From positions 1,178,001 to 1,242,000 of the forward strand of contig MU008168.1 in assembly GCA_010909165.1 (NCBI GenBank): a stretch of 64,000 nucleotides of DNA, read 5' to 3'. Positions 1 to 64,000 of the stretch are shown one piece after another. The stretch is from Anthoceros angustus. Lineage: Eukaryota > Plantae > Anthocerotophyta. A program made the position numbers and the translations under genes. Each line of letters opens with the position of its first letter. Positions within the stretch are counted from its first letter, which is position 1. The notes under the pieces are model-generated. The model saw nothing but the letters and a program-made list of their open reading frames with translations, was not told where the DNA came from and did not search any database.

Positions 1-1088
1 GCCCGTCCCTGTCATGGACCCATGCTGCTTCTGGGACTTCCATCTTCATAGAAATGACTGTGCTTATGGAGTGCACCTGAGCTGAACGTAGAAACACAAT
101 TAGAACCTTTTGATCTGCGTCACATTCTACCAACCCAATCACAATGACGGGCAGCTGAAGAGCAACCTCCTCAAATCTAGCAATTTGAGGTGCAGTTACC
201 AGGACCTTCCAGTCGTGCTAACGACTGGTAACATACATAGTGCATCAGACTTTGACACATACAGAATCTCGTAGGGCACGACGGTTACCCCTTTATCAGT
301 TCGGCTGCTGCGTGCCCATCCAAGTCTGTGAAGATTCCCAAAGTTACTAGCAAGCATTCCATGAGCCGCCAATATGGCTTTCTCCAGCTCTGCTTCAACG
401 GCTGCAAGAATACAGACCGGAGAAAATGTGACAACCTGCATAATACTAGCAGCAGCTCAGCCATTGTAGCTTGGACAGAAGCTACTTACTGGGGACTCCT
501 GTAGACCGTTGCAACTGCAGTCCTGCAAAAACCCGAGTGACTTCAGGACAACCGCATACTTTCCTCTCAAGCATGATACCCAAATGTCGATCATTTGCTA
601 ATCTATTTGGGCTCATCCTTCTACCAACCTTTGTACTCGGTTCCAACATAGCCAACCCAGAAGCAAACCTTCTTCTTCACCCTCCCATCACCAGGAGCAG
701 TAGCAGGCGGTTCCAGCAGCCCGTCACTTCCCTCCACCACAGGGCAAAGCTCAACTGAAGTTCTTTCTGCCATCCTCCATGAAGTCCTCCTACAAGAGTG
801 ACCTGATCCACCCTTACTCTCCAACAGTCCCAGAAATTTTCCTCTGGTGAATGCTCGAGAGCTTACTTTTCCTGCATACATGACAGAAAGACAGATGATC
901 ACCACATTCCGCCTCTATGACTCAACAGGATGCACACCCACGACATAAGGTGGACAACATGATAGGATGTACGCCATCACTCACTCACTTGAGTCACATT
1001 GCCCGTGTCCCTTGGCCAGAGTATGGAAAGAGGGCGGCACCAGGGTGCAGAGCTTGCAGCTGCTCCACCACACTGCGCTGCTACGCAT
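1..1088 (-). CDS. tRNA pseudouridine synthase (TruA/PUS1 family, At2g30320-like), copy 1, 5' part only (continues beyond window start)
   Basis: Spliced exons give MRSSAVWW..(ATG 1088), [28 protein letters not shown] (490-522), [19 protein letters not shown] (289-401) and [15 protein letters not shown] (<=76). RTDKGVH is the TruA catalytic-Asp motif. GT-AG junctions read by eye. Confidence 0.88.
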
Positions 1089-1894
1089 GGCACCCGAATG
1101 CTTCAAAATTTGGCCTCACAGCTCACAGTGTGCCAAATACAGCCTTGTCTCAAGTCCTGTTTGGCAGGACGGCGGATTTCCTCTACATATATGTATTAGG
1201 TTTCATAAATTTCACACTGATAATATAAAATGGAATCAAGTCGATGCTTAGTGTTTTCTGCTCGCTGTTTTCGCTTGGTGTTCTCCATATTAGGAGTTGT
1301 TTGGAGAAGAACCTTAAGCATTTTGCGCTTCGATTGGCACTTGGATGGGGTGTTTAGAAGGGAGTGGATGCCCTTGGTGCTAGTAATTTAGGTACGCCAT
1401 GTTATAAATTGTTAAGTACTAAGTCCCATGTCAAAAAAATTTATCCAAGAGGACAATAATGGACTTCTTCTTCTTAATCACTTCAGGAGAAGTTAGAAGC
1501 ATAGGTAATAGAGAGAATTTAAATGTAAGGTTGAGATTAAGCTAATTATTATCTAGCACGTAAGATCGTCGTTTATTTAATACCATATAGGTAGTGGAGA
1601 GCTTTTGATTTGGAAAGCCTTACATCTATGACACCATATAACTAGAGAAAGTTATTGATTCAAAAAGCCCAGATGTAAGGAACAATTATGCAATAAAGAA
1701 AGTTGTTGGTACGATTTAAAAAGTCTAGACACAATGTCAAGTTGACTATTTCTCCATTCCACACCACACAATGATAGATGTTCTATCATGTAATATTATT
1801 AATATATTATTTTATATAAAGATAAAGTTGTGAATCCTCTTCTCTCAAGCATGGAGCTCCCCTAGCCTAATGGAAAGCATCTTACTTCTAATAA

Positions 1895-2618
1895 GGGGAT
1901 TGCGGGTTCGAATCTCAGCGTTAGGGGATTGCGAGTTTGAATCCCGCTGAGAGAAATCTAGTAACTTGTTGCATTGCATCATTTGAGTTCCTGCCAAGAA
2001 ACATGAAAATATGGGTTCCTATGATCTGAGGATCATCCCGCCGAGAGTACTCTGGCAACTTGTTTCATTGCATCGTCTAGCAACTTGTTCCATTGCATCG
2101 TTTGAGTTCGTGCAGGAAACATGAGTTCATGGAGGAAACTTCAGATAGTAAACATGGGCTCATCCCGCCAAGAGTACTCTGGCAACGTGTTCCATGGGCA
2201 AACTATGAGTTCATGGAGGAAACTTAAGATAGTAAACATGGGGCTCATCCCGCCAAGAGTACTCTGGCAACGTGTTCCATTGGCAAACATGAGTTCATGC
2301 AGGAAACTTCAGATAGTAAACATGGGGCTCATCCCGCCGAGAGTACTCTGGCAACGTGCATCGTTTGAGTTCGTGCAGGAAACATGAGTTCATGGAGGAA
2401 ACATGGGTTCCCGCCGAGAGCTCATGGAGGAAACTTCAGATACTAAACATGGGGCTCATCCCGCTGAGAGTACGGAGGAAACATGGGTTGCCGCCGAGAA
2501 CTCATGGAGGAAACTTCAGATAGTAAACATGGGGCTCACCCCGCCGAGAGTACTCTGGCAACGTGTTCCATTGCATCGTTTCAGTTCGTGTAGGAAACAT
2601 GAGTTCATGGAGGAAACT
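1895..2618. repeat. Degenerate ~100-bp tandem satellite, copy R1
   Basis: Repeated blocks ttgcatcgtttgagttcgtgcaggaaacatgagttcatggaggaaacttcagatagtaaacatggggctcatcccgccgagagtactctggcaac. Near-identical array at 23,685-24,404 and a diverged one at 41,440-42,295. Confidence 0.9.
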
Positions 2619-4331
2619 TGTGCCCGCGCAGAAGATCTGACATCAGGCAGACAGGTCCATTCCGATGTCCTGAGTAGTGTGCTTAACCCTGATGTATTTG
2701 TCGGGAGCTGCCTGGTGGAAATGTATGCAAGATGTGGGAGGTTGGATGATGCTCGTACAATCTTTGACAAGTTGGACTCGAGAAATGTGGTCACATGGAA
2801 TACGCTGCTTGGAGGGTATGCTGAGGGTGGGCGTGGGCAAGAAGCCCTTGCGCTCTATGCAAGTATGCAAGAGGAGGGAATCACTCTGCCTGACCATGTC
2901 ACGTTTTTGTGCCTCCTCAAAGCATGTGGGTGGTAGCAGTGGAACACTACACCAGGGAATGCGGCTTCATTCACAAATACAGGAAGCAGGTCTAGGGCAT
3001 TGGAGCAGGGAAGTCAGCTACATGACCAGTTTCAGGAGATGGGGCTGCAAGTTGACGTGGTCATTTCGAGCTGCCTGGTGGACATATATGCAAACTGTGG
3101 GAGCTTAGAGGATGCCCGCAGGGTGTTTGACGAGTCAGCCACAAGAGATGTCGTGACTTGGACTGCCATGCTCACTGCGTACGAGGAGCATGGTCTAGCC
3201 AAGAAGCGCTGTCTCTGTATGTGGTTGTGGGCAGCTGCCTAGTGGACATGTATGCGAAATGTGGGTGCTTGGATGATGCTCGGAGCGTGTTCTACACTCT
3301 GGATACCAGAGCCATCCTGACATGGAATGTGATGTTTGCAGGATATGTCTTGCACGGGCTGGGGCAGGAGGCCCTTGATCTCTATGCCGTCATGCATCAC
3401 CGTGGAATCACGGCCGCTGATCATGTTACATTCGCCCGTCTTCTAAAGGCATGTGCTCGCATGGGAGCATTGCACACGGGGCACCAGCTCCATGCTCAGG
3501 TTCGAGAGAGATGTTTGAAAGCGGATGTGGTTGTGGGCAGCTGCCTGGTGAACATGTATGCAAAATGCGGAGCTTGGACTGAGCCTGCAGAGTGTTTGAA
3601 AGCCTGCCCACAAAGAACGAGGTGACATGGAGTGCGGTAGTTCTTGCAGCGTATGGTCAGCACAGGATGGGTCAGGAAGCTCTCATGTGCTACGACAAAA
3701 TGGTGATGGCAGGCGTCCAGGCGAATGAAGTCCCGTTCCTTTCAATTCTCTCTGCCTGCAGTCATGCTGGCCTGGTGTGGGAAGGTCTGCAGTACTTCAA
3801 ATCCATGGACAGATATCACGGCATAGCTCCCAGAGCTGAGCACTATGCCTGTATGATACATCTCCTGGGACGTGCCGGACGCTTCACAGTGGTAGAAGAG
3901 CTCTTGTCAAGTATGCCGATGCAGCCTACTCTTTCCTTTCCATGTTAATGTCTCTGCTGGGCTTCCTGCAGGAAGCACAGTAATGTATCTCTCGCGGAGA
4001 ACAAGTCTTCGATCTGGCAGTGCGTCTGCAGCCCACAAATGCCGCAGCATACATGTTGATGTCATAGATGTACGCTGATGCGGGCCTTCCAGAGGACGCC
4101 CATAGGGTGGACAAGCGCAGGAAGACGGAAAGTGCTGCGTGGAAAGAGCCAGGCTGGAGCTGGATAGCGCATGACGAGGAAGTGCACACCTTTCTGGCGG
4201 GCCGCGTCCAGAACTCACAGCATAGTCAAGTGTATGACATGTTAGCCGAGGTAACCTGTAAGCAGGAGGCAGCACAGGCAGAACAGAGCGTGTGCTCGGT
4301 ATCCTCATCTCTGTCCGAGGGTCCCTCATGA
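2619..4331 (+). pseudogene. PLS-class PPR gene with E/E+ tail, 5'-truncated pseudogene (copy A)
   Basis: PPR motifs VFVGSCLVEMYARCGRLDDARTIFD, VVTWTAMLTAY, FLSILSACSHAGLVWEG and PRAEHYACMIHLLGRAG, plus E+ KEPGWSWIAHDEEVHTF. Frameshifts and an in-frame TAG (atgtcatagatg, ~4066) are shared with copy B. Confidence 0.88.
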
Positions 4332-4958
4332 TGCGTCCCTCTGCCCTCTACCACGTGCAGGTCTTGAGAAATGGATGGTGTGCATTGCTTCTGGGAAGCT
4401 ACGTGTATCCACGACTTGCTCCGAAGACAGAAGACAGCTCACCTTGGGAGCAGCATCAGGTGGCACAGGAATATACCTGTTCTGTTGTACATAGCAGTCT
4501 TGGTGAGATGAAAGAGCATTGCTTGACGTGGTGAAACACGAACCCAGCAAACAGTGTACGGATTGGGGCTGGACATCTCGCCTCCTCGAAACTATGGAAA
4601 CTGTCAGGAGTCGGTCTCATCCGATTCCTTTCATGAAAGGGCCATCTTCAAGGACGAAAGAGAGAGAGTGCAGCGCTCCTGTAGTCCAAAATGTAGTCCG
4701 AAACCACTGGTGTCAGGAATGCCTCGTCGTGCAAAGTCTACAGTGTAGACAGCTTTGTAACAAGTATGTAGCTAGAGAGGCGCCTTTGCAGGCGTGCAGA
4801 AGTCGGAGGCGTGCAGTGCACGCTTCTCCGCGCCGCTGGCCAGCACTGGCCCAGGAGGAGTGGATTCCACTCTCTCTGGAGTGGGACGCCCTTGGTTCTG
4901 CTTGCCTTCTTTTGCTAGTCCTCCTCACAGGGTGAGACGTTGTTGTGAAGGTTGGGCT

Positions 4959-7900
4959 ATGACGGATCCATCTCTTCCTCCCGGCGCCGCGCCGGTGGAC
5001 CTGCTCCACAGCCTCGAGTCCCGCTCGCCGCACCTGCGTGCTTTGCTTGCAGACCTGGAGTCCTACTCGCGACAGCCGTCGGAACTGCCGTCTGTTGATT
5101 CGTGGGGAAGCTACTTCAATTGCGACTGCGAGGACGGGGAATGTCACCACCGCGAGGAATGGCACTGGGAGGTGCGCTTGCGTCTACTCACAGCTATGGG
5201 CAGATGCCGGTCGCTCACGACAATTCGACTGAATCCTCGGCGGACGATGGGTCACAGCGTGAGGCAGAACGAGGCGGTGGCGCTCTTATCAGGCTTGCAA
5301 CACAACTTTGGGCTGACGGAGCTGGATCTGTATGGCTACAAGGGTTTTGGGACGGCAGCAGCCTGCCTGCAGTTGAGTGCCATCATCGACAGAACTTCTT
5401 CCTCACTGCAATCCCTCGGTCTGCAATATGTGGGATTGAGTGCAGACGGCCTGGGTGCCATCGCTGCAGCCCTTGGACGCAATGCCAGCTCATCAGAGCT
5501 GTTCAGCTTATCTCTGTGTGGGAACGACATTGGGAATGCTGTCGGGGCGCAACACTTGGCCGACATCCTTACCAACTCGCCCAAGCTCCGCATCTCGATG
5601 AGCAACATAGGGATGGACGAGGAAGGAGCCGTGGTGATTGCACAGGCCCTGGCGCATACCACCACACTGGCCGAGCTCACAATCGGAGATCCTGCGCCCC
5701 GGAATCCAAACCAGCGCGCGCCCATGTTCCTCGTTCCACTGCTCCAAGCTTTGGTGTGGCACACCGTGGCGGATCCTCCAGCTGCTGTTTCTTGCAATTA
5801 CTCCATCAGTAAGCTTGTCCTTGGGTGTCCGGGAGGCCAGGAGGCTGTGGAGCCGGGGCTGGGAGAAGCCCTGGCTCGGGTGCTTCGCACCAACCGGGCT
5901 CTGAAAGACCTCAAACTATCCAGCTTCTTCGTCAAACGCGGATTGGGAGCTCTGTGCGAAAACAGCAGCATCACCAATCTCCTGGTGGCCCACTCGCCGC
6001 AGTCGGACGATGATGACATGGATCCCATGCTGACCACCATCCTGGATGAGTGCGAGACTGTTGAGCAGGTGCAGATCCAGTTTGACAAGCCCTTTGGTCC
6101 GTCCAGCTTCACCAAGGCGTTTTTCCAAGGGTTCCTGCAGAAAAACCGCAGCATCAAGAGGCTGGTGTTGGATGGCTGGGATGGGCTGGACGAGGAGATG
6201 TTTGAAGACCTGATTCAGTCCTTGTCCACCAACACCAACACCTCTCTCGGGCTTGAGCACATCTCCATCGAGGGCACCTCATGGGAAAAGCAAGGCAGGG
6301 CCGAACGTCTGCAGGAAGCGTTGAGAGATGCATTGCGAGTGCAGCCGGAGCTGGCTGCGTTGCTTGCAGACCTGGAGTCCCACTCGGCAGGGCGGTCCAG
6401 GTCGGGGTGGTTAGGTGTTGATTCGTGGGACGCGACTTCCCATGGAACTGGGAGGACCCTGTTGATTCGTGGGAAAGCTACTTCAATTGCGACTGCGAGG
6501 ACGGGGAATGTCACCACCGCGAGGAATGGCACTGGGAGGTGCGCCTGCTCACAGCTATGGGCAGATGCCGGTCGCTGAGGAAGATTCGACTGAATCCTCG
6601 GCGGAAGATGGGTCACAGCGTGAGGCAGGACGAGGCGGTGGCGCTCTTATCAGGCTTGCAATACAACTTTGGGCTGACGGTGCTGGATCTGTATGGCTAC
6701 AAGGGTTTTGGGACGGCAGCAGCCTGCCTGCAGTTGAGTGCCATCATCGACAGAACTTCTTCCTCACTGCAATTCCTCGGTCTGCAATATGTGGGATTGA
6801 GTGCAGACGGCCTGGGTGCCATCGCTGCAGCCCTTGGCTCATCAGAGCTGTTCAGCTTATCTCTGTGTGGGAACGACATTGGGAATGCTGTCGGGGCGCA
6901 ACACTTGGCCGACATCCTTACCAACTCGCCCAAGCTCCGCATACTCTCGATGAGCAACATAGGGATGGACGAGGAAGGAGCCGTGGTGATTGCACAGGCC
7001 CTGGCGCATACCACCACACTGGCTGGGCTTAGAATCGGAGATCCTGCGCCCCGGAATCCAAACCAGCGCGCGCCCATATTCGTCGTTCCACTTCTCCAAG
7101 CTTTGGTGTGGCAAACCCAGGCGGATCCTCCAGCTGCTGTTTCTGGCAATCACTCCATCACACGGCTTGACCTTGGGTGTCCGGGAGGCCAGGAGGCTGT
7201 GGAGCCGGGTCTGGGAGAAGCCCTGGCTCAGGTGCTTCGCACCAACCGGGCTCTGAAAGACCTCAAACTATCCAGCTTCTTCGTCACACGCGGATTGGGA
7301 GCTCTGCGGGAAAACAGCAGCATCACCGAACTCCTGGTGTTCACTCGCGGCAGTCGGAGGATGATGACATGGATCCCATCCTGACCACCATCCTGGATGA
7401 GTGCAAGACTGTTGAGGAGGTGCAGATCCGGTTTGACAAGCCCTTTGGTCCGTCCAGCTTCACCAAGGCGTTTTTCAAGGGTTGCTGCAGAAAACCGCAG
7501 CATCAAGAGGCTGGGGTTGGATGGCTGGGATGGGCTGGACGAGGAGATGTTTGAAGACCTGATTCAATCCCTGTCCACCAACACCAACAGGTATCTCAGG
7601 CTGGAACACATCTCCATCGAGCGCACCTCGTGGGAAAAGCAAGGCAGGGCCGAACGTCTGCAGATAGCGTTGAGAGATGCACTGCGAGTGCAGCCGGAGC
7701 TGGCTGCCTTGCTTGCAAACTTGGAGTCCGAGTCCAGGTCAGTGTTGATTCGTGGGACGCGACTTCCCATGGAACTGGGAGGACCCTGTTGATTCGTGGG
7801 AAAGCTACTTCAATTGCGACTGCGAGGACGGGGAATGTCACCACCGCGAGGAATGGCACTGGGAGGTGCGCTTGCGTCTGCTCACAGCTATGGGCAGATG

Positions 7901-10900
7901 CCGGTCGCTGAGGAAGATTCATCTGAATCCTCCGGCGGAGGAGGGTCACAGCGTGAGGCAGGACGAGGCGCTGGCGCTATCAGGCTTGCAACACAACTTG
8001 TGCTGGAGGAGCTGAATCTGTATGGCTACAAGGGTTTGGGACGGCAGCAGCCTGCCTGCAGTTGAGTGCCATCATCGACAGAACTTCTTCCTCACTGGAC
8101 TTCCTCGGTCTGCAACATCTGGGATTGAGTGCAGAAGGACTGGGTGCCATCGCTGCAGCCCTTGGACGCAATCAGAGCTGTCCAGATTGTCTCTGTGGGA
8201 ACGACATTGGGAATGCTGTCGGGGCGCAACACTTGGCCGACATCCTTACCAACTCGCCCAAGCTCCGCAATCTCTGGATGAGCAACATAGGCATGGACGA
8301 GGAAGGAGCCGTGGTGATTGCACAGGCCCTGGCGCATACCACCACACTGGCTGGGCTTAGAATCGGAGATCCTGCGCCCCGGAATCCAAACCAGCGCGCC
8401 CATGTTCCTCGTTCCATTGCTCCAAGCTTTGGTGTGGCAAACCCTGGCGGATCCTCCAGCTGCTGTTTCTGGCAATCACTCCATCACACGGCTTGTCCTT
8501 GGGTGTCCGGGAGGCCAGGAGGCTGTGGAGGGCTGGGAGAAGCCCTGGCTCAGGTGCTTCGCACCAACCGGGCTCTGAAAGACCTCAAACTATCCAGCTT
8601 CTTCGTCACACGCGGATTGGGAGCTCTGCGGGAAAACAGCAGCATCACCAAACTCCTGGTGTTTCACTCGCGGCAGTCGGAGGATGATGACATGGATCCC
8701 ATCCTGACCACCATCCTGGATGAGTGCAAGACTGTTGAGGAGGTGCAGATCCGGTTTGACAAGCCCTTTGGTCCGTCCAGCTTCACCAAGGCGTTTTTCA
8801 AGGGTTGCTGCAGAAAACCGCAGCATCAACAGGCTGGTGTTGGATGGCTGGGATGGGCTGGACGACGAGATGTTTGAAGACCTGATTCAATCCCTGTCCA
8901 CCAACACCAACAGGTATCTCAGGCTGGATCACATCTCCATCAAGGGCACCTCATGGGAAAAGCAAGGCAGGGGCGAACGTCTGCAGAAAGCGTTGGGAGC
9001 TGCGAGTGCAGCCCAGCTGCGTGCGTTGCTCGCAGACTTGGAGTCCGAGTCGCCAGTGCTGCAAGAACTCCCACGGAACTGGGAGGATCTGTTGATTGTG
9101 GGAAGCTATTTCAATTGCGACTGCGAGGACGGGGAATGTCACCACCGCGAGGAATGGCACTGGGAGGTGCGCTTGCGTCTGCTCACAGCTATCGGCAGAT
9201 GCCGGTCGCTGAGGAAGATTCATCTGAATCCTCGGAAGAGGGTCACAGCGTGAGGAGGACGAGGCGGTGGCGCTCTTATCAGGCTTGCAACACAACCTTG
9301 TGCTGGAGGAGCTGAATCTGTATGGCTACAAGGGGTTTGGGACGGCAGCAGCCTGCCTGCAGTTGAGTGCCATCATCGACAGAACTCATCGCTCACTGGA
9401 CCTCGGTCTGCAATATGTGGATTGAGTGCAGAAGGCCTGGGTGCCATCGCTGCAGCCCTTGGCTCAGCTCAGTGCTGTCCAGATTGTCTCTGTGTGGGAA
9501 CGACATTGGGAATGCTGTCGGGGCGCAACACTTGGCCGACATCCTTACCAACTCGCCCAAGCTCCGCAATCTCTGGATGAGCAACATAGGGATGGAAGGA
9601 GCCGTGGTGATTGCACAGGCCCTGGCGCATACCACCACACTGGCTGGGCTTAGAATCGGAGATCCTGCGCCCCGGAATCCAAACCAGCGCGCCCATGTTC
9701 CTCGTTCCATTGCTCCAAGCTTTGGTGTGGCAAACCCTGGCGGATCCTCCAGCTGCTGTTTCTGGCAATCACTCCATCACACGGCTTGTCCTTGGGTGTC
9801 CGGGAGGCCAGGAGGCTGTGGAGCTGGGCTGGGAGAAGCCCTGGCTCAGGTGCTTCGCACCAACCGGGCTCTGAAAGACCTCAAACTATCCAGCTTCTTC
9901 GTCACACGCGGATTGGGAGCTCTGCGGGAAAACAGCAGCATCACCAAACTCCTGGTGTTCACTCGCAGTCGGAGGATGATGACATGGATCCCATCCTGAC
10001 CACCATCCTGGATGAGTGCAAGACTGTTGAGGAGGTGCAGATCCGGTTTGACAAGCCCTTTGGTCCGTCCAGCTTCACCAAGGCGTTTTTCCAAGGGTTG
10101 CTGCAGAAAACCGCAGCATCAACAGGCTGGTGTTGGATGGCTGGGATGGGCTGGACGACGAGATGTTTGAAGACCTGATTCAATCCCTGTCCACCAACAC
10201 CAACACCCATCTCAGGCTGGATCACATCTCCATCAAGGGCACCTCATGGGAAAAGCAAGGCAGGGGCGAACGTCTGGAGAAAGCGTTGAGAGCTGCGCGA
10301 GTGCAGCCGCAGCTGCGTGCGTTGCAGACCTGGAGTCCCACTCGCCAGTGCTGCAAGAACTCCCATCTGTGGATTTGTGGGAAGCTACTTCAATTGCGAC
10401 TGCGAGGACGGGGAATGTCACCACCGCGAGGAATGGCACTGGGAGGTGCGCTTGCGTCTGCTCACAGCTATCGGCAGATGCCGGTCGCTCAGGAAGATTC
10501 ATCTGAATCCTGGGAGGAGGGTCACAGCGTGAGGAGGACGAGGCGCTGGCGCTGCTATCAGGCTTGCAACACAACCTTGTGCTGGAGGAGGATCTGTATG
10601 GCTACAAGGGGTTTGGGACGGCAGCCTGCCAGGCACTGATTGCCGTCATCGACAGAACTCATCGCTCACTGGAATCCTCGGTCTGCAATATGGGATTGAG
10701 TGCAGAAGGACTGCCATCGCTGCAGCCCTTGGACGCAATGCAGCTCATCAGTGCTGTCCAGATTGTCTCTGTGTGGGAACGACATCGGGAATGCTGTCGG
10801 GGCGCAACACTTGGCCGACATCCTTACCAACTCGCCCAAGCTCCGCAATCTGGATGAGCAACATAGGCATGGACGAGGAAGGAGCCGTGGTGATTGCACA

Positions 10901-13900
10901 GGCCCTGGCGCATACCACCACACTGGCTGGGCTTAGAATCGGAGATCCTGCGCCCCGGAATCCAAACCAGCCGCGCCCATGTTCCTCGTTCCATTGCTCC
11001 AAGCTTTGGTGTGGCACACCCTGGCGGATCCTCCAGCTGCTGTTTCTGGCAATCACTCCATCACACGGCTTGTCCTTGAGTGTCCGGGAGGCCAGGAGGC
11101 TGTGGAGGGCTGGGAGAAGCCCTGGCTCAGGTGCTTCGCACCAACCGGGCTCTGAAAGACCTCAGACTATCCAGCTTCTTCGTCACACGCGGATTGGGAG
11201 CTCTGCGGAAAACAGCAGCATCACCAAACTCCTGGTGTTTCACTCGCGGCAGTCGGAGGATGATGACATGGATCCCATCCTGACCACCATCCTGGATGAG
11301 TGCAAGACTGTTGAGGAGGTGCAGATCCGGTTTGACAAGCCCTTTGGTCCGTCCAGCTTCACCAAGGCGTTTTTCAAGGGTTGCTGCAGAAAACCGCAGC
11401 ATCAACAGGCTGGTGTTGGATGGCTGGGATGGCTGGACGACGAGATGTTTGAAGACCTGATTCAATCCCTGTCCACCAACACCAACACCCACCTCAGGCT
11501 GGATCACATCTCCATCAAGGGCACCTCATGGGAAAAGCAAGGCAGGGGCGAACGTCTGGAGAAAGCGTTGGGAGCTGCGCGAGTGCAGCCGCAGCTGCGT
11601 GCGTTGCTCGCAGACTTGGAGTCCGAGTCGCCAGTGCTGCAAGAACTCCCATCTGTGGATTTGTGGGAAGCTATTTCGATTGCCTTTGCCAGGAGGCCTA
11701 CAGGGAGTGTCCACCGGGGCAGTGGCAGTGGTACGTACGCCTGCGCCTGCTCACAGCTATCGGCAAATGCCGGTCGCTGAGGAAGATTCATCTGAATCCT
11801 CCGGGGAGGAGGGCACTTACAGCGTGAGGGAGGTAGAGGCGCTGGCTCTGCTATCAGGCTTGCAACACAACCTTGTGCTGGAGGAGCTGAATCTGTATAC
11901 AAGGGGTTTGGGACGGCAGCCTGCCTGCAGTTGAGTGCCATCGACAGAACTGCTATCTCACTGGACTTGCGGTCTGCAATATCTGGGATTGAGTGCAGAA
12001 GGACTGGGTGCCATCGCTGCAGCCCTTGGACGCAATGCCAGCTCATCAGTGCTGTCCAGATTGTCTCTGTGGGAACGACATCGGAATGCTGTCGCAACAC
12101 TTGGCCGACATCCTTACCAACTCGCCCAAGCTCCGCAATCTATGGATGAGCAACATAGGCATGGACGAGGAAGGAGCCGTGGTGATTGCACAGGCCCTGG
12201 CGCATACCACTACACTGGCTGGGCTTAGAATCGGAGATCCTGCGCCCGGAATCCAAACCAGCCCGCGCCCATGTTCCTCGTTCCATTGCTCCAAGCTTTG
12301 GTGTGGCACACCCTGGCGGATCCTCCAGCTGCTGTTTCTGGCAATCACTCCATCACACGGCTTGTCCTTGAGTGTCCGGGAGGCCAGGAGGCTGTGGAGC
12401 CGGGGCTGGGAGAAGCCCTGGCTCAGGTGCTTCGCACCAACCGGGCTCTGAAAGACCTCACACTATCCAGCTTCTTCGTCACACGCGGATTGGGAGCTCT
12501 GCGGAAAACAGCAGCATCACCAAACTCCTGGTGTTCCACTCGCGCAGTCGGAGGATGATGACATGGATCCCAACCTGACCGCCATCCTGGATGAGTGCAA
12601 GACTGTTGAGGAGGTGCAGATCCGGTTTGACAAGCCCTTTGGTCCGTCCAGCTTCACCAAGGCGTTTTTCAAGGGTTGCTGCAGAAAACCGCAGCATCAA
12701 CAGGCTGGTGTTGGATGGCTGGGATGGGCTGGACGACGAGATGTTTGAAGACCTGATTCAATCCACCAACACCAACACCTCAGGCTGGATCACATCTCCA
12801 TCAAGGGCACCTCATGGGAAAAGCAAGGCAGGGGCGAACGTCTGGAGACTTGGGAGCTGCGCGGTGCAGCCGCAGCTGCGTGCGTTGCTCGCAGACTTGG
12901 AGTCCGAGTCGCCAGTGCTGCAAGAACTCCCATCTGTGGATTTGTGGGAAGCTATTTCGATTGCCTTTGCCAGGAGGCCTACAGGAGTGTCAACACCGGG
13001 GCAGTGGCAGTGGTACGTACGCCTGCGCCTGCTCACAGCTATCGGCAAATGCCGGTCGCTGAGGAAGATTCATCTGAATCCTCCGGGAGGGGCACTTACA
13101 GCGTGAGGGAGGTAGAGGCGCTGCTATCAGGCTTGCAACACAACCTTGTGCTGGAGGAGCTGGGGCTGTTGGCTACGTGGGCTTTGGGACGGCACCCTGC
13201 CTGCAGGCATTGACTGGCGTCATGGAGAGATGCTATTTCTCATTGGACTTGCTGGGTCTGCAATATCTGGGATTGAGTGCAGAAGGACTGGGTGTCATCG
13301 CTGCAGCCCTTGGACGCAACCGCAGCTCAGTGCTGTCCAGATTGTCTCTTTGTGGGAACGACATCGGAATGCTGTCGGGGCGCAACATTTGGCCGACATC
13401 CTGAGGAATTCGATCGCCCTCCGCAATCTCTGGATGAGCAATATTGGCATGGATGAGGAAGGAGCCGTGCTGATTGCAGAGGCCCTGGCGAATACCACCA
13501 CCCTGCCGAGCTTCAGAATCGGAGATCCTGTGTTCATTGGTTCGATTCTCGAAGCTTTGGTGTGGCACACGCCTGGTGGATCCTCCAGCTGCTGTTTCTG
13601 GCAATCACTCCATCACACGGCTTGTTCTTGAGTGCCCAGGAGGCCAGCAGGCCGTGGAGCCGGACTGGGAGAAGCCCTGGCTGGGGCTTAGAATCGGAGA
13701 TCCTGCGCCCGGAATCCAAACCAGCCCGCGCCCATGTTCCTCGTTCCATTGCTCCAAGCTTTGGTGTGGCACACCCTGGCGGATCCTCCAGCTGCTGTTT
13801 CTGGCAATCACTCCATCACACGGCTTGTCCTTGAGTGTCCGGGAGGCCAGGAGGCTGTGGAGCCGGGGCTGGGAGAAGCCCTGGCTCAGGTGCTTCACCG

Positions 13901-16900
13901 GGCTCTGAAAGACCTCACACTATCCAGCTTCTTCGTCACACGCGGATTGGGAGCTCTGCGGAAAACAGCAGCATCACCAAACTCCTGGTGTTCCACTCGC
14001 GGCAGTCGGAGGATGATGACATGGATCCCAACCTGACCGCCATCCTGGATGAGTGCAAGACTGTTGAGGAGGTGCAGATCCGGTTTGACAAGCCCTTTGG
14101 TCCGTCCAGCTTCACCAAGGCGTTTTTCAAGGGTTGCTGCAGAAAACCGCAGCATCAACAGGCTGGTGTTGGATGGCTGGGATGGGCTGGACGACGAGAT
14201 GTTTGAAGACCTGATTCAATCCCTGTCTACCAACACCAACACCACCTCAGGCTGGATCACATCTCCATCAAGGGCACCTCATGGGGGAAAAGCAACGTCT
14301 GGAGAAAGCGTTGGGAGCTGCGCGTGCAGCTGGGAGTTGGGTGCGGTGCAGCCGCAGCTGCGTTGCTCGCAGACTTGGAGTCCGAGTCGCCAGTGCTGCA
14401 AGAACTCCATCTGTGGATTTGTGGGAAGCTATTTCGATTGCCTTTGCCAGGAGGCCTACAGGAGTGTCAACACCGGGGCAGTGGCAGTGGTACGCCTGCG
14501 CCTGCTCACAGCTATCGGCAAATGCCGGTCGCTGAGGAAGATTCATCTGAATCCTCCGGGAGGATGGGCACTTACAGCGTGAGGAGGTAGAGGCGCTGGC
14601 GCTGCTATCAGGCTTGCAACACAACCTTGTGCTGGAGGAGCTGGGGCTGTTGGCTACGTGGGCTTTGGGACGGCACCCTGCCTGCAGGCATTGACTGGCG
14701 TCATGGAGAGATGCTATTTCTCATTGGACTTGCTGGGTCTGCAATATCTGGGATTGAGTGCAGAAGGACTGGGTGTCATCGCTGCAGCCCTTGGACGCAA
14801 CCGCAGCTCAGTGCTGTCCAGATTGTCTCTTTGTGGGAACGACATCAGGAATGCTGTCGGGGCGCAACATTTGGCCGACATCCTGAGGAATTCGATCGCC
14901 CTCCGCAATCTCTGGATGAGCAATATTGGCATGGATGAGGAAGGAGCCGTGCTGATTGCAGAGGCCCTGGCGAATACCACCACCTGAGCTTAAAATCGGA
15001 GATCCTGTGTTCATTGGTCCAATTCTCGAAGCTTTGGTGTGGCACACCCTGGCGGATCCTCCAGCTGCTGTTTCTGGCAATCACTCCATCACACGGCTTG
15101 TTCTTGAGTGCCCAGGAGGCCAGCAGGCCGTGGAGCCGGACTGGGAGAAGCCCTGGCTCAGGTGCTGCGCACCAACCGTGCTCTCACTGACCTCAGACTT
15201 GCCAGCTTCTTCGTCACACGCGGATTGGAAGCGCTACCTGAAAACAGCAGCATCACCCAACTCCAAGTAAGTCACACGCGGAATTCGGAGGATGATGACA
15301 TGGATCCTATGCTGATCACGATTCTTCAGGAGTGCAAGAATGTCCAGCAGCTGCAGCTTCAGTTTTATAAGCCCTTTGGTCCATCCAACTTCTCCAAGGC
15401 GTTTTTCCAAGGGTTGCGGGATAATCGTAGCATCAAGACGCTTGTGTTGGATGACTGCGAAGGATTGGATGACTACATGTTCCAGAACTTGATGCGGTCT
15501 CTGGGACGCAACTGCAACAACGTCCTGGAGAACATTTCCATCAAGAAAACAACCTGGGAAAGCGAAGGCAAAGGAATACAGATCCAGAATCTGCTCTCAA
15601 GGAACGTGCACAGAAGAAGCGCTGCTCCGCAGGGTAGGTGCCCCAAGCCAGTAGCTTGCTACCCTTGTCCTGATTTGTATCTACTGTCAGAACCCACTAA
15701 CTCAGATGTATACTGACCCCTTCTCACTTGTGCAGGTTCGGAAGGAGTGCCACCACCGGTCACGGCAACTGTGGCAACCTCTGGTGCCGCAGCAGGTAAT
15801 GAAACTTCGTGAATACAATGTGGATTTGATCCAACCACTTCCAAGCTGTTGTTGTTGTTGCAACTAGTTTGAATGCATGTACCGAATGCACCACTTGATG
15901 CTGCTGCTGGCAGACAGTCTGATGATTGACTGATTGGCTGTCTTTGTTTTCACCACAATTTCCAGTTGCTGTTCCTGAGGAGCTCAGTACCCTGCTTGCC
16001 GACCTCGACTCACCTTCGCCTACACTCAGTCGTCTTCCTCGTGTGGAAGCGTTTGGGCACTTGTTCGAGAGGGACGTGGAACATCCAAAGGTGGAACTTG
16101 AACTGCGCATGCGCCTTATGAAGGCTATCGGGAAATGCCCCACACTCAGATTCATAGATCTCGACCCTCTTGGGCGTCGAAATTACAGGGTGACGGTGGC
16201 AGAGGCGATGGCGCTGCTGGAAGGCCTGAGCTCGAATGCAATAGTGGAACGGCTGGACTTGAGTGGCTTCCTTGGTTTTGGAACAGGTGAAGTCTGCGCT
16301 GCAATCGCCGCTATCTTGCAATCCAGCCGCACCTTGCAATTTCTGAATATGGGATACACTGGCATGACTGTCGAAGGACTGGCTTGCATGCGACATAATC
16401 GCAGCACTGTGCTTCGCACCTTGTATCTTTCTGGAAACACGACTGTGGAGAAGGTGTTGGAGCTCAACACCTGGCTGATATCCTGACCAGCACTCCCGCT
16501 CTTCGCAACCTGGGGATGTGGGATACAGGGATGGATGAGGCGGGAGCATTGATGATAGGGGATGCTCTGGCTCAGAACACCACACTTGACTGGCTGAACA
16601 TAGGATTCAATCAAGCGTGGAGGCCAAAGCAGGCAGGGATGATGGCCACGCTGTTAGCTCGAGCATTCACCTACCAAATGTTGCTTTCGCTTCTGTTAAC
16701 GAGTCTGTCACACATCTCCAGCTGGAAGTATGGGGAGCAGGACAGCAGCCTGTCATCGCTGAGTTGGGAGAAGCTGTGGCCCGCATGCTGCGGTCGAACA
16801 TGACTTTAAGGCATCTCGATGTATGTAGCTGCTTTATAAGCCAGGGGTGTGAGGAGTGACAACAGCAGCGTTATCCGTGTGACAGTCCGACATGGTAGCT

Positions 16901-19900
16901 CTAGTGCTAAGGAGGACTAAGAGGATGATGCCAATCCTGCCAGACAGTGGAAAGTTTACAATTAGCTCAGAACAGTTTGGGACCTTTGGGATCATCCGAC
17001 CTCCCAAGACGTTTTCAAATCGTTGCAGGACAATCGTTACCTCAACAGGTTGGTGTTGGATGGCTGGAAAGGGTTGGACGACAATATGTTCCAAGACCTG
17101 TTGCGGGCTCTGCAAGTGAACACCAATTTGAAGAGTATATCGTTCGAGAACACTGTGTGGAAAAGTCAGGAAAAGGAGCTGCAGTGGATGAACTACTACG
17201 CCAAAACAGGGAATACCGGAAAGCTCTGGCAGGGGCTCCAACAATGCCAGTGAAATCATGTCGCCTCGTACTTTGTGGATTTCCATATGCAGGTGAGCCA
17301 CATGCTGAACCCAAAGTTTGTACATCCCAAATGGCGTAGTTTGCAGACTTCACTGCAGTTGTTTCTGTCTTCTCTACAGCTGTTTTCTTGTCTTAACGTT
17401 GTTTTCGTCTCCGAGTGTAATCGGTGGTAAATGTTGCTGTTTCAGGAAAACCACGATACGGAATACGTTGATGAGTATGCAAACACACGAAAACGATGTT
17501 GAGATGGAGGGTGAAACGATTTCGAAGCACATACCTCGAACCCTTGGGTTTGAGGTTGAGGTGATAAAAGATGGTCCAGCCTTGAGAATTACCGTTTGGG
17601 ATCTTGCAGGGCACCAGGAGTTTCATGCTCTTCACGATTTCGTCTTTCCTGCTGTGAATAACTCTTCTCTCTTGTTTGTCTATAACCCGTTCAAATTTGG
17701 TGGTAATTATTCAAGTGCGGAAATGAAGGATAGAAAGGATTTTCGAGATGAATTTATTTATTGGCTTAAATTTATTGCTTCCAACTCATGGTTAGCTCAA
17801 CAGGTGAAACCTTATGTTCATGTGGTGGTAACATTTAATGACAAGCTTGAAGGTAGGATGTCTTGAAATACGGAGGAAGTGTTGGTGATGAAGAAAAAGT
17901 TTATGGCTATTGTGGAAATATCCGATGATCCCACTTTCATCAATGGACAAAGTTGGAAAGATGTGTGTGAAGTACGCAGGCTTGTACAGGAAAAGCTACA
18001 ACAACGTATTAGCACATTGGCTCCAATTCCCAGCATTTGTGAGCAGCTCCGTGTACATGTACGGAAATGGGCTGAGAATGAACATGGTATGCCAATCATT
18101 TCTGTTGAAAAGTTTATCGAGTTGTTTTACTCCACGTGTAAGGTGGCAATAGGGCATCCACTCATCTCATCTTATAGAAGATTTCTTAGAGACTTCATGG
18201 ACAAAGAGGATAGCTGGAAAGTAGTAGCATCATATCTCAAGGATCTGTGGAGATCATATATTTCCAAATGTCACTTATGGTCATCAACCTCCGATGGTTA
18301 GGAATGGGCGTTTTGGTCAGCTGATTAGTATATTTGGTGAACGGACAATAGGCAAGATTGGCTTCAAGTTCAAAATGGGTTCATCAGCAAATATGGGTTG
18401 AGTAGCCTTCTAAAATGTCTTTGAACAAGGTAGGGCTTGATGAAACCATTGTGAGCGAGGAAAAATTCATCCAACTGATGTGTGAGTTGCACCTTTGCTA
18501 TGAAAGTGGAGATGTGGATGGAGAAACTCAATATTTTGTTCCAATAAGTATGTATAAAGAAGAAGATTTATTAGGAGTTGATCAACAGTTAGTATGGCCT
18601 TCACAGAGTCTGGATCATGATTATATCTTTATGGGTTTGCGTTTACAATGTGATGATCAAGATTGTACATTCCTCACACCAGGATTTTTTCCTAGGTTAC
18701 AGGTTGTAACTTTTCTCAAGTTGAACTATCTTTTGTTTTATGTCCTGAAACTTCTTCTTTTGTTTTATTATTATTAACTGTTAACTAGTCTCATTGTTCC
18801 TATATATTGTAGGTACTTTTATACACATATTGTTTGAAAAAAGTGGGTTGATGAGGAAAGACCAATTGATTCAGAATAAAATTGGAGCCTAATGTCCTTT
18901 TAATATCTGCAGAGGCAATGGATATCTTTGTGGAATTTAATGCCAAAGTGGGTTGTTACATAGATATATTGGCCCGATCTACTCAAGGCTATTTAGAGTC
19001 CATGTCATTTTGAGGAACATATTGTATCTCGATTCGGGCATTTTGTGTATGAGGGTTGTGCAGGGTCACTAGTTGAAGGTGTTCTTCGACATGAATGTGT
19101 GGCATCCCTCACTCTATGCGAATAGGAGACGAGTGTATCACACGAGCTAGTTGAAAAAAGCGGTATGCAAAGGATCGATGCTGCACACTACACGCAATCT
19201 TGGAAGTGTATTTGCGACAGCAACACCCCAGGCGACGCAATTATTTTAAAGGCCAACCGAGAGTATGCAACGGTGGTGGATGGTCATGTCATTTTGGGAC
19301 AAAGAGGACCACAAAGCCAAGCGAGTTCCAAGGTTTGAAGCTCTCAATTCTGGATAGTTTGTGTTGCACTAGGTGTCCTTCTTCTCACATGTAGTTTCTA
19401 AGTAGCTTTGCACAAGTAGGCCGTTTCTTGCATACTCTAATTATACCGGCAGATTGAAATCCAGAAGTTGCTTTGGTGGAACTCCTACACTATCCCGCAA
19501 GTAGGGAAGAAGAAGCCTATTGTTGGGAGTAGTTATCCTAACCATGGTGTGGAAGAAGGTAATCGAAGAGGTTTGGCAATGATTGTGAGTGGAAGAGGAT
19601 AGACTGGAGGATCTGAGACAGAGGGCGACTTGATTTTCTTTTCAACACATTGGCATGCTTTTATTAGTGGACAGGCGAGAGTGTCAAAGCACATATTAGG
19701 AAAGTTGCCGATCTCTACTAGCTAAGGACGATTGCTTTGTGTTGCATCAATGCTCATGGGGGATTGAAGAAAATGGCAGAGACTACATTGAAATTGGAAA
19801 ACCACCTCGGGAGAAGCTATATGTTTACGATGACATCGTGAAGCCCATTTGCGAATCCAAGTGGTTGAAAGACAAGCCTAAGGTGTTTCTGATCAATGCT

Positions 19901-20274
19901 TGTCGAGCCATCCAAAGTGGGAAAGCTAAGGACTCTGAAGTCGAGGGTAGCCAAATTGTGAGTGAGAGAGCCGGAGAAGATCTACGCCTGCCTTCTGAGA
20001 AGGATTGTCTCATCTTCTTCTCGACCAGTCATGGACAACAATCGTTTAGAGATGTCAACAATGGCTCAAACTTTATCATAGCTTTGATGGAAGCCATCAT
20101 TGAGGGGTCGGAAAAAAAGGATGATATGTTCAGCATTTTAACATCAGTGATTGCCAAGGTCACGGAGATGCCACGTTGGCTCCGAAATCAAGAAGGGTCT
20201 TATGAGAGGAGACCCAGTGTCCGGTGTTTTCCTCCACACTCACGAGAAAGCTTTGGTGGTGGCCTCGGCCTTAG
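4959..20274 (+). CDS. Giant LRR(8+1 domains)-ROC-COR-caspase-like protein, TORNADO1-related (copy A); frameshifted in this sequence
   Basis: ATG 4959 (MTDPSLPPG). RNI-like LRRs (LSLCGNDIGNAVGAQHLADILTN). Introns ~15,634-15,735 and 15,796-15,965. Walker A GFPYAG|KTT split by an intron at ~17,293-17,446, RTLGFEV, WDLAGHQEFHALHD, VVVTFND. COR-region GLRLQCDDQDCTFLTPGFFPRLQV resembles TRN1. C-terminal KPKVFLINACRA protease domain. Confidence 0.85.
5000..15633 (+). repeat. Coding tandem array of eight ~1.3-1.35-kb LRR-domain units
   Basis: Marker MDP(M/I/N)LT.ILDEC recurs at ~6020, 7370, 8695, 9985, 11270, 12565, 14025 and 15300. Unit-start motif L(R/A)ALLADLES recurs with the same period. Confidence 0.93.
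19560..20274 (+). other. Caspase-like (clan CD, C14) catalytic domain of copy A gene
   Basis: A/B consensus: RRGLAMIVS..DCFVCCINAHGG (His codon 19,755-57)..KPKVFLINACRA (Cys codon 19,901-03)..DCLIFFSTSHGQQSFRDVNNGSNFIIALMEAI..QCPVFSSTLTRKLWWWPRP*. Confidence 0.85.
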
Positions 20275-20459
20275 GTGCAAGGAAGCAGCCCGGCAAAAGT
20301 TGGATTGAGCATGAGCAGAAGGTTCACACATTTCGAGTTGCAGACCAAGAGCATCAGGAAGCACCATTGCTATATGCATTGCTGGAAGACCTAACCACTA
20401 AGCTAAAGGAGGCTGGGTATGTAGACTTCGAGGAAAGCTGGCATGGAGAGCTGAATTGA
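20275..20459 (+). pseudogene. Orphan PPR E2/E+ tail fragment directly after the caspase stop (copy A)
   Basis: ARKQPGKSWIEHEQKVHTFRVADQEHQEAPLLYALLEDLTTKLKEAGYV matches the PPR PG-box/E+ consensus K.PG.SWIE...VH.F...D..H....IY..L..L...MK..GY. Confidence 0.75.
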
Positions 20460-20539
20460 ACACAAGGCAGATGTCGTAAGTAGTAACCTTCATTTATCAG
20501 CAATTAAGCTTAGTACATTCAAAGAGTGATTTCTTCTGG

Positions 20540-22944
20540 CTACAGTTGCTGTTTCCTAAGGTCCTTCTGCAATGCATTCTGCTCACTCCAGTGACGGAAA
20601 GCTTCCCTTACAGGATTGAGCTCTGCATCCTCTATCTGAGCCTGAGAGGTGACATTGTCTATCCAGAAAGACCACACCGGAGTAGTGTGGTCCAACAGGG
20701 GGCCACACTCAGGAGCACCACATTGTGCAAAAATGTTTGCATAATGCTCTTCACCTCGCTGGATGGTTCTAACCTTGAATGTTTAGCATCATTCATGGTT
20801 GCCATCAAGTTCTGGGCATATGAGCTGGGCTGCCGAAAATTGTGGAAGTCGTTGTCTACAAGGACCAAGCCTTCTGACGGTGCAAGTGGCAGGATTATGC
20901 GGGAGTGTCGAGCCAGTGACAGAGGTATCACGTCAGGGGAAGCACTCCCATAACACAGCCACAGCTGTTCCCACCATCTTTCTGATCTGAAAGCAAATCA
21001 GCCAACAGACAACTCTTGACACTCCAGCAAGCAGTACAACCACCAAATGCACACCAGTGCCAGAACAGACAGAACCCGACATCATACAAAATCGTGTGTA
21101 CCTGATGAAGCATAAAGGACTCGCCAGTGATGGACAATCTCAGGAGACGGACATTTCCGCAAATCTCAATCTGAGAACTACAGGAGCAGGAGATGATGTG
21201 CCGAAAATGTGCAGTCCTGATTTTGTCTTTGCTGTCAGGCTCAAACAACCACCTTGCCCTTGCTGTAGATTCATCATCTTCTGCCCCATCTGGAACCTGG
21301 CTTTCTTCATCCAAAGATGATTGGTCATCTTCCGGAATGCTCACACCACTGTCACAATCATCCAGCACCTCCGGGACAACCGCCGATTCATCTTCGGAAG
21401 ACCGACTACCCCTGCGGTTAAAGTAGGCAGGCTTGTTCACGTCTTTGTACTTGCTCCGAGCGGTGTAATTATGGAAAGGATGCCTTCCTGCCAATTGACA
21501 ACAGCCAATGTCACGGGTACTGCTACACGTCCTCCTAACCAAGCTTTCGGTGCCTCAATTGGCTGACAACCTGAAATGCTGATAATATGTTGTTCAGCTC
21601 TGTCACTCGATCTTCACTTGCTGCCATTGAACCAGAGTGATTGATGTCAAGCACAGCCGGTGGTAGTAGATACTCGTATGTGCGGGTAAAACACATCTTT
21701 CTTGAATCGAAGGACCTGCAGAACCAGGATGGTCAGTGCCGAAAACGGCAGTTATGACTGAAACATTCCACACATTGAGCTTAAGTCGAGTCAGACCTGG
21801 GCACTGGGACAACAGAAAACACTTTTATGCTTGCAGGTAAGTGAGCATTGATACTTTCCGCCAATGCAAGCCCGTCCCTGTCATGGACCCATTCTGCTTC
21901 TGGGACTTCCATCTTCATAGAAATGACTGTGCTTATGGAGTGCACCTGAGCTGAACGTAGAAACACAATTAGAACCTTTTGATCTGCGTCACATTCTACC
22001 AACCCAATCACAATGACGGGCAGCTGAAGAGCAACCTCCTCAAATCTAGCAATTTGAGGTGCAGTTACACTAGGACCTTCCAGTCGTGCTAACGACTGGT
22101 AACATATAGTGCATCAGACTTTGACACATACAGAATCTCGTAGGGCACGACGGTTACCCCTTTATCAGTTCGGCTGCTGCGTGCCCATCCAAGTCTGTGA
22201 AGATTCCCAAAGTTACTAGCAAGCATTCCATGAGCCGCCAATATGGCTTTCTCCAGCTCTGCTTCAACGGCTGCAAGAATACAGACCGGAGAAAGCATAA
22301 TACTAGCAGCAGCTCAGCCATTGTAGCTTGGACAGAAGCTACTTACTGGGGACTCCTGTAGACCCTTGCAACTGCAGTCCTGCAAAAACCCGAGTGACTT
22401 CAGGACAACCGCATACTTTCCTCTCAAGCATGATAACCAAATGTCGATCATTTGCTAATCTATTTGGGCTGATCCTTCTACCAACCTTTGTACTCGGTTC
22501 CAACATAGCCAACCCAGAAGCAAACCTTCTTCTTCACCCTCCCATCACCAGGAGCAGTAGCAGACGGTTCCAGCAGCCCGTCACTTCCCTCACCACAGGG
22601 CAAAGCTCAACTGAAGTTCTTTCTGCCATCCTCCATGAAGTCCTCCTACAAGAGTGACCTGATCCACCCTTAGTCTCCAACAGTCCCAGAAATTTTCCTC
22701 TGGTGAATGCTCGAGAGCTTACTTTTCCTGCATACATGACAGCAAGACAGATGATCACCACATTCCGCTTCTATGACCCAACAGGATGCACACCCACGAC
22801 ATAAGAAGGACAACATGATAGGATGTACGCCATCACTCACTCACTTGAGTCACATTGCCCGTGTCCCTTGGCCAGAGTCTGGAAAGAGGGCGGCACCAGG
22901 GTGCAGAGCTTGCAGCTGCTCCACCACACTGCGCTGCTACGCAT
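20540..22944 (-). CDS. tRNA pseudouridine synthase (TruA/PUS1 family), copy 2, full length
   Basis: Same 5' exons as copy 1 (ATG 22,944) plus [41 protein letters not shown] and C-terminus ..DLRKQQL* (stop 20,540-42). A few 1-bp indels. Confidence 0.88.
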
Positions 22945-23684
22945 GGCACCCGAATGCTTCAAAATTTTGCCTCACAGCACACAGTGTGCCAAATACAGTC
23001 TTGTCTCAAGTCCTGTTAGGCAGGACGGCGGATTTCCTCTACATACATGTATTCGGTATCATAAATCTCACACTGATAATATAAAATGGAATCAAATCGA
23101 TGCTTAGTGTTTTCTGCTCGCTGTTTTCGCTTGGTGTTCTCCATATTAGGAGTTGTTTGGAGAAGAACCTTAAGCATTTTGCGCTTCGATCGGTGTAATT
23201 TAGGTATGCCATGATATAAGTTGTTAAGTACTAAGTTCTATGTCAAGAAATTTATCCAAGAGGACTACAATGGACTTTTTCTTCTAATTCACTTCAGAAG
23301 AAGTTAGAAGCATAGGTAATAGAGAGAATTTAAATGTAAGGTTGAGATTGAGCTAATTATTATCTAGCATGTAAAATCGGCGTTTATTTAATACCATATA
23401 GGTAGTGGAGAGCTATTGATTTGGAAAGCCTTACATCTATGACACCATATAACTAGAGAAAGTTATTGATTCAAAACCCGGATGTAAGGAACAATTATGC
23501 AATAAAGAAAGTTGTTGGTACGATTTAAAAATCTGGATACAATGTCAAGTTGACTATTTCTCGATTGCACACCACACAAATAAAACTATTAATATATTAT
23601 TTTATAAAATGATAAAGTTGTGAATCCTCTTCTCTCAAGCATGGAGCTCCCTAGCCTAATGGAAAGCATCTTACTTCTAATAAA

Positions 23685-24404
23685 GGGATTGCGGGTTCGA
23701 ATCTCAGCGTTAGGGATTGCGAGTTTGAATCCCGCTGAGAGAAATCTAGTAACTTGTTGCATTGCATCATTTGAGTTCCTGCCAAGAAACATGAAAATAT
23801 GGGTTCCTATGATCTGAGGATCATCCCGCCGAGAGTACTCTGGCAACTTGTTTCATTGCATCGTCTAGCAACTTGTTCCATTGCATCGTTTGAGTTCGTG
23901 CAGGAAACATGAGTTCATGGAGGAAACTTCAGATAGTAAACATGGGGCTCATCCCGCCAAGAGTACTCTGGCAACGTGTTCCATGGGCAAACTATGAGTT
24001 CATGGAGGAAACTTAAGATAGTAAACATGGGGCTCATCCCGCCAAGAGTACTCTGGCAACGTGTTCCATTGGCAAACATGAGTTCATGCAGGAAACTTCA
24101 GATAGTAAACATGGGGCTCATCCGCCGAGAGTACTCTGGCAACGTGCATCGTTTGAGTTCGTGCAGGAAACATGAGTTCATGGAGGAAACATGGGTTCCG
24201 CCGAGAGCTCATGGAGGAAACTTCAGATACTAAACATGGGGCTCATCCCGCTGAGAGTACGGAGGAAACATGGGTTGCCGCCGAGAACTCATGGAGGAAA
24301 CTTCAGATAGTAAACATGGGGCTCACCCGCCGAGAGTACTCTGGCAACGTGTTCCATTGCATCGTTTCAGTTCGTGTAGGAAACATGAGTTCATGGAGGA
24401 AACT
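23685..24404. repeat. Degenerate ~100-bp tandem satellite, copy R2
   Basis: Near-identical to 1,895-2,618. Confidence 0.9.
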
Positions 24405-26118
24405 TGTGCCCGCGCAGAAGATCTGACATCAGGCAGACAGGTCCATTCCGATGTCCTGAGTAGTGTGCTTAACCCTGATGTATTTGTCGGGAGCTGCCTG
24501 GTGGAAATGTATGCAAGATGTGGGAGGTCGGATGATGCTCGTACAATCTTTGACAAGTTGGACTCGAGAAATGTGGTCACATGGAATACGCTGCTTGGAG
24601 GGTATGCTGAGGGTGGGCGTGGGCAAGAAGCCCTTGCGCTCTATGCAAGTATGCAAGAGGAGGAATCACTCTGCCTGACCATGTCACGTTTTGTGCCTCC
24701 TCAAAGCATGTGGGTGGTAGCAGTGGAACACTACACCAGGGAATGCGGCTTCATTCACAAATACAGGAAGCAGGTCTAGGGCATTGGAGCAGGAAGTCAG
24801 CTACATGACCAGTTTCAGGAGATGGGGCTGCAAGTTGACGTGGTCATTTCAGGCTGCCTGGTGGACATATATGCAAACTGTGGGAGCTTAGAGGATGCCC
24901 GCAGGGTGTTTGACGAGTCAGCCACAAGAGATGTCGTGACTTGGACTGCCATGCTCACTGCGTACGAGGAGCATGGTCTAGCCAAGAAGCGCTGTCTCTG
25001 TATGTGGTTGTGGGCAGCTGCCTAGTGGACATGTATGCGAAATGTGGGTGCTTGGATGATGCTCGGAGCGTGTTCTACACTCTGGATACCAGAGCCATCC
25101 TGACATGGAATGTGATGTTTGCAGGATATGTCTTGCACGGGCTGGGGCAGGAGGCCCTTGATCTCTATGCCGTCATGCATCACCGTGGAATCACGGCCGC
25201 TGATCATGTTACATTCGCCCGTCTTCTAAAGGCATGTGCTCGCATGGGAGCATTGCACACGGGGCACCAGCTCCATGCTCAGGTTCGAGAGAGATGTTTG
25301 AAAGCGGATGTGGTTGTGGGCAGCTGCCTGGTGAACATGTATGCAAAATGCGGGAGCTTGGACTGAGCCTGCAGAGTGTTTGAAAGCCTGCCCACAAAGA
25401 ACGAGGTGACATGGAGTGCGGTAGTTCTTGCAGCGTATGGTCAGCACGGGATGGGTCAGGAAGCTCTCATGTGCTACGACAAAATGGTGATGGCAGGCGT
25501 CCAGGCGAATGAAGTCCCGTTCCTTTCAATTCTCTCTGCCTGCAGTCATGCTGGCCTGGTGTGGGAAGGTCTGCAGTACTTCAAATCCATGGACAGATAT
25601 CACGGCATAGCTCCCAGAGCTGAGCACTATGCCTGTATGATACATCTCCTGGGACGTGCCGGACGCTTCACAGTGGTAGAAGAGCTCTTGTCAAGTATGC
25701 CGATGCAGCCTACTCTTTCCTTTCCATGTTAATGTCTCTGCTGGGCTTCCTGCAGGAAGCACAGTAATGTATCTCTCGCGGAGAACAAGTCTTCGATCTG
25801 GCAGTGCGTCTGCAGCCCACAAATGCCGCAGCATACATGTTGATGTCATAGATGTACGCTGATGCGGGCCTTCCAGAGGACGCCCATAGGGTGGACAAGC
25901 GCAGGAAGACGGAAAGTGCTGCGTGGAAAGAGCCAGGCTGGAGCTGGATAGCGCATGACGAGGAAGTGCACACCTTTCTGGCGGGCCGCGTCCAGAACTC
26001 ACAGCATAGTCAAGTGTATGACATGTTAGCCGAGGTAACCTGTAAGCTTAAGGAGGCAGCACAGGCAGAACAGAGCGTGTGCTCGGTATCCTCATCTCTG
26101 TCCGAGGGTCCCTCATGA
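24405..26118 (+). pseudogene. PLS-class PPR E+ pseudogene (copy B)
   Basis: Nearly identical to 2,619-4,331, with the same frameshifts and premature TAG (~25,849). Confidence 0.88.
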
Positions 26119-26746
26119 TGCGTCCCTCTGCCCTCTACCACGTGCAGGTCTTGAGAAATGGATGGTGTGCATTGCTTCTGGGAAGCTACGTGTATCCACG
26201 ACTTGCTCCGAAGACAGAAGACAGCTCACCTTGGGAGCGAGCATCAGGTGGCACAGGAATATACCTGTTCTGTTGTACATAGCAGTCTTGGTGAGATGAC
26301 AGAGAGCATTGCTTGACGTGGTGAAACACGAACCCAGCAAACAGTGTACGGATTGGGGCTGGACATCTCGCCTCCTCGAAACTATGGAAACTGTCAGGAG
26401 TCGGTCTCATCCGATTCCTTTCATGAAAGGGCCATCTTCAAGGACGAAAGAGAGAGAGTGCAGCGCTCCTGTAGTCCAAAATGTAGTCCGAAACCACTGG
26501 TGTCAGGAATGCCTCGTCGTGCAAAGTCTACAGTGTAGACAGCTTTGTAACAAGTATGTAGCTAGAGGCGCCTTTGCAGGCGTGCAGAAGTCGGAGGCGT
26601 GCAGTGCACGCTTCTCCGCGCCGCTGGCCAGCACTGGCCCAGGAGGAGTGGATTCCACTCTCTCTGGAGTGGGACGCCCTTGGTTCTGCTTGCCTTCTTT
26701 TGCAAGTCCTCCTCACAGGGTGAGACGTTGTTGTGAAGGTTGGGCT

Positions 26747-29700
26747 ATGGCGGATCCATCTCTTCCTGCCGGCGCCGCGCCGGTGGACCTGCTCCAGAGC
26801 CTCGAGTCCCGCTCGCCGCACCTGCGTGCTTTGCTTGCAGACCTGGAGTCCCACTCGCGACAGCCGTCGGAACTGCCGTCTGTTGATTTGTGGGGAAGCT
26901 ACTTCAATTGCGACTGCGAGGACGGGGAATGTCACCACCGCGAGGAATGGCACTGGGAGGTGCGCTTGCGTCTGCTCACAGCTATGGGCAGATGCCGGTC
27001 GCTCACGACAATTCGACTGAATCCTCGGCGGAAGATGGGTCACAGCGTGAGGCAGGACGAGGCGGTGGCGCTCTTATCAGGCTTGCAATACAACTTTGGG
27101 CTGACGGTGCTGGATCTGTATGGCTACAAGGGTTTTGGGACGGCAGCAGCCTGCCTGCAGTTGAGTGCCATCATCGACAGAACTTATCCCCCACTGGAAT
27201 CCCTCGGTCTGCAATATGTGGGATTGAGTGCAGAAGGCCTGGGTGCCATCGCTGCAGCCCTTGGACGCAATGCCAGCTCATCAGTGCTGTCCAGCTTGTC
27301 TCTGTGTGGGAACGACATTGGGAATGCTGTCGGGGCGCAACACTTGGCCGACATCCTTACCAACTCGCCCAAGCTCCGCATACTCTCGATGAGCAACGTA
27401 GGGATGGACGAGGAAGGAGCCGTGGTGATTGCACAGGCCCTGGCGCATACCACCACACTGGCCGAGCTCACAATCGGAGATCCTGCGCCCCGGAATCCAA
27501 ACCAGCGCGCCCATGTTCCTCGTTCCATTGCTCCAAGCTTTGGTGTGGCACACCCCAGGCGGATCCTCCAGCTGCTGTTTCTGGCAATCACTCCATCACA
27601 CGGCTTGTCCTTGGGTGTCCGGGAGGCCAGGAGGCTGTGGAGCCGGGGCTGGGAGAAGCCCTGGCTCAGGTGCTTCACCAACCGGGCTCTGAAAGACCTC
27701 AAACTATCCAGCTTCTTCGTCACACGCGGATTGGGAGCTCTGCGAAAACAGCAGCATCACCAACTCCTGGTGTTCACTCGCCGCAGTCGGAGGATGATGA
27801 CATGGATCCCATGCTGACCACCATCCTGGATGAGTGCAAGACTGTTGAGAGGTGCAGATCCAGTTTGACAAGCCCTTTGGTCCGTCCAGCTTCACCAAGG
27901 CGTTTTTCCAAGGGTTCCTGCAGAAAACCGCAGCATCAACAGGCTGGTGTTGGATGGCTGGGATGGGCTGGACGACGAGATGTTTGAAGACCTGATTCAA
28001 TCCCTGTCCACCAACACCCACCTCAGGCTGGAGCATCTCCATCAAGGGCACCTCATGGGAAAAGCAAGGCAGGGCGAACGTCTGCAGAAAGCGAGATGCA
28101 TTGCGAGTGCAGCCGGAGCTGGTGCGTTGCTTGCAGACCTGGAGTCCACTCGCCAGGGCGGTCCAGGTCGTGGTTAGTGTTGATTCGTGACGCGACTCCC
28201 ATGGAACTGGGAGGACTGTTGATTCGTGGGGAAGCTACTTCAATTGCGACTGCGAGGACGGGGAATGTCACCACCGCGAGGAATGGCACTGGGAGGTGCG
28301 CGTCTGCTCACAGCTATCGGCAAATGCCGGTCGCTGAGGAAGATTCATCTGAATCCTCGGCGGAAGAGGGTCACAGCGTGAGGAGGACGAGGCGCTGGCG
28401 CTCTTATCAGGCTTGCAACACAACTTTGGGCTGAGGTGCTGAATCTGTATGGCTACAAGGGTTTTGGGACGGCAGCAGCCTGCCTGCAGTTGAGTGCCAT
28501 CATAGAACTTCTTCCTGACTTGCTCGGTCTGCAATATGTGGGATTGAGTGCAGAAGGACTGGGTGCCATCGCTGCAGCCCTTGGACTCATCAGCTGTCCA
28601 GCTTGTCTCTGTGTGGGAACGACATTGGGAATGCTGTCGGGGCGCAACACTTGGCCGACATCCTTACCAACTCGCCCAAGCTCCGCATATCTGGATGAGC
28701 AACATAGGGATGGACGAGGAAGGAGCCGTGGTGATTGCACAGGCCCTGGCGCATACCACCACACTGGCTGGGCTTAGAATCGGAGATCCTGCGCCCCGGA
28801 ATCCAAACCAGCGCGCCCATGTTCCTCGTTCCATTGCTCCAAGCTTTGGTGTGGCACACCCAGGCGGATCCTCCAGCTGCTGTTTCTGGCAATCACTCCA
28901 TCACACGGCTTGTCCTTGGGTGTCCGGGAGGCCAGGAGGCTGTGGAGCCAGGCTGGGAGAAGCCCTGGCTCAGGTGCTTCGCACCAACCGGGCTCTGAAA
29001 GACCTCAAACTATCCAGCTTCTTCGTCACACGCGGATTGGGAGCTCTGCGGGAAAACAGCAGCATCACCAAACTCCTGGTGTTCACTCGCGGCAGTCGGA
29101 GGATGATGACATGGATCCCATCCTGACCACCATCCTGGATGAGTGCAAGACTGTTGAGGAGGTGCAGATCCGGTTTGACAAGCCCTTTGGTCCGTCCAGC
29201 TTCACCAAGGCGTTTTTCAAGGGTTGCTGCAGAAAACCGCAGCATCAACAGGCTGGTGTTGGATGGCTGGGATGGGCTGGACGACGAGATGTTTGAAGAC
29301 CTGATTCAATCCCTGTCCACCAACACCAACAGGACCTCAGGCTGGATCACATCTCCATCAAGGGCACCTCATGGGAAAAGCAAGGCAGGGGCGAACGTCT
29401 GGAGAAAGCGTTGGGAGCTGCGAGTGCAGCCGCAGCTGCGTGCGTTGCTGCAGACTTGGAGTCCCACTCGCCAGTGCTGGGTGCGCCCACGGAACTGGGA
29501 GGATCCTGTTGATTTTGTGCTACTTCAATTGCGACTGCGAGGACAGGGAATGTCACCACCGCGAGGAATGGCACTGGGAGGTGCGCTTGCGTCTGCTCAC
29601 AGCTATCGGCAGATGCCGGTCGCTCAGGAAGATTCAACTGAATCCTGCGGAAGAGGGTCACAGCGTGAGGCAGGACGAGGCGGCGCTCTTATCAGGCTTG

Positions 29701-32700
29701 CAACACAACCTTGTGCTGGAGGAGCTGGAATCTGTTTGGCTACAAGGGTTTGGGACGGCAGCAGCCTGCCTGAGGCACTGATTGCCGTCATCGACAGAAC
29801 TCATCGCTCACTGGACTTCCTCGGTCTGCAATCTGTGGGATTGAGTGCAGAAGGACTGGGTGCCATCGCTGCAGCCCTTGGACGCAATGTCAGCTCTTCA
29901 GTGCTGTCCAGATTGTCTCTGTGTGGGAACGACATCGGAATGCTGTCGGGGCGCAACACTTGGCCGACATCCTTACCAACTCGCCCAAGCTCCGCAACTC
30001 TGGATGAGCAACATAGGCATGGACGAGGAAGGAGCCGTGGTGATTGCAGGCCCTGGCGCATACCACTACACTGGCTGGGCTTAGAATCGGAGATCCTGCG
30101 CCCCGGAATCCAAACCAGCGCGCCCATGTTCCTCGTTCCATTGCTCCAAGCTTTGGTGTGGCACACCTGGCGGATCCTCCAGCTGCTGTTTCTGGCAATC
30201 ACTCCATCACACGGCTTGTCCTTGAGTGTCCGGGAGGCCAGGAGGCTGTGGAGCCGGGGCTGGGAGAAGCCCTGGCTCAGGTGCTTCACCAACCGGGCTC
30301 TGAAAGACCTCAGACTATCCAGCTTCTTCGTCACACGCGGATTGGGAGCTCTGCGGGAAAACAGCAGCATCACCAAACTCCTGGTGTTTCACTCGCGGCA
30401 GTCGGAGGATGATGACATGGATCCCATCCTGACCACCATCCTGGATGAGTGCAAGACTGTTGAGGAGGTGCAGATCCGGTTTGACAAGCCCTTTGGTCCG
30501 TCCAGCTTCACCAAGGCGTTTTTCAAGGGTTGCTGCAGAAAACCGCAGCATCAACAGGCTGGTGTTGGATGGCTGGGATGGGCTGGACGACGAGATGTTT
30601 GAAGACCTGATTCAATCCCTGTCCACCAACACCCACCTCAGGCTGGATCACATCTCCATCAAGGGCACCTCATGGGAAAAGCAAGGCAGGGGCGAACGTC
30701 TGGAGAAAGCGTTGGGAGCTGCGCGAGTGCAGCCGCAGCTGCGTTGCAGACTTGGAGTCCGAGTCGCCAGTGCTGCAGAACTCCCATCTGTGGATTTGTG
30801 GGAAGCTATTTCGATTGCCTTTGCCAGGAGGCCTACAGGAGTGTCAACACCGGGGCAGTGGCAGTGGTACGTACGCCTGCGCCTGCTCACAGCTATCGGC
30901 AAATGCCGGTCGCTGAGGAAGATTCATCTGAATCCTCCGGAGGAGGGCACTTACAGCGTGAGGAGGTAGAGGCGCTGGCGCTGCTATCAGGCTTGCAACA
31001 CAACCTTGTGCTGGAGGAGCTGAATCTGTATGGCTACAAGGGGTTTGGGACGGCACCTGCCTGCAGGCATTGACTGGCGTCATCGACAGAACTTATCTCT
31101 CACTGGACTTGCGGTCTGCAATATCTGGGATTGAGTGCAGAAGGACTGGGTGCCATCGCTGCAGCCCTTGGACGCAATGCCAGCTCTCAGTGCTGTCCAG
31201 ATTGTCTCTGTGTGGGAACGACATCGGAATGCTGTCGGGCGCAACACTTGGCCGACATCCTTACCAACTCAAGCTCCGCAATCTGGATGAGCAACATAGG
31301 CATGGACGAGGAAGGAGCCGTGGTGATTGCACAGGCCCTGGCGCATACCACTACACTGGCTGGGCTTAGAATCGGAGATCCTGCGCCCCGGAATCCAAAC
31401 CAGCCGCGCCCATGTTCCTCGTTCCATTGCTCCAAGCTTTGGTGTGGCACACCCTGGCGGATCCTCCAGCTGCTGTTTCTGGCAATCACTCCATCACACG
31501 GCTTGTCCTTGGAGTGTCCGGGAGGCCAGGAGGCTGTGGAGCCAGGGCTGGGAGAAGCCCTGGCTCAGGTGCTTCGCACCAACCGGGCTCTGAAAGACCT
31601 CACACTATCCAGCTTCTTCGTCACACGCGGATTGGGAGCTCTGCGGAAAACAGCAGCATCACCAAACTCCTGGTGTTCCACTCGCGGCAGTCGGAGGATG
31701 ATGACATGGATCCCATGCTGACCGCCATCCTGGATGAGTGCAAGACTGTTGAGGAGGTGCAGATCCGGTTTGACAAGCCCTTTGGTCCGTCCAGCTTCAC
31801 CAAGGCGTTTTTCAAGGGTTGCTGCAGAAAACCGCAGCATCAACAGGCTGGTGTTGGATGGCTGGGATGGGCTGGACGACGAGATGTTTGAAGACCTGAT
31901 TCAATCCCTGTCCACCAACACCAACACCCACCTCAGGCTGGATCACATCTCCATCAAGGGCACCTCATGGGAAAAGCAAGGCAGGGGCGAACGTCTGGAG
32001 AAAGCGTTGGGAGCTGCGCGAGCTGGCTGCCGCTGCAGCTGGGAGTGCAGCCGCAGCTGCTGCGTTGCTCGCAGACTTGGAGTCCGAGTCGCCAGTGCTG
32101 CAGAACTCCCATCTGTGGATTTGTGGGAAGCTATTTCGATTGCCTTTGCCAGGAGGCCTACAGGGAGTGTCAACACCGGGGCAGTGGCAGTGGTACGTAC
32201 GCCTGCGCCTGCTCACAGCTATCGGCAAATGCCGGTCGCTGAGGAAGATTCATCTGAATCCTCAAGGGAGGGCGGGCACTTACAGCGTGAGGGAGGTAGA
32301 GGCGCTGGTGCTGCTATCAGGCTTGCAACACAACTCTGTGCTGGAGGAGCTGGGGCTGTGTGGCTACGTGGGCTTTGGGACGGCACGCTGCCTGCAGGCA
32401 CTGACTGGCGTCATGGAGAGATGTTATGTCTCATTGGACTTGCTGGATCTGCGATATCTGGGATTGAGTGCAGAAGGACTGGGTGTCATCGCTGCAGCCC
32501 TTGGACGCAACGGCAGCTCAGTGCTGTCCAGATTGTGTCTTTGTGGGAACGACATCGGGAATGCTGTCGGGGCGCAACACTTGGCCGACATCCTGAGGAA
32601 TCCGATCCTCCGCAGTCTCTGGATGAGCGATATTGGCATGGACGAGGAAGGAGCCGTGCTGATTGCAGAGGCCCTGGCGAACACCACCACCCTAGCCGAG

Positions 32701-35700
32701 CTTAAAATCGGAGATCCTGTGTTCCTTGTTCGACTGCTCCAAGCTTTGGTGTGGCACACCCTGGTGGATCCTCCAGCTGCTGTTTCTGGCAATCACTCCA
32801 TCACACGGCTTGTCCTTGAGTGTCCGGGAGGCCAGCAGGCCGTGGAGCCGGACTGGGAGAAGCCCTGGCTCAGGTGCTGCGCACCAACCGTGCTCTCACT
32901 GACCTCAGACTTGCCAGCTTCTTCGTCACACGCGGATTGGAAGCGCTACCTGAAAACAGCAGCATCACCCAACTCCAAGTAAGTCACACGCGGGATTCGC
33001 AGGATGATGACATGGATCCTATGCTGATCACGATCCTTCAGGAGTGCAAGAATGTCCAGCAGCTGCAGCTTCAGTTTTATAAGCCCTTTGGTCCATCCAA
33101 CTTCTCCAAGGCGTTTTTCCAAGGGTTGCGGGATAATCGTAGCATCAAGACGCTTGTGTTGGATGACTGCGAAGGATTGGATGACTACATGTTCCAGAAC
33201 TTGATGCGGTCTCTGGGACGCAACTGCAACAACGTCCTGGAGAACATTTCCATCAAGAAAACAACCTGGGAAAGCGAAGGCAAAGGAATATACATCCAGA
33301 ATGCTCTCTCAAGGAACATGCGCAGAAGAAGCGCTGCTCCGCAGGGTAGGTGCCCCAAGCCAGTAGCTTGCTACCCTTGTCCTGATTTGTATCTACTGTC
33401 AGAACCCACGAACCCAGATGTATACTGACCCCTTCTCACTTGTGCAGGTTCGGAAGGAGTGCCACCACCGGTCACGGCAACTGTGGCAACCTCTGATGCC
33501 GCAGCAGGTAATGAAACTACATGAATCCATGGATTTGATCCAACCACTTCCAAGCTGTTGTTGTTGTTGCAACTAGTTTGAATGCCTGTACCGAATGCAC
33601 CACTTGATGCTGCTGCTGGCAGGCAGTCTGATGATTGACTGATTGGCTGTTTTGTTTTCACCACAATTTCCAGTTGCTGTTCCTGAGGAGCTCAGTGCCC
33701 TGCTTGCCGAGCTCGACTCACCTTCGCCTACACTCAGTCGTCTTCCTCGTGTGGAAGCGTTTGGGCACTTGTTCGAGAGGGACGTGGAACATCCAAAGGT
33801 GGAACTTGAACTGCGCATGCGCCTTATGAAGGCTATCGGGAAATGCCCCACACTCAGATTCATAGATCTCGACCCTCTTGGGCGTCGAAATTACAGCGTG
33901 ACGATGGCAGAGGCGACGGCGCTGCTGGAAGGCCTGAGGTCGAATGCAATAGTGCAACGGCTGGACTTGAGTGGCTTCCTTGGTTTTGGAACAGGTGAAG
34001 TCTGCGCTGCAATCGCCGCTATCTTGCAATCCAGCCGCACCTTGCAAGAACTGAATATGGGATTCACTGGCATGACTGCCGAAGGACTGGCTTGCATGCG
34101 AAATAATAGCAGCACTGTGCTTCGCACCTTGAACCTTGCTGGAAACACGACTGTGGGAGATGGTGTTGGAGCTCAACACCTGGCTGATATCCTGACCAGC
34201 ACTCCCGCTCTTCGCCACCTGGGGATGTGGGATATAGGGATGGATGCGGCGGGAGCATTGATAATAGGGGATGCTCTGGCACAGAACACCACACTTGACA
34301 GGCTGGACATAGGATTTAATCAAGCGTCAAGGCCAAAGCAGGCAGGGATGATGGCCACGCTGTTAGCTCGAGCATTCACCCTGGCATGCTGGACCAAATT
34401 GCTCCCAAGCTTTTCTGTTAACGAGTCTGTCACACATCTCCAGCTGGAAGTATGGGGAGCAGGACAGCAGCCTGTCATCGCTGAGTTGGGAGAAGCTGTG
34501 GCCCGCATGCTGCGGTCGAACATGACTTTAAGGCATCTCGATGTATGTAGCTGCTTTATAAGCCAGGGATTGGAGGGATAACAGCAGCGTTATCCGTGTG
34601 ACAGTCCGACATGGTAGCTCTAGTGCTGAGGACTAAGAGGATGTGATGCCAATCCTGCAGACCAGACAGTGGAAAAGTTTACAATTAGCTCAGAACAGTT
34701 TGGGACCTTTGGGATCATCCGACCTCCCAAGACGTTTTTCAAATCGTTGCAGGACAATCGTTACCTCAACAGGTTGGTGTTGGATGGCTGGAAAGGGTTG
34801 GACGACCATATGTTCCAAGACCTGTTGCGGGCTCTGCAAGTGAACACCAATTTGGAGAATATATCGTTCGAGAACACTGTGTGGAAAAGTCAGGGAAAAG
34901 GAGCTGCAGTGGATGAGGTACTACGGCAAAACAGGGAATACCGAAAAGCTCTGGCAGGGGCTCCAACAATGCCAGTGAAATCATGTCGCCTCGTACTTTG
35001 TGGATTTCCACAAGCAGGTGAGCGACATGCTGAACCCAAAATTTTACAATCCCAAATGGCGTAGTTTGCATACTTCATTGCAGTTGTTTCGGTCTTTCAC
35101 TACAGCTGTTTTCTTGTCTTTATTGCCGTTGTTTTCGTCTCCAGAGTGAAATTGGTGGGAAATGTTGATGTTCAGGGAAAACCACGATACGGAATACGTT
35201 AATGAGTATGCAAACACACGAAAACGATGTGGAGATCGAGGGTGAAACGATTTCGAAACGTATACCTCGAACTCTTGGGTTTGAGGTTGAGGTGATAAAA
35301 GATGGTCCAGCCTTGAGAATAACCGTTTGGGATCTTGCAGGGCACAAGGAGTTTCATGCTCTTCACGATGTGGTCTTTCCTGCTGTGAATAGCTCTTCTC
35401 TCTTCTTGTTTGTCTATAACCCGTTCAAACTGGGTGGTAATTATTCAAGTGCGGACATGAAGGAGAGAAAGGATTTTCGAGATGAAATTATTTATTGGCT
35501 TAAATTTATTGCTTCCAACTCGCGGTTAGCTCAACAGGTGAAACCTTATGTTCATGTGGTGGTAACATTTAATGACAAGCTTGAAGTGGGGATGTTTTCG
35601 TTTGAAATACTGGACGAATTACGGGTGATGAAGAAAAAGTTTATGGCTATTGTGGAAATATCTGATGATCCCGCTTTTATCAATGGACAAAATTGGAAAG

Positions 35701-38028
35701 ATGTGTATGAAGTACGCAGGCTTGTACAGGAAAAGCTACAACAACGTATTAGCACATTGGCTCCGATTCCTAGCATTTGTGAGCAGATCCGTGTACATGT
35801 ACGGAATTGGGCTGAGGATAAACATGGTATGCCAATCATTTCTATTAAAAAGTTTATCGAGTTGTTTTACAGCACATGTAAGGTGGCAATAGGGCATCCA
35901 CTCATCTCAAAGTCTTATAGAACATTTGTTAGAGACTTCATGGACAAGAAGGATAGCTGGAAAGTAGTAGCATCATATCTCAAGGATTCAGGGGAGATCA
36001 TATATTTCCAAATGTCACAGCTTATGGTCATCAACCTCCGATGGTTAGGAATGGGCGTTTTGGTCAGTTAGTATATTTGGTGAACGGACAATAGATTGGC
36101 TTCAAGTTCAAAATGGGTTCATTAGCAAATTTGAGTAGCCTTCTAAAATGTCTTTGAACAAGGTAGGGCTTGATGAAACCATTGTGAGCGAGGAACAATT
36201 CATCCAATTGATGTGTGAGTTGCACCTTGCCATGAAAGTGGAGATGAGGAAGGAGAAGTCAATATTTTGTTCCAATATGTATGTATAAAGAAGAAGATGG
36301 ATTAGGAGTTGATCAAGCAGTTAGTATGGCCTTCACGGTGGTAATCTTCATGATTATATCTTTATGGGTTTGCGTCTACAATGTGATGATCAAGATTGTA
36401 CATTCCTCACACCAGGATTTTTTCCTAGGTTACAGGTTCGTAACTTTTCTGAAGTTGAATATCTTTTGTTTTATGTCCTGAAACTTCTTCTTGTTTTATT
36501 ATTATTAACTACTCTAGTCTCATTGTTCCTATATATTGTAGGTACTTTTATACAAATATTGTTTGAAAAAAGGCTGGGTTGATGAGGAAAGACCAATTGA
36601 TTCAGAATAAAATTGGAGCCTAATGTCCTTTTAATATCTGCAGAGGCAATGGATATCTTTGTGGAATTTAATGCCAAAGTGGGTTGTTACATAGATATAT
36701 TGGCTCGATCTACTCAAGGCTATTTAGAGTCCATGTCATTTCTGGAGGATCATATTGAATCTCAGATTCGGTCATTTTGTGCTTCGCATGAGGGTTGTGC
36801 AGGGGTCACACTAGTTGAAGGTGTTCTTCGACATGAATGTGTAATGTCCCTCACTCTATGCAGATACAGGAGATACGAGTGTATTCTGACAAACGAGCTA
36901 GTTGAAAAGGTGGTTGATGCAAAGGATCGACGTCTTGCACACTACACGCAATCTTGGAAGTGTATGCGGCGGCCGACTCATCATTTTAAAGGCCAACATA
37001 GAGTATGCAACGTGGTGGATGGTCATGTCATTTTGGGACAAAAGAGGACCTTGCAAAGCGAGCGAGTTCCAAGGTTTGAAGCTCTCAATTGTGGATAGTT
37101 TGTGTTGCACTAGGTGTCCTTCTTCTCTTCACATGTAGTTTCTAAGTAGCTTTGCACAAGTAGGCCGTTTCTTGCATACTCTAAGGCTATACATTGCAGG
37201 ATTGAAATCTAGTAGTTGCTTTGGTGGAACTTCTACAGCTATCCCATAGTAGCTTTGCGAAAGAACAACTGATTGTTGGGAGTAGTTATCCTAACCATGG
37301 TGTGGAAGAAGGTAATCGAAGAGGTTTGGCAATGATTGTGAGTGCGGAAGAGGATAGACTGGAGGATCAGACAGAGGGCGACTTGATTTTCTTTTCAACA
37401 CATTGGGCTTTCATCTGATATTTTAGTGGACAGTTCGAGTGTCAAAGCACATTTAGGAAAGTTGCCGATCTCTGCCTTGAAAAGGACGATTGCTTTGTGT
37501 GTTGCATCAATGCTCATGGGGGGATTGAAGAAAATGGCAGAGACTACATTGAAATTGGAAAACCACCGGAGAAGCTATATGTTTACGATGACATCGTGAA
37601 GCCCATCTTGAATCCAAGTGGTTGAAAGACAAGCCTAAGGTGTTTTGATCAATGCTTGTCGAGCCATCCAAAGTGGGAAAGCTAAGGACTCAAGTCGAGG
37701 GTAGCCAAATTGTGAGTGAGAGAGCCGGAGAAGATCTCGCCTGCTTTCCGAGAAGGATTGTCTCATCTTCTTCTCGACCAGTCATGGACAACAATCGTTT
37801 AGAGATGTCAACAATGGCTCAAACTTTATCATAGCTTTGATGGAAGCCATCATTGAGGGGTCGGAAAAAAAGGATGATATGTTCAGCATTTTAACATCAG
37901 TGATTGCCAAGGTCACGGAGATGCCACGTTGGCTCCGAAATCAAGAAGGGTCTTATGAGAGGAGACCCCAGTGTCCGGTGTTTTCCTCCACACTCACGAG
38001 AAAGCTTTGGTGGTGGCCTCGGCCTTAG
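26747..38028 (+). CDS. Giant LRR(5+1 domains)-ROC-COR-caspase-like protein (copy B); frameshifted in this sequence
   Basis: ATG 26,747 (MADPSLPAG). Intact 312-aa LRR ORF 33,643-34,581. GFPQAG|KTTIR P-loop. 289-aa ROC ORF 35,202-36,071 (WDLAGHKEFHALHD). CCINAHGG at ~37,500, INACRA at ~37,657, C-terminus QCPVFSSTLTRKLWWWPRP* (stop 38,026-28). Confidence 0.85.
26790..33345 (+). repeat. Coding tandem array of five ~1.3-kb LRR-domain units
   Basis: MDP.LT.ILDEC marker at ~27,800, 29,110, 30,417, 31,707 and 33,010. Confidence 0.92.
37310..38028 (+). other. Caspase-like catalytic domain of copy B gene
   Basis: DCFVCCINAHGGIEENG is in one frame here (His codon 37,515-17). aatgcttgtcga = NACR (Cys codon 37,657-59). 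C-terminal STLTRKL motif intact. Confidence 0.85.
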
Positions 38029-38213
38029 GTGCAAGGAAGCAGCCCGGCAAAAGTTGGATTGAGCATGAGCAGAAGGTTCACACATTTCGAGTTGCAGACC
38101 AAGAGCATCAGGAAGCACCATTGCTATATGCATTGCTGGAAGACCTAACCACTAAGCTAAAGGAGGCTGGGTATGTAGACTTCGAGGAAAGCTGGCATGG
38201 AGAGCTGAATTGA
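38029..38213 (+). pseudogene. Orphan PPR E2/E+ tail fragment (copy B)
   Basis: Same sequence as 20,275-20,459. Confidence 0.75.
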
Positions 38214-38292
38214 ACACAAGGCAGATGTCGTAGTAGTAACCTTCATTTATCAGCAATTAAGCTTAGTACATTCAAAGAGTGATTTCTTCTGG

Positions 38293-40696
38293 CTACAGTT
38301 GCTGTTTCCTAAGGTCCTTCTGCAATGCATTCTGCTCACTCCAGTGACGGAAAGCTTCCCTTACAGGATTGAGCTCTGCATCCTCTATCTGAGCCTGAGA
38401 GGTGACATTGTCTATCCAGAAAGACCACACCGGAGTAGTGTGGTCCAACAGGGGCCACACTGGGAGCACCACATTGTGCAAAAATGTTTGCATAATGCTC
38501 TTCACCTCGCTGGATGGTTCTAACCTTGAATGTTTAGCATCATTCATGGTTGCCATCAAGTTCTGGGCATATGAGCTGGGCTGCCGAAAATTGTGGAAGT
38601 CGTTGTCTACAAGGACCAAGCCTTCTGACGGTGCAAGTGGCAGGATTATGCGGGAGTGTCGAGCCAGTGACAGAGGTATCACGTCAGGGGAAGCACTCCC
38701 ATAACACAGCCACAGCTGTTCCCACCATCTTTCTGATCTGAAAGCAAATCAGCCAACAGACAACTCTTGACACTCCAGCAAGCAGTACAACCACCAAATG
38801 CACACCAGTGCCAGAACAGACAGAACCCGACATCATACAAAATCGTGTGTACCTGATGAAGCATAAAGGACTCGCCAGTGATGGACAATCTCAGGAGACG
38901 GACATTTCCGCAAATCTCAATCTGAGAACTACAGGAGCAGGAGATGATGTGCCGAAAATGTGCAGTCCTGATTTTGTCTTTGCTGTCAGGCTCAAACAAC
39001 CACCTTGCCCTTGCTGTAGATTCATCATCTTCTGCCCCATCTGGAACCTGGCTTTCTTCATCCAAAGATGATTGGTCATCTTCCGGAATGCTCACACCAC
39101 TGTCACAATCATCCAGCACCTCCGGGACAACCGCCGATTCATCTTCGGAAGACCGACTACCCCTGCGGTTAAAGTAGGCAGGCTTGTTCACGTCTTTGTA
39201 CTTGCTCCGAGCGGTGTAATTATGGAAAGGATGCCTTCCTGCCAATTGACAACAGCCAATGTCACGGGTACTGCTACACGTCCTCCTAACCAAGCTTTCG
39301 GTGCCTCAATTGGCTGACAACCTGAAATGCTGATAATATGTTGTTCAGCTCTGTCACTCGATCTTCACTTGCTGCCATTGAACCAGAGTGATTGATGTCA
39401 AGCACAGCCGGTGGTAGTAGATACTCGTATGTGCGGGTAAAACACATCTTTCTTGAATCGAAGGACCTGCAGAACCAGGATGGTCAGTGCCGAAAACGGC
39501 AGTTATGACTGAAACATTCCACACATTGAGCTTAAGTCGAGTCAGACCTGGGCACTGGGACAACAGAAAACACTTTTATGCTTGCAGGTAAGTGAGCATT
39601 GATACTTTCCGCCAATGCAAGCCTGTCCCTGTCATGGACCCATTCTGCTTCTGGGACTTCCATCTTCATAGAAATGACTGTGCTTATGGAGTGCACCTGA
39701 GCTGAACGTAGAAACACAATTAGAACCTTTTGATCTGCGTCACATTCTACCAACCCAATCACAATGACGGGCAGCTGAAGAGCAACCTCCTCAAATCTAG
39801 CAATTTGAGGTGCAGTTACACTAGGACCTTCCAGTCGTGCTAACGACTGGTAACATACATAGTGCATCAGACTTTGACACATACAGAATCTCGTAGGGCA
39901 CGACGGTTACCCCTTTATCAGTTCGGCTGCTGCGTGCCCATCCAAGTCTGTGAAGATTCCCAAAGTTACTAGCAAGCATTCCATGAGCCGCCAATATGGC
40001 TTTCTCCAGCTCTGCTTCAACGGCTGCAAGAATACAGACCGGAGAAAGCATAATACTAGCAGCAGCTCAGCCATTGTAGCTTGGACAGAAGCTACTTACT
40101 GGGGACTCCTGTAGACCCTTGCAACTGCAGTCCTGCAAAACCTGAGTGACTTCAGGACAACCGCATACTTTTCCTCTCAAGCATGATAACCAAATGTCGA
40201 TCATTTGCTAATCTATTTGGGCTGATCCTTCTACCAACCTTTGTACTCGGTTCCAACATAGCCAACCCAGAAGCAAACCTTCTTCTTCACCTCCCATCAC
40301 CAGGAGCAGTAGCAGACGGTTCCAGCAGCCCGTCACTTCCCTCACCACAGGGCAAAGCTCAACTGAAGTTCTTTCTGCCATCCTCCATGAAGTCCTCCTA
40401 CAAGAGTGACCTGATCCACCCTTAGTCTCCAACAGTCCCAGAAATTTTCCTCTGGTGAATGCTCGAGAGCTTACTTTTCCTGCATACATGACAGCAAGAC
40501 AGATGATCACCACATTCCGCTTCTATGACCCAACAGGATGCACACCCACGACATAAGAAGGACAACATGATAGGATGTACGCCATCACTCACTCACTTGA
40601 GTCACATTGCCCGTGTCCCTTGGCCAGAGTCTGGAAAGAGGGCGGCACCAGGGTGCAGAGCTTGCAGCTGCTCCACCACACTGCGCTGCTACGCAT
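38293..40696 (-). CDS. tRNA pseudouridine synthase (TruA/PUS1 family), copy 3, full length
   Basis: Nearly identical to copy 2; ATG 40,696, stop 38,293-95. Confidence 0.88.
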
Positions 40697-41439
40697 GGCA
40701 CCCAGAATGCTTCAAAATTTTGCCTCACAGCACACAGTGTGCCAAATACAGTCTTGTCTCAAGTCCTGTTAGGCAGGACGGCGGATTTCTACATACATGT
40801 ATTCGGTATCATAAATCTCACACTGATAATATAAAATGGAATCAAATCGATGCTTAGTGTTTTCTGCTCGCTGTTTTCGCTTGGTGTTCTCCATATTAGG
40901 AGTTGTTTGGAGAAGAACCTTAAGCATTTTGCGCTTCGATCGGTGTAATTTAGGTATGCCATGATATAAGTTGTTAAGTACTAAGTTCTATGTCAAGAAA
41001 TTTTATCCAAGAGGACTACAATGGACTTTTTCTTCTAATTCACTTCAGAAGAAGTTAGAAGCATAGGTAATAGAGAGAATTTAAATGTAAGGTTGAGATT
41101 GAGCTAATTATTATCTAGCATGTAAAATCGACGTTTATTTAATACCATATAGGTAGTGGAGAGCTATTGATTTGGAAAGCCTTACATCTATGACACCATA
41201 TAACTAGAGAAAGTTATTGATTCAAAAACCCCAGATGTAAGGAACAATTATGCAATAAAGAAAGTTGTTGGTACGATTTAAAAAATCTGGATACAATGTC
41301 AAGTTGACTATTTCTCGATTGCACACCACACAAATAAAACTATTAATATATTATTTTATAAAATGATAAAGTTGTGAATCCTCTTCTCTCAAGCATGGAG
41401 CTCCCCTAGCCTAATGGAAAGCATCTTACTTCTAATAAA

Positions 41440-42295
41440 GGGATTGCGGATTCGAATCTTAGTGTTAGGCGATTGCGAGTTTGAATCCCGCTGAGAGAAC
41501 TCTAGCAACTTGTTGCATCATTTGAGTTCGTGCTAAGAAACATGAAAATATGGGTTCCTAGGATCTGAGGATCATCTCATCGAGAGTTTGGCAACGTGTT
41601 CTATTGCATCGTTTGAGTTCGTGCAGGAAACATGAGTTCATGGAGGAAACTTCAAATAGTAAACATGGGGCTCATGCCGTCGAGAGTACGGAGGAAACAT
41701 GGGTTCCCGCCGAGAACTCATGGAGGAAACTTCATATAGTAAACATGGGGCTCATCCCGCCAAGAGTACTCTGGCAACATGTTCCATTGCATCGTTTCAG
41801 TTTGTGTAGGAAACATGAGTTCCCACCAACAGTACTCTAGCAACTTACTCTCTGGCAACTTGTTTCATTACATTATCTTGCAACTTGTTCCATTGCATCG
41901 TTTGAGTTCGGATAGTAAACATAGGGTTCATCAAGAAATGTCATGGGTTCCTGTTGGGAGTACTCTGGCAACTTGTTCCATTGCATCATTCGAGTTCGGA
42001 TAGTAAACATGGGGTTCATTAGGAAATATGAGTTCTTGCTGGGAGTACTCTGGCAACTTGTTCCATTGCATCGTTTGAGTTCGGATAGTGAACATGGGGT
42101 TCATTCGTTAGTGCAGAAAATATGGGTTCGAATCCCACTGAGAGTACTCTGACAACTTGTTCCATTGCATCGTTTGAGTTCGTGTAGGAAACATGGGGTT
42201 CATGCTAATGCCGGCTGGAGTACTCTAGCAACTTGTTCCATTGCATCCTGTGTTTTCATGATTTGAGTTGTGTAGGAAACATGAGGTTCATGCTA
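41440..42295. repeat. Degenerate satellite, copy R3 (diverged; right boundary of the duplication)
   Basis: Same motifs (agtactctggcaacttgttccattgcatcgtttgagttcg) but clearly diverged from R1/R2 from ~41,448 onward. Confidence 0.88.
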
Positions 42296-43049
42296 ATGCA
42301 AATATGAGGCTCCTACGTTCAGTCCGAAACGGAGGAAGAAACGGCCTTGAAGGGCCCTAGAAGAATCCGGGTTCCCACCATGGCTGACAAGGTGTGGTTT
42401 AGTATTTCTCTAAGATTGCTGGAGCTTCGGGCAGCAATCTATTTAATATGTACTAGGGAAGGGGAATGGGCTGGCTAGAGACTTTAAGATCTGCCCTTAT
42501 TACTATTCTGTAATACAACTGCGGGGCATCGCCCCACGAGGCCTCGTACCGGTTTTCGTTTGTGCTGAGAGCTTGATGACTGCTGGCTAACGGGAAGGCT
42601 TGCACAGCTTGCCCCTTTTCTTGCTTTTCCGGTGCCACTACCGTCCTAAAAATGTGTGTGTAGTATAGGAGTCTGGTCACTTTTCATTGCAAGCTTCCAT
42701 TGCTGCTGAGCTGAGTACACTACTCGTCACAGCTGTGGTGCCCGGGACACGAGTCTGTACAGGCTTGCCTGCTGACTAGCGAAAAGCCATCGTGAGAATC
42801 TCTGTTTTGAGTAAACAGTTACTGACCAAGGCTGCTGTTGCTTTCTATCGAAGTCCTACACGAGGTATGCTGCTGTGAGAGATCCAGCCTTCCCCTAACC
42901 TCGTCTTTATACATTGTATGCGTGGCTACTAACCTAGGGGCCTGCTGAGCACCTCTGATAGATAGACGCTGCGCGACATCCAACAGTTCCTACCTGGGTT
43001 TTGCATGTAGGCAGGTTCCTACACAGCCGTGATGAGTATTAGTCCTCTT

Positions 43050-43375
43050 ACTTGCACACCAACTCTCATTTGGAAACAACAATTGAATGTGTTGCTTCGA
43101 CATACACCAAGCGTCATGAAGTATCAGTCCTCTTGCTTGCACACAAACTCTCATTTGGAGACAACAATGAATGTGTTGATTCGACATACACCAAGTGTCA
43201 TGAAGTATCAGTTCTCTTTGCTTGCCCACAAAATCTCATTTGGAGACAACAGATGAATGTGTTGCTTCGACATACACCAAGCGTCATGAAGTATCAGCCC
43301 TCGTGCTTGCCCACTCAGTCCTTTGGAGAGTACAAATGAATGTGTTGTTGCAACATACACCAAGCGGCATGCAAG
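43050..43375. repeat. ~85-bp tandem repeat, about 4 copies
   Basis: Repeated ctcatttggagacaaca..tgaatgtgttgcttcgacatacaccaagcgtcatgaagtatcag, just downstream of the ET stop codon. Confidence 0.85.
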
Positions 43376-43435
43376 TTTTCGCTCCTGTTTTTGCTACCTC
43401 TCGTTCATCGATCACTTCCGACGCAGCGGTTGGTC

Positions 43436-44875
43436 TCATAAGCTACGCAATCTGACTCTCATCCCTTTGTGGGCAGCACATCGCTTTCGTCCCTTCCTTG
43501 GGGCAACATTGCATGTGTTGCCATCGTGCAACACAACGCCACAAACAGCGTGTACTGCAACCAGACTGCCTCCACTTGATCTTGATCTTCTAGACGCTTG
43601 CACTTCGCCCTGCAGTCCCTGGACACCAGCCGGTTCCACCTGCTTGGCTGCTGCCAGGGGCTTGGGGTTGCCTCCCTTCCGTGCTGCAGCTGCCTTGGTT
43701 GCCTTCACCTTCAAAGTTTCCGAGGCCTGCACGACAGAGGCCATGATCCGCTCATGCTGCTTCAAGGCGGCCTTGGGATTGCTCACCGCAACAGCAATAC
43801 CTCGACGCGGCCTTCCTGACAGCACCCACTTGATGTATGCAAGGTAACTGAAGGCACTGTAGCAGGAAACCGTCTGCTCTGCCACATGCAGCTTCGAGGT
43901 GATATCATGAGGCCTTCTACATCCGTTCTTGTCTCTGTTCCAAGCATAATCGAACACTGCAAGCAGATCCTCTTCCACCCTCTTGGCTGCCTCCTTGCTC
44001 TGCGCCTGCACGGCAGCAGCTGCTTCAGACTAGGCGAACCACACAAACAGACTCTGCTCAACGTGGCATTGCAAACACAGAACTCACCAGAGCCCATCGG
44101 AAAACTATAGACCGGCCTTCTGCAAACACTCTGGTGAAGAGCTGAGGTCCTTGCCAAGCTCCATCGTCAGTCACAGAAAGCAGCACCCTGGCTCTCCCCG
44201 AACCCTTGCCATCTACCTCTGCTCAACATGTCAGTCATCTCAGAAATCCCCATTTTGTCAAGTGCACTGAACCTGCAACGGAACACACCAAAGATGCCGT
44301 CATTCCTTCCTTCCTTCCTTCCACCATACCTAGTCCTGCCACCTTCAGGCTTGCAAACCCCGGGCACACTTCCAAATGGGACCCCGCCTGCCCATACCGC
44401 TGCAGCCTCTGTCTAACATTCTCCGCCTCCCCCACATACACTGCCACAACATCCTCCCCCTTGATCCTCCGAACCGGCCTCTCCCTAACTGCCAGGACTC
44501 TGGGGAAAATGCCAAGCTCGTACACCCCAGGCCCCGTATGATCGCAGCTGGGCAGATTATGCAGCCTGTATTTGGACACACCTTCCTTCCCAGCTGCATG
44601 ATCCTGCCAGTCTGAAGCGCCCACCAGAATCTGCGCATCGTGAGACCAGCATCAGCTTCCAATGAGAGCAACAACCGACATTGCAGGTGGTGTGTCACTG
44701 TCATTACCTTCCATTCTGAGAAGAGGGAGTCATGCTTTACTCGACGACAGTCCTCTCTTTTTAACCTCTCGCTTGCATCAAGCTTCTCCTTCTGGTCATC
44801 CTGCGTTTGCTTTTGCTGGTGCTGGTGCTGGTGCAGCGGCTGCTGTTGCTGTTGTTGGGGATGCTTCTTTCCCAT
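43436..44875 (-). CDS. ET: EFFECTOR OF TRANSCRIPTION (ET/HRT family) GIY-YIG-domain protein
   Basis: KHDSLFSEWK, DWQDHAAGKEGVSKYRLHNLP..GPGVYELG..VYVGEAENVRQRLQRYGQAGSHLE, and C-terminal ET repeat CGVVLHDGNTCNVAPRKGRKRCAAHKG. Spliced. Confidence 0.85.
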
Positions 44876-45050
44876 TATCACAACAACAACCACGTAGTCT
44901 AGCTTGCTACGCTGCTAAACATATATCTGTGCTTGTGTCCGAACTGCAGCAACAGTAAGGGAAGGGATTGAAGTTGGTGCCGCCCTAATCGCTTTCGAAG
45001 GGAGCCGGCTGGAGGTGGCGGCAGGGCTTTAATGAGATGCGAGAGGCGCG

Positions 45051-45470
45051 ATGAGGGGCGCAGGCAGCGACGATCCCTTCGAGGCGGCAGTTGGGCTTGA
45101 GGATCAGATTCTACGGGAGGGCTTCGAGGAAGGCTTCCAAGCGGGCGTGCGCGAGGGACGTGAGGAAGGCCGCCAGGTGGGGCTGAAGGCCGGGTTCGAG
45201 CTAGCGGGGGAAGTGGGTTTCTACCGCGGCTGCCTGGATGTGTGGCAGGCCGCGCTACAGCGTCACCCAGAACTCTTCTCTGCCAGGGCGCAGCGCAGCT
45301 TGCTGCAGCTGCATCAGCAGTTACTGGCCTTCCCTCTTCTCTCGCCTCAGGACGAGCAGCTGAACTTGCTGAGGGCCAAGTTCCGGGCTGTGGCCTCGTT
45401 GTTCTCGCTTCCGCTGCAGAATGCTGAGTTGCCTCATGCCTCGGCTGCAGCGGGGGCGTCTGATTTTTGA
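45051..45470 (+). CDS. LTO1: LTO1/ORAOV1-like Yae1_N-domain protein (139 aa, intronless)
   Basis: DPFEAAVGLEDQILREGFEEGFQAGVREGREEGRQVGLKAGFELAGEVGFYRGCLDVW shows the deca-GX3 pattern of the Yae1/Lto1 family. Confidence 0.85.
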   Translation: MRGAGSDDPFEAAVGLEDQILREGFEEGFQAGVREGREEGRQVGLKAGFELAGEVGFYRGCLDVWQAALQRHPELFSARAQRSLLQLHQQLLAFPLLSPQDEQLNLLRAKFRAVASLFSLPLQNAELPHASAAAGASDF

Positions 45471-45484
45471 TCCACCTTGCTGAG

Positions 45485-47873
45485 ATGGGTAGGGTATCTC
45501 TCAGGATCCTGCACCATGTGCTCCGGCGGGCTCGACCCAGGAGTCGTGTTTTGGAACGCGAGTTTCTGTTCCGGGTCTCGGATGTGCGTGGTGATGTTGG
45601 AAGAGATCCTGATTGGCATGATTGGAGGTTCGGTCTGCGGCATTTCCTCTATGCAGGTGGTTGTGGCCATCAGGACAGGCGCTTTGCTAGTGCAGCAGTG
45701 CGGATAGTGGACGTAAGCCCGTCTTCAGCCGAAGGGGCAATGGACACGGGTAGTAGGATAGAGACGGAAGGTGGAGGTGGTGTAGCTAGTACTGGAAAAG
45801 GAACAGGAGGAGATAAGTTCCAGGATCCCCGAGAAATCTTCCGGACTCTGCAGGAGTGTGAGAAATTCGAGGGCATACCGAGCAAGGAGAAGGGTGCGCT
45901 GGGAGAGATATTTCGAAGATTTGCCGACAGAGGGTGAGACCCTGTCTCTGCATATGCTTGTTGTCTCTGAAGTGTTGACATTCTAGGATTCTCTTGTTCT
46001 ACATTATGGGTTTTGGTGGCAGAATGCGACATGCTTATACTTTCTTTCCTCTGGCTCCAGGTGGGCATCTGATCAGGCTCTTGCACTGTATGTGAATTCA
46101 AAGTTCTTTCCTACCGCTTGCAGCACTTTCCGGAAGTGGTTCATGAAGAGATCTTCTCGAGAGTTACGTGCTTTTCTGATCGATATGGGTCCTAGTGATA
46201 AGGCGGAAGAGTTTTTGTTCCCAGTTTTTGCAGAGTATTGTGTGGTGACATACCCTGGAGAGATCAGTAGATATCGGGAACTTGTGAACACTGCTGATTT
46301 GACCAAGCCTGAAGGATGGTATCCCTTCGCTCGGGCTGTGAAACGTAAGGTAGTCTATCACTGTGGGCCTACCAACAGTGGTAAGACGTACAATGCACTT
46401 CAGCGCTTCATGGAGGCGAAGAATGGGATTTATTGTAGTCCTCTCAGGCTGCTGGCGATGGAAGTGTACGATTCTGTCAATCTCAAGGGGGTGTACTGCA
46501 ACCTGCACACAGGACAGGAAAAGAAGGAGGTGCCATTTGCTGAGCACCTGGCTTGCACCGTCGAGATGGCCTACATAAACAAGCCTTGGGAAGTTGCTGT
46601 GATAGATGAAGTGCAGATGATGGCAGATGAGTATAGGGGTTGGGCTTGGACCAGAGCGTTCTTAGGGTTGGTAGCAGATGAGGTGCATGTGTGTGGGGAT
46701 CCAAGTGCCATTCATCTGCTGGAGAGCCTGTGTGCAGCGACTGGGGATGAGCTGGTGGTACGAGAATATGTGAGATTCAAGCCCCTCATGGTGGATGAGC
46801 AATCATTGAGAGGGGATTTTCGGAATGTGCAGGCAGGAGACTGCATCGTTGCTTTCTCCAGGAAAGGCATTTTTGAAATCAAGAGGGAGTTGGAGCTTGC
46901 CACCAACCATCGATGCTGTGTAGTCTATGGGGCACTGCCTCCAGAAACACGCACACAACAAGCGAAGCTCTTCAACGAACCCAACAGTGGATATGATGTC
47001 CTTGTGGCCAGCGATGCTGTTGGCATGGGATTGAACTTGAACATTAAGAGAGTGGTCTTCTTCACTTTGCACAAGTTCAATGGGGAGGAGAAGGGACCCA
47101 TCCACTCTTCCATGGTGAAGCAAATTGCTGGAAGGGCAGGTCGCAGGAGCAGTATCTATCCGGAAGGGATGGCAACATGCTTTTACTCGACTGACATTCC
47201 CTACCTAGTCCACTGTCTGAAGCAGGACTTCGAGGTGTCCAAATCGGCGGGTCTCTTCCCTGTTTTTGAACAGATGGAACTCTTCGCTACCCAGCTGCCA
47301 GATGTCGGCTTTGGCACACTGTTGGACCGGTTTTCCCAGACCTGCCGACTGGAAGGTTCTTATTTCCTATGTCGCCACGACAATCTCAAGAGGGTTGCAA
47401 ACGTATTGGACAAAGTGCAGGGCTTGTCACTGGAAGATCGCTTCTATTTCTGCTTTGCACCTGTGAACACCAGGGATCCTAAAGCCTTGTACGCTCTTCA
47501 GAGGTATGCCATAGCTTACAGCCAAAAGCTTCCAGTGCAGCTGTACATGGCAGGGTCCTCGGGTTCGTCAACACAGCTGGAGCTGATGGCTCTGGAGTCT
47601 CGACATCAGTTGCTTTCTACTTATCTCTGGCTTGCTGGCCATTTTCCAGCTGAATGTTTTCCCCAACGCGAGCAGGCGGAGGAAATGGCCAATCAGATTG
47701 CTATCCTTCTCGGCCAGTCTTTGGTACTTACTGGAGGGCAGGTTGGAGCAGGACACAAGAAAAACTCTGGAAGACGAGGCCTCGCCGAGAGAAGGCCCAG
47801 GCGAGACCTCGGCCAGCTCAATTCAGTTGTGGGTGCACACACATCGCCTCGGCAGGAAGCAGTGACCTGCTAG
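45485..47873 (+). CDS. SUV3: SUV3-like mitochondrial DExH RNA helicase
   Basis: WYPFARAVKRKVVYHCGPTNSGKTYNAL, VIDEVQM, LVASDAVGMGLNLNI, KQIAGRAGR. Arg-rich N-terminus ending RRFASAA looks like a presequence. One intron at ~45,933-46,060. Confidence 0.93.
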
Positions 47874-48160
47874 CAGCCAAGATATTCATAGTAAGCATAC
47901 AGTTTGCCAACCTTGGTTGACTTCTAATGTTGATCACCAAAAACAAAAAGTTCGGTCCACAAACGGGCAGTAGGTGAGACACATCTCGCCATCATCGTTT
48001 CAGAGTCTGTTGAGAATTTGATCCTGGAACTAAAAGGAAAAAACGAGGCACAAGTATGAGAAGCTCTGGCTCGAAGAGACTGGTTCGCGGTTGATTCTAA
48101 GATCTGTGCCGATGTCCACTCACGTCTCTGGCTGCCGAAAACTCGGAAAGCCCCTCTTCG

Positions 48161-49485
48161 TCAGACAGCATGAATCTCCGCATGCTCATAAGAAGAGTTT
48201 TGCTGATTTTCTGTTTTCTTCATTTCCTGAGGAACGGGCGGGTTGATCACGGTCATGGGCATCACAATGTTGTCTGCTAATCTGCTCTGCATCTCCCGGT
48301 GCTCCTGACACAGAGCACACCAGTGCATAAAGCAGCAGTGCACCATGCAAGGATCGCACGGCGAGTTCTGCAAAAAAGCAAGGGGCATGGTTAGCAGGCA
48401 ACTTAACTCTGAAGCAAGTTCCCAATTGTCACATGTCATACTCAAAGTGCAGGTCCTGAAGGGTTTACCTCAAGATGATACTTCTTCTGCAACTCCTGCC
48501 TGAACAGCCCTGTGTAGATACCGCACATCCACCACGCAAACACCAGACATTCCACGGCCAGGAACACTGTTCTGGGATTGATTGCATGCACAAGGCCGGC
48601 TGTTGCGAGAGCAAGACCAATACCGCCTTCCACCACTACAGCATGACAGATGCAGGGAGTTGTCCAGGAGACGTCTTCTTTCAGTTTCTCGATGTTCCGT
48701 CCAAATAACACGCAGGGGCAGCAAGCGCCAAGCAGACCTGCAAGAAGCATGGTTGTGTGACGACGTAGGGTTCAAAAGCATGTTACCAAACATTTCGGAA
48801 AACACAGGCGAGGCATACATCATAGGAGAGAGCGAAGCTCACTGAAACAGCTAAACAACTACTCGAGACAATGTGCTGCAACAGTGTCAAGGAAAGTTCA
48901 AACGCACGTACACGAATCTGTGTCTTCAGCGCAACCAAAGATCCCTGTAGTCCACGGCTCGTTTCCAGGCGGTTCGTAGCTGTCTGGAAGAGGTTGACCA
49001 CACTCGCGGCACCGATGGACCACAAGCTGATGTTCCAAGACATAAGGCCGACTCATCAGAAAGACAGCATCAAGTATGAGGACCGCCGTCCCATGCGTAG
49101 GGCATCCTCTGCCACACAATTCACACGCCTGTCTGCACGATCTCCACCACTCCTTCACAAAGGTATGCTATCCAGTCCGCAATTCTCATGCAAGCCAAGC
49201 AGAAACCCCAGGCAATCTTGTAGGTCGGCAGGGAGCGGGGAATGCATTGGCCAATTGATCCCACGGTGCAGCCAGCACAGATCCCGCACCGCTGCAGGGC
49301 CGCAGTCGCAGATACGGGGATGGATCAGCAGATAGGGAGAGCAGAATACGGAGTGGAACACATCCCACCTGAGGAACGTGGACTGGCTGGTTGAGCTCCC
49401 CTGGACGAATGTCCTCCAGCGGCGCGTCGTGCTCCTTGACGAGTTTGACGTAGCGAGAAGCGGCGTCTAGCTCCTGAGAAGCCAT
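48161..49485 (-). CDS. PLAC8 / cell-number-regulator family protein
   Basis: MASQELDAASRYVKL..EDIRPGELNQPVHVPQ, CRECGQPLPDSYEPPGNEPWTTGIFGC, CPCVLFGRN, NSPCDPCMVHCCFMHWCALCQEHRE. Four exons. Confidence 0.9.
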
Positions 49486-52339
49486 GGCGTCCTGTGGGCC
49501 TCCCACCAGATTTGCGCACCCGGAGCAGGGGAGGGAGCTGGATTGGCACGCAGCTTCCCGTTTACAATGCCTATGCTTTTAATCGCCACGCGGTTAACGT
49601 GACCGATATGTGGACTAACTGCGGCTCGAACTCTTCACGCCTACGAAAATACACGATCTATGGGGGAGGAAGAACTGGGCCGGCCAAGTTTGTCTCTAGT
49701 CTCTTGACAGGGAGAGCTGGAGGCTACTGCATACTTTGCCCGAGGCCGGGTAGCATTAAAATTTGTCACTCCGACCATAAACGTCAACCCATATTAGGAA
49801 AAATATAAAAGAAAGATGGAGCTAACCTCAAATTTTCGAAGACACCGGAATGGTCACCTAAGCAATAAATCAGTAAAAAAACCTCGAGTCTGTGGAAGGT
49901 TGCAACCCAACAACGTACGTTTGATGGATGTGGGAGACTTAGGGATGGGTGCCCTTCAACTTTTTTCCTATAAAGACTTCTTTGGAACTCTTCATAAAGG
50001 TGGGAATTGTTTTCAAGGTTTTTGATAAGCCTCATAGAAATGACGGATTCAACTTGTATCACAATTGTGTAGCAAACTATAAGATTTTTTCAAGGAAAGG
50101 GTGATATAGTATGACAAATTATAGTATCTACATCAATACAGATGGATTATGTTTTCGTTTCTATTGATCTAGATGGGTTGTGTTTTTATTTCTATTGGAA
50201 GTAGACAAGGAAATTAAAGATGTTGCTCATTGTCGAAGTTGGAGTTGTGCTTTGCCGTCGTCAGTATTCTTTGTTATGCCTTCCACTCTGATGATAAGAT
50301 GTGGTTTGAATTCCTGCAAATCAGTATTGCGGAGGTACATGTAGAAAAGGAAGTCCCCTTACTTTGGAATGCAAGATCGCCAAAGTTGAAGGTATAACAA
50401 GAGTGATGTTGGCAAAGCACAACTGCAAATTCAACGTGAACGACATCTCTTTTTTTTTAATTATATTATTTTAACAAAAAAACTAAAATAAAGTAAAGTA
50501 AAGAAGCGTCCTTGACACCTTGAGACAATGCATATTCCGATGAAGATGGTAACCTTAATACTAATGAGAGAGCTTGTCAAATGGTAGAAGCAAGTAGATA
50601 AGTAGGAACATCATTTTGAAAAATCGTAATTGACCTTGGTAGATACTTAGGATGACTTGACAAACGAAAGCAGCTGCAAACAAACATTGATGACTTGCCT
50701 AGCGGGGCCACTTGCGCATCAATGTGTGTCCAAATGGCTTAGGCCAAATGGACACACATTTATAAGAACGTCGTGATTAAGAATCTTGTGATTAAGCATC
50801 TTGCGCTTAGATCGGTACTTAGATAGGGTGCTTAAAGGGAGTGGATGCCCTTGGTGCTAGTAGCTTAGGCACACCATGGAAAAAGTTGTTAAGTACCAAG
50901 TCCCATGACGGAAATCCGTCCTTAATGGACTTAAATAAAATTCTTCTTCTTCTTCTTCCTCTAGAGTGCAGAGTCGTGATGAGACTATAGGAAACACCAT
51001 TGTGTTTGGAGGCGAGTATGGTTCAGTAGTTTTAGAAGCTTGTACATAAAGGGTTTTAGATCGAAACAAATGAGTGGTCATGCATGTGGGAGATGACAAA
51101 GCTCTACACATCATGGCCAAGTATGTGTGACATGTGGCATTGCTAATTAGCGAGAGTAGAAAAGATGTTGAGAGAGGTTTTGCCTAATGACGAGAGGGTT
51201 TTGAGGCTGCTTTTCATGCTTGGAAGCAAAGTGCAGTTGTGTGGTTGCGGGTCTTGGAGCAATCTGTTGGAGAGTGGGGAGGGGAGTGTGATGGCAAGCC
51301 AAGGAGGTAGTTTAGAGGTTGTTGTTGTGTAACCATTAAAGGGCTTGTAGAGGCAATGGCCTATTTCTCGGAGGTCAACAAACTTGAGGAGTATACAACC
51401 AATTTGCCGACCAATGCGCCCTTGGGCTGGACTAATGCTTGGATGGAGAATCACCTATGTGAGGTTTGTAAGTTTTATTACATAAATCACATAGGAGCCA
51501 AGTGGAAGAGTGCTTGGGTGGTTGGCAAGATAGGACATGGGGTCTGAGTCCCGTTCTTACAAGTAGGAAGACGTTCCTATACATGGGAAGATGACTGCAT
51601 AGGAAGACATTCTTGCATAACGACTCATGGTGTAGATGTAGAATGTACTTGAGGAGGATGTAGATTAATGTACTACATTCAATAACCTACTTCTACTAGA
51701 AGGAAGCGGTAGGATATAGTATGTAAGGTTGTACGAAGTCTGTACGATCTTGAGGTTGTAGGAAATATGTAGGATGTGGGGTGCAATTGAGGGTGGCAGT
51801 CGGAGCCCGATGCACGAGTTTTAGAGGTGTGCATTAGAGTTTTTCCTTGGGTTCTATAGGGCAAGTTGCTCTTCTTCTATGGAGGAGTCTAGGGCATAGA
51901 AGATGCAGGGAATGTTGAACTCATAGAAGCTGATAAATCGAAGAATATGGAGCCTTTTCGGTAAAAAGTGGCTGGATTCTTGAATTTGTGCAAGCAAGTT
52001 GGGCAGGAGTTTGGAATCCATGGTACATGTAGGGATAGTTCGACGGCTAGAGCAGGGAAGTGGGGGTTGTAGCTAGCTTGTGGGGATAGTGGATGGGATT
52101 TGGCCCTACATTGCAGCAACCAGTTACTAGTAGATGTATGGCTACGATTTAGAGCTTGGGCCATAAGCCCTGGGCAAGCTCCGTTACTATAATTGTCACA
52201 TGAGAGGACTGAAGCAGTGAGAAGCGAGATAGAGATTCTGTGTGTGCATCCTTATCTGTGTGTGTGTGCCATCCCAAGATCCACTTTGTCATATCTTGAG
52301 GGTGTGCAACTCTTTTCCCCGAGCCAATGGGACATTTGG

Positions 52340-55300
52340 AAAGCAAGTTGATACGTATGGTGATAGAGTCTGCTTGGGTTGTTTTCAGCAAATCCGTGCC
52401 ATCCTTGCCTTCAGAAGCCATTGATGCGGCAATTTTTGAATATCAAGAACGGATCAGGCGCTACCTCAATCTTGAGTGAGTGCTTGTCGAATTGAACACC
52501 GCAGAAGTCGTATCCAGTTCTTAGCCACGAAGCTCCATTTACCAGGCATATCTTTCCAGAATGCTTGGCTGGTAGGTAAGGACCCTGCTCGTCCTTCAGT
52601 CTTTCTCATCCGTTTCCATTCTCTCCAGGATAGGCTCCAAGTCTTGCGCGCCCGTGCTAATCTCCGAGGCCAGGATATTTATATAGGAGATGATTTAACC
52701 AAGCTACAGGTGAAGACCAAGCAAGCTTTGATGCCGGGCTTTCAGGGAAGCTCGCGCGGCTGGGAAGACTGCTTTCTTCCATCGAGATTGGCTGATTGTC
52801 AAGGAGCCCTCCCGAGTTCAGCACGGCCCTGGGACCTTATGAAGGTCACTCGCCCGCAATGCCCACTCAGGGGGCATCATCAAGATGGCTTCCTGGAATT
52901 GTAATGGATCTTTAAGGGCACAACCAGGCGGATTGCTCCAGCTTTTAGTGGGCCACGACTTGATCTTCCTTACGGAAACTCACGAACACCAGGCTAGACA
53001 CCTTCCCACCTTTCCCAACTTCCTTTCTTTTTCTCTTTTCAGGAATTATGTCTATTCAAAGACGCCCAAGGCTGCAGGTGGCTTCGCTTGTTTTTTTCGA
53101 TCTTCTCTCTCTGATTTCATCATTGTCGCTAGGGAGGACTCCTTTGCGAGGGTCCTATGGATCAAGGTTTCTGCAACCATCATTTCATCTAACGATCATT
53201 TGTTCATAGCATGCTGTTACTTTCCACCTCAGGGTTCTCCGCATGCTAGAGGCCAACCTCTCTTCACGTTTCAAGACCTCTCTGAAGATCTCATGTTTTT
53301 TATGCCTCAAGGAGATATTCTCCTGGTTGGAGACTTCAATGCTTGGACCTCCTCAGAACAATCTCCTATCTATGCACCAGATGATCGACATCAACTATTC
53401 CCGCTTGACGTTACAGACCTAGGCCTGCAGAGAAGGTCTGATGATCCGCACCAGGTTAATCTTTTCGGCAGGGCACTTCTCAACCTCGTGGAGTCGCATG
53501 GATTATTTGTATACAACAGACTCTCTCAATGGCCTGGGAGCGAGAGGATCACCCACTTTGCGCCTTCAGGTCAACTTCCTGCTGTTCTTGATTACGTTCT
53601 AGGACAGGCTTCTTTTGTTTCTTCAGTGCATCAATTCTATGTTTCTGACTTCAAGCCTCTAGAGTCTGACCATGCCTTCCTGTCTTGGCACATCTCGTGT
53701 CATAAGCCGCAAGCCATTCTACAATACCACAAGTCTCCTAGAGTTTGCTTTTCCCTCGACCATCGTCTAGCTTCCCAATACTCCTCTCTTTTGAAAAGAT
53801 CCTCGGCAGCTATTCTTCCCGCTCTTCCCTTCGCCCAAGCGCTGCAATGACATTCATTCCATCTTCAAGAGTGGTGACCCCCAGCTCCCATCTAACTATA
53901 GGTATATCATGGTTGAATCCATTTTTGCCAAGATCTTTAGCTCTTGCTTGGAAATTCTCACTACGACTTGGGCTGAGAATGTTGGAGTAAGGGCACAGGC
54001 GGGCTGGATTTCGTCTGCAGCGCAATACCCAGGATAATCTCTTCACTCTCATTGCTATTATTCAAGCCAAGAGCAGACAGAAGGATGACAGGCATGTTTA
54101 TGTATGTTTTGTTGACTTCAAGCGGGCATTTGACTCTATCTCGAGGAGAAGCTCTTTGACCGCTTCCATAGGCAGTATGCCTCCTCATCTTCTTCAAGCC
54201 ATAGGGGTTCTATATGACAAGGTGAAAGCCAAGATCCGCACTCCTTATCTTGCTTTTGACCTTTTGGATTTGCTTTGCAACATGGGAGTGCGGTAGGGAG
54301 ATCCATCTTCTCCTAACCTATTTGGCCTCTACATAGATGAACTGGAGTCTTGGATTGCGGAGTATGGGGATCCTGGTTGCATCCTTTCCTTAGTCTACAT
54401 TGCTATTCTCTTGTATCACGGATGACATTGCCCTTCTCTCCCACTCTCCTCGGGGCCTCCAACAAAGAATTGACATATTGTCGCTCAAGCAAGAGATTTG
54501 GAGGTCAATCTCAAGAAGACTAAGGTCATGTTCTTCAGCAGGCGGGATCGATTACACAATCTCAAGTTCTACTATAATGGTGAACTTGTCCGGTAGTTCG
54601 ATCTTATGTCTACAGGTGGAACTCATGTGGCCCGACACTTGATTGGAAGCTCTGCCTCACTCGCATTCTCAAGGGTGTGGCATCGGCATGTGGGGTTCGA
54701 AGACAGTGCTCTCGGATGCACATCAAGGACATCCCCACTCAGCAATGGTTATTCAACACGTCGTTCCTTGACTATGTATGCGGAGTTTTGGGGACCGTAC
54801 CTCTCTCCTGACGATTGGTGCAAGGTGGAGGAGGTTCAGACATCCTTTCTTCGTCCCCACATTGCGTGCAAGAGGTCTGTCCCCCTTCCCATCTTCCTTG
54901 CAGAGTTTGCCACATTCCCGCTTGAGCTGGATGGTCTATTTCGCTTGACTAACTTCTTCTACCGCCTTTGCTCATTGGAAGAAGCTCATTCGGATCATCC
55001 TACCTCCCCTCCTTCATACCTTCTTCTTGCTTTTCAGTCCTCCCGGAAATTAGCCGTCTCGGGAAATAAGACTTGTTGGTATGCGCAATCTTGCTCATGG
55101 CTGCAGAAATTTGGATTCTGTCCCGAGAGTCTTCCGGCCCATCCCCTTTTGCAGTTCTTGCCACCTCCTCCAAATAAGTCCATCCGCCTTGATTTGCAGA
55201 CTACATACTTGTCCTATACTTGGTCTCCTCTCTCTCCCTTATCACTAAGGCTTAACACTTATAAACAGTATTTTCGTACTTTATCCAATTTTGGGAAACC

Positions 55301-55520
55301 AGTGCTCCCTCTTTACCTTCGCACCCCTGTGTCTTTCAAATTAAGGATGATTATAGGTCATCTTCGTGTCGAGTCTCACCGTCTTAGGATTGAGACGGAT
55401 AGATAGCTACGTCCTAAGCCACCAAAGGAGTCCAGAATCTGCAGGTTATGCAATAGGGGGGTAGAGACTGAAGAACACTTTGTGTTCCTCTGTCATATCT
55501 ACTATCCCTCTATTTACAAC
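52340..55520 (+). mobile_element. Decayed non-LTR retrotransposon (LINE): ORF1 remnant, AP-endonuclease, RT, C-terminal zinc-finger
   Basis: LRGQDIYIGDDLT (ORF1). SWNCNG/LIFLTETH/LVGDFNA/LDYVL/SDH (endonuclease, 52,885-53,850). PSNYR, FVDFKRAFDS and degenerate gatgacattgccc YADD region (RT). CRLCNRGVETEEHFVFLC. Stops and frameshifts present. Confidence 0.88.
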
Positions 55521-55616
55521 AGCACGATCTTCACTTCGTCGCTTTTTCTCTTTTCCTGATCCTATTTCTGTAGGTGTCTGAGTAAAGCAAATGTGGGAGA
55601 AGCGGACTTAACATTT

Positions 55617-56341
55617 TCAAGAGTTCAACATACCTAACATTACATAATGATTCACGTCACTAGTTCTCATGAAAAATTTCCCTTCGGACTGCACAAATTG
55701 TTTTGTTGCCGAAATCTGGTCCGCGACTTCGAGTTTTGAAATGGACATACTGCCAGACATAGCCACTTCTCCTTGGACGAATTTCTTGAGCTCCAAACAT
55801 TTAACTTCCATGGAAGCGGAAGCTTGTTGCGTAATATCTTGTTTGAGGGCTGCAACGTCCTCGTTGAGCAGACAATGTGCAGAAAACTCCTGACTGAATG
55901 TGTCCAACTGCTGCTGGTGATGTTGGAAGACGTTTGTTTTTAATTGAGGAATCGCTGTCTTTGGAAGATAAGAAGGCAATTGCTTATTGAGGGAAGCAAT
56001 TTGGTGTTGATGCTGGAGAAGATCCGCACGTATGACTGGAAATTCACGCTCCAATTCCCTTCGAAGTGCAGCAATCTCGAGTTGTTGGGCTTGAATCTTG
56101 TCTTCAAAATGCTGCTTCGAAATTCGGAACTCCGATTTAAGTTCGTGCACTCGACTAGGAAGCCGAAGTCGCTGCGCTTCTTGATATCAACTTGGAAGGA
56201 TTTGAACAGCCTCTCGATTTTATTCTTGCCCCTCGTTCCCTTAGAAGATGTAGGAGCCTGCGATTTTGTAAAGTCTGTGGAGTCCAAAACGGTTTCTCCT
56301 CCAACGGATGGTCCACGTCCAAGCATGATATCCGAAGCCAT
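55617..56341 (-). pseudogene. Frameshifted coiled-coil ORF of unknown identity
   Basis: ORFs 55,940-56,341 and 55,617-56,150 overlap and appear joined by one frameshift. Heptad-like IQAQQLEIAALRRELERE and VAALKQDITQQ. No family recognised. Confidence 0.35.
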
Positions 56342-57276
56342 AAGAAAGTAGGTGCTCCGCCTGTGCGCTCAAAGGCAGGGCCAGCTATGTATGCCATTGC
56401 CACTTTGGAGCAAGAGCGAAAGGTGGTAAGAGAACCAGATGATAAAAATAAAAGTATAAAAGTATATTAAATTCTATATCATTCTGATATGAATTTAAAA
56501 TTTTAATAAAATTTTAAATATCTTCATTTCGAATTGGGTCTCTGTACTCTATTCTTTTTGGGACAGATGATAAAAATAAACATTAGGACGAAGCAGGCGG
56601 GACGCTTTGCTATAGGTATACCTATATACTGTAAGTATGCTTTGGTCCACGGGCAGGATTAGGAGTGAAGGACCAGGCCGGGTCTCAATACCGCTTGCTA
56701 CGCAAAGCCACCACTGATCTTCATGCGATGCAAGGCGCCAACGACACTCTTCATCGACAACCACAGTTCTACACTGGTCACCGTCTGATATCCCCGGACA
56801 TCTTGATTCATGATGCCCACCAACAAAGTTGCAGCGCTCTGTTGGCACAGAGAGTCTACAGCACTTTCAAATTCGCATTCCCCGTATCTTTCTTCACTGT
56901 ATCCTCAAGATGGAACTTGTTTATGAAGAGAATGTAGAAACCATAAATAGCTTGAACACAGAAAGGCTGTCAAGGAATTTCATCTCTTGATGAATATGTA
57001 CCAAAATAAAATCCCACTCAGTTTCGAATGCGTTATTTTCCTCTTCTGTAAGATCTACAAAACTGGCTGCAGTTGCCTCAAATAATGCTTCATTTAAAAA
57101 AAATGGAAAGCCTACCATGGACTTAGTCAACTCCCGCAGTTGACAAATCATCAGAAGGATGGGAAAGCAGCTTCCCAAAGACCCTGAACCCAGACTTCTG
57201 GCTTTGTGTGCGCACTCGGTGCTCAATTGAGATTCAACCGGATTCGTAACAAGAGTCGACAAGCGAGACGCTTAAC

Positions 57277-59819
57277 TCATTGCGTCTTACACTCTGGTGG
57301 CTGTTCGCCTTCCTTCTGCCCTGCTGCAAGATTCTTGCTTGCGAGCTGAAAACACAAGTTCCAAAAGACATCATCCAAGGGTTGAGCAACAAGGTGATAG
57401 GTAGAGCCGTCTATCGGCACAAAACTGCGACAAACCATTTCTGAACGATTCTGTTCAACCAATGAATAACCCTCTACAGATCTACATAATGCTCTGCCAT
57501 TCTTCCTGCAGTGATCCCCGCATTTGATGGAGGTCGCAACATCAACCAGCGAGTTTCAGGTTCTCACCTTAGAGGAAGGCACTCGTGGCTGTGCACACAT
57601 ATCCGACAAGAACACAAGCTTCAGAGTTGGGACCTTAATGGCTGGATCATAATACAAAACAGAAGTTTCAGGATGGTATCATGATCCATACCTTCCGCAC
57701 CTTCTCTTCCTCCTCCTCCTCATCATCATCATCTTCATCATCATCGTCGTCCTCATCCTCATCCTCATCACCATCGTCCTCGTCCTCTTCCTCATCATCG
57801 TCTTCATAGTCCTCCCCTTGCAATGCTTCTCCAGTAAACCACGATACAGCATGGGGAATGATCTTATCTCGGATAGTTGATCTGAGCAAAAGAACGATCA
57901 AATTCAACTCCGGATCAGCATAAAGACCACTCAGACCTTGAAGATGGTGTGGAACTCAGCTTGTTTGCTTACCCAATATCATAGTCTTGCTCCATCAAAT
58001 CCTGAAGTTCTTCAGCCTGTTGCAAAACACAGAGTTAACCTAATTCACATAATCAGAAAGGCTTGAGAGGGGACACACAGAGCTCAATATTATTGTCTGA
58101 TGAACGCACCGTGTCCTGGTCAATGTCATCATCATCAGGAACTTGGGGCGGGTTGAAAAAGTTGAAAAAGCTTTCACATTGTTCAGTCTTGGTCACTGGC
58201 TTTGTATTCTTAGCTCCTTTCTTGATCTTTTTCTTCAGAACTTTTGTGGTAAGATTTTTTCCCGCAACCCAATCAATCTCCGTACTACGGCCACACACAA
58301 CAAACATGAGCTGAAGAACGTCCTATTTCAGTTTCAGTTGGGAACCTGCATCGATGGACAAAGAGGCCAAGTGCACATACCCATCCGCACGCTCCAAGAT
58401 GGGCTCATCATCATCGATCATATGGTAGGTCTTGCTCAGCTGCAGAAACAAAATAAATCAATACACCCACAGATGCATCCACAGATTTTGATGACAAATA
58501 ACGATAGCCAAACCTACAAACACCATACCACTTCATTCTTGAAGTAAGGATTGCTCTCAAAGTAGAAATCTAGTTTGAAGCCCTTGTTGTCATCTAGACT
58601 GCTCCACTTGATGTCCTTCAAGTACTTCAGAGCACCCTCATCCCGATCTGTGATCTGTTTATCCATAGCATGGTCGTTACAAAAAGCTCAAATGAGAATA
58701 GAAACAGGTTAGAACGAAGCAAAGAACACAGTTAAGTCTGCCTTGGACTAGACCACCAACAACAAACAGTACCTGCAAGGCAAGGATTTCATTGGTCTTC
58801 ATGGCAGTGAGCCAAAACTCAGGAACTCCCTTCACTGTTCAATGCAGACAACCGAGAAAAGGAAATACTTAGAAGTTGACATCTGCACGTAAAAAGACAT
58901 GCGAGCAAGATGACAACTTAGCACTAAAGCACACACCATCCTCATCCTTCTTCTCATCTGCTGCAGCCGGCTCTGCCTCTGCAGGCTCATCCTTGGCTGG
59001 CTCAACTTCCACAACTCCATTGACAATGTCCGCCCTCTACAGAATACTTGATGTCAACGTCGTCTGTCCTTTCCTTACTCATAGATACTCAACCACACAA
59101 CCGCACTCATTGACTCTACCTTTATGTACAGAGGCTCATACAACTTCTGATACTTTGCTTCCAGAGCAGCTCTTTCCTGCTGAAACTTGGCCTCTAACTC
59201 ATCATGCTGAGTCTGTTGAAACCACAATCCCGTCCACCGTTAAATGGGCACTGTCACCTGGCGCGCACGACAGATTGAAAAGGCATTCGGCTGAACCTGC
59301 AGCTCCTGTAGAACAGTGACACGTCTCCTCACGGCCTTCGGCAGAGATTCCACGTATCCGGATGACTGGCCAGTGAGGTACTCCAGCTTGTCCTGGTAGA
59401 CAACGATTTCCAAATTCTTTAGCCCAAAACATCTTTCAGCTTTGATTCTTGAAGCACAGCCCCAGGCCATCGATGGATTCACGCACCTTCAGAACATTGA
59501 CCAAACCCTCACGAGCGGCCGCACTCATAGCTGCAAACACACCACCAACCGGGAACAAGGTCAGCGACTGCAGTCCAGCCCTAACCAGCGACCTCGTGCG
59601 CATGATCATAATCTGATTCAATCTTGGACCGGAGCCGGCCCTGATCGTTACAGATGATGGAAAACAGGGGGCAGAAACATCCAGAGATGTCTCACGCATC
59701 CACCGACACAGACAGCAGAGGAGCGAGATGAGAAAAGGGCCACCTCCGGCGCTCGGCAGGGCGGACCCCAAATCGGCCATCTGGAAGCTGGAATTGTTCT
59801 CGCCGCCCTCGTTGCTCAT
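57277..59819 (-). CDS. NAP1: Nucleosome assembly protein 1
   Basis: [76 protein letters not shown], acidic tract, and C-terminal EQPPECKTQ* CaaX typical of plant NAP1. Confidence 0.93.
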
Positions 59820-61348
59820 CGTGTCCTGGAAGTGGCGAACCGGCGCGGGAAGACGGTGATAGATCCGCTGCTAATGGCCCTGGCGGCGGCACACCACAAA
59901 AACCCTGCCGCAGAAGAGCCGCGCCTGCGCCTTCCGCGAGGGGGACACAGTCGCGCGCACAGGACGTCAGATCCCTAACCAGAAGCAAGATGCAATGAGG
60001 AAGCGAGCAGACGGCGGGCCTGCTTGAAAAAGGGAGGGAAAGGGAAGGTTGGGAAGACGAGGGGCACAAGCGGCGGCCTGGCAAGGGTTGTTCGCCTTCT
60101 TTTGTTCCCACGTATCTCTTTTTTTTAAGTGAATTGGGAGACTTTACAGATATTTCCCCACATATCTCTTTGGACAGCCAACATTACCGGCGGTAACAGG
60201 CTGCCAATTTTCGCTATCGTTTTTTTTTCTTATCTACGTACATACATACAAAAATTATGCATAAAATATAGACGAAAACAAAATTTTATGATAAAAAAGG
60301 GATGGGAAAATCCATTCACCCAAAAAACAAAGGGAAAAACCCAACGAAGGGCACCATGCTAGGGGATTAGCCCCACGATCATGCATTTCAAAACTACCAA
60401 CCGCCTGAAGAACACTACCAACCGCCTGAAGAACTTCGTGGTCAGGGATCTGAAAAGGCCTACTTACCACCGGTGTTGAAGAAGCTGCATCAAATATAGA
60501 TAGATTGTACATAAAATTCATAACGACCAAAAGACAAGGATCAGGGCTAAGAAGCATAGGACTATGACATGAGCGCTTTGTTCAATGCTTACATGAGAAG
60601 AGACTATGTACCTACTCCAAATGCCCTTGTGAGTCTTCCAAAAAAGAACATCTTCAAGTTGCATCTATCTAGATACTATTCATAATTGGTATTATCTAAG
60701 TACCATCTTCTCCTTCTCCTTTGTCACTAGAACCCATGTTTCCTGAGAAATGCACGTTGCCTTCTTTCCTAATTCTTTCCTAATAAAAAATACTATGAGA
60801 TCAAATTTTCTCTCATGAGCTGATTTGAAGTACAAGAAAGTCACTTCAAAGAGTCCACCAAGTTTATGTTTAGTTGAAAAGTTAAAAATTACAATGATAC
60901 ATATATAAAATATAAATATATGATTAAATCTTGAAATTGAAATATCACAATTTATAAAAATACATGGCTTGATTAGTTTTCTGTAATAAATCATAAAAAA
61001 TATAAGTGCATGATAAGGTTTAATAGGTATCAATAGCTTATATTACGTGATCGAGACCCATGTCACCAAATCTTCTATATATGAGATGAACATGGAGTGC
61101 AAAAGTATTACTTTCATTTTTTTGGATGTGTGAGCAAATAGGAGGGTGCGACATTTGTAAGTATCATAGATCTTTTAATATATTTTATGACTATTTTAGA
61201 TTACGCTTAAAGCTTCATGTGTTTGTACATTCTGCATTTATATTATCCATGGTCTATTATTATGTCAACATTGTGTGTTGGTGTGCAGCTAATGATACTA
61301 CTACTTGATTGTTTGCATGATGTAGGAGTTTAATATTAGATAGAGATC

Positions 61349-62547
61349 ATGACCAGGGGAGGCAGCAATCCTATTTGGAAGTATTACGAACACGTGCCCT
61401 CAAATGAATACAAGAAGTCACGTATAGTTTGCAAGTATTGCGGGAGAAGTTTTGTCTCTGGAAATTCAGGGAGGGCAATCGAGCATCTCGTCGAAGGGGG
61501 TAAAGATATTTCAAAGTGCCAAGATCGTCCTCTCGCATTGAAATTCAAGATATTGGAGGATTGTGGAATTCTTGATGAAAAGGTAATCATGATTAATATT
61601 GCTTGTTTCTCTGTTTGATCAACAATATTTTTTCCGTTTTCATGTACTGACATCTCTAATTTGTGTATGATTATGAAATTCAGCAAATCCGATTCAGGGG
61701 AAAACACTATGCTGAAAGAAAACGAGCATCTTCTAGGGAGGTTGAAGGAAAACGAGCATCTTCTATGGAGAAAGAAAATCATGCAGAAGAAATACAAGCA
61801 CTTTCTATGCAAGCACTTGTTATGAAGAGGGAAAAGCAAGCGGAAAAAAAAGCTATGAAGAGGGAAAAATATGCGGAAGAAAAGCAATCACATTCTATGA
61901 GAGCACTTTCTATGAAGAGGGAAACGCATGCTGACGCAAAACGAGCACGTTCTATGCAGAGGGAGAAGCACAATGAAGAAAAACAAGTATGCTGTATGAC
62001 GAGGAAGGAAAATCATGTTGAAGAAAAGCAAACATGTTCTATGAATACGATTCTGCAGGGAAGCTTGATGGAGAAGATTTTGCACTTGTGTACGAATGCC
62101 AACCAAGAAACTTTTTTCACTCAAATGAAACAACGTATCTATCATGAGCCCTTGGGCAATGGATTGCGGGCCAAAATGTTCATAGGTTCCAAAGAGCATG
62201 GACTCTTGGTAATGCAGTCCGAGATGACTTTGATGACCAATATAGAAATATATTCATTGGATAAGTTTAAGAGTATAGGTTGTTGGGATACAGATATGAT
62301 TTACTTTACATGTGGGGAGGGCAAGGACAACAACTTTATAATGCGAGTGGCGCATATCTCACAGAATGCACAATGTGAAATTGAATATATTCACTTTGCG
62401 AGAATATGGATTGATGTGTGCAAGAAGCATTCTGGCAAGGAAGAAAAGAATTATGCAATCCTGTGTATGCCACCTCATGTATGTGCGGGGGATGTGCAAG
62501 ACTTGGTAGACTTGAAGCTCGTATTGCAGCTGCATAGGCTCTATTGA
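61349..62547 (+). CDS. BED zinc-finger protein with charged repeats and an unrecognised C-terminal domain (~365 aa, one intron)
   Basis: IWKYY..IVCKYCG..RAIEHL..SKC is a BED finger. Phase-0 GT-AG intron 61,583-61,683 joins in frame to ORF 61,663-62,547. Confidence 0.7.
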
Positions 62548-62690
62548 CATTCCAAAGTCGAAATAGGTTGTTAGGAGTTAGAGGTTCTATTGACACTTCA
62601 AATTGAAATTGATTGTAAGCAAGTCATCGATTTGTCCTTGATACCCCTTGTGTAATGAGGTAGGTCGTATTAACTCGTGTTTCCTCTCCC

Positions 62691-62816
62691 TGTGTGCTGT
62701 CACTCTTTCTTGGCTCCCAAGCTTGGACAGCCTGGTTTTCAAATTGTTTCATATGTGTGCTGTCACTCTTTCTTGGCTCCCAAGCTTGGACAGCCTGGTT
62801 TTCAAATTGTTTCATA
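62691..62816. repeat. Perfect 63-bp direct tandem duplication
   Basis: tgtgtgctgtcactctttcttggctcccaagcttggacagcctggttttcaaattgtttcata occurs twice. Confidence 0.95.
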
Positions 62817-63730
62817 CTGAGAACATCCAAACATGGGTTCATTAGAATTACACAGTCAAATATTTTGGGACGAATCAGTAGTCGGTTGGGTGCCATCCAT
62901 TCCCAGCTATAGATCATGCCCTCCAAATTACGAACTCCAGATGTGAATGTCTACGGGTTACTCCATGCTAAAACAACTCCTTGCGCGGGACTTGATGTAT
63001 AGATGTATACTTTGAAATAACCTCCCTTCCGCGGTGAGCTAGGCTCAAATGTCAGCTATAAGTTGAGCGAAGGAGGCCTGTTGCTCTTGGAACTGCCAGC
63101 TACGGAATTCTGGAAGTCTGCGGTTTGTTCGTTCGAGGGTGGCGTCTTCCACCTCTTGAACTTCAGCAAGATGAGGCACAGGCTTCTTTCCAAGCAGAAG
63201 ATGGCACAGGCCTGCCCTGTTGAACTCGCCTTGTGATGTGTGCGGAGTCTACCACTCTGGGGTCTTGTAACGGAGCTGTAACTCTAGCACATGTTTAGTG
63301 TTTAGAAGTGCTTGCTAGGCATTGCACCAAGCTCCTCAACCATGGACTCTCCTCAGTTAGGTGAAAATGAACCTTCTGCAAGGTTGAAAGCACCCGGTTA
63401 CAGTCTCAACTCACACCCTGGCTAGTAGCATGTGGTAGTTGGAGTCATCGCACGTACGATTTGGAAAGGCCCGGGGTCCGGGGATTCGGCCAGGCAGGAG
63501 AGAACATTCAGATCGATTTCACTCAGCTTCCAACCCTGCCGGTGCATCCATAAAACCTATCCAGCAAAGTAAAGCAGCAACACATAACTGTGGAAACGGA
63601 GGAGCATGGAACAAGCATAACTGTGCAAACCAGCACGAGCAGCATGAAGTGAATGCGCTCTTCATATAGATACGTCCCGTCCTCGTTTCCTCCTACTGCA
63701 ATGATCTCAATGATGGTCTATGCTGCTGAA

Positions 63731-64000
63731 CTACACATCCCTAATGAGGCTTCCAGCCGCCGAGATCCAGCCAATGATCCACGCAGTGAAGACGCGTGCT
63801 AGCCCCAAACCACTGGTAGGGGCCCCTAAACCCTCGTCGGGGCAGGGAGGAAGCCACCTCCAGCTAGCAGGCGTTTGTCGCAGATCGAGAGCCAAGAGTT
63901 TGCCCAGCCGGGCGTGCATGATGTATATTTCGTCCTGCCCCGCCACGACCTTCATCACATCGCGAACGGAGCGGACAAGAAGGATTATACGACCTCCCTT
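63731..64000 (-). CDS. 3' end of a probable F-box/kelch-type beta-propeller protein (partial)
   Basis: Open frame from the window end: ..EIYIMHARLGKLLALDLRQTPASWRWLPPCP..*. The WRWLPxCP motif resembles plant F-box/kelch C-termini. Confidence 0.45.
   Translation of the reverse strand, partial: KGGRIILLVRSVRDVMKVVAGQDEIYIMHARLGKLLALDLRQTPASWRWLPPCPDEGLGAPTSGLGLARVFTAWIIGWISAAGSLIRDV

Follow-up and report, generated by a model that had tools for sequence, protein, structure and literature searches.

Organization of the locus

The window, by which we mean the whole 64,000-nt stretch of Anthoceros angustus DNA that was analysed (contig MU008168.1 of assembly GCA_010909165.1, positions 1,178,001 to 1,242,000, forward strand), contains a tandem segmental duplication. 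The first duplicated unit occupies approximately positions 1–21870 and the second approximately 21870–39621, and these are followed by the start of a third. The first two units each carry a copy of the region described here (copy 1 and copy 2), and both have their domains in the one order LRR(n)-Roc-COR-caspase. The features, in window coordinates, are as follows.

4959–6458, plus strand: start ATG (at 4959) and LRR-domain unit A1, within a 594-aa ORF (4794–6578)
6459–15633, plus strand: LRR-domain units A2–A8, about 1.23–1.48 kb each, 87–92% alike
15634–15965, plus strand: two introns (15634–15735 and 15796–15965) flanking a 60-nt mini-exon (15736–15795); RNA joints 15632>15735 and 15792>15963, GT..AG
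15966–17292, plus strand: ninth, diverged RNI-type LRR domain, linker and first half of the P-loop (GFPYAG, 17277–17294)
17293–17445, plus strand: intron within the P-loop glycine codon; a 980-nt RNA contig joins 17292 to 17445
17446–18702, plus strand: Roc GTPase and COR-A, with KTTIRN at 17447, RTLG at 17537, DLAG at 17600 and TFND at 17831
18703–18812, plus strand: intron; RNA joint 18700>18811, GT..AG, cut 2 nt further on
18813–19334, plus strand: COR-B-sized region, covered by RNA contigs; in copy 2 a 165-aa open stretch (36601–37095)
19335–19499, plus strand: putative intron separating the COR-B-like and caspase exons; RNA depth 0 over 19338–19453
19500–20274, plus strand: caspase-like protease domain, with GLAMIVS at 19570 (frame 1), DRGRLDFLF at 19617 (frame 0), NAHGG at 19749 (frame 0), INACRA at 19892 (frame 2) and SFRD at 20042 (frame 2); C-terminal frameshift at 20213
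20151–20459, also 4068–4331 and 37959–38210, plus strand: PPR E-motif-like remnant, read in a different frame and found at the 3' end of every duplicated unit (Pfam E_motif E 0.099, for 4068–4331 only)
26747–38028, plus strand: second tandem copy, with five LRR units (26880–33352), a ninth-type LRR domain, Roc-COR-A, a COR-B-like region and a caspase domain

In the assembled sequence the reading frame of both copies is broken. The first-pass annotation had described copy 1 as a single fused gene; its coordinates are sound, while the reading itself was evidently obtained by hopping between frames.

The LRR array

In copy 1 eight LRR-domain units of about 1.3 kb lie within 5092–15640 and are accompanied by a ninth, diverged LRR domain; the content differs between the copies, being 8+1 in copy 1 versus 5+1 in copy 2. 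Most of the LRR domains are encoded by one giant exon. Unit A1 is the sole fully open LRR unit of copy 1 (zero frameshifts in the DP alignment), and its language-model neighbours are the LRR_6 and LRR_TMOD-LMOD clusters. A7 has an internal insertion of 174 nt. Several of the junctions between LRR units are open in frame, the ORFs that cross them including those at 8720–9253 and 12591–13106. Over the ninth domain of copy 1 the reading runs through frames 2, 1, 0, 1 and 0 in turn. Its copy 2 equivalent (33643–34578) scores 34.7 bits against Pfam LRR_6 (cut-off 23.4) and finds its best PDB matches among RNI-like proteins [1e-12]. The earlier count of nine RNI-type LRR domains is upheld for copy 1, as eight units and a ninth that is of RNI type by LRR_6 and PDB.

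The Roc and COR domains

The Roc domain was matched by Pfam with 27.6 bits in copy 2 and 24.3 bits in copy 1 (cut-off 27), and its top PDB match is the Roc domain of LRRK2. All of the G-motifs reported previously (GFPYAGKT, RTLG, DLAG and TFND) were located on the plus strand, the P-loop being split by an intron into GFPYAG (17277–17294) and KT (from 17447). When this intron is given canonical GT-AG borders copy 1 comes out one G short relative to the RNA, while copy 2 is in frame. Roc-COR-A of copy 2 is open over 300 aa (35169–36068). Copy 1 has an in-frame stop (17864–17866) between Roc and COR-A, and its Roc-COR-A exon has three further frame changes at 18245–18400.

COR-A was recognized in a collinear BLASTP alignment [1e-6] spanning switch II to the COR-A motifs of P0224, a bona fide Roco protein which serves as a reference with Pfam Roc, COR-A and COR-B domains; the motif at the end of COR-A aligns weakly. 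The Pfam COR-A score is below threshold (13.4 bits versus a cut-off of 35.3, E 0.076). The Roc-COR exon had as its rank 1 Atlas match a streptophyte Roc/COR-A cluster (score 0.96). Judged from these alignments, the predicted COR-A directly follows Roc, which is a feature of Roco proteins. Beyond it lies a region of fitting size for COR-B, in which Pfam and BLASTP found no COR-B match. The single-sequence AlphaFold model of the Roc-COR-A exon (pLDDT 39) is unusable. The TORNADO1-like COR region originally proposed is therefore retained in part: COR-A is present after Roc, whereas COR-B went undetected by sequence, and the tie to TRN1 is through a language-model match whose model resembles Tornado 1.

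The caspase-like protease domain

The domain that follows gave a Pfam Peptidase_C14 match of 67.8 bits in copy 1 [1.5e-18] and of 48 bits in the copy 2 fragment. Its best PDB matches are caspase-7, -3, -1 and -8; 109 caspase chains were matched at E ≤0.01, and the best 60 matches are all caspases. Profile and structure searches thus agree with the prior assignment to the caspase fold. The best library matches are animal caspases together with a plant caspase-like family, and by sequence the predicted protease is of the caspase rather than the metacaspase type. The S1 arginine of "SWR" is kept as SFR, in alignment with the SWR of caspase-7. For the first S1 arginine, it is the relative P0003 which aligns with DRNG of caspase-8; the same stretch is frame-broken in the window. 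The nearest relatives of the domain are found in a hornwort transcriptome and in mosses, the moss ones being N-terminal domains of NB-ARC-LRR proteins. Metagenome scans with the Roc-COR exon and with the caspase piece gave no match.

The first-pass annotation described a C-terminal caspase-fold protease with an intact His-Gly/Cys dyad. The fold and both motifs are there, but as assembled the motifs stand in different frames: frame 0 for NAHGG against frame 2 for INACRA in copy 1, and frames 0 and 1, respectively, in copy 2. RNA contigs have an additional TC after 19737 and an additional G after 19757, which bring the His motif into the frame of the Cys motif. The copy 2 caspase domain has at least four frame changes.

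Splicing and transcription

Four introns are confirmed by RNA contigs, which also extend over all parts of the structure, including the COR-B-like region and the caspase exon. The spliced sequence from A8 through the mini-exon into the ninth LRR domain is in frame and stop-free. Over the COR-B-like region the RNA contigs add GC after 18843 and G after 18873, restoring a single frame. They match neither copy exactly, differing from both by substitutions, and the evidence for transcription therefore applies to the family rather than to these two copies. At that level the LRR-Roc-COR-caspase gene family is transcribed and spliced. Since the contigs of this multi-copy family are only 70–980 nt long, none of them bridges COR and the caspase exon, nor does any read, and the RNA contigs are too short to be assigned to a paralogue.

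This leaves room for a reading in which two separate genes lie side by side, one an LRR-Roc-COR gene resembling TRN1 and the other, downstream of it, encoding the caspase-like part, with no fusion protein. Besides the missing joint between the COR-B-like and caspase exons and the zero RNA depth over 19338–19453, it is favoured by the existence of several in-frame GT-AG options, which leaves the splice undefined, and by the different partner (NB-ARC-LRR) of the protease's relatives. In neither copy, however, does an in-frame ATG precede the domain within the caspase exon, and in both this exon lies about 165 nt past the COR-B-like exon on the same strand. Copy 2, moreover, possesses an in-frame GT-AG junction (37074..37249 or 37074..37252 joins the COR-B-like and caspase ORFs) that is consistent with the RNA coverage. 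We regard two separate genes as improbable. As to the earlier proposal of one spliced plus-strand unit, the strand, the domain order and the four RNA-confirmed introns support it; the ORF, broken as assembled, and the COR-caspase junction, unbridged, do not.

Origin of the frame breaks

Bringing copy 1 into frame takes about 54 corrections over the LRR array and about 15 further ones from the ninth LRR domain onwards, the latter counted by reading of frame maps, or about 70 in all. In a frameshift-aware alignment units A1 to A8 have 0, 2, 5, 9, 11, 11, 9 and 7 frame changes, respectively, and no in-frame stop. Nearly all of the breaks are small numbers of missing letters. Introns were considered as the cause of the frame changes in the LRR units and rejected, as the translation stays homologous from one side of each shift to the other, nothing being lost in between.

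One explanation is that both copies are real, recently decayed pseudogenes, with intact, expressed LRR-Roc-COR-caspase members elsewhere in the genome. The number of breaks in copy 1, at a density similar to that in copy 2, is what decay would produce, and 82% of the indels that distinguish the exons of the two copies have a length not divisible by three, exons being as indel-rich as introns. Decay would, on the other hand, be expected to bring nonsense substitutions as well. Across the LRR units there are 101 frameshifts and no stop; for 13 units with 1105 substitutions, the approximately 5000 aligned codons contain 0 stop codons versus 35.6 expected under neutral substitution. The 3' part has one stop versus six expected. 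Indel density is also almost unaffected by substitution divergence: stretches of 100 nt lacking any substitution between the copies still show 0.83 indel events. Where the flanks, which are nearly identical, do differ, it is mainly through 1-nt indels, which also speaks for noise. Furthermore, the indels listed against the RNA contigs run in one direction, all 19 distinct ones being letters absent from the window.

The DNA contigs bear on both explanations. One of them is identical to copy 1 at 12 of 12 copy-separating sites, yet shows indel differences from the window, in favour of noise. At some of the breaks most DNA contigs of run X2 have the shorter state of the window. The additional G after 18873 accounts for 23.5 of a DNA depth of 404, and the TC and G at 19737 and 19757 for 0 of 214 and 0 of 393; at 18843, 18873, 19737 and 19757 nearly all of the RNA contig depth is long, in favour of decay. 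The shorter state being shared among DNA contigs, at least some of the breaks are present in the real DNA of many family copies. Some frameshifts are likewise common to many units and to the orthologous pairs A8/B5 and A6/B4, although the shared 1-nt losses occur in short homopolymers, where systematic errors recur. The shared frameshifts and the agreement of the DNA contigs at 19737/19757 might be taken as proof of pseudogenes. In view of the no-stop test, the one-sided direction of the indels and their divergence-independent rate, this is not the leading reading.

Uniform noise does not explain the contrast between A1, which is break-free over 1.8 kb, and its counterpart B1 with nine breaks. 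Some of the missing stretches are 4–5 nt long and lie outside homopolymers. The dN/dS ratio is 0.56–0.96 between units and 0.65 between copies, indicating weak constraint; RNA contigs identical to neither copy also suit decay. On the whole we lean towards assembly noise for most of the copy 1 breaks, that is, letters missing from repeats that were probably poorly polished or gap-filled, and mostly not evolutionary lesions. Recent decay we judge less likely than this, as a secondary possibility with a tangible chance of being correct. If noise is the cause, the base-level sequence of repeated gene families in this assembly is not trustworthy. In line with noise confined to repeats, a single-copy 593-aa ORF at 46092–47873 is intact.

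Finally, the region might be a chimera created in assembly, or else a mosaic of gene fragments amplified in the manner of a transposon, with no real gene behind it. The gene body is 4% diverged between copy 1 and copy 2, with 13 indels per kb, against nearly identical flanks; identity between the copies is patchy along their length, and the DNA word depth of the gene body is approximately 10–25 times that of the flank. Against this stand the collinear domains of the two copies, intron positions that are conserved and confirmed by RNA, an ORF-preserving substitution pattern over 13 LRR units, and the absence of visible transposon features within the duplicated unit. We give this explanation very little credence. 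Our preferred reading, held with moderate confidence, is that copies 1 and 2 are a tandem pair within a multi-copy, transcribed family encoding a very long LRR-Roc-COR-caspase chain, and that the breaks are mostly noise.

Relationship to known proteins

The plant Roco protein is TRN1, which has one LRR domain and, to our knowledge, neither a protease nor a known effector domain. The locus resembles it in having an N-terminal RNI-type LRR region followed by Roc and COR, and the model of the nearest streptophyte Roc/COR-A cluster resembles that of the Tornado 1 cluster (TM 0.79). It differs in that the whole LRR domain has been amplified 8+1 or 5+1 times and that a caspase-type domain follows COR; with nine or six LRR domains and an added protease, the copies fall outside the TORNADO1 subfamily. 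No direct sequence match to TRN1 was obtained in word-based searches with the Roc-COR exon and the 594-aa LRR ORF, which were empty, full-length relatives lying outside the size range.

Among other Roco proteins the effector of LRRK2 is a kinase, and DAPK1 has a kinase plus a death domain. The LRR-Roc-COR core is shared with these and with bacterial Roco proteins; Roc is nearest to that of LRRK2 among PDB structures, and the Roc-COR exon is collinear through COR-A with a bacterial-type Roco protein. The effector here, in contrast, would be a caspase-fold protease. Brown-alga LRR-ROCO genes have been proposed as immune receptors whose LRR part is variable in copy number (PMC3341825, PMC11378527). 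The eight versus five units seen here represent the same kind of variation, but in the algae single LRRs are shuffled as exons, whereas here one exon holds repeats of whole LRR domains of about 440 aa, and the chain also bears a protease.

Caspases are held to be restricted to animals, plants having only metacaspases (PMC10896300, PMC5756287). The present domain shares with animal caspases (MEROPS C14A) the His and Cys motifs and the "SWR" arginine, and they are its top PDB matches. Identity is ≤34%, NACRA replaces QACRG, and a death-fold prodomain, such as a CARD or DED, is absent. Closer are the moss proteins in which Peptidase_C14 is combined with NB-ARC and LRR (P0153 and P0158; Ceratodon purpureus KC19_5G008800 and KC19_5G008700, and metagenome relatives). 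These belong to the same plant caspase-like family (30–38% identity), have SAHG/INACRG-type motifs and a C-terminal L(Y/W)W motif, and likewise fuse the protease to a switch NTPase and LRRs. In the moss proteins the protease precedes a STAND ATPase (NB-ARC); here it follows a Roc-COR GTPase, and the LRRs, which are of a different type, stand at the start of the chain. No piece of either copy has a Pfam match to NB-ARC or NACHT, and any resemblance to apoptosome or inflammasome NLRs is one of logic only.

None of the best 150 matches in a search of 1.84 billion representative proteins combined Roc/COR with a caspase domain, and the word caspase is absent from the Roco reviews searched. The LRR-Roc-COR-caspase architecture is, by these two sources, undescribed, in keeping with the view first taken of it.

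Possible function and significance

Roco proteins dimerise via COR (PMC6337361). By analogy, the LRR array might bind a ligand or guard a host target, and Roc-COR, like its counterpart in other Roco proteins, would serve as a dimerising switch under nucleotide control. The dimerised switch would unite two protease domains and so activate them, and the activated protease would lead to an immune or cell-death output. We would thus envisage, purely as a model, ligand sensing, dimerisation and proximity activation in an immune or cell-death receptor whose protease is gated by the GTPase. The use of a related protease domain by the moss NB-ARC-LRR proteins fits what may be an interchangeable executioner module. 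That the locus represents a functional single-chain land-plant receptor of about 5000 residues, with a variable LRR-domain array, a Roc-COR switch and an Asp-specific, animal-type caspase, we put forward only tentatively and with considerable doubt.

Were this so, then together with the moss caspase-NB-ARC-LRR proteins it would imply that immune receptors of non-seed plants have true caspase-like executioners connected to them. A transcribed plant family with a caspase-type protease on a Roco switch would be new twice over, as a caspase in a plant and as an effector on a plant Roco protein. With the moss proteins, plants would have a receptor-plus-protease death or immune module on two NTPase scaffolds, and the family would offer a testable case of effector control by Roc-COR dimerisation.

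The PPR E-motif-like remnant belongs to the duplicated unit and lies outside the gene.

Gene layout and tandem duplication

Comparison of the window with itself revealed that it is spanned by a tandem segmental duplication, and the same plus-strand gene, with an LRR-Roc-COR-caspase architecture, is present in the first two units.

Duplicated units and gene copies
to ~21870: duplication unit 1
to ~39621: duplication unit 2
ending abruptly near 41789: duplication unit 3, incomplete
4959-20274, + strand: copy 1, with eight ~1.3 kb repeats (5092-15640)
26747-38028, + strand: copy 2, with five ~1.3 kb repeats

In the downstream flanks (20261-21869 and 38014-39620) a single substitution separates the two copies over 1.6 kb. 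The gene bodies, in contrast, are 4% different with 13 indels per kb; either gene conversion involving further members of the family or a poor consensus in the multi-copy part would account for this. Arrays of 80-85-nt tandem repeats (2117-2553, 23905-24339, 41876-42203 and 43028-43376) precede each gene copy by approximately 2.5 kb, with more past the truncated third unit. Each duplicated unit has a PPR E-motif-like remnant at its 3’ end (SWIEHEQKVHTF...; 20151-20459, 37959-38210 and 4068-4331), overlapping, in a different frame, with the last part of the caspase exon. By eye, two further plus-strand ORFs of 321 and 266 aa (52885-55406) resemble two portions of a non-LTR retrotransposon, the putative endonuclease and one further along the element.

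The LRR array

The ~1.3 kb repeats are 87–92% alike, and each encodes one whole LRR domain of ~440 residues (A1-A8 in copy 1, B1-B5 in copy 2). Since several ORFs cross the unit-to-unit junctions (e.g. 8720-9253 and 12591-13106), the array is one long exon. It is followed by a diverged ninth LRR domain, to which the amplified units are 39% identical; this domain scores above the cut-off for Pfam LRR_6 (34.7 bits), and its closest solved structures are RNI-like, namely ribonuclease inhibitor and the NLRP1 LRRs. Every unit opens with a Cys/His-rich cap (5090-14520), of the type SYFNCDCEDGECHH in A1-A5 and of another type, SYFDCLCQEAY, in A6-A8. A7 carries a 174-nt internal insertion duplicating part of the unit (13548-13689).

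Splicing and the Roc-COR region

Contigs from a run with spliced RNA (X1) gave four joints in copy 1.

RNA joints
15632/15735: GT-AG
15792/15963: GT-AG
17292/17445: ends non-canonical as aligned
18700/18811: GT-AG

The first two connect A8 through a 60-nt mini-exon to the ninth LRR domain, in frame and free of stops. The third falls within the P-loop glycine codon, as proposed in the first-pass annotation, and the four GTPase motifs which it named were all located. The Pfam Roc cut-off was passed in copy 2 and narrowly missed in copy 1, and the top PDB match of the GTPase is the Roc domain of LRRK2. The Roc-COR exon is collinear with a bona fide Roc/COR-A/COR-B protein across two hallmark COR-A motifs (E 1e-6), with a Pfam COR-A score far under threshold. 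The COR-B-sized region which follows gave no Pfam or BLASTP match.

Both this COR-B-like region and the caspase exon, which has no ATG of its own, are covered by RNA contigs; RNA depth is zero across 19338-19453. The contigs are short because the gene family is many-copied, and none seen among them bridges the COR-B-like/caspase junction. In copy 2 a putative GT-AG intron at the equivalent position would fuse the two ORFs in frame.

The caspase-type protease

The last exon encodes a Peptidase_C14 domain (Pfam, E 1.5e-18) whose closest solved structures are caspases-7, -3, -1 and -8. The caspase "SWR" motif is represented by SFR, with the arginine retained. The catalytic dyad had been described as intact; in neither copy do the His and Cys motifs share a frame, and the description therefore holds only with frame hopping.

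Frame breaks

The LRR units were aligned, with frameshifts allowed, to the A1 protein, and the frame changes required were counted. Units A1-A8 need 0, 2, 5, 9, 11, 11, 9 and 7, respectively, and B1-B5 need 9, 13, 8, 14 and 3; downstream of its LRR units copy 1, read from frame maps, has ~15 more. A stop at 17864-17866 interrupts copy 1 in a stretch that stays open over 300 residues in copy 2. The reading frame is not open as assembled.

Five observations favour letters missing from the assembly and three oppose this, so that we regard missing letters as the somewhat probable cause, and real recent decay of the gene as possible but rather doubtful. Against decay, the ~5000 aligned LRR codons contain no stop, where 35.6 would be expected had the 1105 observed substitutions fallen at random, and the 3’ part has one versus six expected. 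All 19 distinct indels listed against the RNA contigs are letters absent from the window, and the extra RNA letters restore the frame at every checkable site (the P-loop, 18843/18873 and 19737/19757). Indel events still number 0.83 per 100 nt where the copies show no substitution, and the near-identical flanks differ chiefly by 1-nt indels. One DNA contig agrees with copy 1 at 12 of 12 copy-separating sites, yet has indels relative to the window. Lastly, a single-copy SUV3-like helicase ORF (593 aa, 46092-47873), which served solely as a base-accuracy control for single-copy DNA, is intact; a 139-aa ORF (45051-45470) precedes it. Decay is favoured by contigs of a DNA run (X2), which mostly show the shorter state of the window at 18843, 18873, 19737 and 19757, by the freedom of A1 from breaks when its counterpart B1 has them, and by some gaps being 4–5 nt long. 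Under missing letters or decay alike, the substitution pattern indicates that the LRR array evolved as coding sequence.

Classification and relatives

Judged by its Roc and COR-A sequences, the gene is a member of the Roco family bearing a putative caspase-type effector; it is neither a TRN1 orthologue nor an NLR. No description of a Roco-caspase fusion, or of caspase-type N-terminal domains of plant NLRs, was found in the literature searched, and reviews describe caspases as animal-restricted (PMC10896300, PMC5756287). Among the best 150 matches to the caspase piece in 1.84 billion representative proteins none exceeded 38% identity, the top ones being caspases of animals and members of a small family in plants, among them a hornwort transcript. 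Those long matches that were scanned contained neither Roc nor COR.

The domain architecture itself is demonstrated by these results; beyond it, we infer that the LRR array would act as the sensor and Roc-COR as a switch that dimerises, whereupon proximity would activate the protease. By analogy, an immune or death executioner role would be most likely, since the same protease family is used on moss NB-ARC receptors. Two annotated proteins of Ceratodon purpureus, KC19_5G008800 and KC19_5G008700, combine Peptidase_C14, NB-ARC and LRR in a single chain; one of the two (P0158) has seemingly lost its catalytic His and Cys. In moss-like metagenome contigs the plant protease relatives are located 0.3–1 kb upstream of NB-ARC-LRR ORFs. 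Such contigs (L002, 1855-5564; also L001, L003 and L004) carry a caspase-like ORF separated by 275 nt from an NB-ARC-LRR ORF downstream of it, the arrangement occurring twice in tandem.

Follow-up and report, generated by a model that had tools for sequence, protein, structure and literature searches.

Eight units against five: probable coding arrays of complete leucine-rich-repeat domains in two neighbouring Roco-caspase genes of Anthoceros angustus

Array architecture and domain identity

Leucine-rich-repeat (LRR) receptors vary by the addition of single repeats, by exon shuffling of single repeats or by duplication of the whole gene. Given that two neighbouring LRR-Roc-(COR)-caspase genes, here copies A and B, each carry an array of much longer repeats in the first coding exon, we asked whether an entire LRR domain can be multiplied as one piece within a coding exon, or whether such an array is rather a decayed relic or a product of faulty assembly. 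All coordinates are positions within the window, that is, the whole 64-kb stretch of DNA that was analysed. Tandem Repeats Finder, with a longest period of 500, is blind to an array of ~1.3-kb units, so self-BLAST was used in its place. Together with tblastn searches with the first unit (A1) and border mapping, it delimited eight head-to-tail units of ~1.3 kb in copy A (4959-15633) and five in copy B (26747-33345), which bears out the initial annotation, made from the sequence alone, in its claim of whole LRR domains amplified eightfold and fivefold. The end that it gave for the array, 15633, coincides to the base with the end of the exon, where a GT donor follows. Its proposal of a single exon lacking introns stands, with one qualification: no intron fits within a unit, since A1 is open across its entire length and the unit lengths lie near 3 x 439 nt, and the array forms one exon; as assembled, it is not one open frame, A1 alone being intact. 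The features of the two arrays are as follows.

4959..15633, plus strand: array exon of copy A; ATG at 4959 with an upstream in-frame stop, donor GT at 15634
5027..6343, plus strand: unit A1; sole unbroken frame as assembled, 439 aa
6344..7696, plus strand: unit A2; 5 frameshifts as assembled, no stop
7697..9010, plus strand: unit A3; 8 frameshifts, no stop
9011..10305, plus strand: unit A4; 8 frameshifts, no stop
10306..11587, plus strand: unit A5; counterpart of B3, 97.6%
11588..12868, plus strand: unit A6; counterpart of B4, 97.6%
12869..14346, plus strand: unit A7; hybrid of an A8-type head and an A6-type tail, with no counterpart in copy B
14347..15633, plus strand: unit A8 (unit border mapped at 15639); counterpart of B5, 96%; carries the splice donor
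26747..33345, plus strand: array exon of copy B; ATG at 26747, five units, donor GT at 33346
26815-28111, 28112-29428, 29429-30722 and 30723-32049, plus strand: units B1 to B4, by border mapping
32050-33351, plus strand: unit B5, by border mapping; the array exon ends at 33345

At the DNA level the units are 77-98% identical to one another, and they follow an order common to both copies (A1/B1, A5/B3, A6/B4, A8/B5). A2, A3 and A4 each have B2 as their nearest relative, at about 96%, and these three units correspond to that single unit of copy B. A8, which is 77-87% identical to the other array units, is the oldest unit of the array.

Each gene also contains an older LRR domain next to Roc, with which the array unit is collinear from end to end (42% amino acid identity, E 5e-61). 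The paired motifs RLVLDGWDGLD..MFEDLIQSL and RLVLDGWKGLD..MFQDLLRAL, on which this homology had been proposed, were located at 6171 and 17059, respectively. Residues 5-433 of A1 further align with residues 15-449 of P0003, an LRR open reading frame (ORF) of contig L001 that immediately precedes a Roc/COR-A ORF (36%, E 5.9e-40), and both alignments agree with the suggestion that each unit represents an entire LRR solenoid of the TRN1 type; following that label, we take the P0003 family to be the Arabidopsis TRN1 family. LRRs of the RNI type consist of alternating beta-strand/alpha-helix repeats of ~28-29 aa with an LxxLxLxxN core and curve into a horseshoe. The AlphaFold2 model of A1 (pLDDT 80.4, pTM 0.81) contains 12 beta/alpha repeats and has ribonuclease inhibitor and NLRP LRRs as its top Foldseek matches (E 1e-11 to 1e-13); A1 is thus predicted to be a 12-repeat horseshoe of the ribonuclease-inhibitor type. 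Pfam LRR_6 gave a weak match to the older LRR ORF (19.4 bits), and A1 has no Pfam LRR match above the cut-off. The best sequence matches to A1 are fish NACHT-LRR proteins with many LRR_6 repeats, the likeness being at the level of the single repeat. In an exhaustive representative search, no protein made up of several whole units turned up; nor did word-based protein searches, run with the initial 490 aa or a conserved 171-aa core, match anything, a result that says little given their length limits and word noise. A literature search yielded nothing on TORNADO1 in hornworts or on ROCO proteins with caspase domains in bryophytes.

Splicing of the array to the Roc segment

The read evidence, which comprises RNA-like contigs (X1) and a DNA run (X2), concerns A8 and the part of copy A downstream of it. 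The features downstream of the arrays are listed below; the Roc scores come from ORFs fragmented as assembled.

15634..15735, plus strand: intron 1 of copy A; 102 nt, GT..AG, joint in X1 only
15736..15795, plus strand: mini-exon of copy A; 60 nt, Pro/Thr/Ala-rich linker, reading phase kept
15796..15965, plus strand: intron 2 of copy A; 170 nt, GT..AG
15966..17292, plus strand: older LRR exon of copy A, adjoining Roc; 3' end from the X1 joint 17292>17445, exact borders uncertain
17309..17863, plus strand: Roc GTPase segment of copy A; Pfam PF08477, 24.2 bits, under the cut-off of 27
19700..20305, plus strand: caspase (Peptidase_C14) segment of copy A; Pfam PF00656, 73.6 bits
33448-33507, plus strand: mini-exon of copy B, with the older LRR exon starting at 33674
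35169-36068: Roc counterpart in copy B; PF08477, 27.6 bits (cut-off 27)

The GT..AG joints are present in X1 and absent from X2. The RNA-like contigs cover A8 with no internal joints and splice the array exon in frame, via the 60-nt mini-exon, to the older LRR exon, which begins with AVPEELSTLLADLDSPS, the N-terminal motif found in every unit; the phase across both introns was obtained by script translation of the mini-exon with three flanking bases. A single RNA-like contig then spans 16726-17836, connecting the older LRR with Roc, and 19743-20268 in the caspase part is also covered, while no single RNA-like contig joins array and caspase. Copy B was ruled out as the source of the A8 read contigs, which have copy A letters at four of five diagnostic sites; they also carry a G at 14474 that is absent from both assembled copies. 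The X1 junction contig itself has copy A letters at 15579 and 15581. The last unit, A8, therefore forms part of a transcript in which it is joined in frame to the older LRR domain and Roc, and for this unit the expected transcription into the ROC exon was found. In the ORF fragments that follow Roc, no COR domain was matched by Pfam at E <= 0.1, a weak negative given that these fragments are short and frameshifted.

Selection, frameshifts and unit number

No in-frame stop occurs in the array units, against at least 21 expected under neutrality (P about 8e-10). The ratio pN/pS is 0.09 at the core L positions, which are buried, 1.09 at the exposed x positions and 0.70 elsewhere, and variable sites make up 42 of 60 x positions compared with 106 of 300 other sites (Fisher P 1e-6). 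These differences between site classes, together with the lack of nonsense codons, show that the units evolved as a folded protein whose buried leucines were kept while exposed positions were free or diversifying. Between recent A/B pairs, dN/dS is 0.6-0.9, a range compatible with relaxed constraint.

As assembled, 12 of the 13 units, in both copies, are frameshifted, with 124 frameshifts in total and 5-15 per unit. The initial annotation mentions neither this damage nor its probable origin as an artefact. Several observations bear on whether these interruptions arose in the genome or in its assembly. Segment pairs with no substitution still show two to seven indels; the tail of A5, for example, differs from B3 by no substitution and seven indels over 590 nt. 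The DNA contigs 11 and 13 show no substitution against copy A at 12 and 15 A/B-diagnostic sites, respectively, yet for each of them copy A has one gap letter, and in all 12 listed indels between reads and window the letters are absent from the window. With the nine insertions that X1 carries, the head of A8 reads as a single uninterrupted frame homologous to A1, and a fraction of only 0.41-0.43 of the window's 31-mers is found in the runs. Taken together with the absence of stops, these results suggest that most of the 124 frameshifts are probably deletion errors in the assembly. Private deletions outnumber private insertions by 45 to 9, and 8 of the 45 deletions are a multiple of 3. Of the 14 private deletions of 1 nt, nine fall within runs of at least 2 (background 0.44); homopolymer context accounts for only some of the indels, so we rejected a pure homopolymer-error model in favour of a general, deletion-biased consensus error. 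Such errors would have arisen in a long-read consensus of duplicated DNA beyond the reach of polishing. Our leading explanation, to which we assign a probability of roughly 0.6, is that the locus holds a genuine tandem array of complete ~440-aa RNI-type LRR domains in the first coding exon of Roco-caspase genes, its frameshifts being mostly assembly errors. The units look like working coding sequence, with the transcription evidence coming from A8.

Alternatively, the array could be real but dead, both copies having decayed by genuine small deletions while the frame-intact contigs stem from an intact paralogue elsewhere. The sheer spread of frameshifts over both copies and the A/B dN/dS values fit this idea, as does the DNA run: at 14460, 14474 and 14489, most or all of the X2 depth lacks the inserted letters, and DNA with these deletions may therefore be present, in copy A or in paralogues, between which the summed contig depth cannot discriminate. 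In addition, two substitutions are private to the X1 contig that covers the A8 head, so that this contig could originate from a very close paralogue. We nevertheless regard decay as unlikely. So many frameshifts free of a single stop are unlike natural decay, and so are indels between segments that share every substitution; moreover, the DNA contigs equal copy A at every diagnostic substitution despite their extra letter, every listed indel is a letter that the window lacks, and the RNA junction contig carries copy A letters.

In the hybrid unit A7, the head is 95-98% identical to A8, and over alignment columns 949-1400 its tail matches A6 at 100% with respect to substitutions. Self-BLAST aligns 12215-13682 with 13677-15158 at 95.2%, and the junction lies near 13677-13682, where 174 extra nt, equivalent to 58 aa or two LRRs, are out of register. 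Because A7 thus combines an A8-type head with an A6-identical tail 174 nt out of register, it supports unequal crossover, the mechanism put forward in the initial annotation; the array has been built and resized by unequal crossing-over between its units. The tails of A3 and A4 are also identical to each other. It could be argued that the unit counts are wrong, the assembler having expanded or collapsed the array, so that 8 versus 5 or the hybrid A7 would be partly artefact. Base-level quality in the array region is indeed poor, and a mis-join could produce both the A7/A6 and the A3/A4 tail identities. We consider this quite improbable, since the heads of the units are separated by dozens of substitutions, the order of the four shared unit pairs is conserved between the copies, the run holds A-type and B-type DNA contigs alike, and at the A7 junction exactly two LRRs were cleanly exchanged out of register. 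The idea that the 1.3-kb repeat represents non-coding satellite DNA or a transposon-derived array upstream of the gene, for which nothing but its tandem periodicity would speak, is refuted by the end-to-end homology of every unit to a protein domain, by stop-free units under selection that differs by site class, by the confident fold prediction for A1 and by the in-frame splicing of the array into the downstream exon.

A possible multi-module sensor and its relatives

Under the leading explanation, the corrected copy A would encode some 5,000 aa, in which nine consecutive LRR horseshoes might act as a sensor arm of several modules that serves both the Roc switch and the caspase-type protease; if whole modules were gained, lost or recombined, the binding of the arm or the number of its binding sites could then change. 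It is tempting to speculate that an intact protein of ~5,000 aa indeed exists, with nine horseshoes (about 110 LRRs) ahead of Roc and caspase that recombine as a changeable recognition panel, although we hold this only tentatively and think it rather doubtful. To our knowledge, recombination of whole horseshoes as a way to diversify innate receptors has not been described for NLRs or Roco proteins. What changes in these arrays is a whole capped solenoid, of which one exon holds up to eight, and the pattern of a conserved core with variable exposed positions resembles that of immune receptors. If the corrected gene is intact, the two copies offer a natural series for studying the effect of module number, the same switch and protease being combined with six horseshoes in one and nine in the other, and they add a peculiarity on the sensor side to the little-known plant Roco-caspase family. 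Since this assembly contains many small deletion errors in duplicated regions, "broken gene" calls for the family need checks at the level of reads.

Among known systems, the TRN1-type plant Roco proteins (LRR-Roc-COR) resemble these genes in that the unit spans the whole pre-Roc region, from the LLxDLxSPSP motif to GTSWE..ALRRN before the Roc P-loop, and in that a Roc segment follows the older LRR. In contrast to the single LRR domain of this relative, the genes described here have 8+1 and 5+1, and they end in a caspase-type domain, with no Pfam COR on the ORF fragments tested. The LRR-ROCO genes of brown algae encode LRR-Roc-COR proteins and share fast changes in LRR number and order and diversifying LRRs (PMC11378527), and both systems have been put forward as candidate immune receptors. 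Their variation had been named in the initial annotation as a precedent, correctly as background: shuffled LRR exons of 72 bp are described (PMC11378527; Zambounis et al. 2012 as cited there), each phase-2 exon encoding a single LRR of 23-24 aa that is subject to exon shuffling and alternative splicing (PMC11378527). The arrays here instead amplify all 12 LRRs of a solenoid together, ~440 aa at a time, with no introns inside their one exon. In the TNL resistance genes Ma and RMja of Prunus, which carry a post-LRR domain five times over, a whole domain of a plant receptor is likewise found in tandem, and the polymorphism falls mostly within the repeated domains (PMC6141779). In Ma, however, it is the C-terminal post-LRR domain of an NBS-LRR protein that is repeated, with one exon per copy (PMC6141779), whereas here it is the N-terminal LRR horseshoe of a Roco-caspase protein, in one exon. 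Finally, the LRR horseshoes of ribonuclease inhibitor and of the NLRP/NLRC type, which are the top structural and sequence matches, form one continuous solenoid, in contrast to the separate capped solenoids with variable linkers of the present arrays.

Layout of the locus and nature of the amplified unit

Self-BLAST revealed that part of the window is a tandem segmental duplication, in which segment A (1 to ~21870) is followed by segment B (~21870-39621) and by a third copy of the first 2.2 kb alone (39621-41789), and that the whole Roco-caspase gene sits within the duplicated segment. Inside both A and B lies a GC-rich stretch (57-58% GC) with an internal period of ~1.3 kb. When the intact first unit served as the query, in protein and in DNA form, eight units were recovered in copy A (A1-A8) and five in copy B (B1-B5), with pairwise DNA identities between units of 77-98%.

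Counterpart units in copies A and B (DNA identity)
A1 and B1: 95.9%
A5 and B3: 97.6%
A6 and B4: 97.6%
A8 and B5: 96.0%

Since B2 is the closest match of A2, A3 and A4 alike (~96%) and A7 is without a partner in copy B, the two arrays differ by at least two separate events. Each gene copy is preceded by tandem repeats of 80-85 nt (2117-2553 and 23905-24339), which recur in the region of the third partial copy (41876-42203 and 43028-43376), and a 63-nt repeat was seen at 62691-62816.

The first unit, A1, is an open frame of 439 aa (about 5028-6344) that is collinear with the older LRR domain next to Roc (42% amino acid identity over 308 aa, E 5e-61). In the alignment, the unit covers the entire pre-Roc region, beginning at the N-terminal LLxDLxSPSP motif and stopping shortly ahead of the Roc P-loop, and the AlphaFold2 model of A1 (pLDDT 80.4, pTM 0.81) has 12 strand/helix repeats with helical ends, its top Foldseek matches being ribonuclease inhibitor and NLRP LRR domains. 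Given this span and this fold, the amplified unit is a complete, capped solenoid. Mapping, homology and fold thus agree with the initial annotation, which had proposed a whole LRR solenoid amplified eightfold in A and fivefold in B, and the motifs it quoted for the unit end and the older LRR are both present in the sequence.

Among 1.84 billion representative proteins, we found neither a close relative of A1 nor any other protein with several whole units. The sole end-to-end match (36%, residues 5-433) was P0003, an LRR ORF from a public contig, where a Roc/COR-A ORF directly follows it, in a gene that we take to be TORNADO1-like with a single LRR domain; the matches scoring above it were fish NACHT-LRR proteins, aligned repeat by repeat. 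Positions 709-5098 of that contig (L001) hold, in this order, a 507-aa LRR ORF, the Roc/COR-A ORF and a 495-aa ORF lacking any Pfam match. Each unit also displays a Cys/His-rich patch ahead of its first LRR (NCDCEDGECHH in A1, at window positions 5115-5150, residues ~30-42; DCLCQEAYRECQH in the read-corrected A8). The patch has low confidence in the A1 model (pLDDT <50 at residues 35-38) and could be a small metal-binding cap.

Gene structure and the reading frame of the array as assembled

Two read runs of one sample, X1 and X2, both available as contigs, were aligned on 14347-20300. Four joints in X1, three of them GT..AG, are absent from the DNA-like X2, and on this basis we treated X1 as RNA, which the run record does not state. 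A fifth joint, an 18-nt skip (16671>16690), is present in both runs and is thus a DNA-level difference, not splicing.

Features of the two gene copies (window coordinates)
4959: ATG, start of copy A, with an in-frame stop upstream
26747: ATG, start of copy B, the same start as in copy A
15633: end of the array exon in copy A (X1 joint and sequence)
15634-15735: intron 1 (X1 joint and sequence)
15736-15795: mini-exon of 60 nt (X1 joints and sequence)
15796-15965: intron 2 (X1 joints and sequence)
15966: start of the older-LRR exon, opening with AVPEELSTLLADLDSPS, the opening motif common to every unit

By phase arithmetic, the frame of the A8 tail runs on into the older-LRR frame, and the mini-exon contains no stop. 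At 15579 and 15581, two sites that distinguish A from B, the contig spanning the junction reads as copy A. A 980-nt X1 contig runs from the older LRR over the joint 17292>17445, whose borders are uncertain, and reaches Roc. The initial annotation had named an array not transcribed into the ROC exon as refuting evidence; for the last unit, A8, these X1 contigs show that it is transcribed into that exon. That the array is one exon, as the annotation had proposed, is supported by the unit length, which at close to 3 x 439 nt leaves no space for an intron in any unit, and by A8 being covered by X1 contigs without internal joints.

As assembled, the array is broken, with no open frame exceeding ~600 codons, and frameshift-aware alignment to A1 detected 124 frameshifts over the other 12 units (5-15 each). 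Nevertheless, in-frame stop codons are absent from the ~5,100 aligned codons; the units are separated by at least 631 independent substitutions, ~3.3% of which would create a stop if unconstrained, so that at least 21 stops would be expected (probability of none ~8e-10). Gaps also occur where substitutions do not: the tails of A5 and B3 (590 nt, seven gap events), A3 and A4 (439 nt, four) and A6 and A7 (439 nt, two) align without a single mismatch. Unit-private indels comprise 45 deletions, 8 of them multiples of three, versus 9 insertions, and indel sites common to units that are not mutually closest fall at short runs (e.g., T5C2, A5, T3 and G3-4). The shares of window 31-mers found in the two runs, 0.43 and 0.41, fit about one difference per 35 nt, and in all 12 listed indels between read contigs and the window, it is the window that lacks the letters. 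DNA contigs 11 and 13 show no substitution relative to copy A over 12 and 15 A/B-differing sites, with one gap letter each. In the A8 head, nine X1-contig insertions over 14358-14650 merge three broken frames into a single uninterrupted one with homology to A1, and one of these insertions restores a 6-nt in-frame insertion that is intact in B5. The lack of stops, the substitution-free indels, the deletion bias, the 31-mer deficit, the missing letters and the repair of the A8 head point to assembly error as the main source of the frameshifts, and we put the probability that most of them arose in this way, rather than by decay, and that the array is in reality intact at about 0.6-0.65.

Genuine decay of the array appears unlikely to us, even though the A8 X1 contig has two private substitutions and the inserted letters are absent in most or all of the X2 depth at 14460, 14474 and 14489; that depth, however, is summed over all overlying contigs, including those of paralogues and sister units, and gives no copy number. 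Elsewhere in copy A, RNA-like and DNA-like contigs both differ from the window at 17616 and 17788-17789, with no contig backing the window letters; the probable cause is either error in the consensus or a difference between strains. An SUV3-type RNA helicase ORF (593 aa, 46092-47873, Pfam) is intact, so the frameshift noise of the duplicated gene copies does not extend to unique DNA of the same window.

Exchange and selection among units

A7 is a hybrid unit: its first ~810 nt match the A8 head (95-98%), its last part is the A6 tail without any substitution, and there is an overlap of 174 nt (58 aa, two LRRs) between these parts. A misaligned exchange between A8 and A6, also two repeats out of register within the unit, would yield exactly this product, in line with the earlier proposal of unequal crossover as the copy-number mechanism. 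More generally, unit heads are mosaics of variants common to other units, while tails are homogenised. Between A and B, substitutions amount to 0.07-1% in the flanks versus 3-5% in the gene body, so exchange among units, perhaps together with selection, has made the gene body change faster than its surroundings, although part of the excess may stem from errors in the consensus. The oldest unit of the array, A8/B5, is also the only one that carries the splice donor. Unit and older LRR share ~42% identity, which makes the first duplication an old event and the amplification a recent one; the first step may have been a partial upstream duplication that became joined by splicing, via the mini-exon, to what was originally the first coding exon.

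Selection was described from a codon alignment corrected for frameshifts. Across all sites, dN/dS is 0.5-0.9, with dN raised somewhat by alignment noise beside frameshifts, and is strongly heterogeneous by site; because units recombine, this ratio and the following ones are descriptive and do not constitute a formal test.

pN/pS by position class
Buried L positions of LxxLxLxx: 0.09
Exposed x positions of LxxLxLxx: 1.09
Remaining LRR core: 0.70

Variable sites make up 42 of 60 x positions versus 106 of 300 positions elsewhere (Fisher P 1e-6). The most variable parts are the inter-unit linker (last 19 plus first 20 residues) and patches in LRR1-3, and residues 160-320 are nearly constant. Constraint and variation are distributed as in an LRR protein that is folded and in use and whose binding face varies.

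Known systems and downstream domains

In brown-algal ROCO genes, variation affects single LRR exons of 72 bp (PMC11378527), whereas here the varying unit is a whole solenoid within one exon. In the Prunus Ma TNL, a post-LRR domain is repeated five times with one exon each (PMC6141779), in contrast to an LRR solenoid repeated in one exon. We found no literature that deals with bryophyte Roco-caspase genes or with hornwort TORNADO1. The present case is a putative LRR-Roco receptor with a sensor that differs in the number of whole solenoids encoded by one exon.

Downstream of the LRRs, Pfam scores Roc marginally (copy B 27.6 bits, copy A 24.2 bits, cut-off 27), detects no COR in the ORF fragments searched, and identifies a clear caspase domain (73.6 bits). 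Just 5′ of the latter, contig coverage of 19123-19719 is almost nil for DNA and low for RNA, dips that prove nothing. As a best guess, the horseshoes would make up a multi-module sensor arm before a Roc switch and a caspase-type domain, and gain, loss and recombination of modules would change its valency or specificity.

Follow-up and report, generated by a model that had tools for sequence, protein, structure and literature searches.

Organisation of the locus

The window (the whole stretch of 64,000 bp of Anthoceros angustus DNA that was analysed) carries a tandem segmental duplication with two copies, A and B, of one gene. The following features were located:

1383-39621, no strand: tandem segmental duplication with both gene copies (self-BLAST, 94-97% identity)
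About 1383-21870: duplication unit A
About 23195-39621: duplication unit B
39621-41789: partial third unit
5027-17250, + strand: RNI-like LRR super-repeats of about 1.3 kb, upstream part of copy A (self-BLAST; tblastn with a single unit as query; LRR_6 match in Pfam on the B counterpart)
17318-19530, + strand: Roc/COR-like middle part of copy A, with the DxxG motif WDLAGHQEF
19531-20274, + strand: caspase-type (Peptidase_C14, C14A-like) domain relic of copy A, from SYPNHG to the terminal TAG at 20272-20274 (Pfam PF00656, phmmer against the PDB, tblastn)
37286-38028, + strand: the same domain relic in copy B, with both shared TAGs and private deletions

Neighbouring genes in the window are plant genes, namely PLS-type PPR genes, a Pus1-like gene and a SUV3 helicase that shares 69-72% identity with proteins of mosses, liverworts and lycophytes. 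Among the LRR super-repeats, the first two units alone can be read in a single frame and the later ones are broken over 2-4 frames; the LRR_6 match on the B counterpart had an E value of 1.3e-8. In the middle part, 7% substitutions and 34 indels separate A from B. Its Pfam Roc match (E 0.0012) was sub-threshold, reaching 19.5 bits where 27 are required, and matches to GTPases in the PDB were not significant, while its language-model (atlas) features scored 0.92-0.94 to Roc/COR-A clusters. With these weak scores the Roc assignment is a putative one. The order of an LRR array, a putative Roc-like GTPase with DxxG, a COR-like region and an effector domain would be shared with ROCO proteins (DAPK1, LRRK2 and plant TORNADO1), in which the effector is a kinase or a death domain, whereas here it is a caspase-type protease in a decayed gene.

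The domain relics in copies A and B

Pfam PF00656 matched copy A at 19700-20218 (E 3.5e-20) and copy B at 37720-38025 (E 1.7e-12). An open reading frame spanning the domain is absent from both copies, and when P0004, P0007 and P0010, which are intact relatives, served as tblastn queries, the match in copy A ran through three frames. The details of copy A are as follows:

19600-19602, + strand: shared in-frame TAG no. 1, one codon 5' of the conserved TGGS-DRGRLDFLF block (equals 37355-37357 in copy B)
19614-19615, + strand: 2-bp insertion (TG) private to A, which puts TGGS and DRGRL into different frames (A/B alignment; the same frame is unbroken in B)
19665-19667, + strand: shared in-frame TAG no. 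2, between the conserved blocks DRGRLDFLFNTL and WTGESVKAHIRKVADL (equals 37424-37426 in copy B; both flanks are in the same frame in A)
19717-19761, + strand: private A deletions of 1 bp after 19717, 2 bp after 19737 and 1 bp after 19757
19862-19906, + strand: catalytic-Cys region KDKPKVFLINACRA, with Gln283 changed to Asn and the final Gly to Ala (in frame in A; split by a 1-bp deletion in B)
20000-20056, + strand: start of the small subunit DCLIFFSTSHGQQSFRD, with the Arg341-equivalent (SFR) (alignment to the YSTxPGYYSWR block of caspase-7 and caspase-3)
20212-20213, + strand: 1-bp deletion in a C run, private to A, which severs the C-terminal QCPVFSSTLTRKL motif

TAG no. 1 lies at or next to the position equivalent to Arg179, within a 17-mer that is identical in A and B; alternatively, it could be a 1-bp deletion common to both copies. 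There is a GTGAGT...TAG pair near 19587-19602, and the TAG at 19665 is pyrimidine-rich; introns were considered as the source of both stops and rejected, as the sequence between and around the stops can be matched to intact relatives one codon at a time. In each copy both TAGs are situated upstream of the catalytic His and Cys motifs.

Besides the two shared TAGs, five frame-breaking indels are private to A and six to B, the private deletions of B matching A positions 19674, 19695, 19851, 19889, 19936-37 and 19984. The deletions of A at 19717-19761 put the catalytic-His motif CCINAHG off the main frame, where A reads LHQCSW. The His (INAHGG) and Cys (INACRA) motifs are recognisable, but they never occur in one polypeptide, since His is out of frame in A and Cys is split in B.

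The initial annotation had described the domain by a single A/B consensus protein. All of its quoted motifs are present in the DNA at about the positions given there, but the protein is encoded by neither copy; the consensus is a composite of two copies and three reading frames. RRGLAMIVS occurs in both copies. DFLFNTLGF is found in B only (A has NTLA), as is DCFVCCINAHGG in a single frame (A has DCFVLHQCSWG after the 2-bp and 1-bp deletions), and QCPVFSSTLTRKL is in frame in B only. KDKPKVFLINACRA, conversely, can be read in a single frame in A only, B having its 1-bp deletion between KVF and LINACRA. EGDL in the consensus belongs to another frame than the conserved one, which reads DRGRLDFLF.

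At the S1 positions (caspase-1 numbering), the Arg341-equivalent of the small subunit is present (SFR) and Gln283 is replaced by Asn (INACRA), both as originally described. The Arg179-equivalent falls in a TAG-interrupted stretch, GRG*TGGS, which is two residues shorter. The intact relatives P0004, P0010 and P0290 retain both S1 arginines and have Asn in place of Gln.

Probable decay of the gene

Very probably, the stretch is what remains of the protease domain at the C-terminal end of an LRR-Roc/COR-like-caspase gene, of which both tandem copies are pseudogenes. The gene would have been broken before the tandem duplication of a unit of about 18-22 kb, after which copies A and B would each have decayed further, independently of each other. 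For this locus, the suggestion that a possibly Asp-specific protease is encoded is not supported: both copies are very probably pseudogenes, and the Arg179-equivalent falls precisely in the disrupted region at the first TAG.

Over the domain, A and B differ by 15 indels, 13 of which are not a multiple of three, and by 18 substitutions. Neutral decay would not usually give so high a ratio (15 to 18). The near-identical 3' flank of the two copies (99.9% identity) carries three 1-bp indels as well. Because of this high share of indels and the indels in the flank, part of the 1-bp differences between A and B could be assembly errors.

If this applied to all lesions, the gene would be intact and functional, its stops and frameshifts being assembly errors in a duplicated region that is hard to polish, or being spliced out. 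The large share of 1-2 bp indels, three of them 1-bp indels even in the flank, would fit, as would a near-identical contig from a run labelled 'RNA?' in which a sixth G is back at 19757. Logan contigs of three runs were compared with positions 16000-20700; these contigs are short and drawn from several paralogues, and were used to confirm some of the indels. DNA-run contigs support the five-G state of A at 19757, and the extra-G contig does not carry the other indels of B, which places it with a third paralogue, neither A nor B. The majority of the indels are outside homopolymers, and the B deletions at the A-equivalent positions 19936 and 19984 recur in a contig of DNA run X2, made with a different assembler. 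The TAGs are base substitutions common to both copies; as the blocks that contain them can be aligned with intact relatives, they are not explained by introns or by errors in indels. Splice joints and proof of transcription were not found in the Logan contigs of the three runs over 16000-20700; contigs from the 'RNA?' run overlap parts of the domain, which may therefore be transcribed. In addition, the 1.8-kb SUV3 ORF in the same window is unbroken. An intact gene is, all this considered, very unlikely.

Similarly improbable, and slightly more so, is that the domain is catalytically dead yet useful, as a decoy, as a pseudo-caspase resembling c-FLIP or as a transcribed regulatory RNA. The family does have pseudo-proteases, such as KC19_5G008700 of the moss Ceratodon purpureus, which is without both His and Cys and is still part of an annotated 1508-aa NLR, and RNA coverage of the domain is possible. 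A pseudo-enzyme requires an open frame, however, and none is present here; the 13 frame-breaking differences between A and B indicate a protein without constraint.

Class of the domain

The resemblance to caspases greatly exceeds what chance would give. In phmmer searches, the best 60 PDB sequence matches were all caspases for both pieces of the window. The top match was the small subunit of an ancestral caspase-3/6/7 (E 2e-9), and the nearest solved relatives are caspase-3/6/7/8. Among 1.84 billion representatives, about 140 of the 150 best matches carry a caspase-type motif, QAC(R/Q/K)G or NACRG. The intact relative P0010 aligned end to end with human caspase-6 (E 7.5e-22), with Arg64, His121, Cys163 and Arg220 all matched.

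The initial annotation had proposed a comparison of a predicted structure with caspases. This was carried out on the closest intact relative, P0004, and not on the broken sequence of the window, and caspases were the best matches. The model (pLDDT 84.6) scored Z 27-28 against caspase-3, -8 and -9, and Z 21-28 at rmsd 2.1-3.1 against caspases as a group. MALT1 followed with Z 20.9 at rmsd 4.1, below eight caspase-family entries including the caspase-like domain of c-FLIP, and metacaspases with Z 11.5-18.2 (AtMC4 18.2, AtMC9 17.6, Yca1 14.5). In Foldseek, the PDB top 50 and the AFDB top 30 were all caspases with this model.

Plant metacaspases and MALT1 have different catalytic motifs and cleave after Arg or Lys. 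AtMC4, AtMC9 and MALT1 have the clan CD caspase-hemoglobinase fold and the His/Cys dyad in common with the domain, but their structural scores are lower (Z 17.6-20.9 versus 27-28) and they are missing from the sequence match lists. With animal caspases (MEROPS C14A) the domain shares the fold, via the P0004 model, the small-subunit S1 Arg and the order of motifs: the GLA-IVS strand, R-x-G, xHG, xACRx, STxxGxxSxR and Q-P...STL-K-L. It differs from them in the Cys motif (QACRG in animals, NACRG in the plant relatives and NACRA here), in the His motif (SHG versus AHG) and in its partners, as animal caspases are joined to CARD or DED, whereas the domain is joined to LRR-Roc/COR here and to NB-ARC-LRR in mosses.

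Judged on its sequence, the domain belongs to a genuine branch of the caspase (C14A-type) family in land plants that has hardly been described. The earlier assignment to the animal caspase type, and not to the metacaspases, is borne out by the sequence matches, with which the predicted structure of the closest intact relative agrees. Pfam PF00656 spans metacaspases, paracaspases and bacterial orthocaspases too, so that the domain might belong to one of these and be caspase-like in a few motifs only. This is highly improbable: for every query, the 60 best sequence matches in the PDB were free of metacaspases and paracaspases, the D(A/S)CHSG motif of metacaspases is absent (the domain has INACRA), caspases scored 7-14 Z units higher than meta- and paracaspases, and at least 10 units higher than metacaspases, with the P0004 model, and a bacterial or archaeal relative was not found in a scan of 185,579 species, which, with a single peptide pattern, is weak evidence of absence.

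Origin and intact relatives

In an unrooted tree the plant sequences formed their own clade among animal caspases, and the domain of the window grouped with hornwort and moss sequences (SH-aLRT 93). The family may have arisen by horizontal transfer or may represent an old cryptic lineage; these are the two candidate origins. That the domain itself came from an animal, either as contamination or by very recent transfer, is hardly credible: among named database entries, mollusc and insect caspases match best, but identity to any animal caspase is just 30-38%, the domain sits between the PPR, Pus1-like and SUV3 genes within the tandem duplication, and it shares the AHG and NACR signature with the hornwort and moss sequences with which it groups.

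Two of the intact relatives, P0007 and P0127, are transcripts of the hornwort Nothoceros aenigmaticus. The closest named relatives are N. aenigmaticus EP00246 P009469 and P000030, with 39-41% identity and the same motifs. The Nothoceros transcripts end directly after STL-K-L, like the window sequence; they are expressed, partial open frames, whereas the copies in the window are broken. The intact relatives retain the His/Cys dyad, both S1 arginines and the NACRG motif.

In C. purpureus, KC19_5G008800 consists of PF00656 followed by NB-ARC and LRR, with R-x-G, AHG, NACRG and SFR intact, unlike the decayed copies of the window. Over 97 aa, KC19_5G008700 and the piece of the window share 36% identity (E 7e-16). 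Both moss proteins, which are named 'Caspase family p20 domain-containing protein' in UniProt, belong to the same plant branch of the domain, whose shared signatures are the SYP start, AHG, NACRG and FSTxxG..S.R. Their caspase domain is N-terminal, ahead of NB-ARC, whereas that of the window is C-terminal, behind the Roc/COR-like switch. The intact relatives also include four more caspase ORFs, located immediately 5' of NB-ARC-LRR ORFs. A word-based homology search with P0004 returned the query itself and one spider caspase only (its length window leaves out long fusion proteins), and a pattern scan of metagenomes gave 15 short contigs that added nothing.

Implications for the family

According to reviews and recent papers, caspases are confined to animals and plants have metacaspases only (PMC10896300, PMC12521494). 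A literature search combining caspase with hornwort, bryophyte, moss, NLR, Roco and Peptidase_C14 did not return a paper on plant C14A-type caspases. Taken together, the locus and its intact relatives in hornwort and moss show that bryophyte genomes hold domains that are caspases by sequence and predicted fold, joined directly to receptor-type switches. By itself, the locus in the window adds only the duplication and decay of the family.

In the intact members, a repeat sensor and a nucleotide switch (Roc/COR or NB-ARC) would pair two protease domains, which, by analogy with initiator caspases, may be activated by dimerisation and self-cleavage of the linker and would cut after an acidic residue. 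We infer this from the two retained S1 arginines and the Asn in place of Gln283. At the locus in the window such a mechanism is impossible, because an open frame that includes both the His and the Cys motif is present in neither copy.

The intact members make both the source of plant 'caspase-like' activity and a receptor-borne protease executioner directly testable. It is conceivable, albeit on the doubtful side, that the intact paralogues (hornwort LRR-Roc/COR-caspase and moss caspase-NB-ARC-LRR) function as active, acid-specific caspases, built into plant immune receptors as their executioners. If so, true caspases would not be an animal invention, an inflammasome-like link between sensor and caspase would exist in early-diverging land plants, and the dead tandem pair of A. 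angustus would record the rapid birth-and-death turnover that is typical of such receptors.

Organisation of the duplicated region

Self-comparison of the window revealed a tandem segmental duplication, with unit A (approximately 1383-21870) and unit B (approximately 23195-39621) being 94-97% identical, and a third, partial unit at 39621-41789. Each duplication unit contains the following features:

PLS-type PPR gene fragment
G+C-rich array of 1.3-kb super-repeats encoding RNI-like leucine-rich repeats (LRR)
Roc/COR-like stretch containing WDLAGHQEF, a GTPase DxxG motif
19531-20274 (A) and 37286-38028 (B), relic of a caspase-type domain (copies A and B)

The match of the Roc/COR-like stretch to Pfam Roc (E 0.0012) did not reach the cut-off, and its language-model features scored 0.92-0.94 to Roc/COR-A clusters. 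Each 1.3-kb unit of the array encodes the entire LRR domain of approximately 440 aa; A has about 8 such units (5079-15600) and B about 5 (26867-33300). Only units 1-2 of A were in a single frame; later units were split over 2-4 frames in both copies. The array looks like a coding-sequence satellite that was recently amplified and then started to decay.

Comparison of 17300-21870 with 35184-39621 showed that the divergence between the units is a mosaic. Substitutions amounted to 7.2% in the Roc/COR part, alongside 34 indels, and to 2.5% in the caspase relic, alongside 15 indels. In the 3' flank (1.6 kb), the units differed by three 1-bp indels and 1 substitution. Such uneven divergence points to gene conversion or to units of recombinant origin.

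The SUV3 helicase ORF at 46092-47873 is intact and 69-72% identical to proteins of Ceratodon (moss), Marchantia (liverwort) and Diphasiastrum (lycophyte), with lower similarity to seed-plant proteins. Judged by sequence, the genomic surroundings of the caspase relics are those of a land plant, and the Nothoceros relatives of the protease domain described below make a hornwort likely. Short tandem repeats of approximately 84 bp (2076-2620, 23864-24405 and 41581-41822) lie within or adjoin the PPR gene fragment with which each unit begins. An intron-containing tRNA pseudouridine synthase (Pus1/TruA-like) gene, recognised by eye from the motifs RTYEYLLP and GESFMLHQV, lies close downstream of either relic (20928-22300 and 38679-40050, both minus strand); its 204-aa exon, identical in units A and B, gave zero matches in a Pfam search. 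Elsewhere in the window, an ORF at 43436-44011 (minus strand) matched a GIY-YIG domain-containing protein (PF19239, E 8e-10) over the N-terminal 35 residues only, and a LINE-type retroelement occupies 52885-55406 (plus strand); its first ORF encodes an apurinic-like endonuclease (PF03372, E 1e-15), and the one after it lacks any Pfam match.

The domain is of caspase type

The initial annotation had likened the domain to an animal-type caspase and not to a metacaspase, and this likeness is real. In copy A the longest open piece (19700-20218), and in copy B the piece 37720-38025, matched Pfam Peptidase_C14 at E 3.5e-20 and 1.7e-12, respectively. For both pieces the best 60 PDB sequence matches were all caspases (caspase-7, -3, -8 and insect caspase-1), with no metacaspase or paracaspase among them; the top match (E 2e-9) was the small subunit of a reconstructed ancestral caspase-3/6/7. 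When 1.84 billion representative proteins were searched exhaustively with HMMER, 324 matched, and approximately 140 of the best 150 carried a caspase-type QAC(R/Q/K)G or NACRG motif.

P0004, the closest intact relative, was modelled with AlphaFold (45-sequence alignment, pLDDT 84.6), and the model matched caspase-3, -8 and -9 with Z 27-28 (rmsd 2.1-2.4 over approximately 210 residues). Lower scores were obtained with the paracaspase MALT1 (20.9), Arabidopsis metacaspases 4 (18.2) and 9 (17.6), legumain (17.3) and yeast Yca1 (14.5). Using Foldseek, caspases made up all of the PDB top 50 and all of the AFDB clusters top 30. Since caspases lead both the sequence and the structure rankings, a grouping with metacaspases or paracaspases was not found, and the assignment as caspase-type holds.

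Both copies are disrupted

The motifs listed in the initial annotation are present in the DNA, but its A/B consensus was a composite: three-frame translation, alignment of A and B, and tblastn with intact relatives showed an open frame through the caspase domain in neither copy. The breaks are as follows:

Shared, 19600-02 (A) and 37355-57 (B), TAG no. 1, one codon ahead of the conserved block TGGS-DRGRLDFLF
Shared, 19665-67 (A) and 37424-26 (B), TAG no. 2, between this block and WTGESVKAHIRKVADL; its two flanks share one frame in A
A only, 19614-15, TG insertion
A only, after 19717, 1-bp deletion
A only, after 19737 (2-bp deletion) and after 19757 (1-bp deletion), together changing the His motif CCINAHG to LHQCSW
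A only, after 20212, 1-bp deletion removing QCPVFSSTLTRKL
B only, deletions matching A 19674, 19695, 19851, 19889 (between KVF and LINACRA), 19936-37 and 19984 in the A/B alignment

Thirteen of the 15 indels between the domain copies were not a multiple of three. A contig independently assembled from a DNA run repeats the B deletions at 19936 and 19984, and the run also backs the G-run state of A, so the lesions are more than assembly noise. The TAGs common to both copies indicate that the gene was already dead when the unit was duplicated. TAG no. 1 could equally be a shared 1-bp deletion, a reading which restores an R-x-G motif and still leaves a shared frame break. The locus is a pseudogene pair.

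Over 19743-20043, a contig from a run labelled 'RNA?' was approximately 98.5% identical to copy A, with the sixth G back at 19757 and without any other indel of B. Its source is therefore neither A nor B but a third, possibly expressed paralogue at another genomic site.

Plant relatives

The closest non-animal relatives (proteins P0004, P0007, P0009, P0010, P0012, P0119 and P0127) share the signature AHG plus (I/V)N(A/S)CRG. They formed a single clade (SH-aLRT 93) with the window sequence, read through with X at every break, when 114 domains were placed in a quick maximum-likelihood tree. In this tree, unrooted and without outgroup, the plant clade lay among animal caspases and was not seen inside a supported animal group. 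P0010 aligned over its full length with human caspase-6 (E 7.5e-22), with both S1 arginines, His and Cys matched.

The named sequences nearest to the protease domain come from the hornwort Nothoceros aenigmaticus: the clade members P0007 and P0127, both transcripts. Another four members come from eukaryote-like contigs, where each is the first ORF and immediately precedes NB-ARC-LRR ORFs. In one case the NB-ARC-LRR portion was 74% and 64% identical to Ceratodon purpureus KC19_5G008800 and KC19_5G008700, respectively, annotated moss proteins with PF00656 ahead of NB-ARC and LRRs. KC19_5G008800 retains R-x-G, SAHG, INACRG and ESFR. KC19_5G008700 (P0295; UniProt name 'Caspase family p20 domain-containing protein') has, within residues 133-337, Tyr for the catalytic His (SAYGN) and NLCTW at the NACRG position. 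This natural pseudo-caspase lies in an otherwise complete NLR, whose gene neighbours the intact KC19_5G008800.

S1 pocket and proposed activation

As annotated initially, the small-subunit Arg (Arg341-equivalent, caspase-1 numbering) is present as SFR and the Gln283-equivalent is Asn, the latter being a family trait (NACRG). Only the window copies have Ala instead of Gly after NACR. Intact relatives retain the Arg179-equivalent; at this site the window copies have the segment GRG*TGGS, which is 2 residues shorter than in the relatives and contains TAG no. 1. It is reasonable to expect a basic S1 pocket in the intact members, which would therefore prefer an acidic P1 residue. The suggestion of a possibly Asp-specific protease was not borne out for the window locus: this is a pseudogene pair with an unreadable Arg179-equivalent, and the pocket prediction applies to intact members only.

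Activation of the intact members would begin with ligand sensing by the repeats. The switch, Roc/COR-like in the hornwort and NB-ARC in the moss, would then drive self-association, after which the attached caspase domains may be activated by induced proximity and cleavage within the Asp-containing linker. The model for this is the animal initiator caspases on apoptosomes and inflammasomes; unlike these, the plant protease would be carried on the receptor itself.

Origin and significance

The plant clade shows 25-40% identity to animal caspases, approximately the distance between animal subfamilies. No bacterial or archaeal relative was found when 185,579 species were scanned with a peptide pattern. 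The clade may stem from ancient vertical descent with loss or from an old transfer into bryophytes, which a tree without outgroup does not separate.

Caspases are described as animal-restricted in current papers (PMC10896300, PMC12521494), and our literature search found no paper on caspase-type (MEROPS C14A) domains in land plants. Moss members are already in public databases under automatic caspase annotation. The value of the finding lies in the family rather than in the window copy.

What the first reader, a model, noticed from the sequence alone, without database searches (positions are those of the whole stretch)
26747..38028. Second Roco-caspase paralog with a different sensor length and diverged ROC-COR
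Seen: copy B has the same domain order but 5+1 LRR domains and many amino-acid changes in the ROC region (HQEF vs HKEF, SKHIP vs SKRIP, KWAENEH vs NWAEDKH), so it is a distinct gene rather than an assembly echo. A third unit is implied upstream of the window by the TruA copy at 1-1,088. Inference: a tandem cluster behaving like a resistance-gene cluster.
Basis: partly seen in the sequence, partly recalled or inferred. Interest (0 to 1): 0.75.

Follow-up and report, generated by a model that had tools for sequence, protein, structure and literature searches.

The report
Second tandem Roco-caspase gene copy
A non-seed land plant, probably a hornwort, has two neighbouring copies of a giant gene that joins repeated leucine-rich sensor domains, a GTP switch and an animal-type caspase; the second copy is a distinct gene with fewer sensor domains, but the assembly here is too error-ridden to show that it works.

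Summary
Copy B (26747-38028) has the same LRR / Roc / COR / caspase order as copy A. It has 5+1 whole-LRR-domain modules against 8+1 in A, and the quoted residue changes are there.

B is a different sequence, not an echo. Substitution divergence is 2.3-7.7% in LRR, Roc and COR, against about 0.1% in the near-identical flanks. The module difference needs at least two unequal-crossover events.

The window gives no sign of a third Roco unit upstream. The array reads TruA-like / PPR+Roco A / TruA-like / PPR+Roco B / TruA-like. The partial third unit lies downstream (39621-41789) and has no Roco gene.

As assembled, B has about 65 frame breaks. All are small indels and none is a nonsense substitution (0 stops seen, 10.9 expected). 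Substitutions among modules show purifying selection. Most breaks are therefore probably sequencing errors.

R-gene-like behaviour is shown only structurally: tandem duplication, module copy-number change and conversion-like mosaicism. Diversifying selection is not shown.

The scan has noted this family before, on this window and on other pieces of the same genome.

The parts
21870..39620 (.). Tandem repeat unit B (17.75 kb): TruA-like gene, 85-bp minisatellite, decayed PPR gene, Roco-caspase gene B, PPR tail fragment. Unit A is 1-21869.
   Evidence: Self-BLAST and repeat families. Unit start is defined as the point equivalent to window position 1.
26747..38028 (+). Roco-caspase gene B. About 10.7 kb coding in four exons as modelled, about 3,570 codons if the frame breaks are ignored.
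26880..28215 (+). LRR module B1, closest to A1 (95.7%). 10 frameshifts relative to the A1 frame, all in its second half.
28216..29518 (+). LRR module B2, closest to A3 (97.1%) and A2 (95.5%). 13 frameshifts.
29519..30787 (+). LRR module B3, closest to A5 (98.6%). 9 frameshifts.
30788..32112 (+). LRR module B4, closest to A6 (97.8%). 13 frameshifts.
32113..33642 (+). LRR module B5, the more diverged type, closest to A8 (96.6%). 3 frameshifts.
33643..35017 (+). Divergent sixth LRR module plus pre-Roc linker, ending in the first half of the P-loop (..LVLCGFPQAG). It holds a 312-aa open stretch with Pfam LRR_6. Frame changes and a stop near 34570-34670 are shared with A.
35018..35175 (+). Intron 1 (GT..AG, phase 1). 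It splits the P-loop codons GFPQAG|GKT. 12% substitutions against A.
   Evidence: Sequence read
35176..36435 (+). Roc plus COR-A exon. Open for 300 codons (35169-36068), then about 7 frame breaks between 36020 and 36340.
36436..36645 (+). Intron 2 (GT..AG, phase 0), between ..FFPRLQ and AMDIFVEFNAKVG..
   Evidence: Sequence read; homologue alignments
36646..37069 (+). COR-B exon (3' end approximate). It hits the region after COR-A in many Roco relatives.
   Evidence: (mid_B)
37262..38028 (+). Caspase (Peptidase_C14) exon, 5' end approximate. His-motif codons INAHG at 37506 and Cys-motif codons INACRA at 37648 are both present but lie in different frames as assembled. About 6 frame breaks.
38028..38213 (+). 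PPR E2/E+ tail fragment that starts at the Roco stop codon. It marks the left breakpoint of the repeat unit. The same fragment follows gene A and ends at 20459.
   Evidence: 45% identity, E 3e-12 to the tail of the in-unit PPR
38293..40051 (-). TruA-like gene copy 3 of 3. Support for pseudouridine synthase is weak (Pfam E 0.08). It is 99.9% identical to the copy at about 20540-22300.
39621..41789 (.). Partial third unit C: part of the TruA-like gene plus spacer, with no PPR and no Roco gene. About 99.7% identical to the head of unit B up to about 41300.
23905..24339 (.). 80-85-bp minisatellite. It is also at 2117-2553, with a diverged copy at 41876-42203 where unit C ends.
24400..26118 (+). 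Decayed PLS-type PPR gene of unit B. Its frame breaks and an internal deletion are shared with the copy in unit A, to which it is 99.7% identical.
4959..20274 (+). Roco-caspase gene A, the reference copy, with 8+1 LRR modules.

Best explanation
B is a genuine second member of a lineage-specific LRR / Roc / COR / caspase gene family, made by tandem duplication of an 18-22 kb unit.

Shown: the two copies then diverged by 2-8% in LRR, Roc and COR. They gained or lost whole 445-codon LRR domains in at least two separate events, giving 5+1 modules against 8+1. Long tracts stayed or became near-identical (PPR plus 5' flank; caspase C-terminus through the TruA-like gene).

Inferred: the near-identity reflects gene conversion or a recent secondary duplication.

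Inferred from the lesion spectrum: most of the roughly 65 frame breaks in B are deletion-biased sequencing or assembly errors, not decay. The real gene may therefore encode a protein of about 3,600 residues.

Inferred from domain logic only: the stacked LRR domains bind a ligand or a guarded host target, the Roc-COR GTPase switches or oligomerises, and this brings the C-terminal caspase domains together and activates them to cut death or immune substrates. A and B would then differ in what they sense.
For: Unit structure and two full copies. Module counts and the pairing of B modules with non-adjacent A modules. Mosaic identity, 99.7-99.9% blocks beside 92-97% blocks. Substitution floor about 0.1% against 2.3-7.7% in B-specific parts. 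Roc, P-loop, COR and caspase homology. Both catalytic motif strings are present in both copies. Lesion spectrum: 108 frameshifts and 0 nonsense substitutions in 12 modules; 300 single-nucleotide codon variants, 45% synonymous (24% expected), 0 stops (10.9 expected); private variants 48% synonymous, 61 of 112 at third positions. Between A and B there are 172 indels for 468 substitutions, only 14% are multiples of 3, and they are enriched near homopolymers and CHG sites. In the near-identical blocks one-base indels outnumber substitutions. Roc dN/dS is 0.47.
Against: No open frame spans the gene in either copy. No transcript or near-identical protein for this locus was found. Frame changes and a stop at 34570-34670 are shared by A and B, and so are the PPR lesions, so some damage may be real and old. 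dN/dS between A and B is about 1 in COR and LRR. Indel density is also high in the 93%-identical Roc-COR part, where short-read polishing should have worked, and multi-base deletions of 4-11 nt are not classic homopolymer errors. Function is pure inference. None of the best 150 Roc relatives carries a caspase.
Confidence: 0.68

Rival explanations
1. A and B are both real decayed pseudogenes. The tandem pair is a dead relic of the family, and the small deletions are genuine mutations.
For: About 65 frame breaks in B and at least 70 in A. Frame changes at 34570-34670 are shared, and the adjacent PPR is damaged in the same places in both units. dN/dS is about 1 in COR and LRR between A and B. No transcripts were found. 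The indels include 4-11 nt events clustered with substitutions.
Against: Not one nonsense substitution where about 11 are expected among modules, and none that is not indel-caused in Roc-COR-caspase. Even private substitutions are 48% synonymous. Indels are about as many as private substitutions per module and outnumber substitutions in the 99.9% blocks, far above natural ratios. Both catalytic motifs are retained.
Confidence: 0.22
2. B is an assembly artefact: either a false tandem duplication of one real unit built from noisy reads, or two haplotypes joined head to tail.
For: 3-4 kb blocks are 99.7-99.9% identical and differ mainly by one-base indels. Scan notes report assembly-inflated repeats elsewhere in this genome (s1-655482, s1-688672; not checked by me). 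Reads cannot be inspected here.
Against: Substitution divergence of 2.3-7.7%, with some codon-position bias, is 20-70 times the noise floor. Module number and order differ through at least two events. The junction from Roco stop to PPR tail to TruA-like gene occurs twice, so at least one real duplication junction exists. There are no N gaps. The lineage looks like a hornwort: the SUV3 gene is at most 74% identical to anything in the database and about equally far (66-72%) from mosses, liverworts and lycophytes. From general knowledge, hornworts are sequenced from haploid gametophytes, which have no second haplotype.
Confidence: 0.08
3. One reading: a larger R-gene-like array that continues upstream with a third Roco-caspase unit and evolves under diversifying selection.
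For: Tandem copies, LRR copy-number change and conversion-like mosaicism. Divergence starts just before the start codon, after a near-identical upstream flank. Scan notes list many family members and arrays on other pieces of this genome (not checked by me).
Against: Only two Roc/COR/caspase copies are in the window. The offset of the PPR tail fragments matches the end of the complete upstream PPR gene in note s1-670473, so the array is bounded on the left. No excess of replacement changes can be shown, and the variable sites lie in linkers.
Confidence: 0.1

Closest known systems
TORNADO1 (TRN1)-type plant Roco proteins: LRR / Roc / COR, e.g. Marchantia polymorpha MARPO_0002s0170 and Riccia hypothetical proteins
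   Same: RI-type LRR domain, then Roc with GxxxxGKT and DxxG, then COR-A and COR-B. These are the best matches in 1.84 billion representatives, at 29-36% identity over Roc-COR-A among the top ten hits (35% for the best, P0002).
   Different: The relatives have one LRR domain, rarely two, and no caspase. B has 5+1 full LRR domains and a C-terminal Peptidase_C14 domain. Orthology to TRN1 itself was not tested.
Brown-alga LRR-ROCO genes proposed as immune receptors (Teng et al. 2024, PMC11378527; Zambounis et al. 2012 as cited there)
   Same: LRR / Roc / COR genes in a multicellular lineage, with an expanded family, LRR copy-number change, many apparent pseudogenes and a proposed receptor role.
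   Different: In brown algae single LRR motifs are shuffled as separate exons and the genes are mostly dispersed. Here a whole 445-codon LRR domain is amplified inside one exon, the genes are tandem, and a caspase domain is attached.
Animal caspases (C14A: caspase-7, -3, -1, -8)
   Same: These are the best solved-structure matches (E 2e-7). KPKVFLINACRA aligns with KPKLFFIQACRG, the His motif is INAHG, an SFR motif aligns with SWR, and the C-terminal ..QCPVFSSTLTRKLWW tail is caspase-like.
   Different: Here the domain is fused to a Roco sensor-switch rather than to CARD or DED prodomains. The motif is NACRA, not QACRG. The frame is broken as assembled and activity is unknown.
Plant NLR resistance-gene clusters, and animal NLR/Apaf-1 to caspase platforms (from general knowledge)
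   Same: Logic of sensor repeats, nucleotide switch and death effector. Tandem duplicates with unequal crossing-over and conversion.
   Different: No NB-ARC or NACHT domain was found; the switch is a Roc GTPase. The effector protease is on the same chain. Diversifying selection is not demonstrated.

Membership tests
ROCO (Roc-COR) GTPases | Roc G-domain with P-loop GxxxxGK[ST] and DxxG | tested here: met
   GFPQAG|GKT across intron 1 and WDLAGH. Pfam Roc 27.6 bits (cut-off 27). LRRK2 Roc is the only PDB hit (E 0.008). 174 Roco-type hits in the big search.
ROCO (Roc-COR) GTPases | COR domain directly after Roc | tested here: met
   No direct Pfam COR hit on B's broken pieces. However, the pieces at 36139-36438 and 36601-37095 match the COR-A and post-COR-A regions of relatives that carry Pfam COR-A.
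TRN1-like plant LRR / Roc / COR subfamily | N-terminal RI-type LRR domain homologous to that of the plant and bryophyte relatives | tested here: met
   The LRR6 and A1 modules hit the N-terminal regions of P0003, P0005, P0010 and P0026 (E 1e-16 to 1e-27), with Pfam LRR_6. Orthology to Arabidopsis TRN1 was not tested.
Caspase / Peptidase C14 | Sequence membership of the C14 fold | tested here: met
   PF00656 E 1.7e-12 on B 37720-38025 and 2.6e-20 on A. Best PDB hits are caspase-7, -3, -1 and -8.
Caspase / Peptidase C14 | Catalytic His-Cys dyad in one continuous reading frame | tested here: inconclusive
   The codon strings for INAHG (37506) and INACRA (37648) are present in B, but about 2 frame breaks lie between them as assembled. 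A has them at 19746 and 19892, with a local frame slip over the His motif.
NLR / R-gene cluster | NB-ARC or NACHT nucleotide-binding domain | tested here: not met
   The Pfam scans of B's ORF pieces show Roc, not NB-ARC or NACHT.
NLR / R-gene cluster | Tandem paralogues with unequal crossing-over or conversion in the LRR region | tested here: met
   Two units. 5 against 8 modules, with non-collinear pairing. Mosaic identity.
NLR / R-gene cluster | Diversifying selection on ligand-facing LRR residues | tested here: inconclusive
   dN/dS between A and B is 0.95-1.7 in LRR on 14-49 changes and is inflated by frame-slipped stretches. Among modules the substitutions are mainly synonymous. Variable sites are in linkers.
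Decayed pseudogene | Nonsense substitutions and relaxed codon constraint alongside the frameshifts | tested here: not met
   0 nonsense substitutions against 10.9 expected. 45-48% of single-nucleotide variants are synonymous against 24% expected.

The most novel reading that the evidence does not exclude
A and B are both working, expressed receptors of a hornwort immune or cell-death system. In it a Roc-COR GTPase takes the place of NB-ARC or NACHT and a same-chain animal-type caspase is the executioner. Recognition capacity is tuned by adding or dropping whole LRR domains (5+1 against 8+1) through unequal crossing-over in tandem arrays. That would be a plant analogue of an inflammasome on a single chain. 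Scan notes elsewhere in this genome suggest a possible gasdermin partner, but none was found among the ten downstream ORFs (43436-62547) scanned against Pfam.
Probability: 0.3. Interest if true: 0.85.

Novelty: new variant of a known kind. Interest (0 to 1): 0.6.

Why it matters
Land plants are generally said to lack true caspases (general knowledge) and, with TRN1, to use Roco proteins in development. A family that joins a sensor, a Roc-COR switch and a caspase on one chain would be an undescribed route to regulated proteolysis or cell death in plants. Here it duplicates in tandem and changes its number of whole sensor domains.

Copy B supplies the comparison. Two neighbours of the same gene differ in sensor length and in 13% of Roc-COR-A residues, while their flanks are nearly identical. 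Receptor families under birth-and-death evolution leave that signature.

There is also a practical point. In this assembly apparent pseudogenes inside repeats should not be taken at face value. The test that compares nonsense substitutions with frameshifts is a cheap way to tell errors from decay.

Tried and rejected
1. The word search with B's Roc ORF gave one 41%-identical fragment. With the intact A1 module it gave nothing at E <= 1e-10. So there is no transcript or close protein for this locus. The length filter also hides full-length relatives.

3. I looked for a caspase in the best 150 Roc relatives and in cluster mates. There was none.

4. Taking the longer allele at every A/B indel in the PPR gene did not restore an ORF. 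The PPR damage is therefore shared. This test could not be used as a clean proof of assembly error.

5. The majority consensus of the LRR modules is not one ORF either. The alignment is confounded by the many indels, so I switched to a protein-guided alignment against the intact A1 module.

6. Codon-wise dN/dS on orthologous modules is inflated by runs of frame-slipped codons, so I give it little weight.

7. Paper searches for Roco with caspase in plants or bryophytes found nothing relevant. The brown-alga ROCO paper is the nearest.

8. The TruA identity of the minus-strand gene is only weakly supported (Pfam E 0.08; no PDB hit).

9. No gasdermin-like domain was found among the larger downstream ORFs.

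10. The sigma-70 promoter scan is irrelevant for a eukaryote.

All searches used single ORF or exon pieces by reference.
Full report
**What the window is**

The sequence is eukaryotic, with introns and PLS/E-type PPR genes. Its intact SUV3 helicase ORF (46092-47873) is at most 74% identical to anything in the protein collection. It lies about equally far (66-72%) from moss, liverwort and lycophyte proteins. This fits a land-plant lineage with no annotated proteins in the database. Other scan notes call it a hornwort, and I support that only by elimination.

**Repeat structure**

Self-comparison shows a head-to-tail duplication.
- Unit A is 1-21869.
- Unit B is 21870-39620.
- A partial third unit C is 39621-41789.

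Each full unit carries, in order:
- part of a minus-strand TruA-like gene (weak Pfam support);
- an 80-85-bp minisatellite (2117-2553 and 23905-24339);
- a decayed PPR gene;
- the large plus-strand gene;
- a 60-residue PPR E2/E+ tail fragment directly at that gene's stop codon.

The tail fragment is 45% identical (E 3e-12) to the tail of the in-unit PPR, and the homology starts at 38028. Unit C has only the TruA-like gene and spacer. It ends where a diverged copy of the minisatellite begins (41876-42203). Only two Roc/COR/caspase copies exist in the window. The array is therefore T / QR / T / QR / T, where T is the TruA block and QR is PPR plus Roco.

**Checking the observation**

- B starts with ATG at 26747 and stops at 38026-38028.
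- A B-module probe finds eight 1.3-kb modules in A and five in B (starts 26880, 28216, 29519, 30788, 32113). Each gene also has one module only about 56% identical to the rest (A 15944, B 33643).
- The P-loop is split by intron 35018-35175 and reads GFPQAG|GKT. The Roc exon is open for 300 codons in B, with Pfam Roc at 27.6 bits.
- COR-A and COR-B pieces match the corresponding regions of Roco relatives.
- The C-terminal piece is Peptidase_C14 (1.7e-12 in B, 2.6e-20 in A). Animal caspase-7, -3, -1 and -8 are its best solved relatives.

**Is B a different sequence or an echo?**

Identity along the collinear A/B alignment is a mosaic.
- 97% over the first 2 kb of the unit.
- 99.7% from the minisatellite through the PPR to just before the start codon.
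- 95.7-98.6% for the paired LRR modules.
- 92-97% from the sixth module through Roc, COR and the first half of the caspase, with up to 12% substitutions in intron 1 and in the presumed third-intron region 37096-37300.
- 99.9% from the caspase C-terminal half through the PPR tail and TruA-like gene into the next unit (A 19993-24071 against B 37746-41300).

In the near-identical blocks substitutions run at about 0.1%. This sets the noise floor for base calls. The 2.3-7.7% seen in LRR, Roc and COR is far above it.

B modules pair with A1, A2/A3, A5, A6 and A8. The difference of three modules therefore needs at least two separate gain or loss events.

Roc dN/dS is 0.47. Single-nucleotide changes private to B modules are 38% synonymous against 24% expected. 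B is thus a separately evolving sequence.

A haplotype join cannot be excluded without reads. It is unlikely, for three reasons.
- The junction from Roco stop to PPR tail to TruA-like gene occurs twice.
- There are no gaps.
- A hornwort assembly would come from haploid tissue (general knowledge).

**The third unit**

That copy is simply the first T of the T / QR / T / QR / T array.

The PPR tail fragments end 1407-1410 nt before the positions equivalent to window base 1. The scan note s1-670473 places the end of a complete 2129-codon PPR ORF 1403 nt before the window. The left breakpoint of the repeat unit therefore lies in the tail of that upstream PPR gene, and the array is bounded there. 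I could not read the upstream sequence, so this rests on the offset match. The only extra unit is the partial one downstream.

**Broken or mis-sequenced?**

As assembled, B cannot be translated.
- A protein-to-DNA alignment that allows frameshifts, guided by the only intact module (A1), needs 10, 13, 9, 13 and 3 frameshifts in B1 to B5. It needs 2-13 in A2 to A8.
- The 3' half of B adds about 17 more breaks: near 34570-34670, 36020-36340, 37365-37420 and 37608-37742.
- A is broken at other places. B's Roc exon and His site read open where A's do not, and A's COR-A piece and Cys site read open where B's do not.

The spectrum of these lesions is not that of decay.
- Across 12 modules there are 108 frameshifts and not one in-frame nonsense substitution.
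- Among 300 distinct single-nucleotide codon variants, 136 are synonymous (73 expected at random) and none is a stop (10.9 expected).
- Variants private to a single module are 48% synonymous, and 61 of 112 lie at third positions.
- Each module has 4-17 private substitutions but 3-13 frameshifts.
- The two stops in A's 3' half both lie inside indel-shifted stretches.
- Over 17.5 kb of A/B alignment there are 172 indels for 468 substitutions. Only 14% are multiples of three. They are missing equally from A and B, and they are enriched near homopolymers (15.7% against 7.1%) and CHG sites (32.5% against 23.1%).
- In the 99.9% blocks one- and two-base indels outnumber substitutions by about 3 to 1.
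- The nearby SUV3 ORF is intact, and so is the upstream 2129-codon PPR ORF (the latter per the scan note).

The simplest reading is deletion-biased long-read consensus errors confined to this repeated, perhaps methylated, region. They overlie coding sequence that was under purifying selection until recently. Other notes on this genome reach the same view from other loci. I regard it as probable, not proven.

Some points argue for real damage.
- The frame changes near 34570-34670 and the PPR lesions are shared by both units.
- Indels of 4-11 nt clustered with substitutions occur in the Roc-COR part.

**Relatives**

The big search with B's Roc exon found 174 proteins. The best (P0002, Riccia sorocarpa) is 35% identical, and the top ten hits range from 29% to 36%. 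The named ones are LRR / Roc / COR proteins of Riccia, Marchantia and Diphasiastrum. None of the best 150 hits or their cluster mates has a caspase domain. One or two LRR domains are the rule in them. Papers searched do not describe a Roco-caspase in plants. The closest concept is the brown-alga LRR-ROCO family, proposed as immune receptors and rich in pseudogenes (PMC11378527).

**R-gene-like behaviour**

Three structural hallmarks are present.
- Tandem paralogues.
- Unequal crossing-over that changes the number of LRR modules.
- Conversion-like mosaicism, with divergence resuming just before the start codon.

Diversifying selection is not shown. dN/dS between A and B in LRR is about 1-1.7 on few changes and is inflated by frame-slipped runs. 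Variable residues concentrate at module linkers.

**Limits**

- All three word searches and the one big search are used.
- No reads, RNA data or upstream sequence were available.
- The scan has already noted this family on this window (s1-267829, s1-267838, s1-267896) and on other pieces of the same genome, some described as intact. I did not check those.

Noticed in passing
window 38028-38213 and 20275-20459: A 60-residue PPR E2/E+ tail fragment begins exactly at the stop codon of each Roco-caspase gene. It marks the left breakpoint of the duplicated unit, inside the tail of the PPR gene that the scan notes just upstream of the window.
   Followed up: partly
window 2117-2553, 23905-24339, 41876-42203: An 80-85-bp minisatellite sits between the TruA-like gene and the PPR gene in each unit. 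A diverged copy lies where the partial third unit ends. It is a candidate recombination site for the duplication.
   Followed up: partly
window 24400-26118 and about 2600-4350: The PLS-type PPR gene in each unit is broken at the same places in both copies and has an internal deletion (..EEHGL.. runs straight into VVVGSCLVDMY). It looks like a true pseudogene, although the two copies are 99.7% identical.
   Followed up: partly
window 4700-5100 against 26488-26890: A/B identity drops from about 100% to 95-98% within about 60 nt upstream of the Roco start codon. This is either a conversion tract boundary or a sign that the coding part diverges faster than its promoter-side flank.
   Followed up: no
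window 1-41800 (both units): Small indels, mostly 1-4 nt deletions, are about as common as private substitutions. They are enriched near homopolymers and CHG sites, while unique genes nearby are intact. This is a base-quality problem of the assembly in repeats.
   Followed up: yes
window 43436-44624 (- strand): Two adjacent ORFs match the Pfam GIY-YIG domain family PF19239 (E 1e-30 and 8e-10). They are probably one spliced or frame-broken gene just downstream of the array.
   Followed up: no
window 52885-53850: A 321-codon ORF with an Exo_endo_phos domain of the endonuclease-reverse-transcriptase type. It is probably the endonuclease of a non-LTR retrotransposon.
   Followed up: no
window 43028-43376: A second, unrelated 85-bp tandem repeat (4.1 copies, 86% matches).
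   Followed up: no
P0026 (1343 aa) and P0032 (3382 aa), relatives from the big search: These Roco relatives carry two copies of the LRR domain. Whole-domain duplication therefore occurs elsewhere in the family, but not 5-8 fold.
   Followed up: partly
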